The notes under the pieces were generated by a model. The model made no database searches, had not been told where the DNA came from, and worked only from the letters and a program-made list of their open reading frames with translations. From positions 8,282,873 through 8,346,872 of the forward strand of contig CM119264.1 in NCBI GenBank assembly GCA_051294375.1: a stretch of DNA of 64,000 nt, in the 5' to 3' direction. This DNA comes from Paraspadella gotoi. Lineage: Eukaryota > Animalia > Chaetognatha. Of the stretch, positions 1 to 64,000 are shown one piece after another. A program made the translations under genes and the position numbers. Within the stretch, counting starts at the first letter, position 1, and the number at the start of each line of letters is the position of its first letter.

Positions 1-759
1 GCTTCTTCGAAACAAGTGCCTCCTGGGAAAGAGGACCAGAAAGATTTTTGGAGCAAGGAAAAAATCTGCAAATTTTTAATTTTAAATCTAAACTATGTCA
101 TGATATTCTTTGCTTTTATGAAAGTCACCCACGTTGTTTAAAATCATTATGTAGAATTACGCTTAGAGAAAATGTCGGTGCGAACTATATTTCGTTTCTA
201 AATTTGTTAAAACCTCCACCAAGGTTGAAAAATTATTTAATGTTTGCCAGTTGAATACAAAATCATCAATTATGAATTATGGAACTAAACTAAAAGTTCT
301 AAAAATGTAATAGAAGCATGAAAACTGTTTTATATTAAAAATAAATGGCTATCATAAACAAGTTTGAGCAAACAATGTCGGATCTGCCCACGATCATTAT
401 CGGTAATTAATTAATTAGTTAGTTAAAATTTCAGAGCTATTTCAAGATGAGAAGCCATATCTAAATTTTTAACTTACTATGATCACACACTTTTATAAAA
501 ATTCATTGTAAACTATAAAAGCGTAGTAGTTTTTATATTATTTAATTAATTAATAATTAATTTTTTCAAGTTAATTATTTAATTAATTAATTAGATTCAA
601 AAATTTTGTTTTGTTGATTAATTAATTGATTAATTAATTATTGATTAATTAATTGACTAATTGATTAATTAACTAATTAATTTTTTTATTAATTAATACA
701 TCTTGAATTTACATTTAAAATAAAAAGAACAAGAAGCATAATCAATTAGTGAAACAGGT

Positions 760-1270
760 TCTTTGTTTTTTCCATTTAAACTCATTTCCACTCAAACGAT
801 TCCATCAAAACTTGATTTCCAGTTTAATCACACACATTTCTACCCAAATACAAAATTTCAAGTTGATCACCCCATCCACTCATGAGTAATTGGTGTTCAA
901 ATAGTGAAATATATTTTTTTGTTTTTTCCATTTAAACTCATTTCCACTCGGACGATTCCATCGAAACTTCATATCCAGCTCAATCACACACTTCCCTACC
1001 CACACACAAAATTTCATTCAAATCCATCCATCCAGTCACGAGTAATTTGTGTTTTTTGCTAAGGTGGGACGGACGGACGGATGGACGGACGGACGGATGG
1101 ACGGACGGACAGACAGACAGATGGACAGACGGACATCGTTTTTTTTTGCATAATTTATCATAATTCGATGTTCTGACATGATATAAGTGAATGCCCGACA
1201 AGATTGAGGGGGCGGACCGACGTACCGACAAAGTGAATTATAGAGTCAAGATCTGCTGAAAGCAGATCCG
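760..1270. mobile_element. Probable non-autonomous interspersed repeat (DINE-1/Helentron-like) with a (GGAC)n/(AGAC)n microsatellite
   Basis: Duplicated unit of about 150 bp plus aaatttcattcaaatcc...ggacggacagac architecture. Mostly absent from the duplicate block. Confidence 0.4.
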
Positions 1271-1588
1271 ACTGGGCGCAATCCTACGTGGGTACAATCC
1301 TAATGGAACCAAAACATCCGTATAATATTAAACTGATAATTACAAACTTAAAATCTATTAGTTTTTTTTTCTTTTAAAATATTTTCATTCTTTTTCAAAC
1401 GGATAAACCCTGTATCTTGCGAATGACGCCGATTAAATTCTCCATTTCATCCTTTGACAGACTGATACCGTAAAGCATATATATAATAAGGTTATAATTA
1501 TAATTATATATAATTATATATATATAATTATATATAATTATATATATATATATATAATTATATATAATTATAATTATAACCTTATTAT

Positions 1589-1862
1589 GGTTCCATTAGG
1601 ATTGTACCCACGTAGGATTGCGCCCAGAAAATTGCGCCCACAGCATTGCGCACACTTATAATTACACCCGCAGGATTGTGCCCATGTGGGCGCAATTCTA
1701 CGTGGGCGGAATCCTACAGGGCGGAATCCCATGTGGGCGCAATCTTCCGTGGGCGGAATACTATGGGTGCAATTGTATGTGGGCGCAATGCTACGTGGGT
1801 GCAATCCTAGGGGCGCAATTTTACGGGGCCCAATAATACGTGGGCACAATCCTGCTACCACC
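1589..1862. mobile_element. Foldback/MITE-like element of about 16-bp tacgtgggcgcaatcc subrepeats (copy at 12616-12888; inverted end at 1273-1310)
   Basis: Subrepeats switch orientation at about 1685. 1273-1310 is the reverse complement of 1589-1626. Confidence 0.6.
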
Positions 1863-1938
1863 ATATAATTAATATGAATCATCACCCCAACTTGAGAAAA
1901 ATGCTTTTCGCTTTTTTTTTGTATTCAAATTATGAACT

Positions 1939-2421
1939 ATGACATCCTTTTAGGCTCTTCTCTTTCAATAATATCTCAATATCTTGAATAATATATGTGT
2001 ATGTAAATATCAAAGAATAAAGAATTGTAAGTGTATTTATAGTAAGAGTTTTTTTAATAATTTTGTGAGATTAGATAATTACAATTTTTCATTTTTATTT
2101 TACTAGCTGTCATAAAATTGAGGTGTTGACACCTCTCTGTCGAGGGAGTCTCAAGGAATTGGCGTCTCGCCTGAGTTTTAGTTTTGTACGTGTTTAAAAA
2201 ATGATTTTGGTTTGCTCTCACATAATTTTATATTTTTACAGATACGAAGAAGACATTGTCCCCATGGGCTTGACTTCCCCTGCTTTCGCTCAGGCGAGGA
2301 TGAGAGAGTTGCTGGGGCCCTCATTCGCCAAACTTCCTTGGGAATCGAGGGTTCTGGCCACTCCTCACCAAAGGAGGCCTTCGTCGGAGGCGGTAACGCC
2401 AATGACAATTGGGAAGACTAG
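1939..2421 (+). CDS. 5' exons of a second spliced secreted/membrane gene; later exons at 24893-25042, 27960-28580 (+) and 19360-19930 (-)
   Basis: gtaagt..tactag (2027-2106) and gtacgt..ttacag (2186-2240) introns. PHQRRPSSEAVTPMT overlaps the 24895 copy, which continues TRTTTTKTRTTTTK. A later hydrophobic exon reads FIGSVAFVIVI. Confidence 0.4.
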
Positions 2422-3164
2422 TGTTCCGATAACGGTTATTAACGGTTAATTATAATTTTAACTTAACCGTTAATGTATTTATTTTAACAGTTAAATTCGG
2501 TTAATTTTCAAATACGATTTTTGATATTATTTGTTAGGAAATCTTTGATTTTTTGAAAGAAAAGTATTTTTTTTTCCTGTCCTCTCTTATTCTCCTCTCC
2601 CTTTCTCACCATATTTTCCCCTTCTCTCTCTTCTCCATTTTTTCAATGTTTTTTTCCCTTTTTTTTATTATCATCCCCAATCTTTTTTCTATCCTAATCT
2701 CTCTTATTCTTTCTTCCCCTAACTTTATACCCTTCTGTTCCTTTCTTTTTCTTTCTCTCTTTTCCCCTCCTTCTTTCCCCCTTTCTTTTCTCTTCTTTTT
2801 TCTGCCCTTCCAGTATTTTTTTTTACTTTCTCCCAATTTTTTTTAGTTTTTCCTTTCAACTAATTTTATGCATTTACATCTTAGAAAAAAAGTTTGAATT
2901 AATTGACAATAACGATTTATTTTCAAGATGAAAACGTACATGTTTCGGCGTTTTTACAAGCCTTCTTCAGCGTCAATTTAGTTAGTGAAAATATTAGACA
3001 GATTTTGTGTAGAAGAAGAGAGAGAGAGAGAGAGAGGGCAAAGTATCTCTGTTTCTCTCTCTCCCCATCTTCTATACAAATTCTATCTAATAATTTCACA
3101 ATCTAAAATGACGCTGAAGAAGGCTTATAAAAAATCTTAAAACAATAGGATCGAGCCTCCCTTC

Positions 3165-3425
3165 AATGATAACCAAATATTGATGCGATGATAACCAAAT
3201 GATTGATGCGATGATAACCAAATATTGATGCGATGATAACCAATAATTGATGCGATGATAACCCAATGATCGATGTGATGATAACCAAATGATTGATGTG
3301 ATAAAAACCAAATGTTTGATTCTATGATAGTCATTCATTGATGTGATGATAATCATTCATTGATACGATGATTGTCATTCATTGATGCGATGATAGTCAT
3401 TCATTGACGCAATGAATCATTCATC
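3165..3425. repeat. About 21-22 bp minisatellite (atgataaccaaatattgatgcg); copy at 14183-14445
   Basis: About 12 degenerate tandem units. Confidence 0.85.
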
Positions 3426-4341
3426 ATAAATAAAACAAACAAATGCGTGTATGAGTGAAAAAGAGAGAGAGAGAGAGAAAGAAAGAGAGAGAGAAAGAAA
3501 GAGAATAAATCCACGAAAATCTCGGATGTAAATTTGGGATTTTGCATTGAGAAAAAAGCTCGGAATAAATGGCAATAATAAAAGTTTATAAAAGGAAAAA
3601 AATAATCAAAATTTTTCAAAAAACGATCACGCAAGAGATCGTACAGAGAGAGAGAGAGAGAGAGAGAGACAGAAAGAGAGAGACAGACAGAGACAGAGAA
3701 AGAGCTGGATAGCCGCTGGAAGGCAGCTGAACAGTCACTGCAGAGCCTGAACTCGTTTTTAAAGGGTTCAGAAAAGGCAGCAACTGACAAAAATAGGAAG
3801 AAAAATCTATATATAATTTAAAGAAATAAAAGAAAGGGAAAAAAAATGTTACAATTGTTTACAATTGAACATTTTTACAATTTTTTTTAATCATAGCTTG
3901 TAAAAGATTTTATTTTTATTTATATTAAAATTAAGATATAGCTTCTCATTAAAAAGTTCTTTTGATTTCACGTGTTTTTTATTAATTCAAAGATTTGTTT
4001 ATGAATTTTATCTTCAATATTATTTACTGCAATATGTAAATTAGATTAAATCATTTCTATATACTAATTTGGATATTATAATGAGTACTATAATCTCATT
4101 TGCATATTGCAGTAAATCATAATGAAGTGGAAATTTAAACAAAAAATACTTGAATCCAAATGTAATATGAAAATTTCAGAGCTATTTCAAGATGAGAAGC
4201 CATATGGCATATCTAAATTTTTAACTTACTATATGATCGCACACTTTTATAAAAATTCATTGTAATTTATAATAATTTTCATTTAAAAAAAAAGGTAAGT
4301 CCCAGCCAAAACTATAAAAGCGTAGTAGTTTTTATAAAAAA

Positions 4342-4908
4342 ATGCGTGACGCTGCCGACGACAACGACAACGACGACGACGACGAACGACAACTCACAAG
4401 AAGCTCACCCGAATCAATTTTGAGCCTGAACCGGCTTCCCGGTAGGCTCGATAAAAGCCGAAACATGTACGTTTTTATCTTGAAACGTCTACAACTCGTA
4501 AAATCTTGATCTCAGTTCATAGATTCGTGAATATGGTCGTTAAGTCGTTTGACAAATTCGATGTTCACTCGCGATAAAAAGTCATGATGATTTGAATCAA
4601 GTTTATCGAAACCACGTTTTTAGGAATCCCCGTAGCATGAAGCTCACTCTCCTCAGATACCAAAGATGGGTATTGGGAAACTGCATCGCAACCGGCGCGC
4701 CAATCGTGATTACGACGAACAATGGCATGCGCACCAATCGTAGGGATTTCATGAAAGTGAGGGAGTTCATGAGCGAATGAGGATGATGATAAGGATGAAG
4801 GAGGAGGAGATCCCGAGGGGTATTTGGCATTGGAGGGGGCGGTGACGCGGGGGTAAACCCAAAGGCGGTGAGGGGGGTGGCACGGGCGAAGAAGGAGACT
4901 CAGACTGA
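4342..4908 (+). CDS. Hypothetical protein of about 190 aa with a Gly/acidic tail; copies at 15372-15930 (+) and, partial and diverged, 39810-40140 (-)
   Basis: TATA motif at 4309. Read across indels: ...DLNQVYRNHVFRNPRSMKLTLLRYQRWVLGNCIATGAP...EDDDKDEGGG...EEGDSD*. Confidence 0.5.
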
Positions 4909-5516
4909 TCCTTGTTAATCTTTGTTTTGACTTTCTTTCTTTCTTTCTTTTCTTTATCTCAAAATTTTCAAACTCTGGACTCCTTCACTTCACTTCACCG
5001 CACCGCACTCGGTCGTCATCAACATCGTCAACGATCATAAAAATGAACACCACAATCTGTCTCTTTTCCTTTTTTTTGCTTTTGCATGGGGTTGCTGGCG
5101 TCGTGGACCCACCAAAGGTCCATTTTTTTACTACTAGGTAAATGATTTTTTTTTCGTTTGAAAAAAAATCTCGAATATAAACCTTTCAATCTATTTTATT
5201 TTTCATCTTCAGTAATAAAATGGGCAACGACGACGACAACGAGGGCGACAACCCCATGGACACCATTCATAAGAACATCTTCGCCGGCAACAACAACAAA
5301 AACAAGATTTTCGATGGCAGCACCAGCAATGGCAACAACAACAGCAAGAACAACAACTCCGTTGCAACCAATAATCGAATCAACTGCATCAAGGTGCTTT
5401 AATGATAAACAATTAATAAATTAATCAATATACATTAATTATTTAATTTAAAAAAAAATTGTTTTCAATATTTGCGTATAGGACAACGACAAAAAGAGAG
5501 AGAATAACATTATTTA

Positions 5517-5837
5517 CCACTTCGATTTTGGTCCGATGGTCCGATTGCGCGACAAAATTTGACCCAAAAGTTTTTCCTCTTTCTTTCAAAACTTTGACGC
5601 GTTCGTTGATGAAATATTTCGGTATCGGGAGTTCGATGTCGTTCTGGAAACGAAGTTTTGTTCATAATATTATTAATATTGGTAATATTCGGTAATTTTG
5701 TTAATGATTTTTTTGCTAAGGCATCAAAACAACTTACGGGGGTTAATTTGAGATCCGACAAGACGTCGTCGAAGTAGTGAAATTCCGAATATTCCAAGTT
5801 AAACCATCTCGTTCTTCAGCTCCAGAACGGCGAACCT

Positions 5838-5926
<89 letters not shown>

Positions 5927-5988
5927 AGAGGAAAAGACAAAGGGGATCACCATCAGTCATTTTCACGAAACTCACCCATGGTGGCGTC

Positions 5989-6069
<81 letters not shown>

Positions 6070-6770
6070 ACGAAACTGACACCATAGTGGCGTCGAGAAC
6101 GTGTCGCAAAGAGTCTCCTCTTTTTGCGGGTGAACGATTTGGTCGTAGCACTGTTCCAACGATCTGTAAATCTGCGAGATTGTCGAATATAAAAGCATTA
6201 AGTCACCAAAAAGTTTAAATCATACATATTAATCTAACAGTTTTGAAATCGTTAATCAGAATTAGGATTCAAAATTATATAAAATGAACAATATCTCACG
6301 ACTCGCTTTATTACTATGGAAACTGGAATGGAAATGAAAATCTACTCATCAATCTCATCTGAATGCATTTTACATGTTTATCTTTCCATTTCTCTCACCT
6401 GAATATATTTTATATACATGGTGGCGAGAAGTTGCGCCGCCGCCTGGCGATCCTTTTCCGGCTTAGGCGGCTCCGGAGGAAGCTCCTGCTTGAGGAGGTC
6501 GTCCAGGGCCGTTTGAGCCTCTTTCCATTGGCGGTTGTATTGCGCTGCAGGTAATAACCATTTTTTTATGGTAATAGTTAATATTATTTTAAAAAATTAA
6601 AATTAGAGATTGTAAAGTATAATTTTTATTCTTTTTACTCGCTCTTATATAAATCGTGAATTGTCAATCTTTGGCAATCGTAAAAATTAATAATAAAATT
6701 AGCAAAGACTATTATTAATTAATTGTAATAATGAATAAAGATTATTTGTTAAGGCTCACCTGTGCGACAT
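5517..6770 (-). CDS. IQCA1: Host IQ and AAA domain protein (dynein regulatory complex subunit 11), 5' exons only
   Basis: MSH..YNRQWKEAQTALDDLL...LATMYIKYIQ | IYRSLEQCYDQIVHPQK...LDATMG | VLELKNEMV..EYSEFHYFDDVLSDLKLTP | NDIELPIPKYFINER, with GT-AG introns. Confidence 0.88.
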
Positions 6771-8347
6771 CTTTTCGTGTTTAAATGGTGAAAAGTTGAC
6801 GGTAAATAGTAATCGCGGATCCAAATCACAGGAAAGCTTGGCAGGAAATGATGAGGCGGAAAATTAATGCATTAGTAGTTCGAGTGAATTTCTTTTGTTC
6901 GGGTGATTTTTCTTTGAGTTTGTGACTTTTTTGTTCCGATTAATTTCTTTTTCTTCCATCCTTGTTTCGTCCTTTTTGCAGTTTACCTAAACCTTCCCCT
7001 TCGAGTTGACTTTTTGTTCTGTTTTACCTTCCGTTACTATGGGCAGGTACTCGGCGTTGTCAAGAACGAGGTAGAAAAAAAATCTTTTGGTTTTCAATTT
7101 CGACCGACATAAAGATAAGCTTCTCAAGTCTTTCTCCGTTAGAAGGAGAGCAAAGCGAAATGGAGTATTCTCTTTTCAGAAAAAATAAATGAACAGCCGT
7201 GAGGCACAAATAAAAAGTTTCACTGAAACCATCAAGTTAACCTGTTTTATAAACTTTATGAGTGCGATTGAGCACATGAGGAAGAGAGGTGAAAAAACAG
7301 GGATCGAAGAAGGTCTTGTCTCTTCTGTTTTGACGTCGCAAGATTTAACAAATGCCACAAACATCGGTTATAAGATCGATGCTCCACCTAGCCTTTAAAA
7401 ACTCATATAGCGTCTGTGAAAATGTTTAGAATTAACATCCTTGCGTCGAGTTACAATCGATGTGCGACATCACTGCAAAGTGTTATTGCTCCTTGGTTTT
7501 TGTTTATATACAAAAAACGGATAGGTGAGCAGTGAGCAGTGAACGACGAACAACAGTTTCTTTTTCTGATTTTTTTAAAAATTGAATGCCATTTAATTTA
7601 ATGACTTGGAGGTTGCAAGAGATCGTACATGCATAGTAATAAAGGACCCAACGCAAGATCATAAATTTTATATATACTCCTATATAATTTACATTCGATT
7701 TGTATCCTTTTCTTCAACTAACTTAACAGATGATCATCACTCGCTCAACCAACAGAATCTTGAAGAGTAGTCGGACTGGAGAATCGAGTGTCGAAAAGCG
7801 CGAGTTCCAATTTCTCTCCGGGAATTATGAAGGCGAGTTCGTGAACTCAATTTGTGACAAACGAATGACATACCAGTTATATATGACAATTTATTATATG
7901 TACAATAAGGCGTAGTGAAAGTTGCATATCAAAAAATCGATAGTTGATCATGAGCTATAGAACATTGATATATAAAAAAAAATTGTTTTTAATTTCTCAG
8001 TTTTCGCATTCCCGCTATTTATACATAGTACTCATATAGAAAATGTCAAAATTTTGAAAAAGGTTTTTCTTAGATTGAATGCCTCATAAAAAAGTTGATA
8101 AAAGAAAATTCTTCATTAAGTTAGGTAAACTTAAAGTTAATTATTATAACAGCTTTTTTAGGATTTTGACCCACTTAATGAATAAATTTCTAAAAAGAGG
8201 TTATGTTTCCTTTATTCAACTTTTTCTTAAGGACTTCGAATCTGCTTCAAAATAGAAAAAAAACATTTAAAATTTTGACATTTTCTATGAGCTTTGCCGA
8301 AAATTAACAATTGACAATTCTACTTGATTTAACATTTTTTAAAATTT

Positions 8348-11066
8348 TTGGCTACCTCTCGCCTTCAATTTCCTAAAGGCGAATTCTCACGATCGTCGCC
8401 ACGAAATTTGCCTGAAAATCGTTTTGGCGGCTTTTTGCTCATCTTACGTCGTCGGCGGAAACAAAAGGGAAGCGAAAGAATTTCTCAAGAAACTACGGAA
8501 TGGATCCGGAAGGAGACTGGATGGGTGAGGACTGGAAGACTGAGGACTGAGAACGGGGAGGATTGGAATGATGTGAGTCAGCCGGGGATAATTTGTAACA
8601 AGATAATTGTTATCAGACGAAACAAAGATGCACTGCGCTGCGCTGTGGAGACGTTGAAAGCTTTGGAGAAGATGCTGAAAGATGGTAAGTTTTTGTTCTG
8701 CTCATAAAAATATATGGATGGATGTAATTGGATCTCTAGAGAAATGATTGCTATATTGTAACTTCAACAGATTGACGGAAGAGTTGTGAATATATATATA
8801 TTATAAGGATAAGCTTTTACTCAACGTGCAAAAGTTGCTGCCTAAATCGCGTGTCTCGCTGAAACTTTAAATGATATCTATTTGAATTACTAATTACGAA
8901 GGATCCGTAGTTTGAAAGACAATGTTATTTATTAAAGGAGTCAAGTGCAATGGCTAAAAATAATAAACTTGTACCCTCAAGGTTCTCCGGTAAATTGTTT
9001 TGCCTGACCGGACGACTCCTTTGCACGAAGCCGCGTACGTGGCCACAGGATTGCGTCTTGCTCGTTCAGGTTTATATTTATATTTTCATTCTGATTTTCT
9101 AAACGATAGCGAAAATGCTTAACTGTTACTAAAATGTGGTCATAATTATTTCATTAGTTTATAAGATCATGGACGATTATATTCATTTCAAAATAACATT
9201 TATGAAAATGCATGTACAGTAACAGAAACAAGGTTAACGTTTAAATCATTAAAACAGGAAAAAAAAAAAAAACGGGTATACTAGTAACAAAAAATGAGAA
9301 TGAGATTTAAAATAAACAGAAATAAAAAGTTTCGTTGACATAATTTTTTTATATGCTATTGAAAGCCATAAATCTAAATAAAACGAAATAAAACTTTGTC
9401 AGACCACCTTTTCCATAATCCTGTCACAGAAATATTTGTTAAGATTTGATTATAGCTTACTTAAAAAAATATGCATGCGAGATAAATTCATAAGATTAAA
9501 ATTTGATCGCGAATTATAATTTTTTGTCCTCTATTTTACTAATTTCTATCGATAATTGATTATTTTGTGTACATCCACATTTGCTTCATCACTTTATAAC
9601 TGAATTTCACTCTAGTTATTCAAAAATATTTTTTATAAAAATACGACTTCCATTCGCCGTGTTTTTGAAAAACAAGATATTTCTTTTGTTTAATTTTATG
9701 TGTCTTCTACTTTTGTTATTATTGTATCGTTAAATTGACTAACATTTAAACGATTACATGTATATAATTACATTAACGAACTTGTCATTGCGTCTCATAA
9801 TAACCTCGAAATGTTTACAGTTTTGGGCGCGACAATAAATCTCTAGTGGAATCGAGGGTGAAACTCCTCTCAGGCTTTTCCGCTTCGCAAGGTTTTAACC
9901 GTATTTCTATTTTCTAACTCTAAAAGATCCTAATCATTTATCAATAATGTTTACCCATAGGTCACACTCAAATTTTAAATTACCTCCTTAATAAGGGTGC
10001 GAAAGTAAACCCAGCTGAAGAAGTCGCAGAAAGGTATATGGTAAAAATTTAATAACTTATAAATAATTATAATTATATATCTTTTTTTTAAAGGTACAAA
10101 CTGAACGAATTAAATCCCCTTATACATGAAGCCGTTATTGGTGATCATAACAGAATCAGTCAAAAAAATTCTTGAGGTTAGACGGTCAAAATAATTAATA
10201 AGTAATTTATGAGAATTTTACTTTTACTAAGCAAAGATAAGGGAGATTTAAATTATGCCATTTTTAATTTTCTAACTAGCTGATTAGCACCCAAAAATAA
10301 TGTACACGGCATATATCAAATCTTAAATAAAATTAAAAATTCATATCGCAAATTCACAATAGATTAAAAAAAGTTATCAATATGTTTATATTTTAGTATG
10401 GAGGTGATGCAATTTTTTTTGATTTGAGTATTGGACTTCCGCTTTCTGTAGCGGCCAACAAAGGGACAAAAGATATAGCCTTACTGCTATTACTTTATGG
10501 ATCCAAGGTGAGTGTGTTTTTGATATAAATTATCGTATTCTACCAAAAAAATTATTAATCAATCAATCAATTATCAATCAATTGTAGCCTTAATAATGCA
10601 ATTCGTGAGATATTTGTTGGCATAGATGGGAAGCATCAGAAACCTTAGAAAATTTTTTGGTTACCCTGTCATTTATAATATTTTCAAAATTAGTCCAATG
10701 AACGATTCATGAAATGTTTAACTTTGACTATGTCTTATTTCTATAAAATATAGAAATGATAACGATATCTTGATATGAAATAAAATTCTCATAAATTGAA
10801 AACATATTTTAAAAACATTCTTACTGTTTTTTGTTATGTTTGTAGAACTTAATACGTTAAAAATATTGTATGAAAAACTTTTCTTCCCATTTTTGTTTCG
10901 TATTTGCATATGAGTTGATTGTTATAAAAAATTAATTCTATTATAAAAATTATCAAAAAATCTTTTAGCTTCAAGCTTCGTCTCCGAGTTTTAAGTATCT
11001 GTCAGAACCAGACGAATGCAAAAATATGACTGCCCTACATTTTGCAGCTTAAACAGAGGCACCCAG
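8348..11066 (+). CDS. Host multi-exon ankyrin-repeat protein (fragmentary)
   Basis: Exons bounded by AG/GT encode G.TPLHEAAY.GH.DCV, PLHEAVIGDH...VKKILE, GLPLSVAANKG.KDIALLLLLYGSK and MTALHFAA. Confidence 0.6.
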
Positions 11067-11603
11067 GTAATTTAATAATAATAATAAGGGTATAATTTTA
11101 TCGTTGTCATGAAAGTAGGAAATCAGTTTTACTCCGCGATTATTGATTATTTTATATATTAATATATAATATATAATCAAGTTTTGAATTGTGCAACGAA
11201 TTTTAATTTTTATTTTTTTGCACAATTCAAAAACTTTTATTTTCTTTAACTCGTAAACAACGAAAAAGAAAGGATTTTCATTTTTAAAATTTCTGTCCAG
11301 CGCCTCAGTTTCTCATTGATTGAAATTATCCTCTTAAGAATTGAATGTAAATTATTCTCTCGGTTTTCGTCGCTTTTGAGAGTTGAAAAAAAAAAACAAC
11401 AGAGTTTTTGATTGTTTTTGGAAAAATGGTTTTTTTTTAAATAAAAATACGGATCGTAAGACCAGAATTTGTCGAGTTTAAATTTTCTTTAAAATGACCT
11501 AAATTGTACCTTCAAATCCAATTCCCATTGTAAAGGGGTTTTTTTTTTTGTTTTTCATAATTTTGAATTTACTTTTAATTCTCAGAAATCTTCGTAACTT
11601 CTC

Positions 11604-12060
11604 TTGGGAATTTGGGGCAAACTTGTGGTAAAAAACGGAGTGGGAAAAATATCCAAAAGACTTGCTTCGTCGAAACAAGCGCCTCCTGGAAAGAGGACAA
11701 AAGATTTTTGGAGCAAGGAAAAAAATCTGCAGATTTTTAATTTTAAATCTAAACTATGTCATGATATTCTTTGCTTTTATGAAAGTCACCCACGTTGTTT
11801 ATAAATCATATGTAGATTTACGCTTAGAGAAAATGTGGTGCGAACTATATTTCGTTTCTAAAATTGTTAAAACCTCCACCAAGGTTGAAAAATATTTATG
11901 TTGCCAGTTGATACAAAAATCATCAATTAGAATTATGGAACTAACTAAAAGTTCTAAAAATGTAATAGAAGCGTTGAAAACTGTTTTATATTAAAAATAA
12001 AATGGCTATCATAAACAAGTTTGAGCAAACAATGTCGGATCTGCCCACGATCATTATCGG
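11604..12060 (+). CDS. Unidentified coding exon (also 1-402)
   Basis: About 150 codons across indels, ending at a gtaatt donor. Confidence 0.35.
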
Positions 12061-15000
12061 TAATTAATTAATTAGTTAATTAAAATTTCAGAGCTATTTC
12101 AAGATGGAGAAGCATATCTAAATTTTTAACTTACTATATCGCACACTTTTATAAAAATTCATAATAATTTTTATTTAAAAAAAAAGGTAAGTCCCAGCCA
12201 AAACTATAAAGCGTAGTAGTTTTTATATTATTTAATTATTAATATTAATTTTTTCAAGTTAATTATTTAATTAATATGCAATTAATTAATTAATTTGATC
12301 AAAAATTTTGCTTTGTTGATTAATTAATTGATTAATTTATTGATTAATTAGTTGACTAATATGATTAATTAACTATTAATTTTTTTATTAATTAATTACA
12401 TCTTGAATTTACATTTAAAATAAAAAGAACAAGAAGCATAATCAATTAGTGAAACAGGTTCTTTGTTTTTTCCATTTAAAACTTATTTCCACTCAAACGA
12501 TTCCATCGAAACTTGATTTTCCAGTTTAATCACACCCAATTTCTACCCAAATACCAAAATTTCAAGTTATATATATATATTATATATATATATATTATAT
12601 ATAATTATATTAATCCGTTCCATTAGGATTGTACCCACGTAGGATTGCGCCCAGAAAATTGGCGCCCACAGCATGCCCACACTTATAATTCACCGCAGAT
12701 TGTGCCCATGTGGGCGCAATTCTACGTGGGCGGAATCCTACAGGGCGGAATCCCATGTGGGCGCAATCTTCCGTGGGCGGAATACTATGGGTGCAATTGT
12801 ATGTGGGCGCAATCTACGTGGGTGCAATCCAAGGGGCGCAATTTTACCGGGGCCCAATATACGTGGGTACAATCCTGCTACCACCATATAATTAATATGA
12901 ATCATCACCCCAACTTGAGAAAAATGTTTTTCGCTTTTTTTTTGTATTCGAATTATGACTATGACATCCTTTTAGGCTTTTCTCTTTCAATAATATCTCA
13001 ATATCTTGAATAATATAGGTGTATGTAAATATCAAAGAATAAAGAATTGTAAGTGTAAATTTAATAGGTAAGAGTTTTTTAATAATTTTTGTGAGATTAG
13101 ATAATTACAATTTTTCATTTTTTATTTTTAACTAGCTGTCATAAAATTGAGGTGTTGACACCTCTCTGGTCGAGGGAGTCTCAAGGAATTGGCGTCTCGC
13201 CTGAGTTTTAGTTTTGTACGTGTTTAAAAAAATGATTTTGGTTTGCTCTCACATAATTTTATATTTTTACAGATACGAAGAAGACATTGTCCCCATGGGC
13301 TTGACTTCCCCTGCTTTTCGCTCAGGCGAGGATGAGAGAGTTGCTGGGGCCCTCATTCGCCAAACTTCCTTGGGAATCGAGGGTTCTGGCCACTCCTCAC
13401 CAAAGGAGGCCTTCGGTCGGAGGCGGTAAGCCAATGACAATGGGAAGACTAGTGTTCCGATAACGGTTATTAACGGTTAATTATAATTTTTAACTTAACC
13501 GTTAATGGTATTATTTTAACAGTTAAATTCGGTAATTTTTCAAATACGATTTTGATATTATTTGTTAGGAAATTCTTGATTTTTTGAAAGAAAAGTATTT
13601 TTTTCCTGTCCTCTCTTATTCTCCTCTCCTTTCTCACCATATTTTCCCCTTCTCTCTCTTCTCCATTTTTTCAATGTTTTTTTTTTTTATTATCATCCAA
13701 TCTTTTTTCTATCCTAATCTCTCTATTCCTTTCTATCCCCTAACTTTATACCCTTCTTTTCTTCTCTCTTTTCCCTCCTTCTTTCCCCCTTTCTTTTCTC
13801 TTCTTTTTTCTGCCCCTTCCAGTATTTTTTTTACTTTTCTCCTCCCAATTTTTTTTTCTAGTTTTTCCTTTCAACTAATTTTTATGCATTTACATCTTAG
13901 AAAAAAAAGTTTGAATTAATTGACAATACGATTTATTTTCAGATGAAAACGTACATGTTTCGGCGTTTTTTACCAAGCCTTCTTCAGCGTCAATTTAGTT
14001 AGTGAAAATATTAGACAGATTTTGTGTAGAAGAAGAGAGAGAGAGAGGAGAGAGGGCCAAAGTATCTCTGTTCTCTCTCTCCCCATCTTCTATACAAATT
14101 TCTATCTAATAATTTCACAATCTAAAATGACGCTGAAGAAGGCTTATAAAAATCTTAAAACAATAGGATCGAGCCTCCCTTCAATGATAACCAAATATTG
14201 ATGCGATGAATAACCAATGATTGATGCGATGATAACCAAATATTGATGCGATGATAACCAATAATTGATGCGATGATAACCCAATGATCGATGTGATGAT
14301 AACCAAATGATTGAAGTGATAAAAACCAATGTTTTATTCTATGATAGTCATTCATTGATGTGATGATAATCATTCGAGTGTTACGATGATTGTCATTCAT
14401 TGATGCGATGATAGTCATTCATTGACGCAATGAATCATTCATCATAAAATAAAACAAACAATGCGTGTATGAGTGAAAAAGAGGGAGAGAGAGAGAGAAA
14501 GAAAGAGAGAGAGAAAGAAAGAGAATAAATCCACGAAATCTCGGGATGTAATATTTGGGATTTTGCATTGAGAAAAAGCTCGGAATATAATGGCAATAAT
14601 AAAAGTTTATAAAAGGAAAAAAATAATCAAAAAAAAAAATTTTTCCAAAAAAAACGATCACGCAAAGAGATCGTACAGAGAGAGAGAGAGAGACAGAAAG
14701 AGAGAGACAGACAGAGACAGAGCTGGACAGTCGCTGGAAGGAGCTGAACAGTCACGGCAGACCTGAACTCGTTTTTTAAAGGTTCAGAAAAGGCAGCAAC
14801 TGACAAAAATAGGAAGAAAAAAATCTATATATAATTAAAGAAATAAAATGAAAGGGAAAAAAAATGTTACAATTGTTTACAATTGAACATTTTACAATTT
14901 TTTTTAATCATAGCTTGTAAAAAGATTTTATTTTTATTTATATTAAAATAAGATGTAGCTTTCTCATTTAAAAAGTTCTTTTGATTTCACGTGTTTTTTA

Positions 15001-17072
15001 TTAATTCAAAGATTTGTTTATGAATTTTATCTTCCAATATTATTTACCTGCAATATGTAAATTAGATTAATCATTTCTATATACTAATTTGGATATCATA
15101 ATGAGTTACTATATCTCATTTGCATATTGCAGTCAATCATAATGAGTGGAAATTTTAAAACAAAAAATACTTGAATCCAAATGTAATAATGAAAAATTTC
15201 AGAGCTATTTCAAGATGAGAAGCCATATGGCATATCTAAATTTTTTAACTTACTATATGATCGCACACTTTTATGAAAAAATTCATTTGGTAATTGAATA
15301 TATAATTTTCATTTAAAAAAAAGGTAAGTCCCAAGCCAAACTATAAAAGCGTAAGTAGTTTTTATAAAAAAATGCGTGACGCTGCCGACGACACGACGAC
15401 GACGACACGACGACTCGGCACAAAGAAGCTCGACCCGAATCAATTTTGAGCCTGAACCCGGCTTCGCCGGTAGGCTCGATAAATAGCCGAAACATGTACG
15501 TTTTTATCTGAAACGTCTACAACTCGTAAAATCTTGATCTCAGTTCATAGATTCGTGAATATGGTCGTTAAGTCGTTGACAAATTCGATGTTCGACTCGG
15601 ATAAAAGTCATATGATTTGAATCAAGTCTTATCGAACCACGTTTTTTAGGAATCCCCGTAGCATGAAGCTCACTCTCTCAGATACGAAAGATGGGTATTG
15701 GAAACTGCATCGCAACCGCGCGCAATCGTGATTACGAGAAAAACAATGGCATGCGCACCAATCGTAAGGGGATTTCATGAAAAGTGAGGGATTCATGAGC
15801 GAATGAGGATGATGATAAGGATGAAGGAGGAGGAGATCCCGAGGGATTTTGGCATTGGAGGGGGCGGTGACGCGGGGGTAAACCAAAGGCGGTGAGGGGG
15901 TGGCACGGCGAAGAAGGGAGACTCAGACTGATCCTTTGTTAATCTTTGTTTTGACTTTCTTTCTTTCTTTCTTTTCTTTATCTCAAAATTTTCAAACATC
16001 TGGGACTCCTTCACTTCACTTCACCGCACCGCACTCGGTCGTCATCAACATCGTCAACGATCATAAAAATGAACACCACATCCATGTCTCTTTTCCCTTT
16101 TTTTTGCTTTTTGCATGGGGTTGGCTGGCGTCGTGGACCCACCAAAAAGGTCCATTTTTTTTACTACTAGGTAAATGATTTTTTTTTCGTTTGAAAAAAA
16201 AAATCTCGAATATAAACCTTTCAATCTATTTTATTTTTCATCTTCAATAATAAAATGGGCAACGACGACGACAACGAGGGCGACAACCCCATGGACCACC
16301 ATTTCATAAGAACATCTTCGCCGGCAACAAGAACAAAAACAAGATTTTCGATGGCAGCACCAGCAATGGCACAACAACAGCAAGAACAACAACTCCGTTT
16401 GCAACCAATAATCGAATCAACTGCATCAGTGCTTAATGATAAACAATAATAAATTAATCAATATACATTAATTATTAAATTAAAAAAAATTGTTTCAATA
16501 TTTGCGTATAAGACAACGACTTTCAATTCAAAGAACCACAACAAAGATANNNNNNNNNNNNNNNNNNNNNNNNNGAATCTTCCACATCCACAAGGTGATT
16601 TAATGATAAACAATTAATAAATTAATCAATAAATAAATTAATACATTAATTATTTAATTATAAAAAATTGTTTTTAATATCTGCATATAGGGAAAAGTCT
16701 CCAGCAGTCCCAAGAAACACAACAACAACAACAAGACACTCAAATGTAGAGCCTTCTACATCAACATCCACAAGGTGATTCAATAATAAACAATTAATAA
16801 ATTAATCAAATAAATAAATCAATTATTTAATTATGTAAATAAGTAAGTAAACAAAATTATTTTTTCAACTTACAGGTTGAAAACAAGCCAAACAATGAGA
16901 ACAACAACAACAATGGCGGCATCAGACACAACCCAAGAGACAAACACATCAGACATAAAGTGATTTAATGATAAACAAATTAATAAATTAATTAAGGAAA
17001 TACAAATAAAAAAAATGTTTTTCAATTTTCAATTTTTTTTTTCAGTCNNNNNNNNNNNNNNNNNNNNNNNNN

Positions 17073-17365
17073 TCTCGATTCAATTATCAATCTACCGAAA
17101 CATTCGTCAATTTCCGATAGTTTGGAAGTGTGAGAAAACCTCGATCTTGATCCAAAAAAACCCTATTATGGTTATTTCATCATTTTTCATCTTTTTTGAA
17201 ATTCACAAAAAAGTTTGTGTGAAACTTTAACATCTAATTTTTCCAAATATTTTCAAGGCTTGTGCATTTGAGCTTTGAGCAAGATATTTGTAGTATTAAT
17301 CTCCAATTTTCGATACGTTTGTTTTATTAAATTGAATGTTTTGAATTAAGTTTTTGATATTTTTA
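17073..17365 (-). pseudogene. Inverted fragment of the PolB N-terminal domain
   Basis: Reverse complement of about 47845-48155. Confidence 0.65.
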
Positions 17366-20099
17366 GAGATAGATATGGTTCTATGACAGTCATAAAGGTA
17401 CGGAGAGTTCTATGACAAGTTTCATTGATGCATATGGATTACCTCACCTCTCCCAAAATATTAATGAGTTCTTTTCAAGATTTTGTTTGACTGATCTATA
17501 CTCGGCACCATCTATCTTTTAAAAAGACAATTATTTAAATTGAAATCTTATATAAAAACAAAAAACTTTAAAAAACTTAATTATTAAAAAACTAAAAAAA
17601 AGCCCATCTTAAAATAAAATACAAACTAAAACAAAATAAAAATAAGGGCTGGATGAACAAGGGGCGCAAATTATAACATGTAAAGAAATAATTCTGGGTA
17701 AAACATGTAAAAACATTTGCATAATCTGGGATATATGTAAAATGCTATCTATATCTGGAATATGAAGTAAAAAACAATATTCAATATTCTGGTAAATATT
17801 TCAGTAGGATAAAGAAAATGGTTAATTTTTCAATAATTCTTGCAGACATATATGAGATGTAACATTATCTCTCAAAATAATGAAAAATTAGAGAAGAATG
17901 TGTCCGTGCAAAAAAGAAAAATACAATGCAAAAAAGAAAATTACAATGCAAAAAGAAAAATACAATTGCAAAAGAAAAAATACACGCAAAAGAAAAAGCC
18001 AAAAGAACATCAGAAATTTGTTATGGCTATTACTAAGACTATAAGACACAAATTTTAGAGAAAATGTGCTCAACACAAACGCTTTTAATTCGAAAATACG
18101 CAATAAAAAAAAATAAAAGAACATTTGTGCTCTACCCTGTATAAATTATTATAATATTCATATACATTTACAATTAGATTAAAAATTATATATTTAGGGT
18201 TAGTTTAGGGGGACAGGGTGAATAAATGTAAATATTTAATCTAAATGTAAATGTATATTTAAAATTGAGAAAAAAACGATCAGAGAGCAATGTTTTCAGC
18301 TTCAGAATAAAGAAGGAAGTGGAAAGAGGTAAGAGGGATAGGGAATGCATTACTATTAAAAAAAAAAAAAAAGTAATGGTGGATTCAAAAAACTCATTCG
18401 AGAGAAAAATGTGATATAACATGATACTCGTGGTAAAATACTTGTGTCGGTCAAAAAGTAAAAAAAATATTATCCAACAAATTACAAGATTTATCCATTG
18501 ATGAAGTAATACTTTTTTACTTTCTTTTCTTCTTTCTTTACTTGGGTCAAAGCTTTATCCAATTGATGGTAAATTATAAGGGAATTTATTTAATCCGTTT
18601 AATCAATTAAAAATTTTAATTTTCCCTGTTAAAAATCATTCTAGAATCTTTTTTTGTTTTTTTCGATCATTAGGATCAAAACTGTCTGGCAAATTTGCTA
18701 AATACGTTTTTATTTCTGGATAAATAATTGGATAAATCTTGTCTTATGAGTAAATAGAAAAACAACTAAAATAAAAAAAAACCCCTTATTTTATTCTTAT
18801 TCGCTCACCTTAACAAAAGTAAAAATAAATAAAAAAACCCCTCTAACCTAAACCCAATCCGCCCGCCAAACTCATCCTCCCCACCTCTTCCTCCTCGAAA
18901 ACGTGGCCCAACGGGCGACGGCGGTCGTCGGACTCCGCCTCCGCCACGCCGTCCGCCGCCACAGGCTTTGCGTTGCCTCCGCCGCCTCGCGACGCCGCCG
19001 CTCCCGCGCTCTCCCCGCCGCCGCTTCGCCCTTTGATAGTGACGAGGAGGACGAGAAGAGGAGGAAGACGGCGGCGCCCTCCGACTCCCGCTTGAGATGA
19101 GATGCTGTGGAGTAAAACAATTTAAAGTTTATGAGAGAATTTAAACTGAAAAACGAGAATGGAAAAGGAAGGGACAAGGAAAGAGCAAAAACGTAAGCCA
19201 TAGAGAGGTAATAGAGAGTAAAGAGGAGTATGGGTAGGGAATGAAGAAAAAGAATGAAGAATGAGTTAAGGAGAAATGAGAAAGAATCATTATCATCTCG
19301 ATTGACGCGGTTTATACTTATTTTTAACCAGGGTAAACTTTACACACGAACTCGATGAAGCTTACTTAATCGAATTTATCCGATCTCCGCGCTCACCTCC
19401 GGTCTCGTCGCCGCCTCCGCCTTCGCCGTCCGTTTTTAGAGAAACAAAAGTAATTGTATTTAGAATCAATTAAAAAAATATTTAATTTATCTTGTACACA
19501 TAAAAAAAATATTAGTAAAATTCTTTACAAGATGACGCATGTCGGCACGCACAATGACCAAGACGAAAAGCAACGATCCGATAAACGCGCTGACATAAAA
19601 TAAATATAAAAAGGAATTGGTTAGTAAAACGAAAATTGACAACTGAACACTACGTTCCTTACTGGAATCAGATCCCGTTTGGTAAAATAATTTGAAAACC
19701 ACCATTGCGTGGTTGGATTCCAAGCTCTGTAGATAGTTTGGTTTTCAAAGTATTAGATAAATATTTTTCTATACACTTACTAGTTATAGTTAACTTACTG
19801 TCTGTGCGTGTTGAGTGACCGGCGTCGGACTTGGCGCTCCCTCTTGTCGCCGTTTATACCTGTCTTCGTGGTCGTTGGTCGGACTTGTCTTCGTCGTTGT
19901 CCTCGGTCTCCCATTCCTTGTATCATTGGCGCTTTCCGCTCACAGGTTTTTGCAATTAGATGTAAAATATTGATATATTTAGGGTTTATGAGTGTAGGGG
20001 ACGAGTTAATAATAATAGAATTTAATCAAAATGAGTAATAATGTTATATGTATCCAGATGCGAACGAGAATAGAGGAAGCGAAGAGGAAAGCAGAGGCT

Positions 20100-21310
20100 G
20101 AAGTCTTGGAGAGGAACAACATATGATCAGGATTAAAGGAAGAAAATTATCGAATTAATTGATTGTTACTATGTTAACAAATAAATATAGTTAAAAAATT
20201 GACGTAACAGGAACTCAGTTATTCGGAGTTGTCTACATTTAGTGAAGTGTGATGTACCACAAGTCTTATGTAAATGGGACTGAGTAAAAGAGATTGTGTA
20301 ACGAGTATTAGATAATGTAAAGATTGCTCTACCGACCGATCGAGGACCGAAGAGAGCACTTTTGCGAAATGGTGTCGAGATAAAACAAAGATCATTAAAG
20401 AGGTTGGTTTCGACCAGTTTTCAATTTTTTTTAAGAGAGGAAAAAATTACGATTGGAGAAATAATATTTCGATTTTTTAACAGTACGACGGAAAGATGTT
20501 CATTCCCTATTTTCCTACATTACGATTGGAAAAGATGGAAACGGACCCCTGCAGAAATAGCATACGGAATGAGATAGATAGATAGATATGATAGATAGAA
20601 GGAGAGGCACAAGAGAGAGATGTGAGAAAGAGGAGAGAGTGGAGAGCTCAATATCTATTGCCAAATGTAAACCTTTGGTCTCGCCGCCCAAAGCATCAAC
20701 CCAATTATGAGGAAGAAGTCCGACTCTTCTCTCTCCTTTTCTCTTTCTCTCTTCTCTTCTCTCTCTCTCTCTCTCCTTCTCTCTCTCTCTCTCTCTCTCT
20801 TCTCTCTGTCTTCTCTCCCTCTTCTTCTTTCCTCTTCTGTACCTATTGACCCTCGAATTGAATAAAAAAGGCATAACCGAATGAGGATTGCGAACATACA
20901 AAAATCTACTCTACTTTAAAACTGCACAATGCCTGGGGCAGCTATTGGCCATATATTGCATCATGGATGTTCTCATATTAATGTCACTTATGATGCGTTC
21001 AGACAACTTTGTCACGGATATATGAAAATAGATCCTTTGTACTATTGACCATTACCATCCTATGGAGGTAAGATACATGAATATTTACTAGATCGTACTT
21101 AACTCTATCATACTTTCTACATTTTTTATCTTCGGCCTCATGTTAAGGTTTTCGGAGTAGAAAATATTCTGTGAGCGAACAAGAATCGCAGCATTTATTA
21201 CGCCTTTACGAATGTATCAGAATGGTTTTTCGTTGTAATACCGTAGTGGAAACGAGATCATAACGAATGCAGAGGATTGAACAGAGAATAGTCAAAAAAT
21301 GTTCGGGATA
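20100..21310 (+). pseudogene. Degraded PolB fragment (exo to pre-motif A) retaining intron 1, interrupted by an AG/CT-rich insert at 20570-20850
   Basis: Matches 36130-36970. Confidence 0.75.
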
Positions 21311-21364
21311 TTGTGACAATCGGGTCGGGATAAGTGGGGATCAAAAAAAAGAACAAATAAAAAA

Positions 21365-22119
21365 TTAAACGATCTTTTGGGGGGGCAGAAGTGGAAATGG
21401 GGGCGTTGTGGGGTGCGGACTCACTGGGGTTGGGAGGTCAAAATCACTGGCCCAGTGAGGAAGGTGGCAAATGCCAATTTTGCCTTCTTTTAACGACGAA
21501 GACTGGTCTCCGTCGTCTAAACTGAAATGTTTTTTTAAAAAATTCCTCCTTTTCCAAGGGATTAACTTATCACGATCCTCCACCGAATCTCGATTATCTT
21601 CGATTTGCGGTGGTGTAAGTCTAATTCCTCTGGAGGTTTTTTTCGTTTTGTTAAAAAGTTCGCGAGTTTTTTGTTCTTTTCATCCGATTTCTTCCTTCAA
21701 TTTTTTTCTTTTGTTCTTTCAAATTTATTGTTCTTGTCTCGCGGTAGCGAGTCTAAGACGCAGTAACGAGCATGTTACTGCGTTCAGCGTCTTTCGATAT
21801 AGATCACAACCGGTTGATCTGCGGTGCTTGGTTTTCCGACAAAAGGGGCTCCCAGCCCCCTTTGTCGTTTCCGTGTCGCCGCCGCTTGCGACCGCCACCA
21901 AGTTCGTGGATGGTTTGTCGCGCGAATAATTGTTGCCGCGACAGATGTCGCGGTGATGTGATAGAGGGTGGTGTGATTTTTTTGTGAACGCCCTCGGCGG
22001 CCGCCAGCTTGTAGTCGCAACGCTGGCGGGAGCGGCGAGGACGGATTTTTGTTGACTAGTCTCTGTCTTTTTATATATTAAACAATTTGACATAAGCAAA
22101 ATAAATGGTGGGCATCCAT
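21365..22119 (-). repeat. Paralogous ORF-L/ORF-R hairpin module, type C
   Basis: MDAHHLFCLCQI...QAGGRRG...ELGGGRKRRR, with the same stem-loop series. Inverted duplicate at 26117-26890. Confidence 0.75.
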
Positions 22120-22459
22120 TTGAAGATCGAGGAAAAAACAAAGCGAGAACGGTAAAGAGAGAATACAATTTGGGATGGTAGGAAACAAGGATGAAGAATC
22201 GGAGGACTTGGTCGGGGATAAACCGGGGATCAAAGTTGGGATAAAATTTTGAAAAATGAAAAAACGGAGAATCAAAAAGGATAGACGAGAAAAGAGCAAA
22301 AAGCGTAAAGCGAGCGATAGGTAGAGATAATGCATGCGGGGATAGGTGGGGACAAGGGTGAGAAAATTGGGGAATCGGGTCGGGGATAAGTGAACATTAA
22401 AAAGGGAAATGACGAATAACGAGGATGGAATAATAAACTAAAACTACGATATATGTACA

Positions 22460-23209
22460 TGGGGGTGGGGACTCACTGGGTCGGGAGGTAAAATCATGAC
22501 CCCAGTGAGGAAGTGGCAAATGCAATTTGCCCACATTTTTTAACTGACGAGACTCTGGTCTCCGTCGCTAAACCATTAAGGTTTTTATAATTTCATCCTT
22601 TTCCAGGAGGAAGGTGTCCCGATCCCTCCACCGCGATCTCAATAATTTTCGATTTGCGGTGGAGGAAGTCTAATTCCTCCTGGAGCGAAATTTTCATTTT
22701 TTTGAAAGTATTTCAGTTTTTCTCCTTTCCTTCAGTTCTGTTTTTTAATTTTTCGTTTCTGTTTTTAAATTGATTTGCTCCTGCCTCGCACTTGCCGAGT
22801 CTCAGGCGCAGTAACGAGCAAGTTACTGCGCAGTGTCTTTCGATACAGATCAACCGGCTACCGGTTGGATCTGTGGTGCTTGGGGTGACAAAGAGGCTCC
22901 ACGCCACTTTGTTTTGTTCGCGTCCGCCGCCGCTTGCGACGGCACCAAGTGGTGCGATCGGTTGTCCGGCGGCGTAAAAAATCTTGGTTATGAGGATAAC
23001 GTGGGAGGTGGGGTAGGCTTCGGTGTAGGGGGTTTGGGTTGAGGATTGACCTCGGCGTCGACGTGAAGATTGACCTCGGCGGCCGCCAGCTTGTGCTCGC
23101 AGTGTGCTGGCGGAGCGACGAGGTCGGGTTTTGGTTGTGCATAATTTCTCCTCCGTTTGAAAATAAGACAGATTTTACATAAGCAAAATGGATCGTGGTC
23201 TTTTTCCAT
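22460..23209 (-). repeat. ORF-L/ORF-R module, type F
   Basis: MEKDHDPFCLCKICLIFK..., same hairpins. Partial inverted duplicate at 25115-25745. Confidence 0.75.
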
Positions 23210-23745
23210 TTTGCTTATATAGTTTTCTGATTAGGGAAAAAAAGATTCGAAATTTATTAAAGGAGTAGGATTAGTTTCGAAATACTAACAATAAAATAAA
23301 CTAGCGCGTCGAGTAGCCCACAAATTATTGAGGTTCGTTTATTTCATACACTTTTTCTAAGATACTTTAAGACGATAATTTCGAGCGCTAAAATGCGAAT
23401 ATGATGCAATGAGGTCCGCAAGTACTCGCAAAATCATTTGTATACAAAAATCGTTATAAAAAATTTCATTCAAAATTTTTTTTTTTCTTTTTCTTTTTTC
23501 AAGTAATTCGCAATGAGGATTAAGCAAGGAGAATTTCTCAAGAATCAAAATAAGTGAGAGACCTCTTTCTTTTAAAAAAACCCGACCAATGATTGCCTCG
23601 TCGGTTTGAGGCATCCATTGGCTATGAAAATCGAAAAATCTGGGGGATCGCCCGGCAAGCGATCCGCGGGGAAACGTTCCTAAATAGAAACGAGAACATT
23701 GAGAATCCGTAAGAAAGAATCTTTATCGATAAAGAGAGAATTCAT
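23210..23745 (-). CDS. Adenain-like (clan CE) cysteine protease, copy directly after MCP
   Basis: MNSL.IDKIL start, HW catalytic His region, IFYNDF.IQND...TCGPHCIIF catalytic Cys. Frameshifted. Confidence 0.8.
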
Positions 23746-23761
23746 GTTTCTTTTTTTTTTT

Positions 23762-24372
23762 TTAATAATCCTAAACTTAGTTCGCGATTATAATTTAGGA
23801 GCAAATTGACGCTATATTCGGCGTACACTAATATTATTAACGAAGGGTTATCGAAGAATTTTTATAGTTTTAATTCTAATCTCGAACTACAGGTCTGTCG
23901 AACATGTGTGGTCTTCGGTAAAGACTGAACCTTCCCAGTATCGAGATAATAAAATGTTAATCTTTCACGTATTCGTCGTAACTTATAGGGCACGGTATGT
24001 AGTATTAAAGAAATGTGAAACTAAAGTATAATAAGCTCTTGATAATTTCCATTTGTAAAAGTTTAAGTTTTGAATGCCGTTTTTTTCCGGGCTTTTTACT
24101 CCGTCCAAACTCAAAGAGATCGATTCCAAATCGAAATGGTTAAAATTCAAACAGAGATTTGGCGATGTCCCGGAGAAACTGACTTTGTTTACGCGGATTA
24201 TTACCGTCTCTGGACGATTAGTTTTTGATAAAATTAAATTTTCTATATAGGACGCTCTTATGACCGCTAGGGTATTACAGTGGGGTCGAACCATAGAAAA
24301 CCGGGTAGGCATCATTATTCCTCCTTTTCGGTTATTTTTTTCTCAATGTTGAGCTTTAAAGATGGTAACATA
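23762..24372 (-). pseudogene. Polinton-type double-jelly-roll major capsid protein, C-terminal half
   Basis: Across frameshifts: IENLFYQ..RPETVII..V..SFSG....F.FNHFDLESISLSLDG...AYYTL...SRLEL.Y......LIILVYAEYSVNLLLNYNREL..DY*, the typical Maverick MCP C-terminus. The 5' half is replaced by a junction at about 24372. Confidence 0.8.
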
Positions 24373-26954
24373 ATAATTTTTAATTGAGGCAATGCAAAGA
24401 CTTACTGCTGCATGCAAATATATTATTAATTAAAATTTTTTTTAAAATGTTGAATTATGAAAAAAAATACCTGTTTCCTTCGAAATGGTGTCAGCAATTT
24501 CATATAAATTGTACAATTATAATTTCAATTCGTGAGAATTTTTGATTGCCTGAATTCTAAGGTTAAGGAATGAATTTCCCACTAAAAATTATTGATCCCG
24601 TCCTGAAGTTTCGCATCCCTCGCACCCTATGGCACGATAGGGTGCTTTGATATATAGATCATCAGGTCCAAATATGAAGACCTTATATTATGAGTGTCCC
24701 TGATAGGGCTTAATCCGTCGTCTGCGTTTGTCGTTGCTTGTCCTGTCCTCGCCGGGAATTTGTTTTACTAGATTTTTTAATTGCTTATGATAAAAGTAAA
24801 ATAATTACAATCAAAACGATTAAGGCGTTTGATGTTGCTATTAATCTTTTCATGTTATTCCCGACGAGGCGTCAGGTAGGCGGGTGTTCTTGTGCACCAA
24901 AGGAGGCCTTCGTCGGAGGCGGAAACGCCAATGACAAGAATGGGGAGGACGAGGACAACGACCACGAAGACAAGGACAACGACCACGAAGACAAGGACAA
25001 CGAAGACAAGGACAACGGCGACTCCGGCTCCTCAACGGCAGAAGTAAGCTAACTCATAACTAAGTATGTGTATTAGAAGAATATTTATCTAATACTTAAA
25101 GAGAGAGGATTTCACGTCGACGCCGAGGTCATCTCACCAAAACCCTACAACGCGAAGGCTACCGCACTTCCCCACGTTATCCTGCAATCAACAGCCAAGA
25201 TTTTTAACGCCGCCGCGACAAGCGATCGCACCAACTGGTGCCGGTTCGCAAGCGGCGGCGGACGGCGAAAACACAAAGTGGGGCTGGAGCCTCTTTGTCC
25301 ACCCAGCATACAGGATAAGCCGGTAAGCGCGGTTGGATCTGTATGCGAGGAAGACAGTGGCGCAGTCACTTGGCTCGTTTACTGCGCTGAGACTCGCAAG
25401 TGGCGAGGCAAGAGCAAATCAATTTAAAACCACAAAACGAAAAATTAAAAAGCAGAACTGGAGGAAAAGGAGGAAAAAACTGAAATACTTTCAAAAAAAT
25501 GAAATTCGCTCCAGGAGGAATTAGACTTCCTGCCACGCGAAATCGAAAATTATTGAAGATCGCGGTGGAGGTCGGGACACCTTCCTCTGGAAAGGATGAA
25601 ATTAATAAAAACTTTATTTTAAGCGAACGGAGACAGAGTCTTCGTCGTTAAAAATGTGGCAAAATTGCATTTGCCACGTTCTGACTGGGGTCACGTGATT
25701 TTTACCTCCCGAGCCCCAGTGAGTCCCCCCCCATGTACATATATCCGTAGTTTATTTTTATTCGGCATCTCGTTATTGTTCGTCATTTTTCCGCTTTTTT
25801 AATGTTCACTTAATCCCCGGACCGCGATTCCGGCCAATTTTCTGCAGCCCTTTGTTCCCCACCTATCGCATGCCAATATCTCTACGCTATCGCTGCGCTT
25901 TAGCTTTTTGGCTCTTTTCTCGTCTATCTTTTCTGGATTCTCCGTTTTTCGTCGAATTTTTTCAAAATTTTTTATCCCGACCCACTTGATCCCCGTTTAT
26001 TCCGCCGACCAAGTCCTCCGATTCTCTTCGATCCTTGTTTCCTAGCCAATGCCAATTGTTATTTCTCTCCTTTAACGCGTTCTCTCGCTTTGTTTTTTTT
26101 CGCCTCGATTCTTCAAATGGAAGCCGGCACCCATTCATTTTGCTTATGTCAATGTGTTTAATATATATAAAGAAGAGATTATGTCAACAAAATCCGTCTC
26201 GCACTCCCGCCAGCATTGGCGACTACAAGCTGGCGGCCAGCCGAGGGCGTTCATCAAAAAAATCACACACCGGCTGCATCACATCACCACCGGCGAGCAT
26301 TGGTCGCGGCAACATTATTACGGCGCGACACCCATCGCACCCACTTGGTGGGGTCGCGAAGGCGGCGGCGACCACGGGAAGCGACAAAGGGGGCTGGAGC
26401 CCGCTTTTGTCGGAAAAGCCAGCACCGGCAGATGCCACCGGTTCGGATCTATATCGAAAGGACAGCTGACGCAGTTAACATGGCTCGTTACTGCGTCTTG
26501 AGCTCGCTACGCCGGAGACAAGAACAATTAAATTTGAAAGAACAAAGAAAAAATTGAAGGAAGAAAATCGATGAAAGAACAAAAAACTCGAACTTTTTAA
26601 CAAAACGAAGAAAACGCCTCCAGGAGGAATTAGACTTCCTCCACGCAAATCGAAGATAATCGAGATTGCGGTGGAGGATCGTGATATTATCGCTTGGAAA
26701 AGGAGGAATTTTTAAAAACATTTCCAGTTTTAGCGACGGAGAACCAAGTCTTCGTGTTAAAGAAGGTGGCAAATTGCATTGTGCACCTGTCGCTCACTGG
26801 GGTCAGTGATTTTGACACTTTCCCAACCCCAGTGAGTCCGCCACCCACACCGCCCCCATTTCCACTTCTGCCCACCCCAAAAGATCGTTTAATTTTTTAT
26901 TTGTCCTCTTTTTTTTTTATCCACTTATCCCGGAACCCGATTGCTCAATTTCCC

Positions 26955-27850
26955 CAGAACATTTTTGACTATGTCTCGTTCAATCCATCTGGGCATTCGT
27001 TATTGAATCTCGTTTCCACTACGGTAATTACAAGCGAAAACCACTTCTGATTACATTTCGTAAAGGCGTAATAAATGTGCGATTCTTGTTCGGCTCAACA
27101 GATATTTCTACTCCGCAGAACTTTAACATGACGGCGAAGCTAAAAATGTGTAAACGTAATGATAAGCTTAAGTAACGCATCTAGGTAAATATTCCATGTA
27201 TCTTACCTCCATGGGATGGTTAATGTCAGATAGTAACGAAAGGATTATTTCATAATATCCGTGACAAAGTTGTCTGAACGCATCATAAGTGACATTATAT
27301 GAGAACATCCATGATGCAATATATGGCCAATAGCTGACGCCAGGCATTGTGTTTTAAAGTAGAGTAAATCTTTTTAGTATGTTGTAATCCTCTTCGGTTA
27401 TGCCTTTTTTATTCACTTCGTCCGTAAAATGCTAATTTGCCCAAGGAAGAGTCCGGTTCTCTCAATCTTTCCATGCGTAAGTAGGCAATAGGGAAATGAC
27501 ATCTTTCCGTCGATAATTAAATCGAAATATTTCTCATCGTAATGTTTTCTTAAAAAATTGAAAACTGGTTCGAACACCTCTTTATGATTTTTTTTATCTC
27601 GACAACCTTTCGCAAAAGTGCCTCTCCTTCGGTCTGCATCGTCGTAGAGACAATCTTACAATTAAAACTCGTAACAATCTTTTTTACTAGCCTTAAAAAG
27701 ATTGTGTAAACTCCATGAGAAATCGATAACTGTCGCTGTAGGTTTAAATTTTACATATTTTGTAACAAGTAAATTCAATTTATTGCATATTTTCTGCTTT
27801 CCGCGATCAAGTTTTCCTCCAGCGTCGCGCGCCTTCGTCCTTCTCATGTC
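26955..27850 (-). pseudogene. Inverted PolB fragment retaining intron 1
   Basis: Reverse complement of about 36100-36970. Confidence 0.75.
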
Positions 27851-28779
27851 ACTATCGGATACATATACATTTACATTTAGATTAAATATTTTATATTTAT
27901 TAACGCCGGTCCCCTACGCATAAACCCTAAATAGTATAATATTTAATCTAATTGCAAAAACTGTGATGCGAACGGCCAATGATGAACAAGCGATGGGGAA
28001 GACGAGGACACGAGCGAAGACAAGTCCGGCCAACGACCACGAGACAAGGACAACCGGCGACAATAGCGAGACGCACATTCCCAGGACCTCCGCTCCTCAA
28101 CGGCAGAAGTAAGGTTAACTCATAACTAGTTAAGTGTATTAGAGAATATTTGTATCTAATACTTTGAAAAACAAACTATCTACATGAGGCTTGGAAATCA
28201 ACCACGCAAATGTGGTTTGCAATTATTTACCACGGGATGCTGATTCAGTAGACGTAGTGGTATCAGTTGTCATATTTTCGTTTTTTACTAACAATTCTTT
28301 TTTTATTTANNNNNNNNNNNNNNNNNNNNNNNNNTTTATGTCAGCGCGTTTTATTCGGATCCGTCGCCTTCGTCATCGTCATCGGCGCCGTCTCCGACAT
28401 CGTCGTCTCCTTTGTAAGAATTTACTCTATTTTTTTATGTGTACAAGAGTACAATTAAATTATTTTTTAATTGATTCTAAATACAATTATACTTTTGTTT
28501 CTCTAGAAACGGGACGGCGAAGGCGGAGGCGGCGATGAAACCGGAGGCGGGAGCGGCGGAGATGGATAATTCGATTAAGTAAGTTCATCGAGTTTGTTGT
28601 GTAAAGTTTACTGGGTTAAAAATAAGTATAAACGCATCATGCGAGATGATAATGATTTTTCTCATTTCTCCTTAACCTCATTCCTCAATTATTTTTTCTT
28701 CATTCCCTACCCATACTCCTCTTTACTCTCTNNNNNNNNNNNNNNNNNNNNNNNNNGCGCCAAACTAAGCCAATGGATG

Positions 28780-29330
28780 ATGGGGTCTTTTTCCATTTTT
28801 GCTTATATAGTTTTTGGTATGAGGGAAAAAAAGATTTCGAAAATTATATTTAATAGATTTAGACTAGGAAATTAGATTCGAAAGTACATAACAAAATAAA
28901 ATTAAACTAGCGCGCGTAGTACCACAAAATTTATGAGGTTTAGTTTATTTCATCACTTGTTCAAGATATTCTTTTAAGCATCGTAATTTCGAGCGCTAAA
29001 TAATACGAATATGCTATGCCCAATGAAGGGTCCGCAAGCTAGCCGCAAACATCATTTTTTGTAAACAAAAAATCGTTAAGTAAAAAATTTTCATTCAAAA
29101 TTTTTTTTTTCTTTTTTACTTTTTTCAAGAGTTTCGCAAGTAGGATGGAAGCGATAAGGGATGGAAGTGGGTTCCGTAAGAGAATCAAAAAAGTTTTTGA
29201 GAGACCCCTCTTTCTTTTAAAAAAAATGCCGACCACATTGATGGGGAAATGGCACAAATACAGCGAGCAACCATTGATCGCCTCTTCGTTTGAGGCACAT
29301 CCCCAATTTGTGGCTCATGAAAATCGGAGA
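28780..29330 (-). pseudogene. Degraded protease fragment
   Basis: Similar to 23200-23640, with many indels. Confidence 0.5.
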
Positions 29331-31084
29331 AAAAAAAAGAAAGAAAAAATGGGAATAGGTTACAGGGGGGTGGGGGCGGGTCGGGGCGGGGGGATCGGCC
29401 CCTTGGGTGGAGATAGATGCTGTGGAGTAAAACAAAATTTAAAGTTTAACGAGAGTTAAAACTTGAGAAAAAACGGAGAATGGAAAAAAGCGACAAGGAA
29501 AGAGCAAAAACGTAAAGCCATAGAGAGCGAATAGAGTGTACAGCATCTATCTCCAAGCGGGAGTCGGGAGCGGCGCCGCTGTCTTCCTCCTCTTCTTCGT
29601 CCTCCTCGTCACCCTCAAAGTGGCGAAGCGGCGGCGGNNNNNNNNNNNNNNNNNNNNNNNNNNNNNNNNNNNNNNNNNNNNNNNNNNNNNNNNNNNNNNN
29701 NNNNNNNNNNNNNNNNNNNNNNNNNNNNNNNNNNNNNNNNNNNNNNNNNNNNNNNNNNNNNNNNNNNNNNNNNNNNNNNNNNNNNNNNNNNNNNNNNNNN
29801 NNNNNNNNNNNNNNNNNNNNNNNNNNNNNNNNNNNNNNNNNNNNNNNNNNNNNNNNNNNNNNNNNNNNNNNNNNNNNNNNNNNNNNNNNNNNNNNNNNNN
29901 NNNNNNNNNNNNNNNNNNNNNNNNNNNNNNNNNNNNNNNNNNNNNNNNNNNNNNNNNNNTCGAGGAGGAAGAGGGTGGGGAGGATGAGGTTTGGGCGGCG
30001 GATTGGGTTTAGGGTTAGAAGGGGTTTTTTTATTTTATTTTACTTTTGTTTAAGGGGTAGAGGGGATAAGATTAAAATAAGAGGGGGTTTTTTTTATTTT
30101 AGTTAGTTTTTCTATTTATCCAAGATCCAGTATTTATCCAATTATTTATCCAAGAAATAAATATTTAGCAAATTTGCAGACATTAAAGATCTAATGATCG
30201 AAAAAAACAAAACAAGATTCTAGAATGATTTTTAACAAAGGGAAATAAAATTATTATTTGATTAAAACGGATTAAATAAATTACCTGATAAATTTACCAT
30301 CAATTGGAAAGCTTTGAAAAGTAAGAAAGTGAGAAGAAAGTAAGAAAAGTATTACTTCATCAAATTAATAACATCTTGTAATTGTTGGAGTAATATTTTT
30401 TTTACTTTCTTGACCGACCAAGTAGTATTTACCACGAGGTATCATGTTATATCCACATTTTTCTCTCGAAATGAGTTTTTTTGAATACCACCATTACTTT
30501 TTTTTTTTTTAATAGTTAATGCCATTCCCTTTCCCTCTTACCTCTTTCCACTTTCCTTATTCCTTATTGCTGAAGCTGAAAACAATTGCTCTCTGATCGT
30601 TTTTTCTCAATTTTAAATATACATTTACATTTAGATTAAATATTTTATATTTATTAACTGTCCCCTAACCCTAACCCTAAATATATAATTTTTAATCTAA
30701 TTGTAAATGTATATGTATATATGTATATATATTTATACAGGGTAGAGCACAAATGTTCTTTTATTTTTGTTTATTTGCGTATTTTCGAATTAAAAAGCGT
30801 TGTTGTTGTTGAGCACATTTTCTCTAAAATTTTGTGTCTTATTAGTCTTAGTATAGCATAACAAATTTCTGATGTTCTTTTGCTTTTTCTTTTTGCGTTG
30901 TATTTTTTCTTTTTGCATTGTATTTTTTTTTTCATTGTATTTTTCTTTTTTGCATTGTATTTTTCTTTTTTGCACGGACACATTCTTCTCTTAATTTTTC
31001 ATTATTCTTGCGAGATAATGTTTTACATCTCATATTATGTCTGCAAGAATATTGAAAAATTAAACATTTTCTTTATCTACTTGA

Positions 31085-31235
31085 AAATATTTACCCAGAA
31101 TATTGAATATTGTTTTTACATGTCATATTTACCCAAGATTATTGCAAATTGTTTTTACATGTCATATTTACCCAAGATTATTGCAAATTGTTTTTTACAT
31201 GTTATATTTACCCAAGAATTATTTTTTACATGTTA
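31085..31235. repeat. About 39-40 bp tandem repeat; inverted copies at 54020-54140 and 17670-17800
   Basis: Units of catatttacccaagattattgcaaattgtttttacatgt. Confidence 0.8.
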
Positions 31236-31719
31236 TATGTTTTGCGCGCAAAAATTGTTCATCCAGCCCTTATTTTTAATTTTGTTTTAGTTTTTATTTT
31301 AATTTTAAGAATGGGCTTTTTTTTAGTTTTTTTAATAATTAAGTTTTTTAAAGTTTTTTGTTTTAAAATAAAGATTTCAAATTGTCTTTTTAAAAAGATA
31401 GATGGTGACGAGTATAGAATAAGTTCAAACAAAAGATCTTGAGAAAGAACCTCATTAATATTTGGGAGAGAGTGAGGTAATTCATATGCATATCAATGAA
31501 ACTGTCATAGAACTCTCCGTACCTTTTATGACCTGTCATAGACACATCATATTCTCATCTCTGACAGTTGATACAAACGTTCANNNNNNNNNNNNNNNNN
31601 NNNNNNNNNNNNNNNNNNNNNNNNNNNNNNNNNNNNNNNNNNNNNNNNNNNNNNNNNNNNNNNNNNNNNNNNNNNNNNNNNNNAAAGATTTCAGGTTTCA
31701 GTTTAGATTCAAGTGGCCA

Positions 31720-32093
31720 CATTCTTACGGAAATTCTCCTTTGCTTAATCCTCACTTTGCGAAATACTTGAAAAAAGAAAAAGAAAAAAAAAAAATTTTT
31801 GATTGAAATTTGTATAACGATTTTTTGGTTTACAAAATGATTTTCGGCGGTACTTGCGCACCTCATTGCATCATATTCGCATTATTTAGCGCTCGAAATA
31901 TGATCTTAAAGATATCTTAGAAAAAGTGTACTGAATAAACGAACCTCATAATTTGTGGTACTACTGTACGCCCGCTAGGGTTTATTATCTGGTTCAGTAC
32001 TCTCTCACCAAACCTCCAATCCCTACTCCCCTCTCCTACATAACATCTCCGGACACTCTTTTTTTTTCCCTAATCAGAAACTATATAAGCAAA
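31720..32093 (+). pseudogene. Protease 3' part leading into module copy A
   Basis: SYGNSPLLNPHFAKYLKK...TC.PHCIIFA..., running into LIRNYISKMEKD. Confidence 0.65.
32078..32090 (+). promoter_or_regulatory. TATA-type motif AAACTATAWAAGC shared by element genes (also about 33386, 4309, 15338)
   Basis: The same 13-mer lies 30-100 nt upstream of three unrelated ORFs. Confidence 0.55.
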
Positions 32094-32930
32094 ATGGAAA
32101 AAGACCACGATCCATTTTGCTTATGTAAAATTTGTATTTTCTTCAAACAGAAAATATGTTGAAGAAAAACCGACCTCTTCGCTCCCGCCAGCACTCGAGA
32201 GCAAAAGCTGGCGGCCGCCGAGGTCAATCTTCACGCCACTCCCTACGCCGAGGTCAATCCTCAACCCAAACCCTACGCCGAGGTCAATCCTCACGCCAAA
32301 GCCTACGCCGAGATCAATCTTCACACCAAACCCTACCCCACTCCCCACGTCACCCTCAATCGGCCCAAGATTTTTTACGCCGCCGCGACAACCGATCGCA
32401 CCAACTTGGTGCCGGTCGCAAGCGGCGGCGGACGCGAAGACAAAGGGGGCTGGAGCCCCTTTTGTCACCCCAAGGTCCACAGATCCAACCGGTAACCCGG
32501 TTGGATCTCTATCGAAAAACACTGACGCAGTAACGTCTTCGTTACTGCGTCTTAGACTCGCAAGTGCGAGACAGGAGCAAAATTATCTCCGAACTCAAAA
32601 CTCAAACTTAAAAAGGAAATAAACGAAAAAGAGGAAAAACTAAGATTTTTCAAAGACCATGAGAAATCTCTCCAGGAGGATTTAGACTTCCTCCACCGCA
32701 AATCAAAGATTATCGAGATTGCGGTGGAGGATCGGGACACCTTCCTGGAAAAGGATGAAATGTTAAAAACTTTTAAATTTAGCGACGGAGACAGAGTCTT
32801 CGTCGTTAAAAAAAGGTGGCAAAATTGCATTTGCCACCTTCCTCACTGGGCTCAGTGATTTCGACCTCCCGATCCCAGTGAGCCCCCCCCCCGTCCCTTC
32901 CACCCCCCCTCCCCCCTGTACATATATTCG
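32094..32930 (+). CDS. Long overlapping ORF (ORF-L): HxxFCLCxxC motif, Pro-rich linker, coiled coil, conserved C-terminal domain; two apparent frameshifts
   Basis: MEKDHDPFCLCKIC...SWRPPR...KGAGAPFV..DPTGNPVGS..LLRLRLASARQEQ...LQEDLDFLHRKSKIIEIAVEDRDTFLEKDE...FSDGDRVFVVK..KIAFATFLTG.SDFDLP. Many third-position synonymous differences from B copies in the C-terminal part (cgc/cgt, atc/att, acc/act, aag/aaa, gat/gac). Confidence 0.7.
32156..32533 (+). CDS. Arg-rich basic protein (ORF-R), candidate viral core/DNA-condensing protein
   Basis: MLKKNRPLRSRQH..KAGGRRG...LGAGRKRRR.RRQRGLEPLLS..GPQIQPVTRLDLYRKTLTQ*. The ATG position is conserved in paralogs, and four differences from the copy at about 55839-55892 are all synonymous in this frame. 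Confidence 0.65.
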   Translation: MLKKNRPLRSRQHSRAKAGGRRGQSSRHSLRRGQSSTQTLRRGQSSRQSLRRDQSSHQTLPHSPRHPQSAQDFLRRRDNRSHQLGAGRKRRRTRRQRGLEPLLSPQGPQIQPVTRLDLYRKTLTQ

Positions 32931-33490
32931 TAGTTTAATTTTTATTCGCATCATTTTTCCTCGTTATTCTATTTCCCTTTTTTGATCCCCACTTATCCCC
33001 GACCCGATTCCCCAATTTTCTCACCCTCGTTCCCCACCTATCCCCGCATGCATTATCTCTTACCTATCGCTCGCTTAACGCTTTTTGCTCTTTTCTTGTC
33101 TATCCTTTTTGATTCTCCGTTTTTTCATTTTTCAAAATTTTTATCTCCAACTTTGATCCCCGTTTATCCCCGACCAAGTTCTCCGATTCTCTCATCCTGG
33201 TTTCCTACCAATCCCCAATTGTATTCTCTCTTTACCGTTTATCGCTTTGTTTTTTTTCCTCGATTATTCCCCTTCCTTCTCGATTCTCCGCTATTCCGAT
33301 TTTCCCCCCCCCACTACGGTTTTTAAAAAAAAAAATTTTTTTTCCACTAAAGTTTTAAAAAATGTTGTTTTTTTTTCCCCTTCGAAAACTATATAAGCGT
33401 CTAATCTTTTGTAAATATTTCATTATCTCAGATTCGAAAAAGACAAATCGATAATCTGAAGAGAGACACGACCAACAAAAAAAAAACACG

Positions 33491-34317
33491 ATGTTCAGCG
33501 ATGGGACATTTCATTTGTCCGAAAAATGTCGCATAAATTTAATAAACTCGTTATATTCTTACTTCGTGATTGTTGCCAAGGGAGGTGCGTCGTGCGCCTG
33601 TTCTCGAATCTCTCTGTCGTTGGGGGAGTGGCGTAGTCTCGCGTCGGCGTTGGACAACCTGGAGGCGGAATTGGAATCGTTAGAGAATCGATTAAAGAAA
33701 CCAGAACTCGGGCTGGAACCGAAAATTCGTTTTCTCTCTCATCAAATCTCCATCGCTGTTCACGTGAATAACGTTCGCGGCAAACTGTCGCCGGTCGTTT
33801 CTCTCTGCTTTCTCGATCAAGAAGGAGCCAAGGGCGCCTGCAGAACGCAAGATTCTGGCGTTTCTCTGACTCCGAGCGAATTTCGTGCCTTGAAATTCCT
33901 CTCTAGTTCGATCACTCGTCACATTTCGGAAAACGCGATTCGAACCTTCGTGGTGCGATCGGAAAACCGCAAGAACGTGGTCTCGGACATTTTGCAGATT
34001 CTCGAGTCGTTCGTCGAAGGCAAGTCGTCCTTCGGCTTGCGACTGAATCTGGCTCTCATTAATCAGCTCGAAGAGAATGATCCCAAAGTAGATGCAGATT
34101 GACTTTCGTCTGTATGAATACGGAATATAACTGAGAATATTGCATAATTTCACAAGAAAAGATCCTGATGCCATCGCTGAAATCAGAATCTCATACGAAA
34201 GACATTTTCGCCTATCATCGCTATTATGCAAATGGGTTTTTTTGCATACGACCAACATCTTCGTCTATCCATAGGATTTTTTTTTTGCATATGACACGGA
34301 TCACTGCTTTTTTCAGC
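33491..34317 (+). CDS. Tandem PC4/p15-like (ssDNA-binding fold) protein; probably continues past the 34102 stop through a frameshift
   Basis: Two PC4-type signatures, RISLSLGEWRSL and SGVSLTPSEFRAL, each after a beta-rich stretch. TATA motif at about 33387. Confidence 0.6.
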
Positions 34318-34417
34318 NNNNNNNNNNNNNNNNNNNNNNNNNNNNNNNNNNNNNNNNNNNNNNNNNNNNNNNNNNNNNNNNNNNNNNNNNNNNNNNNNNN
34401 NNNNNNNNNNNNNNNNN

Positions 34418-37400
34418 AAGATGAAAATGATGAAATAACCATAATAGGGTTTTTTTTTGATCAAATATCGAGGGTTCTTCACGAATCTTCCAACATATCG
34501 GAAATTTTGGACGAATGTTTCGGTAGATTGATAATTGAAATCGAGGACAAGACGACCACCGGTTCGAATCTCGTTTTTTTAGAAATAGAAAAGACAGATT
34601 TGACCATTTTAAAGATTAGTTCGGCCTTTAACGTGGGTTGTTATCAAAGTTCGGAACCGGAACTGAGATCAAAACGCGCCACCATCAATTTACCCTCGAC
34701 AAAGACCCAAGATGATTGCGTCAAAATGTCAATTTTGGCTTGTTTATTTCACACCGTAGTGATAAACCCGAGCAGGCGGTCTTGCTACGAACGATATATC
34801 GAGAAAATAAATATGGGAACCTTGAAAAATCCGTTGACGATAAATGATATTTCGACTTTGGAAACCCTAAACCCAGATTTGAGCATTAACATTTACCAAT
34901 ATACTAGGAAAAAAACAAAAATGAAAAAAAATGGTCCCGCCTCATTTTTTTTCCATTTAGAATTTCGGGGAAAAATAATTTACAGGGAATAAAAATATGC
35001 AATTTGCTCTTGTTACCCAAAAAAGAAATGGAGGAAAGGCGACATTGCGTTAGCGTGATCAATTTAAGTAGACTCGTGACGTCACAATACTCTCGTCACA
35101 AAGGATCTGCTTTCGTTTGTTTAAATTGTCTTTGTTGTTGTCGATCTCAGTTTGTTTTGGAGAGACATAGGAGACTTTGCGATGAGAAGAATATCAAACA
35201 AAATATTTGTTTTCCTCTCAAAGGAACTAAATTAAAGTTTGAAAAATACTATGCCAAATTTTACCAGGATGCGGTTATTTATGCAGATTTTGAAACTCAG
35301 ACGGAAAGGAGAAATTTCGTCGAACCTCTTCCAGATCCGGAATTAACCTTTGTTCCGGAAAAAATAAAAACAAAATATCCTTGGTGTCGCTTAAAGAGCC
35401 ATTTGAATCATTTAGAAAAAAATAAAGGATGTAAAAGTTGCTCATTCGCTAAGCCATGCGTTAAAATATCTAAAAATAGTGAAATATTGGCCGAATTAAA
35501 ACCCATAGCCTTTTGTTACATAGTTTCTACCACTTTCGATCATCCCGATTACGATATTCCTAAATATTACGTGGGATTAGATGCGGGAATAAAATTCGTA
35601 GAAATGATTCGCGAAGAGATGATTAGATTAAACGAGATTCTCAATAAAAACGAAAATATGATCATGACGGAGCAGCAAGAATTTGAGTTTCAAAACTCTA
35701 CTCATTGTCACGTTTGCGGAAAACCGTTTTTAAAAGGAAATGACAAGTCGGAAATGATTAAAACTAGGGATCATAATCATATTACCGGGTTGTATAGGGG
35801 TAGTGCTCATCAAGCTTGCAACCTGGCTTACGTGAACCCGAATCGCATCTCTTTGTTATTTCACAATACCCAAAAGTTCGATGGTCATTTATTGCTAACT
35901 TCTATAGCCGAAAAAAATGCCAATTATGCCGTAAAGACCATAGCTAATTGCATTCCTAAAAGCACTCAAGAGTTTATTACTTTCGAAATCATTTTCAATT
36001 GTGATTTTTGTAAAGATAAGAAAGCGAAGGGAAAAGATCCCGAATCGAGCGACGAGAGTTCGAGCGACGATGACGACGACGATAGCGATGATAGCGACGA
36101 TGAGAAAGACGAAGGCGGTGAGCTGGAAAGGAAAACTTGATCGCGGAAAGAGAAAATATGAATAAATTGAATTGTACTTGTTACAAAATATGTAAAATTA
36201 AACTACAGGACAGTTATCGATTTCTCATCGGAGTTTACACAATCTTTTAATGGCTAGTAAAAAGATTGTTACAGTTTAATTGTAAAGATTGTCTCTACGA
36301 CGATGAACGAAGAGAGGCACTTTTGCGAAAGGTGTCGAGAAAAAAAAATCCTAAAGAGGTGTTCGAACCAGTTTTCAATTTTTTGAGAGAAAATTACGAT
36401 GAGAAATATTTCGATTTAATTATCGACGGAAAGATGTCATTTCCCTATTCCTACATTACGATGAAAGATTGAGAGAACCGGACCTTCCTTGCAAATTAGC
36501 ATTTTACGACGAATTGAATAAAAAAGGCATAACCGAAGAGGATTACGAACATACTAAAAAGATTTATCTACTTTAAAACTCAATGCTTGGGTCAGCTATT
36601 GGCCGTATATTGCATCATGGATGTTCTCATATTAATGTCGCTTATGGATGCGTTCAGACAACTTTGTCACGGATATTACGAAATAGATCCTTTGTACTAT
36701 CTGACATTACCATCCATGAGGTAAAATACACGAATATTTTTACTGGATCGTACTTACTTAACTTATCATACTTTACTACTTTTTAGCTTCGCCGTCATGT
36801 TAAAGTTTTCGGGAGTAGAAATATCTCTGTTGAGCGAACAAGAATCGCACATTTATTACGCCTTTACGAAATGTATCAGAGGTGGTTTTTCGGGTTGTAA
36901 TTACCGTAGTGGAAACCGCGATCAATAACGAATGCGGAGGAATTGACGAAGAATAGTCAAAAATGTTCGTTCAATTTATATTACGATTTTACAAACTTGT
37001 AAGTAATGATCCGAGCTCAAAACCGTAATAATAATAATAATAAAATAAAAAATATAAATACAGATACGGTTATTGTCAAACCGAATATTTTCCCACGGGC
37101 GACTTCTATTCCTTTTCCGAACCGGAGTGCCAAAACTTGTTGACCGAGATTTTGGAAAAGCGAATTTATGACACGTGGACAGGTTTCGAAAAAAAAGGGT
37201 AAGCGTTCTTCGATGAAATATTGTTTTTAAGTTTTTAACCTTTTCTCTCGATTTTCTTTCTTTCGTTTGTGTTTTATTTTTTTCTTCTTACAGATTTATA
37301 TTAGAAATTAAATATACTATTCCGGAGAAAGTAAAGATATTTTATAGCGATTATCCTTTATTAACTACTAAGAGAAAAGTTTTAAAGTCGGAACTGAGTT

Positions 37401-37537
37401 TTTTACAATTAGAACTGATTGAAAAATATAAACAAAATATCGACGCATCTCCCAGACTGATTGCCGATTTATCGGACGGAGATCATTACTTTATACATTA
37501 TATGAATCTTAAATTAGTTTTAAGCTTAGGATACGAA
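34418..37537 (+). CDS. Polinton/Maverick (adintovirus-like) protein-primed DNA polymerase B with endonuclease VII-like insert; spliced, frameshifted, C-terminus missing
   Basis: Motifs in the expected order: TTTGSNLVFLEIE...SKRATINL...DDCVKMSILACL; HCVSVINLSRL...CLNCL...LERHRRLC; ExoI YADFE; CHVCGKPF...RDHNHITGLYRGSAHQACNL (EndoVII); ExoII FHNTQKFDGHLL; DSYRF; GKMSFPYSY; ExoIII YCIMDV...IDPLYYLTLPS; CIRGGFS; motif A YYDFTNLYG; GFILE...SDYPLL; HYFIHYMNLK. The sequence stops at the N gap at 37538. Confidence 0.93.
36721..36786 (+). other. Spliceosomal intron 1 in PolB (66 nt, phase 2)
   Basis: gtaaaa...ttttag. Removal gives LTLPSM-S-FAVMLKFSGVEISLL, matching the family motif. Confidence 0.88.
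36999..37063 (+). other. Spliceosomal intron 2 in PolB (65 nt, phase 2), splitting motif A
   Basis: gtaagt...atacag. Removal gives YYDFTN-L-YGYCQ. Confidence 0.92.
37199..37293 (+). other. Spliceosomal intron 3 in PolB (95 nt, phase 2)
   Basis: gtaagc...polypyrimidine tract...ttacag. Removal gives FEKK-G-FILEIKYTIP. Confidence 0.92.
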
Positions 37538-37547
37538 NNNNNNNNNN

Positions 37548-38122
37548 ACACTAATATTATTAATGAAGGGTTATTCAAAGAATTTTTATAGTTTAATTCT
37601 AATCTCGAACTACAGGTCTGTCGNNNNNNNNNNNNNNNNNNNNNNNNNNNNNNNNNNNNNNNNNNNNNNNNNNNNNNNNNNNNNNNNNNNNNNNNNNNNN
37701 NNNNNNNNNNNNNNNNNNNNNNNNNNNNNNNNNNNNNNNNNNNNNNNNNNNNNNNNNNNNNNNNNNNNNNNNNNNNNNNNNNNNNNNNNNNNNNNNNNNN
37801 NNNNNNNNNNNNNNNNNNNNAAAGTATAATAAGCTTCTTGATAATTTCCATTTGTAAAATTTAAGTTTTGAATGCCGATTCCAAATCGAAATGGTTAAAT
37901 TCAAACAGAGATCTGGCGATGTCTCCGAGAAACTGACTTTGTTTTACTTGCGCGATTATTACCGTCTCTGGACGATAGTTTTGATAAAATAAATTTTCTA
38001 TATAGGCGCTCTTTTGACCGCTGGGTATTACGTGGGGTCGAACCATAGAAAACCGGGTAGGCATCATTATTCCTCCCTTTTCGGTTATTTTTTCTCAATG
38101 TTGAGCTTTAAAGATGGTAACA
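37548..38122 (-). pseudogene. Second copy of the MCP C-terminal fragment (gapped)
   Basis: Near-identical to 23826-24372, with the same 5' junction. Confidence 0.75.
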
Positions 38123-38429
38123 TAATAATTTTTAATTGAGGCAATGCAAAGACTTACTGCTGCATGCAAAATATTATTAATTAAATTTTTTTTAAATTTG
38201 GAATTATGAAAAAAAATACCTGTTCCTTCAAATGGTGTCAGCTAATTCATTAATAAGATGACAATATAATTTCAATTCGTGAGAATTTTTGATTTGCTCT
38301 GACTTCTAAGGTTAGGATATGAATTCCTACTAAATTTAGTTGATCCCGTCCGAGTTCGCATCCCTCGCACGCGTAGTGCACATAGGGTGCTGTTGATATG
38401 ATATAGTCATATAGCTACTGATTTGAGGT

Positions 38430-39632
38430 CCCCAAATGAAGTATCCGTGTATTCTGGGTTGTTGTTACGTTGCTGTTGCATGTCTCGCCCCGGGGAATTT
38501 GTGTTTACTAGATTTTTTTAATTGCTTATAGATAAAGAGTAAAATAATTACAATCAAAACGCTTAAGGCGTTTTGAATTGTTGCTATTATCATTTTTCAA
38601 TGTTATTCCGACGAGCGTCAGGTAGGCGGGTGTTCCCGGTGGACTGGAAAAAAATTGGAAAATTGAAAACATTTTTTATTTGTATTTCTTGATTAATTTA
38701 TAATTTGTTATCATTAAATCATTTATGCTGATGTGTTTGTCTCTTGGGTGTGTCTGATGCCGCCATTGTTGTTTTGTTCTCTTGTTTGGCCTTGTTTTTC
38801 AGACCTGTAGTTGAAAAAAATAATTTTGTTACTTAGCATGAAAAATATGTTTTTATTTTCATATATTTTAATAAATAAATAATTGATTATTATTTGATTA
38901 ATTATTAATTGTTTATATGAATCACCTTGTGGTGTTGATGTGGAGGCTCTACATTTGAGGTGTCTTGTTGTTGTTGTTGTTTTCTTGAAGGTAGCTTTTC
39001 TGTGTTTTTTCTAGTGTGAGACTTTTCGCCATATATCAGAGATAAAAACAATTTTTTATAATTAAATAATTAATGTATTATTTATTAATTTATTTTATTA
39101 TAATTTATTTATCAATTAAATCACCTTGTGGAATGTGGAACGATTCTATCTTTGTTTGTGGTTCCTTTTGGAATTTGAAGTCGTTGTCCTATACGCAAAT
39201 ATTGAAAACAATTTTTTTTTTTAATAAATAATTAATGTATATTGATTAATTTTTATTAATGTTTTATCATTAAAGCACCTTGATGCAGTTGATTCGATTA
39301 TTGGTTCAACGGATTGTTGTTCTTTGCTGTTGTTTTGCCATTCTGGTGGTGCTGCCATCGAGAATCTTGTTTTGTTGTTTTCCGGCGAAGATGTTCTTAT
39401 GATGTGTCCATGGGGTTGTCGCCCTCTCGTGTCGTCTCGTCGTTGCCATTTTATTAAGTTGAAGATGAAAAATAAAATAGATTGAAAGTTTATATTCGAG
39501 ATTTTTTTTCAAACGAAAAAAAAAAAATCATTTTACCTTAGTAGTTAAAAAATGGACCTTTGGTGGGTCCACGACGCCAGCAACCCCATGCAAAAGCAAA
39601 AAAAAGGAAAAGAGACAGATGGTGGTGTTCAT
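38430..39632 (-). CDS. Multi-exon mucin-like type I membrane protein (signal peptide, Thr-rich exons, TM); partial copies at 5043-5490 and 16069-17047 (+)
   Basis: Exon 1 MNTTICLFSFFFAFAWG; exon 2 WATTTTTRATTPWTP...; short Thr-rich exons separated by similar gtgatt...ag introns; last exon ALSVLIVIILLFIYKQL. Confidence 0.62.
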
Positions 39633-41789
39633 TTTTATGATCGTTGACGATGTTGATGACGACCGAGTGCGGTGCGGTGAAGTGAAGTGAAGGAGTCCCA
39701 GAGTTTGAAAATTTTGAGATAAAGAAANNNNNNNNNNNNNNNNNNNNNNNNNTCACAAGAAAAGATAAAAGAAAGAAAGAAAAGAAAGTCAAAACAAAGA
39801 GTAGACAATGGATCAGTCTGCAGTTCTCCTTCTTCGCCGTGCCGCACGCCCCCTCCTCACCGCCCGTTGGGTTTAACCCCCGCGTCACCGCCCCCTCCAA
39901 TGCCAATTCCCCCGGATCTCCTCGCTTCCTTCCTCCATCATGCATCCTCAACTGCTCATGTAAATCCCTCCCATTGTGCGCATCCATGTCGTCGTTAATC
40001 ACACTTGGCGCACCAGTTGCGATTGCAGTTTCCCATAAACCCATCTTCTGGTATCTGAGGAGGTAGCTTCATTGCTACGGGGATTCCTAAAAACGCTTGT
40101 TTCGATCAAACTTTGATTCAAGTCAATTGACCTTTTTATCGCGATCGGCTGAACGACGGAACAACACGACAACTGCCAGAGACGCCAATAAAGTGCCCCA
40201 GTCCAATGTGAACGATTGGAAATTCATGTATATATGTCAAGACTGTTCAACATTTGACCTGATTTGATATCTACTTATATCAACACACCCCCTATTGTGC
40301 CCTTAAACCAAAGAGACCGTGCGAGGGATACGCAACTTATCATGGATCCGACAGAACATAACTAAATTTTTATGAAGTTGGGACACATTTCATGCGAGAT
40401 CAAACCTTTGAAATAACCCTTTACAGAAGAGTTTGTAGTAAAGTCAACGGAGGTGCAATCAAAATTCTTCTTCAAAGAGATATTTTGAAAAAATATTTTG
40501 TTTCAATTTATTACTATGAGAATACTGAGCTGTATATACCATTTCTTGGAAGGGAAACTTAGTATTTTTTTTGCATAATTGTTACATTTAAAAAAATAAC
40601 TTTAGAATTTAATAAATCGACACTCTATTTGCAACTTTCGGCGAAGAGCAGTATCTTTCGGCCACTCTCAATTAAAATGTATTATTTCAGGTTTAGCCGG
40701 TTTCAATCACGACAATCCAATGGTTGTAAGACCTATAGTAGATCCTGCTGCATTTGTGTTCGTTGAGAAAGAAAGTTGCTGTTGATAATGTGACAGATAA
40801 CGAAGCTCTATCATTTCTGTTCGTCGTCGTCGGTTACTACGACGCGGCCATAGTTTGATTCCTATTGTTGAGTACTTTCAATTCTAATCGGCACTCCTTT
40901 AATAAGCAATCTCTCAAGATCTATTTTTTTTTCCTTGATCACTAATATAGAACCCATCTTTGGTATCTGAGGAGAGTGAGCTTCATGCTACGAAGTCACG
41001 AAGTCACGAAGTAAGAATATAACGAGTTTATTAAATTTATGNNNNNNNNNNNNNNNNNNNNNNNNNNNNNNNNNNNNNNNNNNNNNNNNNNNNNNNNNNN
41101 NNNNNNNNNNNNNNNNNNNNNNNNNNNNNNNNNNNNNNNNNNNNNNNNNNNNNNNNNNNNNNNNNNNNNNNNNNNNNNNNNNNNNNNNNNNNNNNNNNNN
41201 NNNNNNNNNNNNNNNNNNNNNNNNNNNNNNNNNNNNNNNNNNNNNNNNNNTTTTAAAAACCGTAGTGGGGGGAAAAATCGGAATAGCGGAGAATCGAGAA
41301 GGAAGGGGAAGAATCGAGGAAAAAAAACAAAGCGAGAAAGGGTAAAGAGAAAATACAATTGGGGATGGGTAGGAAACAAGGATGAGAGAATCGGAGGACT
41401 TGGTTGGGGATAAACGGGGATCAAAGTTGGGGATAAAAATTTTGAAAAAAATGAAAAAACGGAGAATCAAGCAAAGAGAGACGAGAAAAGAGCAAAAAAG
41501 CGTGTAAGCGAGCGAGTAGGTAAGAATAATGCTGCGGCGGATAGGTGGGGAACGAGGGTAGAAATATGTGGGATCGGGTCGGGGATAAGTGGGATCATAA
41601 AGGGAATGACATAACGAGGAAAAATGAAGCGAATAAAAACTATCAAAACTAGTGCGATACTATGTATCAGGGAGGGGGACGAGGTTGGGGAACGGAGGTT
41701 GGGGATAATTGGCAATATCGGTCGGGGAGAAGTGGAGGATCAAAACAAAAAAAGACATAAACAATTAAACAATTCTTTCTTGGTGGTGG

Positions 41790-42575
41790 GTGGGGGAGTC
41801 GGGGGGGGGAAGAAGTTGGGGACGAAGTGTAAATTGGGGGGGGGGGGGGACTCACTGGGATCGGAGGTCGAAATCACTGACCCCAGTGAGGAAGGTGGCA
41901 AATGCAATTTTGACACCTTCTTTTAAGACGAAGACTCTGTCTCCGTCGCCTAAAATTAAAGGTTTTTACCACTCGTCTTTTTCAGGAGGAAAGTGTCCCA
42001 GATCCTCCACCGCGTCTCAATATATTTGATTTACGGTGGAGGAAGTCTAATTCCTCCTGGAGAGACTCTCGTTGTCTTCAAAAAATTTTTAGTTTTTTTG
42101 TCTTTCCAAGACTTTCCTTTTTTAAATTTCTCATTTTGTTTTTTAAGTGCAACTGTTTCTTGTCTCGCGCTTGCGAGTCTTTAGGCGCAGATAACGAGGC
42201 AAGTTACTGCGCCAGTGTCTTCGAATACAGATCAACCGGCTTACCGGTTGGATCTGCGGCGCCTTGGTGCGACAAAGGGGCTCCAGCCCCTTTTGTTTCG
42301 TTCGAGGTCGCCCCGCTTGCGACCTCCAGCCAAAGCTGGCGCATTGGTTGTCGCGGCGTATTAGCCGCGACCGGCATGTCGCGGCGATGGATAGTTGAGC
42401 GATGGCGGGAGAAAATGTTTTTTTGATAAAGCGGCCATCGGCGGCCGCCAAGCCCTGTGTATTCGAGTGCTGGCGGGAGCGGCGTCGTTGGGTTTTCTTA
42501 TCGACATGTTTCTCTTCGTTTATAGATTAGACATAATCGAGCATAAGCAAAATGGATAGTGAGTCTTTATCCATT
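41790..42575 (-). repeat. ORF-L/ORF-R module, type B (also 44254-44910 and 48585-49403)
   Basis: MDKDHHPFCLC...GPQIQPVSRLDLYRRTLAQ*; hairpins with variant loops. Confidence 0.75.
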
Positions 42576-43108
42576 TTGCTTATATAGTTTCTGATGAGGG
42601 GAAAAAAAGTCACAAAATTTAATTAAAGTAGTAGGATTAGATTCGAGAAGTACTAACAATAAAATAAACTAGCGCGTCGTAGTACCAAATATGAGGTTGT
42701 TTATTTCATACACTTTTTCTAAGATATCTTTAAGATCGTAATTCGAGCGCTAAAATAATGCGAATATGATGCAATGAGGTCGCGCAAGTAGCCGCAAAAT
42801 CATTTTGTAAACAAAATCGTTATAAAAAATTTCATCAAAATTTTTTTTTCTTTTTCTTTTTTCAAGTATTTCGCAAAGTGAGGATTGAGCAAAGGAGAAT
42901 TTCCGTAAGAATCAAAAATAAGTGAGAGACCTCTTCTTTTAAAAAACCCGACCAATGATGCCTCGTTTCGGTTTGAGGCATCCCATTGGCTATGAAAATC
43001 GAAAATCTGGGGATCGGCCGCAAGCGATCCGCGGAAAACGTTCCTAAAAAGAAACGAGAAACATGAGAATCCGTAAGAAAGAATCTTATCGATAAAGAGA
43101 GAATTCAT
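42576..43108 (-). CDS. Adenain-like protease, copy B1
   Basis: MNSLFIDKILSYG...HWSGF...IFDSYGNSP...YND..LQND.AATC.PHCII. Confidence 0.82.
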
Positions 43109-44910
43109 GTTTCTTTTTGTTTTTTTAAATTTATTTTATTTTATAATTTAATTTATCCATCTAGTTTTAAAGTAAACATAAACATGAACATAAATATTAA
43201 AAAACATAAAGAACATAAAAAAACAAATTAAAAAATTAACCTAAACGAGAAATAAATGCTCTAAAATCTTTTTTGCTAAAACCCCTTTTTTAAAAGAAAC
43301 AAAATTATTTGTAAGCTATGTCTTCATTTTCCTTCAAAACGCATGCAAAACACTCTGATAAGTTTTTCGGTTTGAGAAAAAAATTGAGAAAACCTGTTCA
43401 TTAAAAAAGCGACACATATTCATATGCAGAAATGCGAGAAGATCTACTACAGGTCTTACAATGATTGTGATTGCATGAGTTACAACTGCTAAATGATAAT
43501 TTTTAATTGAGGCAATGCGAAGACTTACGTGCTCATGCAAAATATTATATAATTTAATTTTTTTTAAATGTCGATTATGAAAAAAAATACCAGTTTCTTT
43601 CAAAATGGCGTCAGCAATTTCAATAATAAATTGTACACTTAATAATTTCAAATTTAAATTTTGATTGCTCTGACTTCTAAGGTTAAGTGATGAATTCCCA
43701 CTAAAAATTTATTGATCCCATCCTGAAGTCGCATCCCTTGCGCACCTATGGTGGTGCTTTTATATATATAGGTGCAATCAGGTCCAAATATGAAGACCTG
43801 ATTATGCCGAGAGAAAGTGAATAAGTTTTCCAAAAAAAATAAAGGAGTTTCTAGAGTATCTTTTCAATTCTTTCCGATTCATGTCCTTTTTTCATTTCGG
43901 ATAAAAGTTCATTTTCTTTATTTTCCGACATTTTTTTGAACTGTGGTAAAACTAAATATAAAAAAAACATAAATAAAGTATTTTAATGTGGAGTATATGG
44001 AACGAAAAATTTCTATCTAAATCTATGTTTATATTATAATTTTCGAAAGAGGGAACCACAGTTTGCCATTTAATAATTGTTTCAATAAGTCTAACAGCGG
44101 TTCTTCGTCATTATAGAATAAAAGTCACAACCGCGTAAAGTAGATTTACGTTTATAACATAGATTTCAAGAAGCACTGATTTTCAGTTTCGGACTTTAAT
44201 AATTGAAAGGTTTTACTATAAATATGATNNNNNNNNNNNNNNNNNNNNNNNNNTAACGACGAAGACTCTGTCTCCGTCGCTAAAATTAAAGGTTTTTACC
44301 ACTTCGTCTTTTTCCAGGAGGAAAGTGTCCCGATCCTCCCACCGCCGATCTCAATAATCTTGATTACGGTGGAGGAAGTCTAATTCCTCCTGGAGAGATC
44401 ATCTCGTTGTTCTTAAAATTATTTTAGTTTTTTGTCTTTCCAAGACTTTCCTTTTTTAATTTCTCATTTTGTTTTTTAAGGTGCAACTGTTCTTTGTCTC
44501 GCGCTTGCGAGTTCTTAGGCGCAGTAACGAGCAAGTTACTGCGCCAGTGTTCTTCGATACAGATCCAACCGGCTTACCGGTTGGATCTGCGGCCCTTGGT
44601 GCGACAAAAAGGGGCTCCAGCCCCTTTTGTTTCGTTCGAGGTCGCCGCCGCTTCGCGACCTCGACCACCAAAGCTGGCGCCATTGGTTGTCGCGGCTATT
44701 AGCCGCGACCGGATGTCGCCGCATGAGTAGTTGAGCGATGGCGGGAGAAGAATGTTTTTTTGATAAACGGCCATCGGCGGCCGCCAAGCCCTGTGTATTC
44801 GAGTGCTGGCGGGAGCGGCGTCGTTGGGTTTTTTTATCGACATGTTCTCTTCGTTTATAGATTAGGACATAATCGAGCATAAGCAGAAATGGATGATGGT
44901 CTTTATCCAT

Positions 44911-45460
44911 TTTGCTTATATAGTTTCTGATGAGGGGAAAAAAAGATTCCAAAATTTATTATTAAAGTAGTAGGATTAGATTCGAAAGTACTAACAATAA
45001 AATAACTAGCGCGTCGTAGTACCACCAAATTATGAGGTTTGTTTATTTCATACACTTTTTCTAAGATATCTTTTAAGATCGTAATTTCGAGCGCTAAGAA
45101 TAATGCGAATATGATGCAATGAGGTCGCCAAGTAGCCGCAAAATCATTTTGTAAACAAAAATCGTTATAAAAAATTTCATCAAAATTGTTTTTTTTCTTT
45201 TTCTTTTTTCAAGTATTCGCAAAGGTAGGATTGAGCAAAGGAGAATTTCCGTAAGAATCAAAAATAAGTGAGAGAACCTCTTTCTTTTAAAAACCCGACC
45301 AATGATCGCCTCGTTTCGGTTTGAGGCATCCATTGGCTATGAAAATCGAAAATCTGGGGGATCGGCCCGGCAAGCGATCCGCGGAAACGTTCCTAAAAAG
45401 AAACGAGAACATGAGAATCCGTAGAAAGAGAAGAATCTTATCGATAAAGAGAGAATTCAT
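44911..45460 (-). CDS. Adenain-like protease, copy B2
   Basis: FIANGCLKPKRGDHWSGF, FDSYG and YNDFCLQNDFAAT.GPHCIIF, read across indels. Confidence 0.82.
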
Positions 45461-45582
45461 GTTTCTTTTTGTTTTTTTAATTTATTTTATTTTATAATTT
45501 AATTTATCCATCTAGTTTTAAAGTAAACATAAACATGAACATAAATATAAAAACATAAGAACATAAAAAAAACAATTAAAAA

Positions 45583-46449
45583 TTAACCTAAACGAGAAAA
45601 TAAATGCTCTAAATCTTTTTTTGCTAAAACCCCTTTTTTAAAAGAAACAAAATTATTTGTAACTATGTCTTCATTTTCCTTCAAAACGCATGCAAAACAC
45701 TCTGATAAGTTTTTCGGTTTGAGAAAAAAATTGAGAAACCTGTTCATTAAAAAGCGACACATATTCATATGCAGAAATGCGAGAAGATCTACTACAGGTC
45801 TTACAATGATTGATTGCATGAGTTACAACTGCTAAATGATAATTTTTAATTGAGGCAATGCGAAGACTTACTGCTGCATGCAAAATATTATTAATTTAAT
45901 TTTTTTTAAATGTCGATTATGAAAAAAAATACCAGTTTCTTTCAAAATGGCGTCAGCAATTTCAATAATAAATTGTACACTTATAATTTCAAATTTAAAT
46001 TTTCGATTGCTCTGACTTCTAAGGTTAAGTGATGAATTCCCACTAAAAATTTATTGATCCCATCCTGAAGTTCGCATCCCTTGCACCCTATGGTGGTGCT
46101 TTTATATATAGGTCAATCAGGTCCAAATATGAAGACCTGATTATGCCGAGAAAAGTGAATAAGTTTTCCAAAAAAATAAGGAGTTTTCTAGAGTACTTTT
46201 CAATTCTTTCCGATTCATGTCCTTTTTTCATTTCGGATAAAAGTTCATTTTCTTTATTTTCCGACATTTTTTTGAAACTGTTGGTAAAACTTAAAATATA
46301 AAAAAACTAAATAAAGTATTTATAGTGGAGTATATGGAACGAAAAGAAATTCTATCTAAATCTATGTTATATTATAATTTTTCGAAAGAGGGAACCAGAT
46401 TTGCCATTTTAATAATTTTTTCATAAGTCTTAACTACGGTTTCGTCCAT
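45583..46449 (-). CDS. Element-borne hypothetical protein X (about 290 aa, CxGC and HCxxC motifs), upstream of the protease; copies at 43234-44110 and 50115-51040, partial at 24373-24690 and 38123-38410
   Basis: Read across indels: MDETVVKTYEKII...MSENKENELLSEM...SYLDLIDLYIK...GCKGCELQDGINKFLVGIHH...AINHCKTCSR...LEHLFSRLG*. Confidence 0.55.
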
Positions 46450-46561
46450 TATAGAATAAAAGTCACAACCGCGTAAATAGATTACGTTTATTACATAGAT
46501 TTCAAGAAGCACTGATTTTCAGTTTCGGACTTTAATAATTGAAAGGTTTTACTAATAATAT

Positions 46562-47430
46562 ATGATTCCCATTTTGATTGTCATAATATAATCAAAGAAA
46601 AAGTTTGCGAATGTCGCACGTCGCATCTGTTTAAAGATGTAGAAAAAGTAATAAGATCATTAATACCAAAAAAATGTATACATGTGGATGATGATCACAA
46701 TAACTTCTATTATAAAAAAGTTATGGAGAAATATCCAGATCCGGTTGAAATACCAATTCATGGTTTGAACTTTGATTATGCCACATTTGAATGAGATAAT
46801 ACTAATTTTTTTAGATGGAGAACAAAATGGAAGATGATGAGATTAAAACTTTTAAAACTCAGTTTAACATCACTTGTGAAAATTACTTGGTCATGTCGAA
46901 CATAATTCAATTCATTATTTTCATGGAAATCTACACAATGTGCGAAGATCACAATTGCAAAAAATGTTACAGGAGGGGTCCAATTATGGAATTTTTGGTG
47001 ACGAATCAACAGCTCATTTTAGAGTACAAAGAATTAAGACGAATGGGACTGATCACAAATTTCGAGGAATTAATGAAGAAGTTCGATGAAAGAATGAGAC
47101 AAGATCTCCCTCCCTTTGACGATCCATCATATAAAAAACATTTTATTAACGGTCTTATTTTTTTATTAATTTCTCTAAAGTCAAATAAAATGAAATTAAA
47201 TAACATAACGGAATTAACCGGTACTTTTTCAAAATCTATCAAATTACCCAAATCTGCAAAAATCTTATAAGCAATTAATCATTTTTCTATTTTACCTAGA
47301 ATCGAAAATGTTATCGATGATGCATTAATGTTTAGAATCTAAATTTACATACTTGTCAAAAATTATTCTAAAAAAATAAATGAAATTGTAAAGGAAAGAG
47401 AGCGGAATCTTTTTTCACCTACCGCGATGA
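46562..47430 (+). CDS. Element-borne hypothetical protein Y, divergent from X; noisy copy at 51160-52110
   Basis: Includes the 151-aa ORF at 46815-47270 (CEDHNCKKC motif) with frameshifted extensions on both sides. Confidence 0.55.
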
Positions 47431-47479
47431 CGGTGTACAGTATACTTTTAATGAATAACATTGTAATTTTATTTCAGCA

Positions 47480-48332
47480 ATGGTCGATCTTTTTCTCACG
47501 AAACCTATTGACTTATCAATTAACTCGGAAACTAGAGAGGATCTGCCCCTCGATCTATCGATAAACTTTAATCCCATTAATTCACCTCTTTCGCACGATC
47601 GTTCGAACCTAAGTACACCGGGACGACGACGACCTCGAGAGAGACGACGACGACGACGAAGAATCGACCTTGAGCGACGAAAACTTTTTTTTGGAGTTGG
47701 CCGGTCCTTCGACTAGGAAAAAAAAAACTACTACTGCGAATGAACCCTTGTCCTCGCACATCGATCAAATGGGAGGGTGAAAAAGAAAAATGGAACCGAT
47801 GAAAGAAAAAATGGGTTTTTTGAGGAAGACTTTTCCATAGAAACAAAAAAATATCAAAAAAACTTAATTCAAAACATTCAATTTAAATATAAAAAAACGA
47901 ATTATCGAAAAATTGAGATTATCATATACAAATATCTTTGCTCAAAGCTCAAATGCTCACAAGCTTGAAAATATTTGGTTAAATATTAGATGTTAAAGTT
48001 TCACACAAACTTTTTGTGAAATTTCAAAAAGATGAAAATGATGAAATAACCATAATAGGTTTTTTTTGATCAAAGTCGAGGGTTTCTTCACGAATCTTCC
48101 AACATATCGGAAATTTTGGACGAATGTTTCGGTAGATTGATAATTGAAATCGAGGACAAGACGACCACCGGTTCGAATTCGTTTTTTTAGAAATAGAAAA
48201 GACAGATTTGACCATTTTAAAGAACCAGAACTGAGATCAAAACGCGCCACCATCAATTTGCCCTCGACAAAGACTCAAGATGATTGCGTCAAAATGTCAA
48301 TTTTGGCTTGTTTATTTCACTCCAAACTTTAA
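47480..48332 (+). CDS. PolB-precursor N-terminal region: PxDLS x2 leader, acidic tract, QMGG, then the PolB N-terminal domain; truncated. Copy at 52187-53100
   Basis: PIDLS and PLDLS. Using the B3 reading (ccgga) it continues PDDDDLERDDDDDEE...AGPSTRKKK...DQMGG. 48027-48320 matches 34418-34752 with a deletion of about 39 nt. Confidence 0.65.
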
Positions 48333-49403
48333 TTAGTTCCATCTCCTCATCGACCGCGCCGTTCGTTGCGTCGGTGACGCCGGCAGCGCCGTCCACGTCG
48401 ACGGCGCCATCGACATCTGCAAGGGCGCCATTTACAGCGTCTACAACGGCGCCGTCAACGTTGATGGCGGCACCGTCGACATCTACAGCGCCTACGACAT
48501 CTACGACAACCTTGATGGCACCGTCTACTTCATCAGCGGTGCCATCTATGTCATCAACGNNNNNNNNNNNNNNNNNNNNNNNNNGTGAAGAGTTGGGGAC
48601 GAAGTTGAAATTGGGGGGGAGGGACTACCTGGGATCGGAGGTCGAAATCATGACCCCAGTGAGGAATGGTGGCAAATCGCAATTTTGAGCCACACTCTCT
48701 TTTAACACGAAGAGCTCCTGTCTCCGTCGCTAGGAACATATAAAGGTTATTACCACTTGTCTTTTTTACCAGGAGGAAGGAGGTGTCCCGAATCCTCCAC
48801 CGCGATCCTCGAATAATCTTGATTTTCGGTGGGGAAGCTACTAATTCCTCTGGAGACGATCTACCTCGTTGTCTTAAAATATCCGTTTAATTTGGTTTGT
48901 CTTTCCAAGACTTTCCTTTTAAATTCTCTTTTGTTTTTTAAGTGCAACTTTCTTGTCTTCGCGCTTGCGAGTCTTAGGCTGCCAGTTAACGAGGCAAGTT
49001 AACTGCGCCAGATGTCCTTTCGATACACGATCCAATCCGGCTTACCGGTTGGATTTGCGGCCTTGGTGCGACAGAAAGGGGCTCCAGCCCCTTTTGTTTT
49101 CGTTCGAGGTGCCGCCTGAGCTGCTTGGCGGAGCCTCGCACCAAAGCTGGGCGCCATTGGTTGTCGCGGCGATTAGCCGCGAAACGGAGTGAATGTCGCG
49201 GCGGATGCAGTAGATGAGCAGATGGCGGGAGAATGTTTTTTTGATAACGGTCCATCGGCGGCCGGCCAGCCTAGTGGTATTCGAGGTGCTGGCGGCTGAG
49301 GCGGCGTCCGTTGGAGGTTTTCGTGATCGACATGTTCTCTTCGTTTATGATTAGGTAGCATATCGAGCATGATAGCAAAATGGGATGATGGGTCTTTATC
49401 CAT

Positions 49404-49990
49404 TTGCTTATATATTTCTCGAATGAGGGGAAAAAAAGATTCAAAGAATTATATTAAAGGTAGTAGGATTACGAGTTTCCGAAAGTACTAATCAATAATA
49501 AAACTAGCGCGTCGTAAGTTACCGACAAATTATGAGGTTTGTGGTTATTTCAGTAACACTTTTTCTAAGATAGTCTTTTAAGATCGTAATTTCGCAGCGC
49601 TAAGAGTAATGCGAATATGATGGCAAAAGTGAGGTCCGCAAGTAGCGCGCAAGAATCATTGTTGTAAACAAAAATCGTTATAAAAAATTTCATTCAACAA
49701 TTTTTTTTTCTTTTCTTTTTTCAATAATTTCGCAAAGTGAGGATTGAGCAAAGGAGAGATTTCCGTAAGTAATCAAGAAATAAGTGAGAGATCCTCTTTC
49801 TTATAAAAAACCCTGCCAATGATCGCCTCGTTTCGGTTTGAGGCATCCTATCTTGCTGATCGAAAATCGAAAAAATCTGGGGGAATCGGCCGGGCAAGGC
49901 GATCCGCGGGAAAACGTTCGCTAAAAGAAACGAGATACATTGAGAAATCCGTTAGAGAAGAATCTTATCGACTAAAGCGAGAATTCAAAT
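49404..49990 (-). pseudogene. Adenain-like protease, noisy copy B3
   Basis: Indel-rich duplicate of 44911-45460. Confidence 0.65.
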
Positions 49991-52900
49991 GTTCTTTTTG
50001 TTTTTTTATTATTTTAATTTTATAATTTTAATTTATCCATCTAGTTTTAAAAGTAAACATAACGATGAACATAAAATTAACAAACATAAAAACAAAAAAA
50101 CAATTAATAAAAATTAACCTACTAACGAGAAAATAAATGCTCTTAAATCTTTCTTTGCTAACGAACCCCTTTTTTAAAGAAACAAAATTATTTGTGAAGC
50201 TATAGTCTTCATTTCCTTTCAAAACGCATGCAAGAGCACTCTGATAAGTTTTTCGTTTGAGAGAAAAAAATGAGAAAACCTGTCAGTTAAAAAGCGAACA
50301 CATTATTCATATGCAGAAATGCGAGAGATCTGACTACAGGTCTATACAATGATTGATTGCATGAGTTACAACCTGCTAAATGATAATTTTTTAATTGAGG
50401 CAATGCGAAAGAACTTACTGCTGCATGCAAAATATTATAATTTAATTTTTTTTTAAATGTCATAAGAAAAACAAATACCAGTTTCTTTTCAAAGATGGCG
50501 TCAGCAATTTCAATAATAAATTGTCACACTTAAATTTTCAATATTAAATTTCTGTGATTGCTCTGACTTCTAAGGTTAAGTGATGAATTCCCACTAAAAA
50601 GTTATTGATCCATACCTGACAGTCGCATCCCTTCGACCCTAATGGTGGTGCTTTGTTATATATATGGGTTCAAATCAGGTCCACAATATGGAGAGACCTG
50701 ATATGCCGAGAAAAGTGAATAAGGTTTTCCAAAAAATAATAGGAGTTTTCTAAGAGTACTTTCGAAAAATTCTTTCCGATTCATGTCCTTTTTTTTAGAT
50801 TTCGGATAAAAGTTCATGTTCTTTATTTTCCGACCATTTTTTTGAAACTGTTGGTAAAACTTAAATATAAAAAAAACTAAAATAAGTATTTAAATACGCG
50901 TGGAGTATGATGGAAGAAAAAAAATTGCTATCTAAATCTATTGTTTATTTTATAATTTGTCGAAAAGAAGGAACACAATTTGGCCATTTAATAATTGTTT
51001 CGATAGAGTCTAAAGACAAAAAGCGGTTTTTTCGTCTTCCATTAAGGGAAAAAGTAACACCAACCGCGTGAAAGTAGATTTACGTTTATACTATAGATTT
51101 TTCAAGGAAGCGAACTTGATTTTCAGATTTCGCGACTTTAATAATTGAAAGGTTTACTAATAATGACTACTGTTCCCATTTTGATTGTCATAAAAAGTGT
51201 CAAAGAAAAAGTGTTGCAGAATGTCCGCACGTCGCATCTGTCTTAAAGATTTAGAAAAAGGTGAACTTAAGATCACTTAATACCCAAAAAAAAATCGTAT
51301 ACATTGTGGAATGATGATCACAATAACTTCTGATTATAAAAAAGTCTATGGAGAAATATCCAGATCCCGGTTGAAATACACAATTAACATGGTTGAGACT
51401 TTGATTTATCGCACATTGATGAGGATTAATACTAATGTTTTTTAGGATGGAGAAAACAAAAATCGAAGATGATGAGAATAAAACTTTTTAAAACTCAGTT
51501 TACATCACTTGCAAGAAAATTACTTGGCTCATGTCGAGGAACATAATTCAATATTCATTATTGTTCATGGAAATCTACACAATGTGTGAAGATTCACAAA
51601 TGCAAAAATTTAACAGGAGGGGTTCCCAATTAGTGGAACCTTTTTGGTGACGAATTCAACAAGCTCATTTTAGAGTAACAAAGAATTAAGGAACGTAATG
51701 GGGACTGATCACAAATTGAGGGATTAATGAAGAATTCGATTGAAACGAATGTAGACAAGATCTCCCTCCTCTCGACGAATCCATCATATAAAAACATGTT
51801 TATTATAGGTCCTTATTTGTTTATTAAATTCTCTAAAGTCAAATATCAAAATGAAATTAAATAACATAGACGGCAAATAACCGGATACTGGCTTTTCAAA
51901 AATCATCAATTACCGCAAATCTGCAAAAATTATAAGCAATTAATCATTTTTCTATTTTTACCTTAGAATCGAAAATGTTATCGATCGATGGCAGTATCAA
52001 ATGTGTTGTAGAATCTTAAAATTTAATACTTGTTCAAAAATTTATTTCTAAATAAATAAGATGAAATTGTTAAAGAAGATGAGCGGAATCTTTTTATCAC
52101 CTACACGCGATGCACGGTGTGTTACAGTAGTACTACTTTTAATGATAAAACAAAATTTGGGTTAAGATAGTTTATATGTTAGCACAATGGGATCTTTTCT
52201 CAAAACCTATTGACTTATCCAATTAACTCGGAAACTAGAAGAGGATCTGCCCTCGATCTATCGAATATACTTAATCACCATTAATCACCTCTTTCGCACG
52301 TAATCGTTCGAACTAAAGTACACCGGACGACGACGACCTCGAGAGAGACGACGACGACGCGAAATGACCTTGAGCGACGAACAACTTTTTTTTGGATGTA
52401 TGAGGCCGGTCCTTCGCTAGAAAAAAGAAAACTACTACTGGCGAAATGAACCCTTAGTCCTCGGCACATCGATCAATATGGGAAGTGAGGGTACAAAAAG
52501 AAAAATGCGAACCGATGAAAGTTAAAAATGGGTATTTATTGAGGAAGACTTTTCCATAGAAACAAAAAAATATTCAAAAAAACTTAATCGTCAAAATCAG
52601 TGTCAATCCTTAAATATAAATCAAACGGAAATTGATCGGAAAAATTAGATTACATATACCAAATATCTTTGCTCAACAGCTCAAAATGCTCAACAAGCTG
52701 AGAAATTATTTGGTTTAAATATTAAGATGTTAAAAGTTTCACAGCACAAACTTTTTGTGAAATTTAAAAAGATGAAAATGATGAAATTAACCATAATAGG
52801 ATTTCGTTTTTTTGAAATCAAAGTTCGAGGGGTTTCTTCAAAGAATCTTCCAACATCATCGGAAATTTTGGACGAAGTGAATTTCGGTAGATTTGATAAT

Positions 52901-53099
52901 TGAATCGAGGACAAGAACGACCACGGTTCGAGTATCGTTTTTTCAGCAAATAGAAAAGACAGATTTGACCATTTTAAAGAACCAGAAACTGAGATCGAAA
53001 ACGCGCCACCATCTAGTCTCTGCCCTCGACAAAGGACTCCAAGATGATGCCTCCAAAAAATAAGTCAATTTGCGTTTATTTCAACTACCAAAACTTTAA

Positions 53100-53690
53100 T
53101 TAGTTCCCATCTCCTCATCGGACCGCGCCGTTATCGGTGCGATCGGTGATCGCCGGCAGCCGCCGTTCACGTCGACGGCGCGATACGACATCTGCAAGGT
53201 CCCATTACAGCGTCATACTAACGGCGCCAAGTCAACGTTGATGGCGGCACCGTCGACCATCTACAAGCGCCTACGACATCTACGACACCTGATTGGCACC
53301 GTCTACTCAATCACCCATCTATGCACTCATACGGCGCCGCCCGTCTACCGGCGGCGCCATCTACCTGTCAACGGGCGCGGCGTCTAATCATCGATGGTGC
53401 CATCTACCCAACGCGGCGCCGCACATCGATGGGGCCATCTAACCCTCAACGGCGGCGCCGGTTCTCGGGGGTGTCTCCCACCACCACACACCTCAACGGC
53501 GGCGCCGTCTACATCGACGGTGCCATCTAAATCTATGGCGGCGCCATCTACATCGACGGTGCCATCTAAATCTACGACGGCACCGTCTACGGTGGCGCCA
53601 TCGACATCCACGGTGCCGTCTACATCAACGGCGGCACAATGAAAAATTCAACGACGGTGGCGCCGTCTACGGTGGCGCCATCGCAGAGAT
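53100..53690 (+). repeat. Ser/Thr/Ala/Pro-coding degenerate tandem repeat (APSTST-like); also 48340-48559
   Basis: Repeated gcgccgtctacatcgacg-like units. Confidence 0.7.
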
Positions 53691-55599
53691 GAGAATATGA
53701 GTGTTCTATGACAGGTCATAAAAGGTACGGAGAGTTCTATGACAGTTTCTTTGATATGCATATGAATTACCCTCAGTCTCTTGCTAAATATTAATGAGGT
53801 TCTTTCTCAAGATCTTTTGTTTGAACTGATTCTATACTCGTCACCATCTATCTTTTAAAAAGACCATTATTTAAATTTGAAATCTTTATTTTAAAACAAA
53901 AAACTTTAAAAACTTAATTATTAAAAAAACTAAAAAAAAAGCCCATTTTTAAAATTAAAATAAAAACTAAACAAAATTAAAAAATAAGGGCTGGACGAAC
54001 AATTTTTGCGCGCAAAATTTTCTTGGGTAAATATAACATGTAAAAAACAATTTGCAATATTCTTGGGTAAATATAACATGTAAAAAACAATTTTCAATAT
54101 TCTGGGTAAATATAACATGTAAAAAACATTTTTCAATATTCTCGAGTAGATAAAAACGTGTGTAATTTTTCAATATTCTTGCAGACATAATATGAGATGT
54201 AAAACATTATCTCGCAAGAATAATGAAAATTTAAAAAAATATTAAAACAGAAAACATAAAATTTTAGAGAAGAATGTGTCCGTGCGTCTCCACATGCTTT
54301 GATTAATTAAAAAATACAAACGCATAATAAAACAAAGAACATTCGAAAGAATTTGTTTCTATGCTCCTAAGAGCTTACAATAAATTATTACATATATACA
54401 TATACATTAAGACTTTAATAAGACCACAAAAATTAGAGAAATGTAATCTTGGGTCCCAACGCAACGCGTTGCTTATTTAGAGAAAATACGCAATAAAACA
54501 AAGAACATCTTGCTGACATTTAAGATAAGAAATTTTTTCTTGTGCTCTACCGGTATAATATACATATGATACATAATACATTTGCAATTAGATTAAATAT
54601 TATGTCATTTATGGTTATGGTTAGGGACGGTTAATAAATATAAAATATTTAATTCTAATTTGTAAATGTATTTTAAAATTGAGAAAAAACGAAGAGCAAT
54701 TGATTTCAGCAATACCGGAAAGAGGGAATAGGGAATGACATAATAAAGTAATATAGAGTAAGGTGTATTCAAAGCTCAATTCGAGAGGAAAAAAAATTTG
54801 GATATAACATAGATACAGACAAAAAAAAACGAAAGTACCCGTGGTAAATACTTGGCCAAGAAAGTAAATAAATATTACTCCACAAACAATTACAAGATGT
54901 TTTTAATTTGATGAAGTAATATTTTTCTACTTTCTTATTTTTCAAATTGTTTCAAATTGTTTGATATTGAACAACAGGTTAAAGCTTTCCAATTGATGGT
55001 AAAAATTTTTTTATTTATTTATTATAAACTAACAATTTAAACACAACGAATTGTATCCGTTTTAACTAATCAATTTTAATTCCCTTTTGTTAAATCATTC
55101 TAGAGAATTTATGTTTTGTTTTTTCGATTATCTATCTAAATGTCTGCAAATTTGCTAAATTTGTTTTTTATTTCTTGGATTAAATAATTGTTCGTTGAGT
55201 AATAAAAAACTTACTAAAATTATTCGTCCTTGCTCCAGGGAAAAACATCTCGCGATCCTCCACCGCAATCCTCGATTATTTTTTGATTTGCGGTGGAGGA
55301 AATCTAATTCCTCCTGGAGAGATGGCTNNNNNNNNNNNNNNNNNNNNNNNNNTCCAATTGATGGTAAAATTTTTTATATTATTAATACTTAACTAATTAA
55401 ACACAACTGAATTTACGCGTTATTAAATCTCAAGTCAAATTTAATTCCCTTTGTTAAACATTCTAGATATTTTTATGTTTTGTTTTTTTTTTGAATCTAT
55501 TCTTAAATGTCTTGCAAATTTGCTAAATTTTGTTTTTATTTCTTGGATTATTAAATATGTCTTGAGTTCTTAGTAAATAGAAACTAACTAAAATATTCG

Positions 55600-56045
55600 T
55601 CTTCCTTCTCCAGGGAAAGACATCGCGATCCTCCCCGCAACCTCCGAGTTATTTTTTGATTTGCGGTGGAGGAAATCTAATTCCTCCTGGAGAGATTGTT
55701 CGTTTTTTCAAAGTATTTCCAGTTTTTTCCGATTTTTTTTGTCTAGTTCATTTTTTTATTTCTTTGTTTACGAGAGATTTCATGTTCCCGTCTCGCCCTA
55801 GCAGATTTGGGAGAGTTGTAGACGCAGTAATGTTCCCGTTACTGCGTCAACGTCTTTCGATACAGATCCAACCGGGTTACCGGTTGGATCTGCGGGCCTT
55901 GCTGCTCTGACAAAAGGGGCTCCAGCCCCCTTTGCCGTTTGCGTGTTCGTTGCCGCTTGCGGCCGCCAATTTGTTCCAATCGGCGGTCGCGGCGGCGTGG
56001 CAATCGATTGCGCGCCAACCGTTTGGATAAATGACCTCGGCGTCT
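55600..56045 (-). repeat. ORF-L/ORF-R module, type D (also 55220-55325, 58780-58995, 62260-62945, 63840-64000)
   Basis: EQIGGRKRQRTRKRQRGLEPLLSEQQGPQIQPVTRLDLYRKTLTQ*. Downstream of LEKDE it joins a different 3' region. Confidence 0.72.
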
Positions 56046-56057
56046 ACCCGGTATATA

Positions 56058-58110
56058 TACATTAGACCTTGCCATATATGAAAAGTTTTTTTGAAACAAA
56101 AAACGAGTATTGATGTAAAAGGTGCCCATACAATCATATGAATTTTTTGAACATTTTTTTTCAAAAAAAAATTTACAGTAAATGTGCCACTGAAAAAAAT
56201 GAAAAAAAAATGGTAAAAAATGGACTTTTTGCTAAATTATCCTTAAAAGCTTATTGCGCGAGGAAAAAAACTATCTTGTAGAGTGGAAAAAAATTGACTA
56301 TGTTACAACAACCTCGCATTATAAATTAAGTTAGTTTTTTACTAAGGAAAATTTTTTTTAAAACCTATTTGTTTTGGTCAATTTTTGATAAATTTTTTAA
56401 AAAATGATATTTTTAACAATGTTCATGAAATATTTTGTAAAAAAAATTATGGCGAATTGAATAAAGAAATAATTGCCTTTGTTTTGCTGAAAGAATTTTT
56501 AAAAAAGGATTATTCGGTTAAAAAGTTATAATTTTTTAAATTTTAAAAAAAAATCACTTTTCTTAATATTATTTTTATTTAATAGGTTTGAACTAGGCTA
56601 AAGGGAAAAAGGAATGCACTTTTTTCAGAGTAAATAAAAAATAGTAATTCTGATTTGGACAATGGTAACTTTAATATTTTTGTCTCACCAGGTCATTAAA
56701 GTTTTTTTTAAATTTTTTATCATTTTATAATGGAATTAATGACTTTTAAATAAGGTAGTTTTTTTCTTTTTTTTCATATAAAAGAAAAAGAAAAATTGAC
56801 AAAAGCGATTAAATGATTAAAATTGTAAATAATGAGACAAAAAAAGCAACTGAGAGAAGAGTTGCTTGCTGCTTACGATCGAGAAAAAAAAAAGTCATCA
56901 TCTAGTGCCAAAGAAAAAAAACTAGTTATCTATTTTTTTCATAAATTACCTTTCGTCAAGCTAGTTCTCCAGAACTGAGTTGATTATAATTTGTGTTAAA
57001 TATATTGCTTAATCAAAAGTTGTAAAAGACTGTGAAAATTATTAAGCTTGCTTGATAAATTTAAGAATAGATTCCCCCGACTTGTTGATAAAATTCATCA
57101 AACTATGAAATGAATAAAATCAAAGATGAATTAAAAATTAATATTTAAAACTAAATCACTATTTACAATAGACTTAATTATTAACTATAAATCATGAAAT
57201 AGATAACAAAAAAAATAGAATAACTAGTTTTCTTTCTTTGGCACTAAACTTTTTTTCTCGACCGGCAAGCAGCAAGCAACTCTTTTCTCAGTTTTTTTAA
57301 CTTTCATTAAATTTACTCTTTTTGTCTCAATTTTATCAATTTTTAAATCATTTAATCACTTTTTGTCAATTTTTCTTTTTCTTTTATATAGAAAAAAAAG
57401 AAAAAACTACCTTATTTTAAAAGTCATAATTCCATTATAAAATGATAAAATTTAAAAAAAAAACTTTAATGACCTGGTGAGACAAAATATTAAAGTTACC
57501 CATTGTCAATCAGAATTTACTATTTTTTTTTATTTACTCTGAAAAAAGTGCATTCCCTTTTTCCCTTTAGCTTAGTTCAAACCTATTAAATAAAAATAAT
57601 TATTAAGAAAAGTGATTTTTTTTAATTTAAAAAAAAATTATAACTCTTTTAACCGATATCCTTTTTTAAAAAATTCTTTCAGCAAAACAAAGGGAATTAT
57701 TTCTTTATTCAATTCGCCATAATTTTTTTTACAAAATATTTCACGAACATTGTTAAAATATCATTTTTTAAAATTTTTATCAAAAAATTTGACCAAAACA
57801 TTAGGTTTATAAAAAAAAATATTCCGTTAGTAAAAAACTAACTTAATTTATAATGCGAGGTATGTACATAGTCAATTTTTTTCACTCTACAAGATAGTTT
57901 GGGTTTCGTCCCTCTAGCAATAAAGCTTTAAAGATATTTGAAAAAAGTCCATTTTTTACCATTTTTTTTCATTTTTTTCAAAGTTGGCAGCATTTACTGT
58001 AAATTTTTTTTCGAAAAAAAATGTTTCAAAAATTTCATATGATGTATGGGCACCTTTTACACAATACTCGTTTTTTGATTTCAAACTTTTCATATATGGC
58101 AAGGTCTAAA
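56058..58110. repeat. Long inverted repeat (arms about 0.9 kb, spacer about 250 bp); duplicated exactly at 59504-61556
   Basis: 56058-56942 is the reverse complement of about 57195-58110. Confidence 0.85.
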
Positions 58111-59116
58111 TTACATATATACATATACATTTGCCAATTAGGAATTAAATATATATATTTATGGTTATGGTTTAGTGGTGACGGTTAATATAATATAAAA
58201 CTATTTAATCTAAATGTAAGATGTATGATTTAAAATTGAGAAGAAAACGAAGAGCAATTGTTTCAGCAATACGGAAAGAGGGAATAGGGAATGACATAAT
58301 AATAATATAAGTAATGGTGGTATTCAAAGCTCTAATGTTCGAGAGGAAAAAAATTTGGATATAACATGATACCAAAAAAAAAAACGAAAGTACCTCGTGG
58401 TAAATACTTGGCCAAGAAAGTAAATAATATTACTCGAACAATTACAAGATGTTATTAATTTGATGAAGTAATATTTTTCTTACTTTCTTATTTTTCAAAA
58501 TTGTTTCATAATTGTTTGATATTGAACAACAGGTTAAAGCTTTCCAATTGATGGTAAAAATTTTTTTTTATTTATTTATTAAACTAATTTAAACACAATG
58601 AATTCTGTTTCCCGTTTTAATCTAATCATTTTTAATTCCCTTTTGTTTAAAATCATTCTAGAGATTTTATGTTTTTTTTTTTTTGATTACTATCTTAAAT
58701 GTTCTGCAAATTTGCTAAATTTGTTTTTTATTCTTGGATAAATATAGTTTCTTGAGTAAATAGAAAAACTAACTAAAATAGTTTCGTCCTTCTCCAGGGG
58801 AAAGACATCGCGATCCTCACACCGGCAATCCATTCGATTATTTTTGATTTGCGGTGGAGGAAATCTAATTTCCTCCTGGAGAGATTGTTCTGTTTTTCAA
58901 AGTATTCCAGTTTTTCCGATTTTTTTTCTAGTTCATTTTTTTAATTTTCTTTGTTTACGAGAAGATTCATTTGTTCCCGTCTCGCCGTAGCGAGTCATTT
59001 GAGTGTCTTGTTGTTGTTGTTGTGTTTCTTGGGACCGGATATGGCGTTTCTGTTGTTTTTCTTGGGACTGCTGGAGACTTTTCCCTATATGCAGATATTA
59101 AAATAGTCTTTTTTTT

Positions 59117-59400
59117 TTATTTTTTGGCTAGTTCCTCTTTCAACTTTTGATTTTCTTGGCGTAGGTTCAATTGTTTGCGTCTCGCCGTAACGAGTTGAAG
59201 ACGCAGTAATGTATCCATTACTGCGTCAAGGTCTTTCAATATAGATCCAACCGGGTTATCGGTTGGATCTGCGGCCCTTGGCTGCGGTCTGACAAAAGGG
59301 GCTCCAGCCCCCTTTGCCGTTTCTTTATTCGCCGCCGCTTGCGACCGCCAACTTGTTGCAATCGGCGGCGCCGGCGACCGCCAACTTGTTATGGTCGATG
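59117..59400 (-). repeat. ORF-L/ORF-R module, type E (partial)
   Basis: TSWRSQAAANKETAKGAGAPFVRPQPRAADPTDNPVGSILKDLDAVMDTLLRLQL...KLKEEL. Confidence 0.7.
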
Positions 59401-62400
59401 GTGAAAATACGCATAAAAAACAAAACATTTGTGACGATTTAAGATAAGAAATTTTTTCTGTGCNNNNNNNNNNNNNNNNNNNNNNNNNTCTACCCGGTAT
59501 ATATACATTAGACCTTGCCATATATGAAAAGTTTTTTTGAAACAAAAAACGAGTATTGATGTAAAAGGTGCCCATACAATCATATGAATTTTTTGAACAT
59601 TTTTTTTCAAAAAAAAATTTACAGTAAATGTGCCACTGAAAAAAATGAAAAAAAAATGGTAAAAAATGGACTTTTTGCTAAATTATCCTTAAAAGCTTAT
59701 TGCGCGAGGAAAAAAACTATCTTGTAGAGTGGAAAAAAATTGACTATGTTACAACAACCTCGCATTATAAATTAAGTTAGTTTTTTACTAAGGAAAATTT
59801 TTTTTAAAACCTATTTGTTTTGGTCAATTTTTGATAAATTTTTTAAAAAATGATATTTTTAACAATGTTCATGAAATATTTTGTAAAAAAAATTATGGCG
59901 AATTGAATAAAGAAATAATTGCCTTTGTTTTGCTGAAAGAATTTTTAAAAAAGGATTATTCGGTTAAAAAGTTATAATTTTTTAAATTTTAAAAAAAAAT
60001 CACTTTTCTTAATATTATTTTTATTTAATAGGTTTGAACTAGGCTAAAGGGAAAAAGGAATGCACTTTTTTCAGAGTAAATAAAAAATAGTAATTCTGAT
60101 TTGGACAATGGTAACTTTAATATTTTTGTCTCACCAGGTCATTAAAGTTTTTTTTAAATTTTTTATCATTTTATAATGGAATTAATGACTTTTAAATAAG
60201 GTAGTTTTTTTCTTTTTTTTCATATAAAAGAAAAAGAAAAATTGACAAAAGCGATTAAATGATTAAAATTGTAAATAATGAGACAAAAAAAGCAACTGAG
60301 AGAAGAGTTGCTTGCTGCTTACGATCGAGAAAAAAAAAAGTCATCATCTAGTGCCAAAGAAAAAAAACTAGTTATCTATTTTTTTCATAAATTACCTTTC
60401 GTCAAGCTAGTTCTCCAGAACTGAGTTGATTATAATTTGTGTTAAATATATTGCTTAATCAAAAGTTGTAAAAGACTGTGAAAATTATTAAGCTTGCTTG
60501 ATAAATTTAAGAATAGATTCCCCCGACTTGTTGATAAAATTCATCAAACTATGAAATGAATAAAATCAAAGATGAATTAAAAATTAATATTTAAAACTAA
60601 ATCACTATTTACAATAGACTTAATTATTAACTATAAATCATGAAATAGATAACAAAAAAAATAGAATAACTAGTTTTCTTTCTTTGGCACTAAACTTTTT
60701 TTCTCGACCGGCAAGCAGCAAGCAACTCTTTTCTCAGTTTTTTTAACTTTCATTAAATTTACTCTTTTTGTCTCAATTTTATCAATTTTTAAATCATTTA
60801 ATCACTTTTTGTCAATTTTTCTTTTTCTTTTATATAGAAAAAAAAGAAAAAACTACCTTATTTTAAAAGTCATAATTCCATTATAAAATGATAAAATTTA
60901 AAAAAAAAACTTTAATGACCTGGTGAGACAAAATATTAAAGTTACCCATTGTCAATCAGAATTTACTATTTTTTTTTATTTACTCTGAAAAAAGTGCATT
61001 CCCTTTTTCCCTTTAGCTTAGTTCAAACCTATTAAATAAAAATAATTATTAAGAAAAGTGATTTTTTTTAATTTAAAAAAAAATTATAACTCTTTTAACC
61101 GATATCCTTTTTTAAAAAATTCTTTCAGCAAAACAAAGGGAATTATTTCTTTATTCAATTCGCCATAATTTTTTTTACAAAATATTTCACGAACATTGTT
61201 AAAATATCATTTTTTAAAATTTTTATCAAAAAATTTGACCAAAACATTAGGTTTATAAAAAAAAATATTCCGTTAGTAAAAAACTAACTTAATTTATAAT
61301 GCGAGGTATGTACATAGTCAATTTTTTTCACTCTACAAGATAGTTTGGGTTTCGTCCCTCTAGCAATAAAGCTTTAAAGATATTTGAAAAAAGTCCATTT
61401 TTTACCATTTTTTTTCATTTTTTTCAAAGTTGGCAGCATTTACTGTAAATTTTTTTTCGAAAAAAAATGTTTCAAAAATTTCATATGATGTATGGGCACC
61501 TTTTACACAATACTCGTTTTTTGATTTCAAACTTTTCATATATGGCAAGGTCTAAATTACATATATACATATACATTTGCCAATTAGGATTAAATATTAT
61601 TATATTTATGGTTATGGTTTTAGTGGTGACGGTTAATATAATATAAAATATTTAATCTAAATGTAAGAATGTATATTTAAAATTGAGAACGAAAACGAAG
61701 GACAATTGTTTCAGCAATACGCGAAAGGAGGGAATAGGGAATGGACAATTACAGTAATAATATAAAGTAATGGTGGTATTCAAAGCTCAATATTCGAGAT
61801 GGAAAAAAATTTGGATATAACATGATACCAAAAAAAAAACGAAACAGTACCTCGTGGTAAATACTTGGGCCAAGAAAGTAAATAAATATTACTCCAACAT
61901 ATTACAACGTATGTTATTAATTGATGACAGTAATATTTTTCTTACTTCGTTATTTTTCATATAATGTTCATATATTGTTTGATTATTGAACAACAGGTTA
62001 AAAGCTTTCCAAATTGATGGTAAAAATTTTTTATTTATTTATTAAACTTAGATTTAAACGACAATGAATCTGTATTCCCGTTTAATCGTAATCCACTTTT
62101 AATTCTCGCCTTTTGTTAGAAATCTTCTAGAAATTTATGTTTTTTTTTTTTTGGATTATGCTTATGGGCTTAAATGTTTCTGCAAATTGCTAAATTTGTT
62201 TTTTATTCTTGGGATAATGATAAGTTCTTTGAGTAAATAGAATAAACAACTAAATATTCGTTCCTTAACTCCAGGGGAAGGACACTCGCGATCCTCCACC
62301 CCCCCCCTCCCCCCCCCCCCCCCCACCGGCCCCACCAACCCCCTCCCCCCCCCCCTGCCCCCCCCCGAATTCGATTATATTTTGAATTTGCGGTGGAGGA

Positions 62401-64000
62401 AATCTAATTCCTGCCTGGAGGAGATTGTTCTGTTTTTCAAAGTATTCAGTTTTTCCGATTTTTTTTCTAAGTTCATTTTTTAAGTTTTCATTGTTCTACG
62501 GAGAAGATTCATTTGTTCCCGTCTCGCGTAGCGAGTCTTGTATGACGCAGTAATGTTCCGTTACTGCGATCAACGTCTTTCGATACAGATCCAACCGGAG
62601 TTACCGGTTGGATCTGCGGGCCTTGCTGCTCTGACAAAAGGGGCTCCAGCCCCCTTTTGCCGTTTGCGTGGTTCGTTGCCGCTTTCGCCGCCAATTTGTT
62701 CCATCGGCAGGGTCGCTGGGCGTGCGATGGCAATCTGAGTCTGCACGCACAACCGTTCTGGATAATATTGACCCTCGGCGGCCGCCTAGCTTGTGTGGTT
62801 GCGAGCGGTGCGCCGTCCGGTCGTCGTCGATGTTTTGGTCTTCTTGACATATGTCTTTAAATGTTGCATATAAACATCTCGCATGTCAAGTATCTCGCCA
62901 CAAGCAAACGATGGTATGATGTTCCTTCATGTTTGCTTATAGTTTCTGATTAGGGAAAAAAGATTCCGAAATTTATTAAAGGAGTAGGATTAGATTTCGG
63001 AATAGTACTTAACAATAAAATAAAATAGTGCTCGTAGTACCACAAACTTATGAGGTTCGTTATTCATAAGACTTTTTCTATATGGCCAGAAATGTCAGAA
63101 GATCTACTACGGTCTTACAACGATTGAATTGCGTAGAGTTTAACAACGCTAAATGAATGAATTTTTAATTTGAGGCATATGCGAAGGACTCACTTGCGTG
63201 CATGCAAATGATAATTTAAAGTATTTGTTTTAAATTGCGAATTATTGAAAAAACAATACCTTGTTTCCTTCTAAAATGGGTGTCAGCAATTTCATTAATA
63301 AATTTGCACAATTATAATTTCAAATTCGAAATACGGAAAGAGGGAATAGGGAATGACATAATAAATAATATAAGTAATGGTGGTATTCAAAGCTCAATTT
63401 CGAGAGGAAAAAAATTTGGATATAACATGATACCAAAAAAAAAAACGAAAGTACCTCGTGGTAAATACTTGGCCAAGAAAGTAAATAAATATTACTCCAA
63501 CAATTACAAGATGTNNNNNNNNNNNNNNNNNNNNNNNNNNNNNNNNNNNNNNNNNNNNNNNNNNNNNNNNNNNNNNNNNNNNNNNNNNNNNNNNNNNNNN
63601 NNNNNNNNNNNNNNNNNNNNNNNNNNNNNNNNNNNNNNNNNNNNNNNNNNNNNNNNNNNNNNNNNNNNNNNNNNNNNNNNNNNNNNNNNNNNNNNNNNNN
63701 NNNNNNNNNNNNNNNNNNNNNNNNNNNNNNNNNNNNNNNNNNNNNNNNNNNNNNNNNNNNNNNNNNNNNNNNNNNNNNNNNNNNNNNNNNNNNNNNNNNN
63801 NNNNAAATAATTGTCTTGAGTAAATAGAAAAACTAACTAAAATATTCGTCCTTCTCCAGGGGAAAGACATCGCGATCCTCCACCGCAATCTCGATTATTT
63901 TTGATTTGCGGTGGAGGAAATCTAATTCCTCCTGGAGAGATTGTTCATGTTTTTCAAAGTATTCCAGTTTTTCCGATTTTTTTTCTAGTTCATTTTTTTA

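What the first reader, a model, noticed from the sequence alone, without database searches (positions are those of the whole stretch)
32085..32882. Multicopy viral coding module packed with about nine covarying stem-loops
Seen in copy A: ATAAGCAAAATGGA/TCCATTTTGCTTAT (32085-32124); GACAAAGGGGGCT/AGCCCCTTTTGTC (32439-32466); AGATCCAACCGG/CCGGTTGGATCT (32481-32508); GACGCAGTAACG/CGTTACTGCGTC (32524-32551); CTCGCA/TGCGAG; a nested stem of about 79 nt (32671-32749); a 15-bp stem (32778-32810); AAGGTGGCAAA/TTTGCCACCTT; and CTCACTGGG/CCCAGTGAG. Diverged paralogs keep the stems, vary the loops and show double compensatory changes: GGCGCAGTAAC..GTTACTGCGCC (44518-44545) and GACGCAGTAATG..CATTACTGCGTC (59200-59227). 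The four non-Watson-Crick pairs I found in copy A are G.U on the sense strand and would be A.C on the other strand. Inference: a selected RNA (or one-strand ssDNA) structure overlaid on two reading frames. It could control translation, yield small RNAs, or act as a packaging/replication signal. I do not recognise it as a described Polinton feature.
Basis: partly seen in the sequence, partly recalled or inferred. Interest (0 to 1): 0.85.

Follow-up and report, generated by a model that had tools for sequence, protein, structure and literature searches.

The report
Hairpin-packed bicistronic Polinton core gene
In remnants of a Polinton-like DNA virus integrated in a likely animal genome, a small arginine-rich gene and an overlapping second frame with no start codon carry about ten conserved hairpins, one of which likely makes ribosomes slip from the first frame into the second, an untested recoding that our literature searches did not find for such a gene.

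Summary
The hairpins are real. All listed stems are at the stated coordinates. Folding beats dinucleotide shuffles (z -13.6) and synonymous-codon shuffles (z -10.3), while neighbouring genes score about 0. Copy A matches short-read contigs letter for letter.

'Covarying' is overstated: double-sided changes are no more than shuffles give (8 of 115 pairs; 144/500). The signal is frozen third codon positions in stems (15/57 vary versus 35/54 outside, p 6e-5) and G.U over A.C inside helices (10 versus 2), which favours sense-strand RNA. The first hairpin (32085-32124) straddles a TATA box and a likely start site, so it is probably a DNA-level promoter repeat.

The module lies between an adenain-like protease remnant and PC4-like and pPolB genes. 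It holds ORF1 (125 aa, 22% Arg) and an AUG-less coiled-coil ORF2 in the -1 frame. ORF1's stop lies inside a 12-bp stem that begins 5 nt after CGA-AAR. Best reading: a -1 frameshift makes an extended core protein (0.4).

Against it: the shift site is not a canonical heptamer, ORF2 is frame-broken in both families whose length short reads fix, and there is no expression evidence. No homologs were found. Interest 0.62.

The parts
31684..31935 (+). 3' remnant of an adenain-like protease (PRO) gene
   Evidence: Nucleotide match to paralogous copies that hit a PRO profile built from related Polinton loci: 23541-23621 E 5.4e-5, 42865-43104 E 0.0019. No Pfam or PDB hit. AATAAA at 31934.
32082..32124 (+). 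TATA box (32082-32088), initiator-like CCATTTT (32112-32118) and a 14-bp inverted repeat (H0) across them; likely a DNA-level operator
   Evidence: The same CTATATAAGC precedes the 33491 gene without the repeat; the repeat follows it, whole or nearly so, at the five module-type sites. Promoter consensus recalled.
32156..32533 (+). ORF1, 125 aa, 22% Arg, net charge +28; likely a DNA-condensing core protein
   Evidence: Intact also in copy I (78 aa, 26% Arg). 18 of 20 gapped contig pieces listed have gap totals divisible by 3 (table 8). No homologs.
32216..32336 (+). 30-nt x4 in-frame repeat expansion in ORF1 of copy A; unstructured
   Evidence: z +0.6 for 32147-32379 under the codon null.
32371..32377 (+). 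U_UUU_UUA heptamer in the ORF1 frame (copies A and C only)
   Evidence: only heptamer in ORF1 of A; none in I; alignment.
32378..32432 (+). Variable hairpin upstream of H1; differently paired in different families
   Evidence: z -3.4 in A, -4.5 in G (three other hairpins), -3.6 in J, -2.0 in I.
32439..32466 (+). H1, 12-bp stem with a G.U pair
32481..32508 (+). H2, 12-bp stem, 4-nt loop
32513..32518 (+). CGA-AA(A/G) in the ORF1 frame, 5 nt before H3; candidate non-canonical -1 shift site
   Evidence: CGAAAR in 7 of 11 copies, TGAAAG in J, garbled in D, F, G. No variant at 32513-32517 among the 40 rows shown (6 hidden), A>G at 32518.
32524..32551 (+). H3, 12-bp stem (-19.6 kcal/mol) holding the ORF1 stop in its 5' arm; candidate stimulator
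32533..32858 (+). ORF2, about 109 codons, -1 frame relative to ORF1, no AUG in copy A; frame-broken near 32608-32612 in this copy
   Evidence: The break is present in short-read contigs of three runs. Model of the part after the break: helix 2-50, beta-hairpin 54-71, mean pLDDT 75.5, pTM 0.37. No homologs or fold match.
32557..32570 (+). H4, 5-bp stem
32643..32749 (+). H5 (32643-32669, weak) and H6 (32671-32749, nested stem with internal loop)
32778..32882 (+). H7 (15 bp), H8 (11 bp), H9 (spans the ORF2 stop); no AATAAA or ATTAAA between 32858 and 33500
33491..34102 (+). Intact 203-aa ORF, PC4-like (lead only)
   Evidence: ESM Atlas first hit 0.86, PF02229; third hit a Preplasmiviricota cluster; recognition value below the tool's bar. 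No PC4 hit in Pfam.
34444..37618 (+). Protein-primed DNA polymerase B, in several frames
   Evidence: 65 hits at about 24-38% identity, some with PF03175 or PF02945, named ones from cnidarians and insects; mapped by tblastn.
21370..26890 (.). Copies B (21370-22160, -), C (22430-23240, -), D (25100-25770, +), E (26080-26890, +); B-C and D-E form an inverted pair
41800..49420 (-). Copies F (41800-42600), G (44254-44940), H (48585-49420), each downstream of a PRO remnant
55158..64000 (-). Copies I (55580-56100), J (58770-59463), K (62340-62960), L (63805-64000, partial) and a fragment at 55158-55325; all lack H7-H9

Best explanation
The module is a two-frame gene of a Polinton-like virus whose sense strand keeps about ten hairpins under selection, likely as mRNA structure, and hairpin H3 likely stimulates a -1 ribosomal frameshift so that a minority of ribosomes would extend the arginine-rich ORF1 protein with the ORF2 coiled coil. 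Steps: (1) TATA/initiator transcription from about 32114 (inferred from motifs). (2) Most ribosomes make ORF1, a protamine-like, pVII- or Mu-like DNA-condensing core protein (frame and composition shown; role inferred). (3) With CGA-AAR in the decoding sites, the 12-bp H3 stands 5 nt downstream and hides the ORF1 stop (geometry shown). A -1 slip enters ORF2, which has no AUG of its own (slip inferred). (4) The fusion is a minor DNA-binding plus coiled-coil isoform made at a fixed ratio (inferred). (5) The other hairpins likely pace ribosomes or bind the basic product as feedback (inferred, weakest step). The copies seen today are partly decayed.
For: Structure is not explained by coding: z -10.3 under synonymous shuffles, neighbours about 0. 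Third positions vary in 15 of 57 stem sites and 35 of 54 unpaired sites, p 6e-5. Internal G.U pairs number 10, internal A.C 2. Families re-pair the variable region differently yet stay folded. ORF1 is intact in A and I, and its indels are mostly multiples of 3 in short-read contigs. ORF2 has no AUG in A or I. The codon overlapping the stop is ACT or ACA in 7 of 11 copies, which are poor starts, and the H3 loop keeps its length across families, so ribosomes likely enter ORF2 at or before H3. A 5-9 nt spacer is typical of 3' stimulators, and CGA_AAG is a known -1 site in Bacillus cdd and IS1222 (PMC5009743, passages). The -1 frame is open along all of ORF1 in A, which 3.6% of 2000 codon shuffles achieve.
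Against: CGA-AAR is not an X_XXY_YYZ heptamer, and the cited passage calls this class low-level and describes it mainly in bacteria. The canonical U_UUU_UUA occurs only in A and C. ORF2 is out of frame between H4 and the SLQ motif in both families whose length short reads fix (122 and 124 letters, table 5). In the noisy window copies only 6 of 11 stop-to-SLQ distances keep the frame (p 0.12). An open -1 frame over the last 55 codons is common by chance (10% in A, 33% in I). Covariation is not above shuffles. A frameshift needs one hairpin, not ten. The minus strand also beats the nulls (z -8.2 and -11.75). ORF1 has no strict adenain site and no homolog. No capsid, ATPase or integrase hit was found in the window.
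Confidence: 0.4

Rival explanations
1. The hairpins act together as an mRNA-wide element: binding sites for the Arg-rich ORF1 product (feedback on its own synthesis), or signals for export, stability or poly(A)-free 3' end formation. How ORF2 is reached is then a separate matter.
For: About ten stems are spread through both ORFs. ORF2 stems are as constrained as ORF1 stems (9/32 vs 19/33 third positions vary, p 0.024). There is no AATAAA or ATTAAA after ORF2, although the PRO remnant has one. The start codon of A lies in a hairpin loop.
Against: The stems share no common loop sequence. It does not explain an AUG-less conserved second frame. Copies I, J, K and L lack H7-H9.
Confidence: 0.25
2. 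Stop-restart: ribosomes end ORF1 at UAA and reinitiate at the overlapping -1 codon or a nearby CUG, as in influenza B M1/BM2 (UAAUG), giving a separate ORF2 protein.
For: Copy J reads UAAUG, and a short-read contig carries the J-type letters. A, I and K have ACG there. A CTG in the ORF2 frame is conserved in the 3' arm of H3.
Against: 7 of 11 copies have ACT or ACA. UGGGA (TURBS motif 1 core; PMC3035654, passages) lies within 90 nt upstream in 1 of 11 copies, an error-rich one. That paper describes the BM2 signal as largely unstructured. The ATG in J is a CpG-type change in a copy whose ORF1 has a premature stop.
Confidence: 0.17
3. The cluster was taken over by the host: a local family of virus-derived protamine-like genes or non-coding RNAs in which ORF1 and the hairpins are kept and ORF2 is decaying.
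For: Copy A is identical in contigs of three runs from three samples. Summed depth of all families is only about 3-9 times that of copy A, so copies are few and most families lie in this window (the tool warns that depth is no copy number). ORF2 is broken where ORF1 is whole.
Against: The copies sit among broken PRO and pPolB fragments in a rearranged region. J has a stop in ORF1. One contig family has several stem-breaking changes and another deletes 115 letters. The 20-30% divergence with coding-type conservation fits divergence among active viral lineages equally well.
Confidence: 0.1
4. The stems work as small-RNA precursors or as single-stranded DNA signals during strand-displacement replication or packaging.
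For: Both strands fold far better than shuffles. H6 is 79 nt long.
Against: The stems are 11-15 bp, short for Dicer or Drosha (recalled), and H6 has a 9x9 internal loop. The best Rfam score is 26.7 bits against a gathering score of 100. No B box on either strand, and 7 runs of 4 or more T on the sense strand. The module is internal, not terminal. The DNA strands fold equally while the wobble bias points along the transcript.
Confidence: 0.07
5. Assembly artefact or chance.
For: The window has 20 N gaps and most copies carry many single-base indels. B/E and C/D are inverted duplicates and may be one locus each.
Against: Copy A and at least five other families appear in short-read contigs of several runs. 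All nulls are beaten.
Confidence: 0.01

Closest known systems
Polintons/Mavericks (adintoviruses) of animals
   Same: pPolB related to cnidarian and insect Polinton polymerases and an adenain-like protease, two of the genes that PMC8097293 lists (passages).
   Different: No capsid, ATPase or integrase hit in this window. None of 91 related loci (24 of them 8 kb or longer) gave a hit to ORF1/ORF2 beyond one 14-residue match at E 0.006. 88 of 91 have at most 2 such stems per 500 nt against 6 here; of the three exceptions, L003 was read and is a symmetric palindromic repeat array, L002 has the same spacing, and L011 was not read.
Adenovirus core proteins pVII and pX/Mu
   Same: Small, highly basic, Arg-rich (pVII 23% Arg, mimics protamine; PMC7998265, passages; ORF1 22-26%), encoded in an element with an adenain-family protease.
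   Different: No sequence similarity found. The strict (M/I/L)XGG-X or XGX-G site is absent from A and I, which have one GG each. No frameshift extension is known to me (recalled).
-1 programmed frameshift signals: HIV-type U_UUU_UUA plus stem-loop; CGA_AAG hexamer of Bacillus cdd and IS1222
   Same: Overlapping -1 ORF without AUG, a 5-nt spacer and a stable stem-loop (PMC5009743, passages).
   Different: The shared site is the hexamer, in a likely animal DNA virus; the heptamer is confined to two copies; nine further stems surround it.
Predicted -1 frameshifts in adintovirus Penton and Hexon-Adenain (PMC11071296)
   Same: Proposes hidden virion-protein isoforms by -1 slippage, and a class of coiled-coil 'Cah' proteins (passages).
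   Different: Those are KnotInFrame predictions on capsid genes; 'hairpin' does not occur in its main text.
UAAUG termination-reinitiation (influenza B BM2; CHV1)
   Same: Identical overlap in copy J (PMC3035654 passages, PMC2699510 search listing).
   Different: Not conserved in the other 10 copies; no motif 1; heavily structured.

Membership tests
Polinton/adintovirus | Protein-primed PolB | tested here: met
Polinton/adintovirus | Adenain-like protease | tested here: met
   Profile hits E 5.4e-5 and 0.0019 on broken copies; weak, with no Pfam or PDB hit.
Polinton/adintovirus | Retroviral-like integrase | tested here: inconclusive
   No profile hit; a degraded integrase-like reading upstream of PRO was seen by eye only.
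Polinton/adintovirus | Major and minor capsid proteins, packaging ATPase | tested here: inconclusive
   No hit better than E 0.15 from the profiles taken, by their first residues, to be these genes; only 64 kb of a gapped assembly could be searched.
Polinton/adintovirus | Terminal inverted repeats and target-site duplication | not tested
   Element ends were not defined in this rearranged region.
Adenovirus pVII/pX-like core protein | Small, Arg-rich, strongly basic | tested here: met
Adenovirus pVII/pX-like core protein | Adenain consensus cleavage site | tested here: not met
   No strict site in A or I; one GG in each.
Adenovirus pVII/pX-like core protein | Sequence homology | tested here: not met
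Canonical -1 PRF signal | X_XXY_YYZ heptamer in the zero frame, conserved | tested here: not met
   One in A (also C by alignment), none in I.
Canonical -1 PRF signal | 3' structure 5-9 nt after the shift site | tested here: met
   H3 begins 5 nt after CGA-AAR.
Canonical -1 PRF signal | Open, conserved -1 frame downstream | tested here: inconclusive
   Coding-type conservation on both sides, but broken in both accurately measured families.
Canonical -1 PRF signal | Transframe product made | not testable with these tools
   Needs a reporter or proteomics.
TURBS termination-reinitiation | Stop and AUG overlapping or adjacent | tested here: not met
   1 of 11 copies.
TURBS termination-reinitiation | UGGGA motif 1 upstream | tested here: not met
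   1 of 11, in an error-rich copy.
Described RNA family (Rfam; miRNA precursor; VA-RNA-like Pol III gene) | Covariance-model match or A/B boxes | tested here: not met

The most novel reading that the evidence does not exclude
An animal Polinton-like virus makes two forms of its DNA-condensing core protein from one hairpin-tiled mRNA, using a hexamer (CGA-AAR) -1 frameshift of the kind described in bacteria, with the arginine-rich product binding the hairpins to set the ratio. This would be a self-regulating recoding switch in a class of DNA viruses where none has been shown.
Probability: 0.2. Interest if true: 0.82.

Novelty: new variant of a known kind. Interest (0 to 1): 0.62.

Why it matters
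Polinton particles and their gene expression are almost unstudied, and in the passages I read recoding has only been predicted for capsid genes (PMC11071296). This locus gives a compact, testable candidate: a likely core-protein gene with a conserved second frame that cannot be reached by normal initiation, and a stem placed where a stimulator would be. A 150-nt reporter would settle it. If the hexamer site works on animal ribosomes, heptamer-based scans of DNA-virus genomes miss a class of signals. Even without the frameshift, a coding region tiled with selected hairpins is unusual for these elements: 88 of 91 related loci have at most 2 such stems per 500 nt against 6 here.

Tried and rejected
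No whole genome is held.

Homologs: a DNA pattern for H2 found 0 stretches in viral contigs. ORF1 had no relative in viral contigs or among proteins of 70-224 aa (the query carried three extra residues before the ATG; longer and shorter lengths were not searched). The window's pPolB fragment had no relative in viral contigs. ORF2 after the break gave one hit among 1.84 billion proteins, a repetitive 2084-aa protein that I judge spurious, no Atlas hit and no fold match with E <= 0.001 among viral structures (PDB not searched). Rfam gave nothing near threshold. Three look-ups in earlier findings were empty.

Expression: no RNA holder listed. Run X8 is only guessed to be RNA and was not used as evidence.

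Splicing from the GTAA in the H2 loop or in H3 into ORF2 was rejected by eye: no conserved in-frame acceptor, and copy J lacks the GT. An upstream AUG at 32123 as the ORF2 start was rejected: TAA follows it in A and C. U_UUU_UUA as the general site was rejected: A and C only, and the stem 7 nt downstream is no better than shuffles (z -0.35). A Pol III gene was rejected. The alignment of ORF2 fragments was too patchy to use.

Literature searches that found no description of this feature: (open-licence library only). PMC9790413 passages gave nothing of use. No supplementary files were read. Covariation on error-free full copies remains untested.
Full report
1. OBSERVATION. I label them H0 (32085-32124), H1 (32439-32466), H2 (32481-32508), H3 (32524-32551), H4 (32557-32570), H6 (32671-32749), H7 (32778-32810), H8 (32813-32840) and H9 (32842-32882); folding adds a weak H5 and a variable hairpin at 32378-32432. 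The stretch 32380-32890 folds at -219.7 kcal/mol against -135.6+/-6.2 for dinucleotide shuffles (z -13.56; minus strand z -11.75). Against shuffles that keep both proteins and their codon usage, z is -10.3 (0 of 60; minus strand -8.2), while four segments of the neighbouring genes give -1.3 to +0.5 and the 5' part of ORF1 gives +0.6. None of the 35 150-nt windows from 32951 to 38800 falls below -1.7 (my count). The structure is real, local and not a by-product of coding.

2. COPIES AND ACCURACY. The window holds 11 long copies and two fragments; copy A is 67-80% identical to the others over the core, errors included. Most copies carry many single-base indels, and the window has 20 N gaps. Copy A is accurate: short-read contigs match it with no difference over 32061-32438 and 32364-32807, and in three of four runs over 32400-32711 (these may include the source of the assembly). 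At least five other families appear in the same runs. Their summed depth is about 3-9 times that of copy A, so this is a small family largely gathered here (depth is no proper copy number). B/E and C/D may each be one locus assembled twice (inference).

3. COVARIATION IS NOT SHOWN; CONSERVATION IS. On the 11-copy alignment 86.6% of cells pair, but only 8 of 115 pairs change on both sides, against 6.4+/-1.9 in shuffles (144/500), and the covariation score is reached by 90/500. RNAalifold on 7 of the 11 copies finds 3 of 48 such pairs and a covariation penalty. The change quoted at 44518 (A-T to G-C in H3) is real. The one at 59200 is two CpG-type transitions; copies I and K carry only one of them, and J also has a stop in ORF1, so decay explains it as well as selection does. 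The positive evidence is different. Counting only letters seen in copy A or in two or more copies, third codon positions vary at 15 of 57 stem sites and 35 of 54 unpaired sites (Fisher p 6e-5, not corrected for relatedness). G.U occurs at 12 pairs (10 internal) and A.C at 6 (2 internal), which points to the sense strand. In the variable region G, I and J form hairpins that pair differently from A's. H0 is a separate matter: it overlaps TATATAA (32082-32088) and an initiator-like CCATTTT (32112-32118), so a transcript starting near 32114 would lack its 5' arm. The same TATA motif precedes the 33491 gene without the repeat. I read H0 as a promoter operator (inference; consensus motifs recalled).

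4. CONTEXT. Downstream lie an intact PC4-like ORF (lead only) and a pPolB about 30% identical to Polinton polymerases, the named ones from cnidarians and insects. Upstream lies the end of an adenain-like protease; paralogous copies hit a profile built from related Polinton loci at E 5.4e-5 and 0.0019. No capsid, ATPase or integrase hit was found in the window. The element is Polinton-like, fragmentary and rearranged; an animal host is inferred from these relatives.

5. THE TWO FRAMES. ORF1 runs from 32156 to 32533: 125 aa, 22% Arg, net charge +28; copy I gives 78 aa with 26% Arg and the same C-terminal 20 residues but for an insertion. In short-read contigs 18 of 20 gapped pieces listed have gap totals divisible by 3 (table 8; the same families recur across runs, and 28 pieces are hidden). 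The composition recalls adenovirus pVII and Mu (PMC7998265, passages), but no strict protease site and no homolog was found. ORF2 lies in the -1 frame, overlaps the ORF1 stop and ends at 32858. The part after its break models as a long helix and a beta-hairpin with a low-confidence Cys/His tail and has no homolog or fold match. It has no AUG in A or I. It is frame-broken near 32608-32612 in copy A, and the break is genuine; a second short-read family is also out of frame over the same stretch. In the noisy copies 6 of 11 distances keep the frame (p 0.12). A whole ORF2 is therefore inferred, not seen.

6. MECHANISM. The ORF1 stop lies in the 5' arm of H3 (-19.6 kcal/mol). H3 starts 5 nt after CGA-AA(A/G), which reads so in 7 of 11 copies; no variant is listed at 32513-32517 in short reads, although neighbouring third positions vary (6 rows hidden). 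A 5-9 nt spacer is the usual geometry of a -1 stimulator, and CGA_AAG is a known low-level -1 site in Bacillus cdd and IS1222 (PMC5009743, passages). The codon overlapping the stop is ATG in 1 copy, ACG in 3 and ACT or ACA in 7, and UGGGA is missing in 10 of 11, which argues against stop-restart of the influenza B type (PMC3035654, passages). The H3 loop varies in sequence but not in length across families, as expected if it is read in frame. I therefore favour a -1 frameshift giving a minor ORF1-ORF2 fusion (0.4). Shown: structure, frames, geometry. Inferred: transcription, the core-protein role, the slip and the role of the other stems. The weak points are the non-canonical site, the broken ORF2, and the fact that one stem would suffice. 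The main rival is an mRNA-wide element bound by the basic product or forming the 3' end (0.25; there is no poly(A) hexamer after ORF2). The others are stop-restart (0.17), host domestication (0.1) and small-RNA or ssDNA roles (0.07).

7. COMPARISON AND NOVELTY. Rfam has no match near threshold. Of 91 loci with related polymerases (24 of them 8 kb or longer, so most do not show the whole gene set), 88 have at most 2 comparable stems per 500 nt against 6 in copy A. Of the three exceptions, L003 is a strand-symmetric palindromic repeat array, L002 has the same spacing, and L011 was not read. PMC11071296 predicts -1 slippage in adintovirus Penton and Hexon-Adenain genes and defines a coiled-coil 'Cah' class, but its main text does not contain 'hairpin' (passages). 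PMC8502044 and PMC8097293 (passages) describe no such gene in what I saw. Six searches of an open-licence library found no description; supplements were not read, and those of PMC11071296 could hold a relative. It works like a frameshift-controlled two-isoform structural gene but fails the membership test for a canonical heptamer signal. I rate it a new variant of a known kind.

8. VERDICT. Observation partly confirmed, interpretation partly supported. Interest 0.62: a real, undescribed and cheaply testable structured coding RNA in a poorly studied virus group, held back by the lack of significant covariation, of relatives, of expression data and of an intact ORF2.

Noticed in passing
window 53389-53637 and about 48350-48550: GC-rich imperfect 18/39/54-nt repeats with self-complementary units; 53501-53650 has the lowest folding z in the scan (-8.8) and reads as a Thr/Ser/Ala/Pro repeat in one frame.
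   Followed up: partly
window 33491-34102: Intact 203-aa ORF with its own TATA motif between the module and pPolB; Atlas look-alikes are PC4-family clusters, including a Preplasmiviricota one. It may have two PC4-like repeats (by eye, motif recalled).
   Followed up: partly
window 32085-32124; also after the TATA motifs at 23222, 28810, 42587, 44923 (- strand) and in copy K: Inverted repeat across the core promoter with a variable spacer; copy K has one compensated pair. Candidate binding site for a dimeric regulator.
   Followed up: partly
window 32137-32168: 10-bp hairpin with the ORF1 ATG in its loop, and a minimal ATG-TAA at 32123-32128, in copy A; not obviously shared by all families.
   Followed up: partly
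window 28766-29181 (- strand): PRO end plus TATA/H0 with no hairpin module behind it, ending at an N gap.
   Followed up: no
window 43100-44200 and 45480-46560 (- strand): Degraded reading upstream of PRO that looks integrase-like by eye but gave no profile or Pfam hit.
   Followed up: partly
window 46815-47270: Intact 151-aa ORF with a CxxxxCxxC motif and no Pfam hit; a broken copy lies near 51400-51900.
   Followed up: no
window 58900-59120: Copy J has an insertion of about 200 nt, Gln-rich when read, followed by a second start of the H4-coiled-coil stretch of I/K type.
   Followed up: no
L002:11574-11935 and L003:5707-6068: Array of odd-centred perfect palindromes of several unit types in two Polinton-like viral contigs; strand-symmetric, unlike the module here.
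   Followed up: partly
L011:17449-20428: 13-bp palindromes recurring at about 289-nt spacing.
   Followed up: no
window 31087-31223: 39-nt tandem repeat, 3.5 copies, just before an N gap.
   Followed up: no

Follow-up and report, generated by a model that had tools for sequence, protein, structure and literature searches.

Polintons or Mavericks, also described as polintoviruses and adintoviruses, are the closest known counterparts of the locus presented here, sharing with it a protein-primed family B polymerase with an endonuclease VII insert, long inverted repeats and a double jelly-roll capsid gene, of which a fragment lies here on the strand opposite the polymerase. The locus differs from them in the three candidate GT..AG introns of its polymerase gene, and integrase, ATPase and protease were not found in the window, i.e., the whole 64-kb stretch of Paraspadella gotoi DNA that was analysed. 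Intact vertebrate Mavericks are described in the available passages of PMC8097293 as having intronless ORFs, and the accessible part of a nematode Maverick study (10.1101/2022.07.12.499685) reports intronless core genes, with introns in cargo genes only. Endogenous mavirus-like elements (EMALEs) and the protist Polinton-like viruses are likewise integrating, capsid-encoding DNA elements with terminal repeats, and they differ from the window in being stated, in the excerpts available, to be intronless or to contain self-splicing group I introns only: EMALE genes are given as lacking introns (PMC8547959) and cryptophyte elements as having group I introns only (PMC12220804).

The nearest precedent is the introners of dinoflagellate Maverick-Polinton-like elements (PMC11957031 / PMC12166617), which are also spliceosomal-type introns in Polinton-like elements and occur in about 25% of the classified viral elements (PMC11957031). 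According to the available sections of these sources, the dinoflagellate introns are repeated mobile families acquired mostly after integration, whereas the three candidate introns of the window are mutually unrelated. The accessible text of PMC8502044, PMC11296320, PMC5803895, PMC11161782, PMC5718144, PMC6431247 and PMC11244446 yielded no relevant passage on introns, and in the accessible portions of the open full-text literature no Polinton polymerase with inherited spliceosomal introns was found to be described.

The polymerase gene was placed at 34420-37623 (+) by tblastn and profile matches and is of the kind that characterizes Polintons/Mavericks. The Pfam matches to Endonuclease_7 (E 7e-4) and DNA_pol_B_2 (E 0.002) did not reach the cut-off. 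The gene is in pieces, with its start and 3' end in N gaps; similarity reaches ~37600, just before motif B, and then enters an N gap, with motifs B and C lost. Three inserts interrupt it on the same strand, all in phase 2. Insert 1 (36721-36786; 66 nt, GTAAAA..TTTTAG) lies in a conserved YxTxPxLxW stretch before the polymerase domain, insert 2 (36999-37063; 65 nt, GTAAGT..TACAG) within polymerase motif A, and insert 3 (37199-37293; 95 nt, GTAAGC..TACAG), whose 3' tract is long and T-rich, where a GxxxExDLxYP stretch begins. Each contains stops in all three frames. With the split codon written as X, the flanks of the inserts align without gaps to P0001, the Corynactis coral adintovirus PolB, at approximately residues 777, 869 and 906, and no target-site scar or lost codon was found at the junctions in this alignment.

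Every frame-compatible, stop-free deletion around each site was scored against the protein. For insert 1, the 8 top-scoring of 692 deletions were all 66 nt long, the GT..AG one ranking 7; the GT..AG cut of insert 2 ranked 2 of 601. That of insert 3 ranked only 73 of 692, because similarity upstream is weak, and a rival donor at 37175 scored about equally; the donor at 37199 has the better consensus and leaves no gap against P0001. All three inserts carry the extended U2-type donor and acceptor consensus in register with the protein. T-rich tracts were detected in introns 1 and 3 and an A-rich one in intron 2, and intron 1 alone has a TTAAC, 29 nt before its end. The GC content of the inserts is 22-27% vs 36-42% in three of the four flanking exons; the fourth exon (27%) is as AT-rich as the inserts.

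The original prediction of GT-AG inserts of 66, 65 and 95 nt, all in phase 2, inside a Polinton-type polymerase is borne out by the gap-free flanks, by the chance estimate given below and by short-read contigs, and the register and GT..AG signals also support its reading of them as spliceosomal introns. The flanks are in register once the inserts are removed, as judged by P0001; the exons between the inserts are not clean, and several frame breaks in 36127-36998 had gone unmentioned. We consider it likely that the gene belongs to an integrated Polinton (Maverick), as its polymerase, and that the three inserts are ordinary spliceosomal introns which the host would remove.

Nine public sequencing runs contain the stretch, none of them on record as RNA, and contigs of four runs were placed on 33400-37537. 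Contigs of X1 span introns 1 and 2 and cover both ends of intron 3, and X8 spans introns 1 and 3; since short-read contigs span or cover all three, the inserts are not assembly artefacts. No contig joint skips an insert; X8, whose type as RNA is a guess and which also covers non-coding flanks, was counted neither way. Separately, one X1 DNA contig joins across 37294-37380.

The reading frames of the window break repeatedly over 36127-36998. At least 10 small indel differences from the window within 36127-36580 are common to at least 3 of the 4 runs, and at least 7 of them to all 4, so most of the breaks between 36127 and 36998 look like assembly errors; the assembly is error-rich at 36127-36580, and ORF calls in the window are therefore unreliable. 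Unlike these breaks, a frame change at 34908-34992 (+), in the N-terminal part of the polymerase and within homopolymer runs, is real, being unchanged and gap-free in the X1 and X5 contigs. An intron was considered as its cause and rejected, as no GT..AG intron fits the sequence; it may be a mutation or a case of recoding. The present polymerase copy is probably damaged or dead.

A fragmentary copy with at least one real frame break could be a dead fossil in which random insertions look intron-like by chance and were never spliced; the available part of PMC8097293 reports that Genewise labels large insertions in decayed Mavericks as 'introns'. We regard such an origin as highly improbable. With the length fixed and a slide of 4 bases allowed, GT..AG was found at 2% (0.02) of random places in the window, which gives ~8e-6 for three in-register pairs, and the chance of GTAA..YAG is 6e-4 per insert. 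The scar-free junctions, with no codon lost, also speak against random insertion.

The surroundings of the polymerase were analysed for other Polinton genes. A double jelly-roll major capsid protein gene fragment at 37864-38112 (-) faces the polymerase and was detected with a profile of 7 locus ORFs (E 4.5e-7 and 3e-8), whose member L030:6012-7346, from a metagenome locus discussed below, scores 0.99 to DJR-like clusters. The profile also matched a second copy of the capsid fragment at 24004-24282 (-). A GT..AG stretch at ~38150-38210 in the capsid region was rejected as an intron, since the open frame runs through it. The left arm of an inverted repeat, a candidate terminal repeat, occupies 31721-33569 (+), its outer end adjoining an N gap, and an X8 contig departs from the stretch at 33569. 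The right arm at 41004-42912 (-) is 80-100% identical by segment and has an N gap inside. Polintons are further characterized by a 6-bp target-site duplication and a length of 15-20 kb. The arms flank the polymerase, the capsid fragment and, upstream of the polymerase, a PC4-like ORF (33491-34102, +) whose start lies in the left arm; the repeat that forms the arms has many further occurrences in the window. The PC4-like assignment is a lead only (Atlas 0.84-0.86, PF02229 on 21-53% of members, recognition below threshold), and the ORF had no Pfam match and no homologue by sequence search. Neither a retroviral-type integrase nor a packaging ATPase or adenovirus-type protease was matched by Pfam (33 + 127 frames) or by profiles from 33 loci; the window contains 16 N gaps and many indels, so these genes may have escaped detection.

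The element is most likely a Polinton remnant rather than a domesticated gene, because the capsid fragment lies beside the polymerase and between long inverted repeats. The original prediction had also allowed for domestication. On such a reading, the polymerase would be a single-copy host gene derived from a Polinton that gained its introns as host genes do. Over the polymerase, X1 and X5 assemble into long contigs without branches, in keeping with a low copy number, and the apparent assembly origin of most frame breaks would be in line with a preserved gene. Against this stand the capsid fragment, the inverted repeats and a nest of repeats around the polymerase, the frame change seen in the X1 and X5 contigs, and the lack of a close orthologue among 1.84 billion proteins, where the best match has ~35% identity over the full query. 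The gene is thus probably not domesticated, and we consider this origin of the introns quite unlikely compared with introns carried by a Polinton.

Several further features of the window were observed. The frame at 3-251 (+), repeated near 11664, ends in a SOCS box (PF07525, E 1e-7), which fits an animal. An apparent multi-exon low-complexity gene at 38690-39540 (-), with relatives near 4569-5490 and 15600-17039, has repeated short exons ending in AAG|GT, A-rich introns and no Pfam match. The region 56043-62300 consists of a 2.8-kb tandem unit, 97% identical, that contains a 2-kb palindrome.

Two partial, indel-rich copies of the polymerase with insert 1 were detected elsewhere in the window. 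The copy at 20854-21305 (+) has not retained the acceptor AG, and the copy at 26957-27856 (-), its inverted partner, has retained both intron ends. Only intron 1 is duplicated, because both copies stop at the equivalent of 36969. Among the contigs of the 4 runs, none supports the junction of the 27-kb copy or matches this copy more closely than the main one; the contigs placed on it are those of the main copy and continue into motif A, not across the copy's own junction. The two copies have 25 differing columns in common against the main copy, and a genuine second copy is possible, since some of these also occur in short-read contigs. The copies do not bear out the proposal that intron 1 is kept with substitutions at ~21068 and ~27205: the 21-kb copy lacks the AG, the 27-kb copy has no contig of its own, and evidence of selection was not found. 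The inverted pair to which these copies belong (19213-28731, centred at ~24 kb) shows 76-84% identity and numerous one-base indels, and it could be an artefact of long reads.

P0001 is the nearest named protein to the window polymerase, at 28% identity, and the closest relatives are ENA metagenome ORFs with a zinc-finger-like insert common to the window's polymerase. A quick tree search covering 70 of the 185 eligible rows grouped the window polymerase with these relatives (SH-aLRT only 94). All of them fall short of full length, and several, from separate assemblies, stop at an identical residue. Of ~235 proteins, near-duplicates counted, 35 continue through motif A, and the end of 3 falls exactly on the intron-2 codon; at the protein level, these 3 are the close relatives P0204 and P0115 and an unrelated mayfly model, P0020. 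In P0204 and P0095, the sequence continues uninterrupted across the intron-1 site, again at the protein level, which suggests that intron 1 is younger than the relative group. Ends at motif A can be plain mutations, because P0087 stops there and its cluster mate P0189 is full length, and donor-like tails did not clearly set truncated relatives (34 of 95) apart from simulated frameshifts (63 of 240). Independently, P0169 and P0174 contain in-frame low-complexity stretches with intron-like starts and ends, at sites where the window has none.

An unbroken polymerase is common, as in 21 of 27 IMG/VR loci one frame covers the polymerase to its end; the polymerase frames of L004, L020, L021 and L024 are split. 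Scans of viral contigs with the window ORF, P0005, P0008 and an alignment of the close relatives, as well as a metagenome scan with that alignment, gave no confirmed locus, so any intron positions in common with the closest relatives are read from protein ends only.

Starting from P0008, a protein ending at motif A, six loci were found in JGI metagenomes (L028-L033), which represent a second intron-bearing Polinton family. Candidate GT..AG introns in phase 0 were found at all 14 junctions examined in 15 junction scans, a duplicate region of L030 being counted once per junction. The intron in motif A (DAN|NLYG) was found in 6 of 6 loci (108-317 nt), that in motif B (KKL|ANSVFG) in 5 of 5 examined (82-425 nt; the second junction of L031 lay outside the scan), and that at ILEL|SKF in 4 of 4 examined (192-234 nt; the third junctions of L029 and L031 lay outside it). 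Across the 4 loci that were compared, exon 2 keeps a length of 489 nt and exon 3 one of 213 nt, both stop-free and 75-97% identical; the identity of the introns is 18-79%, and their lengths range from 82 to 425 nt. Integrase, protease and capsid are all encoded in L030. By exon and intron comparison, the pattern is that expected if the introns are spliced and under selection, in elements that look intact, and these introns appear to be inherited and old.

The P0008 family resembles the window in its polymerase type and in having three candidate GT..AG introns, each within a conserved motif in the polymerase half, no introns being present in its first 828 residues; it differs in that all introns are in phase 0 and the frames are otherwise open. 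In motif A, the intron of this family precedes intron 2 of the window by 5 nt. Unlike the mobile introns described in the available sections on the dinoflagellate elements, those of this family are fixed in position and diverged in sequence. The two intron sets probably arose by independent gains, because the family is distant from the window polymerase in the tree and has no intron position in common with it. As side observations, ARAGORN called a tRNA-Ile(GAT) within the third polymerase intron of L032 (4419-4490) and L033 (6051-6122), with two further tRNA calls elsewhere in L032; the L030 motif-A intron has two tRNA-like units in tandem, for which ARAGORN made no call; and L030 4846-5975 (-) encodes TATA-binding protein (PF00352, E 5e-19) and TFIIB (PF00382, E 2e-9) domains beside the integrase and capsid genes.

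These comparisons bear on whether the window's introns could be recent insertions of introners or other small transposons into an already integrated copy, never inherited by replicating copies. The dinoflagellate elements offer a precedent, as the accessible text of PMC11957031 describes introners mostly acquired after integration, and the uninterrupted intron-1 site of P0204 and P0095 agrees with a young intron 1. The repeated family of similar introns that marks introners was not seen: the three inserts match neither each other nor anything else in the 64-kb window, in a search too coarse to recover even the indel-rich copies. The ends of the relatives P0204 and P0115 at the intron-2 codon also speak against recent insertion, as does the apparent age of the P0008-family introns. 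Recent insertion is therefore unlikely, in our opinion, and inherited spliceosomal introns are preferred.

Intron-bearing polymerases are apparently recurrent and not unique to the window. The suggestion of an intron-gaining virus lineage holds in a wider form, with a distant family having its own three introns and close relatives that look intron-like at the protein level, and does not hold as the property of one lineage. Host RNA polymerase II would transcribe the element in the nucleus, the major spliceosome would remove the inserts from the transcript, and inserts in conserved motifs would persist only where splicing is precise. Polintons replicate from DNA to DNA without a reverse-transcribed stage. 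An intron once gained would for that reason be passed to later copies and rarely lost, and gains probably happened more than once, because the distant family has three introns at different bases. All six introns known from DNA are in conserved motifs of the polymerase half; targeting to motifs is not established, since detection is easiest in conserved motifs. A broader proposal, which we put forward as tentative and rather doubtful, is that Polintons repeatedly and independently gained spliceosomal introns in or beside the catalytic motifs of the polymerase, motif A being interrupted at up to three different bases, that selection kept them, that a large share of such elements is invisible to ORF surveys, and that replication is gated by the host spliceosome.

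The expectation that ORF-based searches would miss this element agrees with survey design, as far as the available sections describe it: a protist survey used a gene caller made for prokaryotes on the ground that endogenous viruses 'do not contain introns' (PMC10120064), and in a survey of nematodes and of eukaryotes at large, a polymerase frame had to reach 900 residues to be retained (PMC10748475). Such surveys would overlook spliced Polintons or class them as decayed, and counts of intact elements and trees would therefore be biased.

Taken together, Polintons are likely not always intron-free. The window copy alone is a poor exemplar, and the apparently intact P0008 family is a better one. 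The intron positions may serve as markers for descent and horizontal transfer, and the elements provide a small natural system for the study of intron gain. If the broader proposal is true, gating by the spliceosome would be a switch tying Polintons to nuclear, host-controlled expression.
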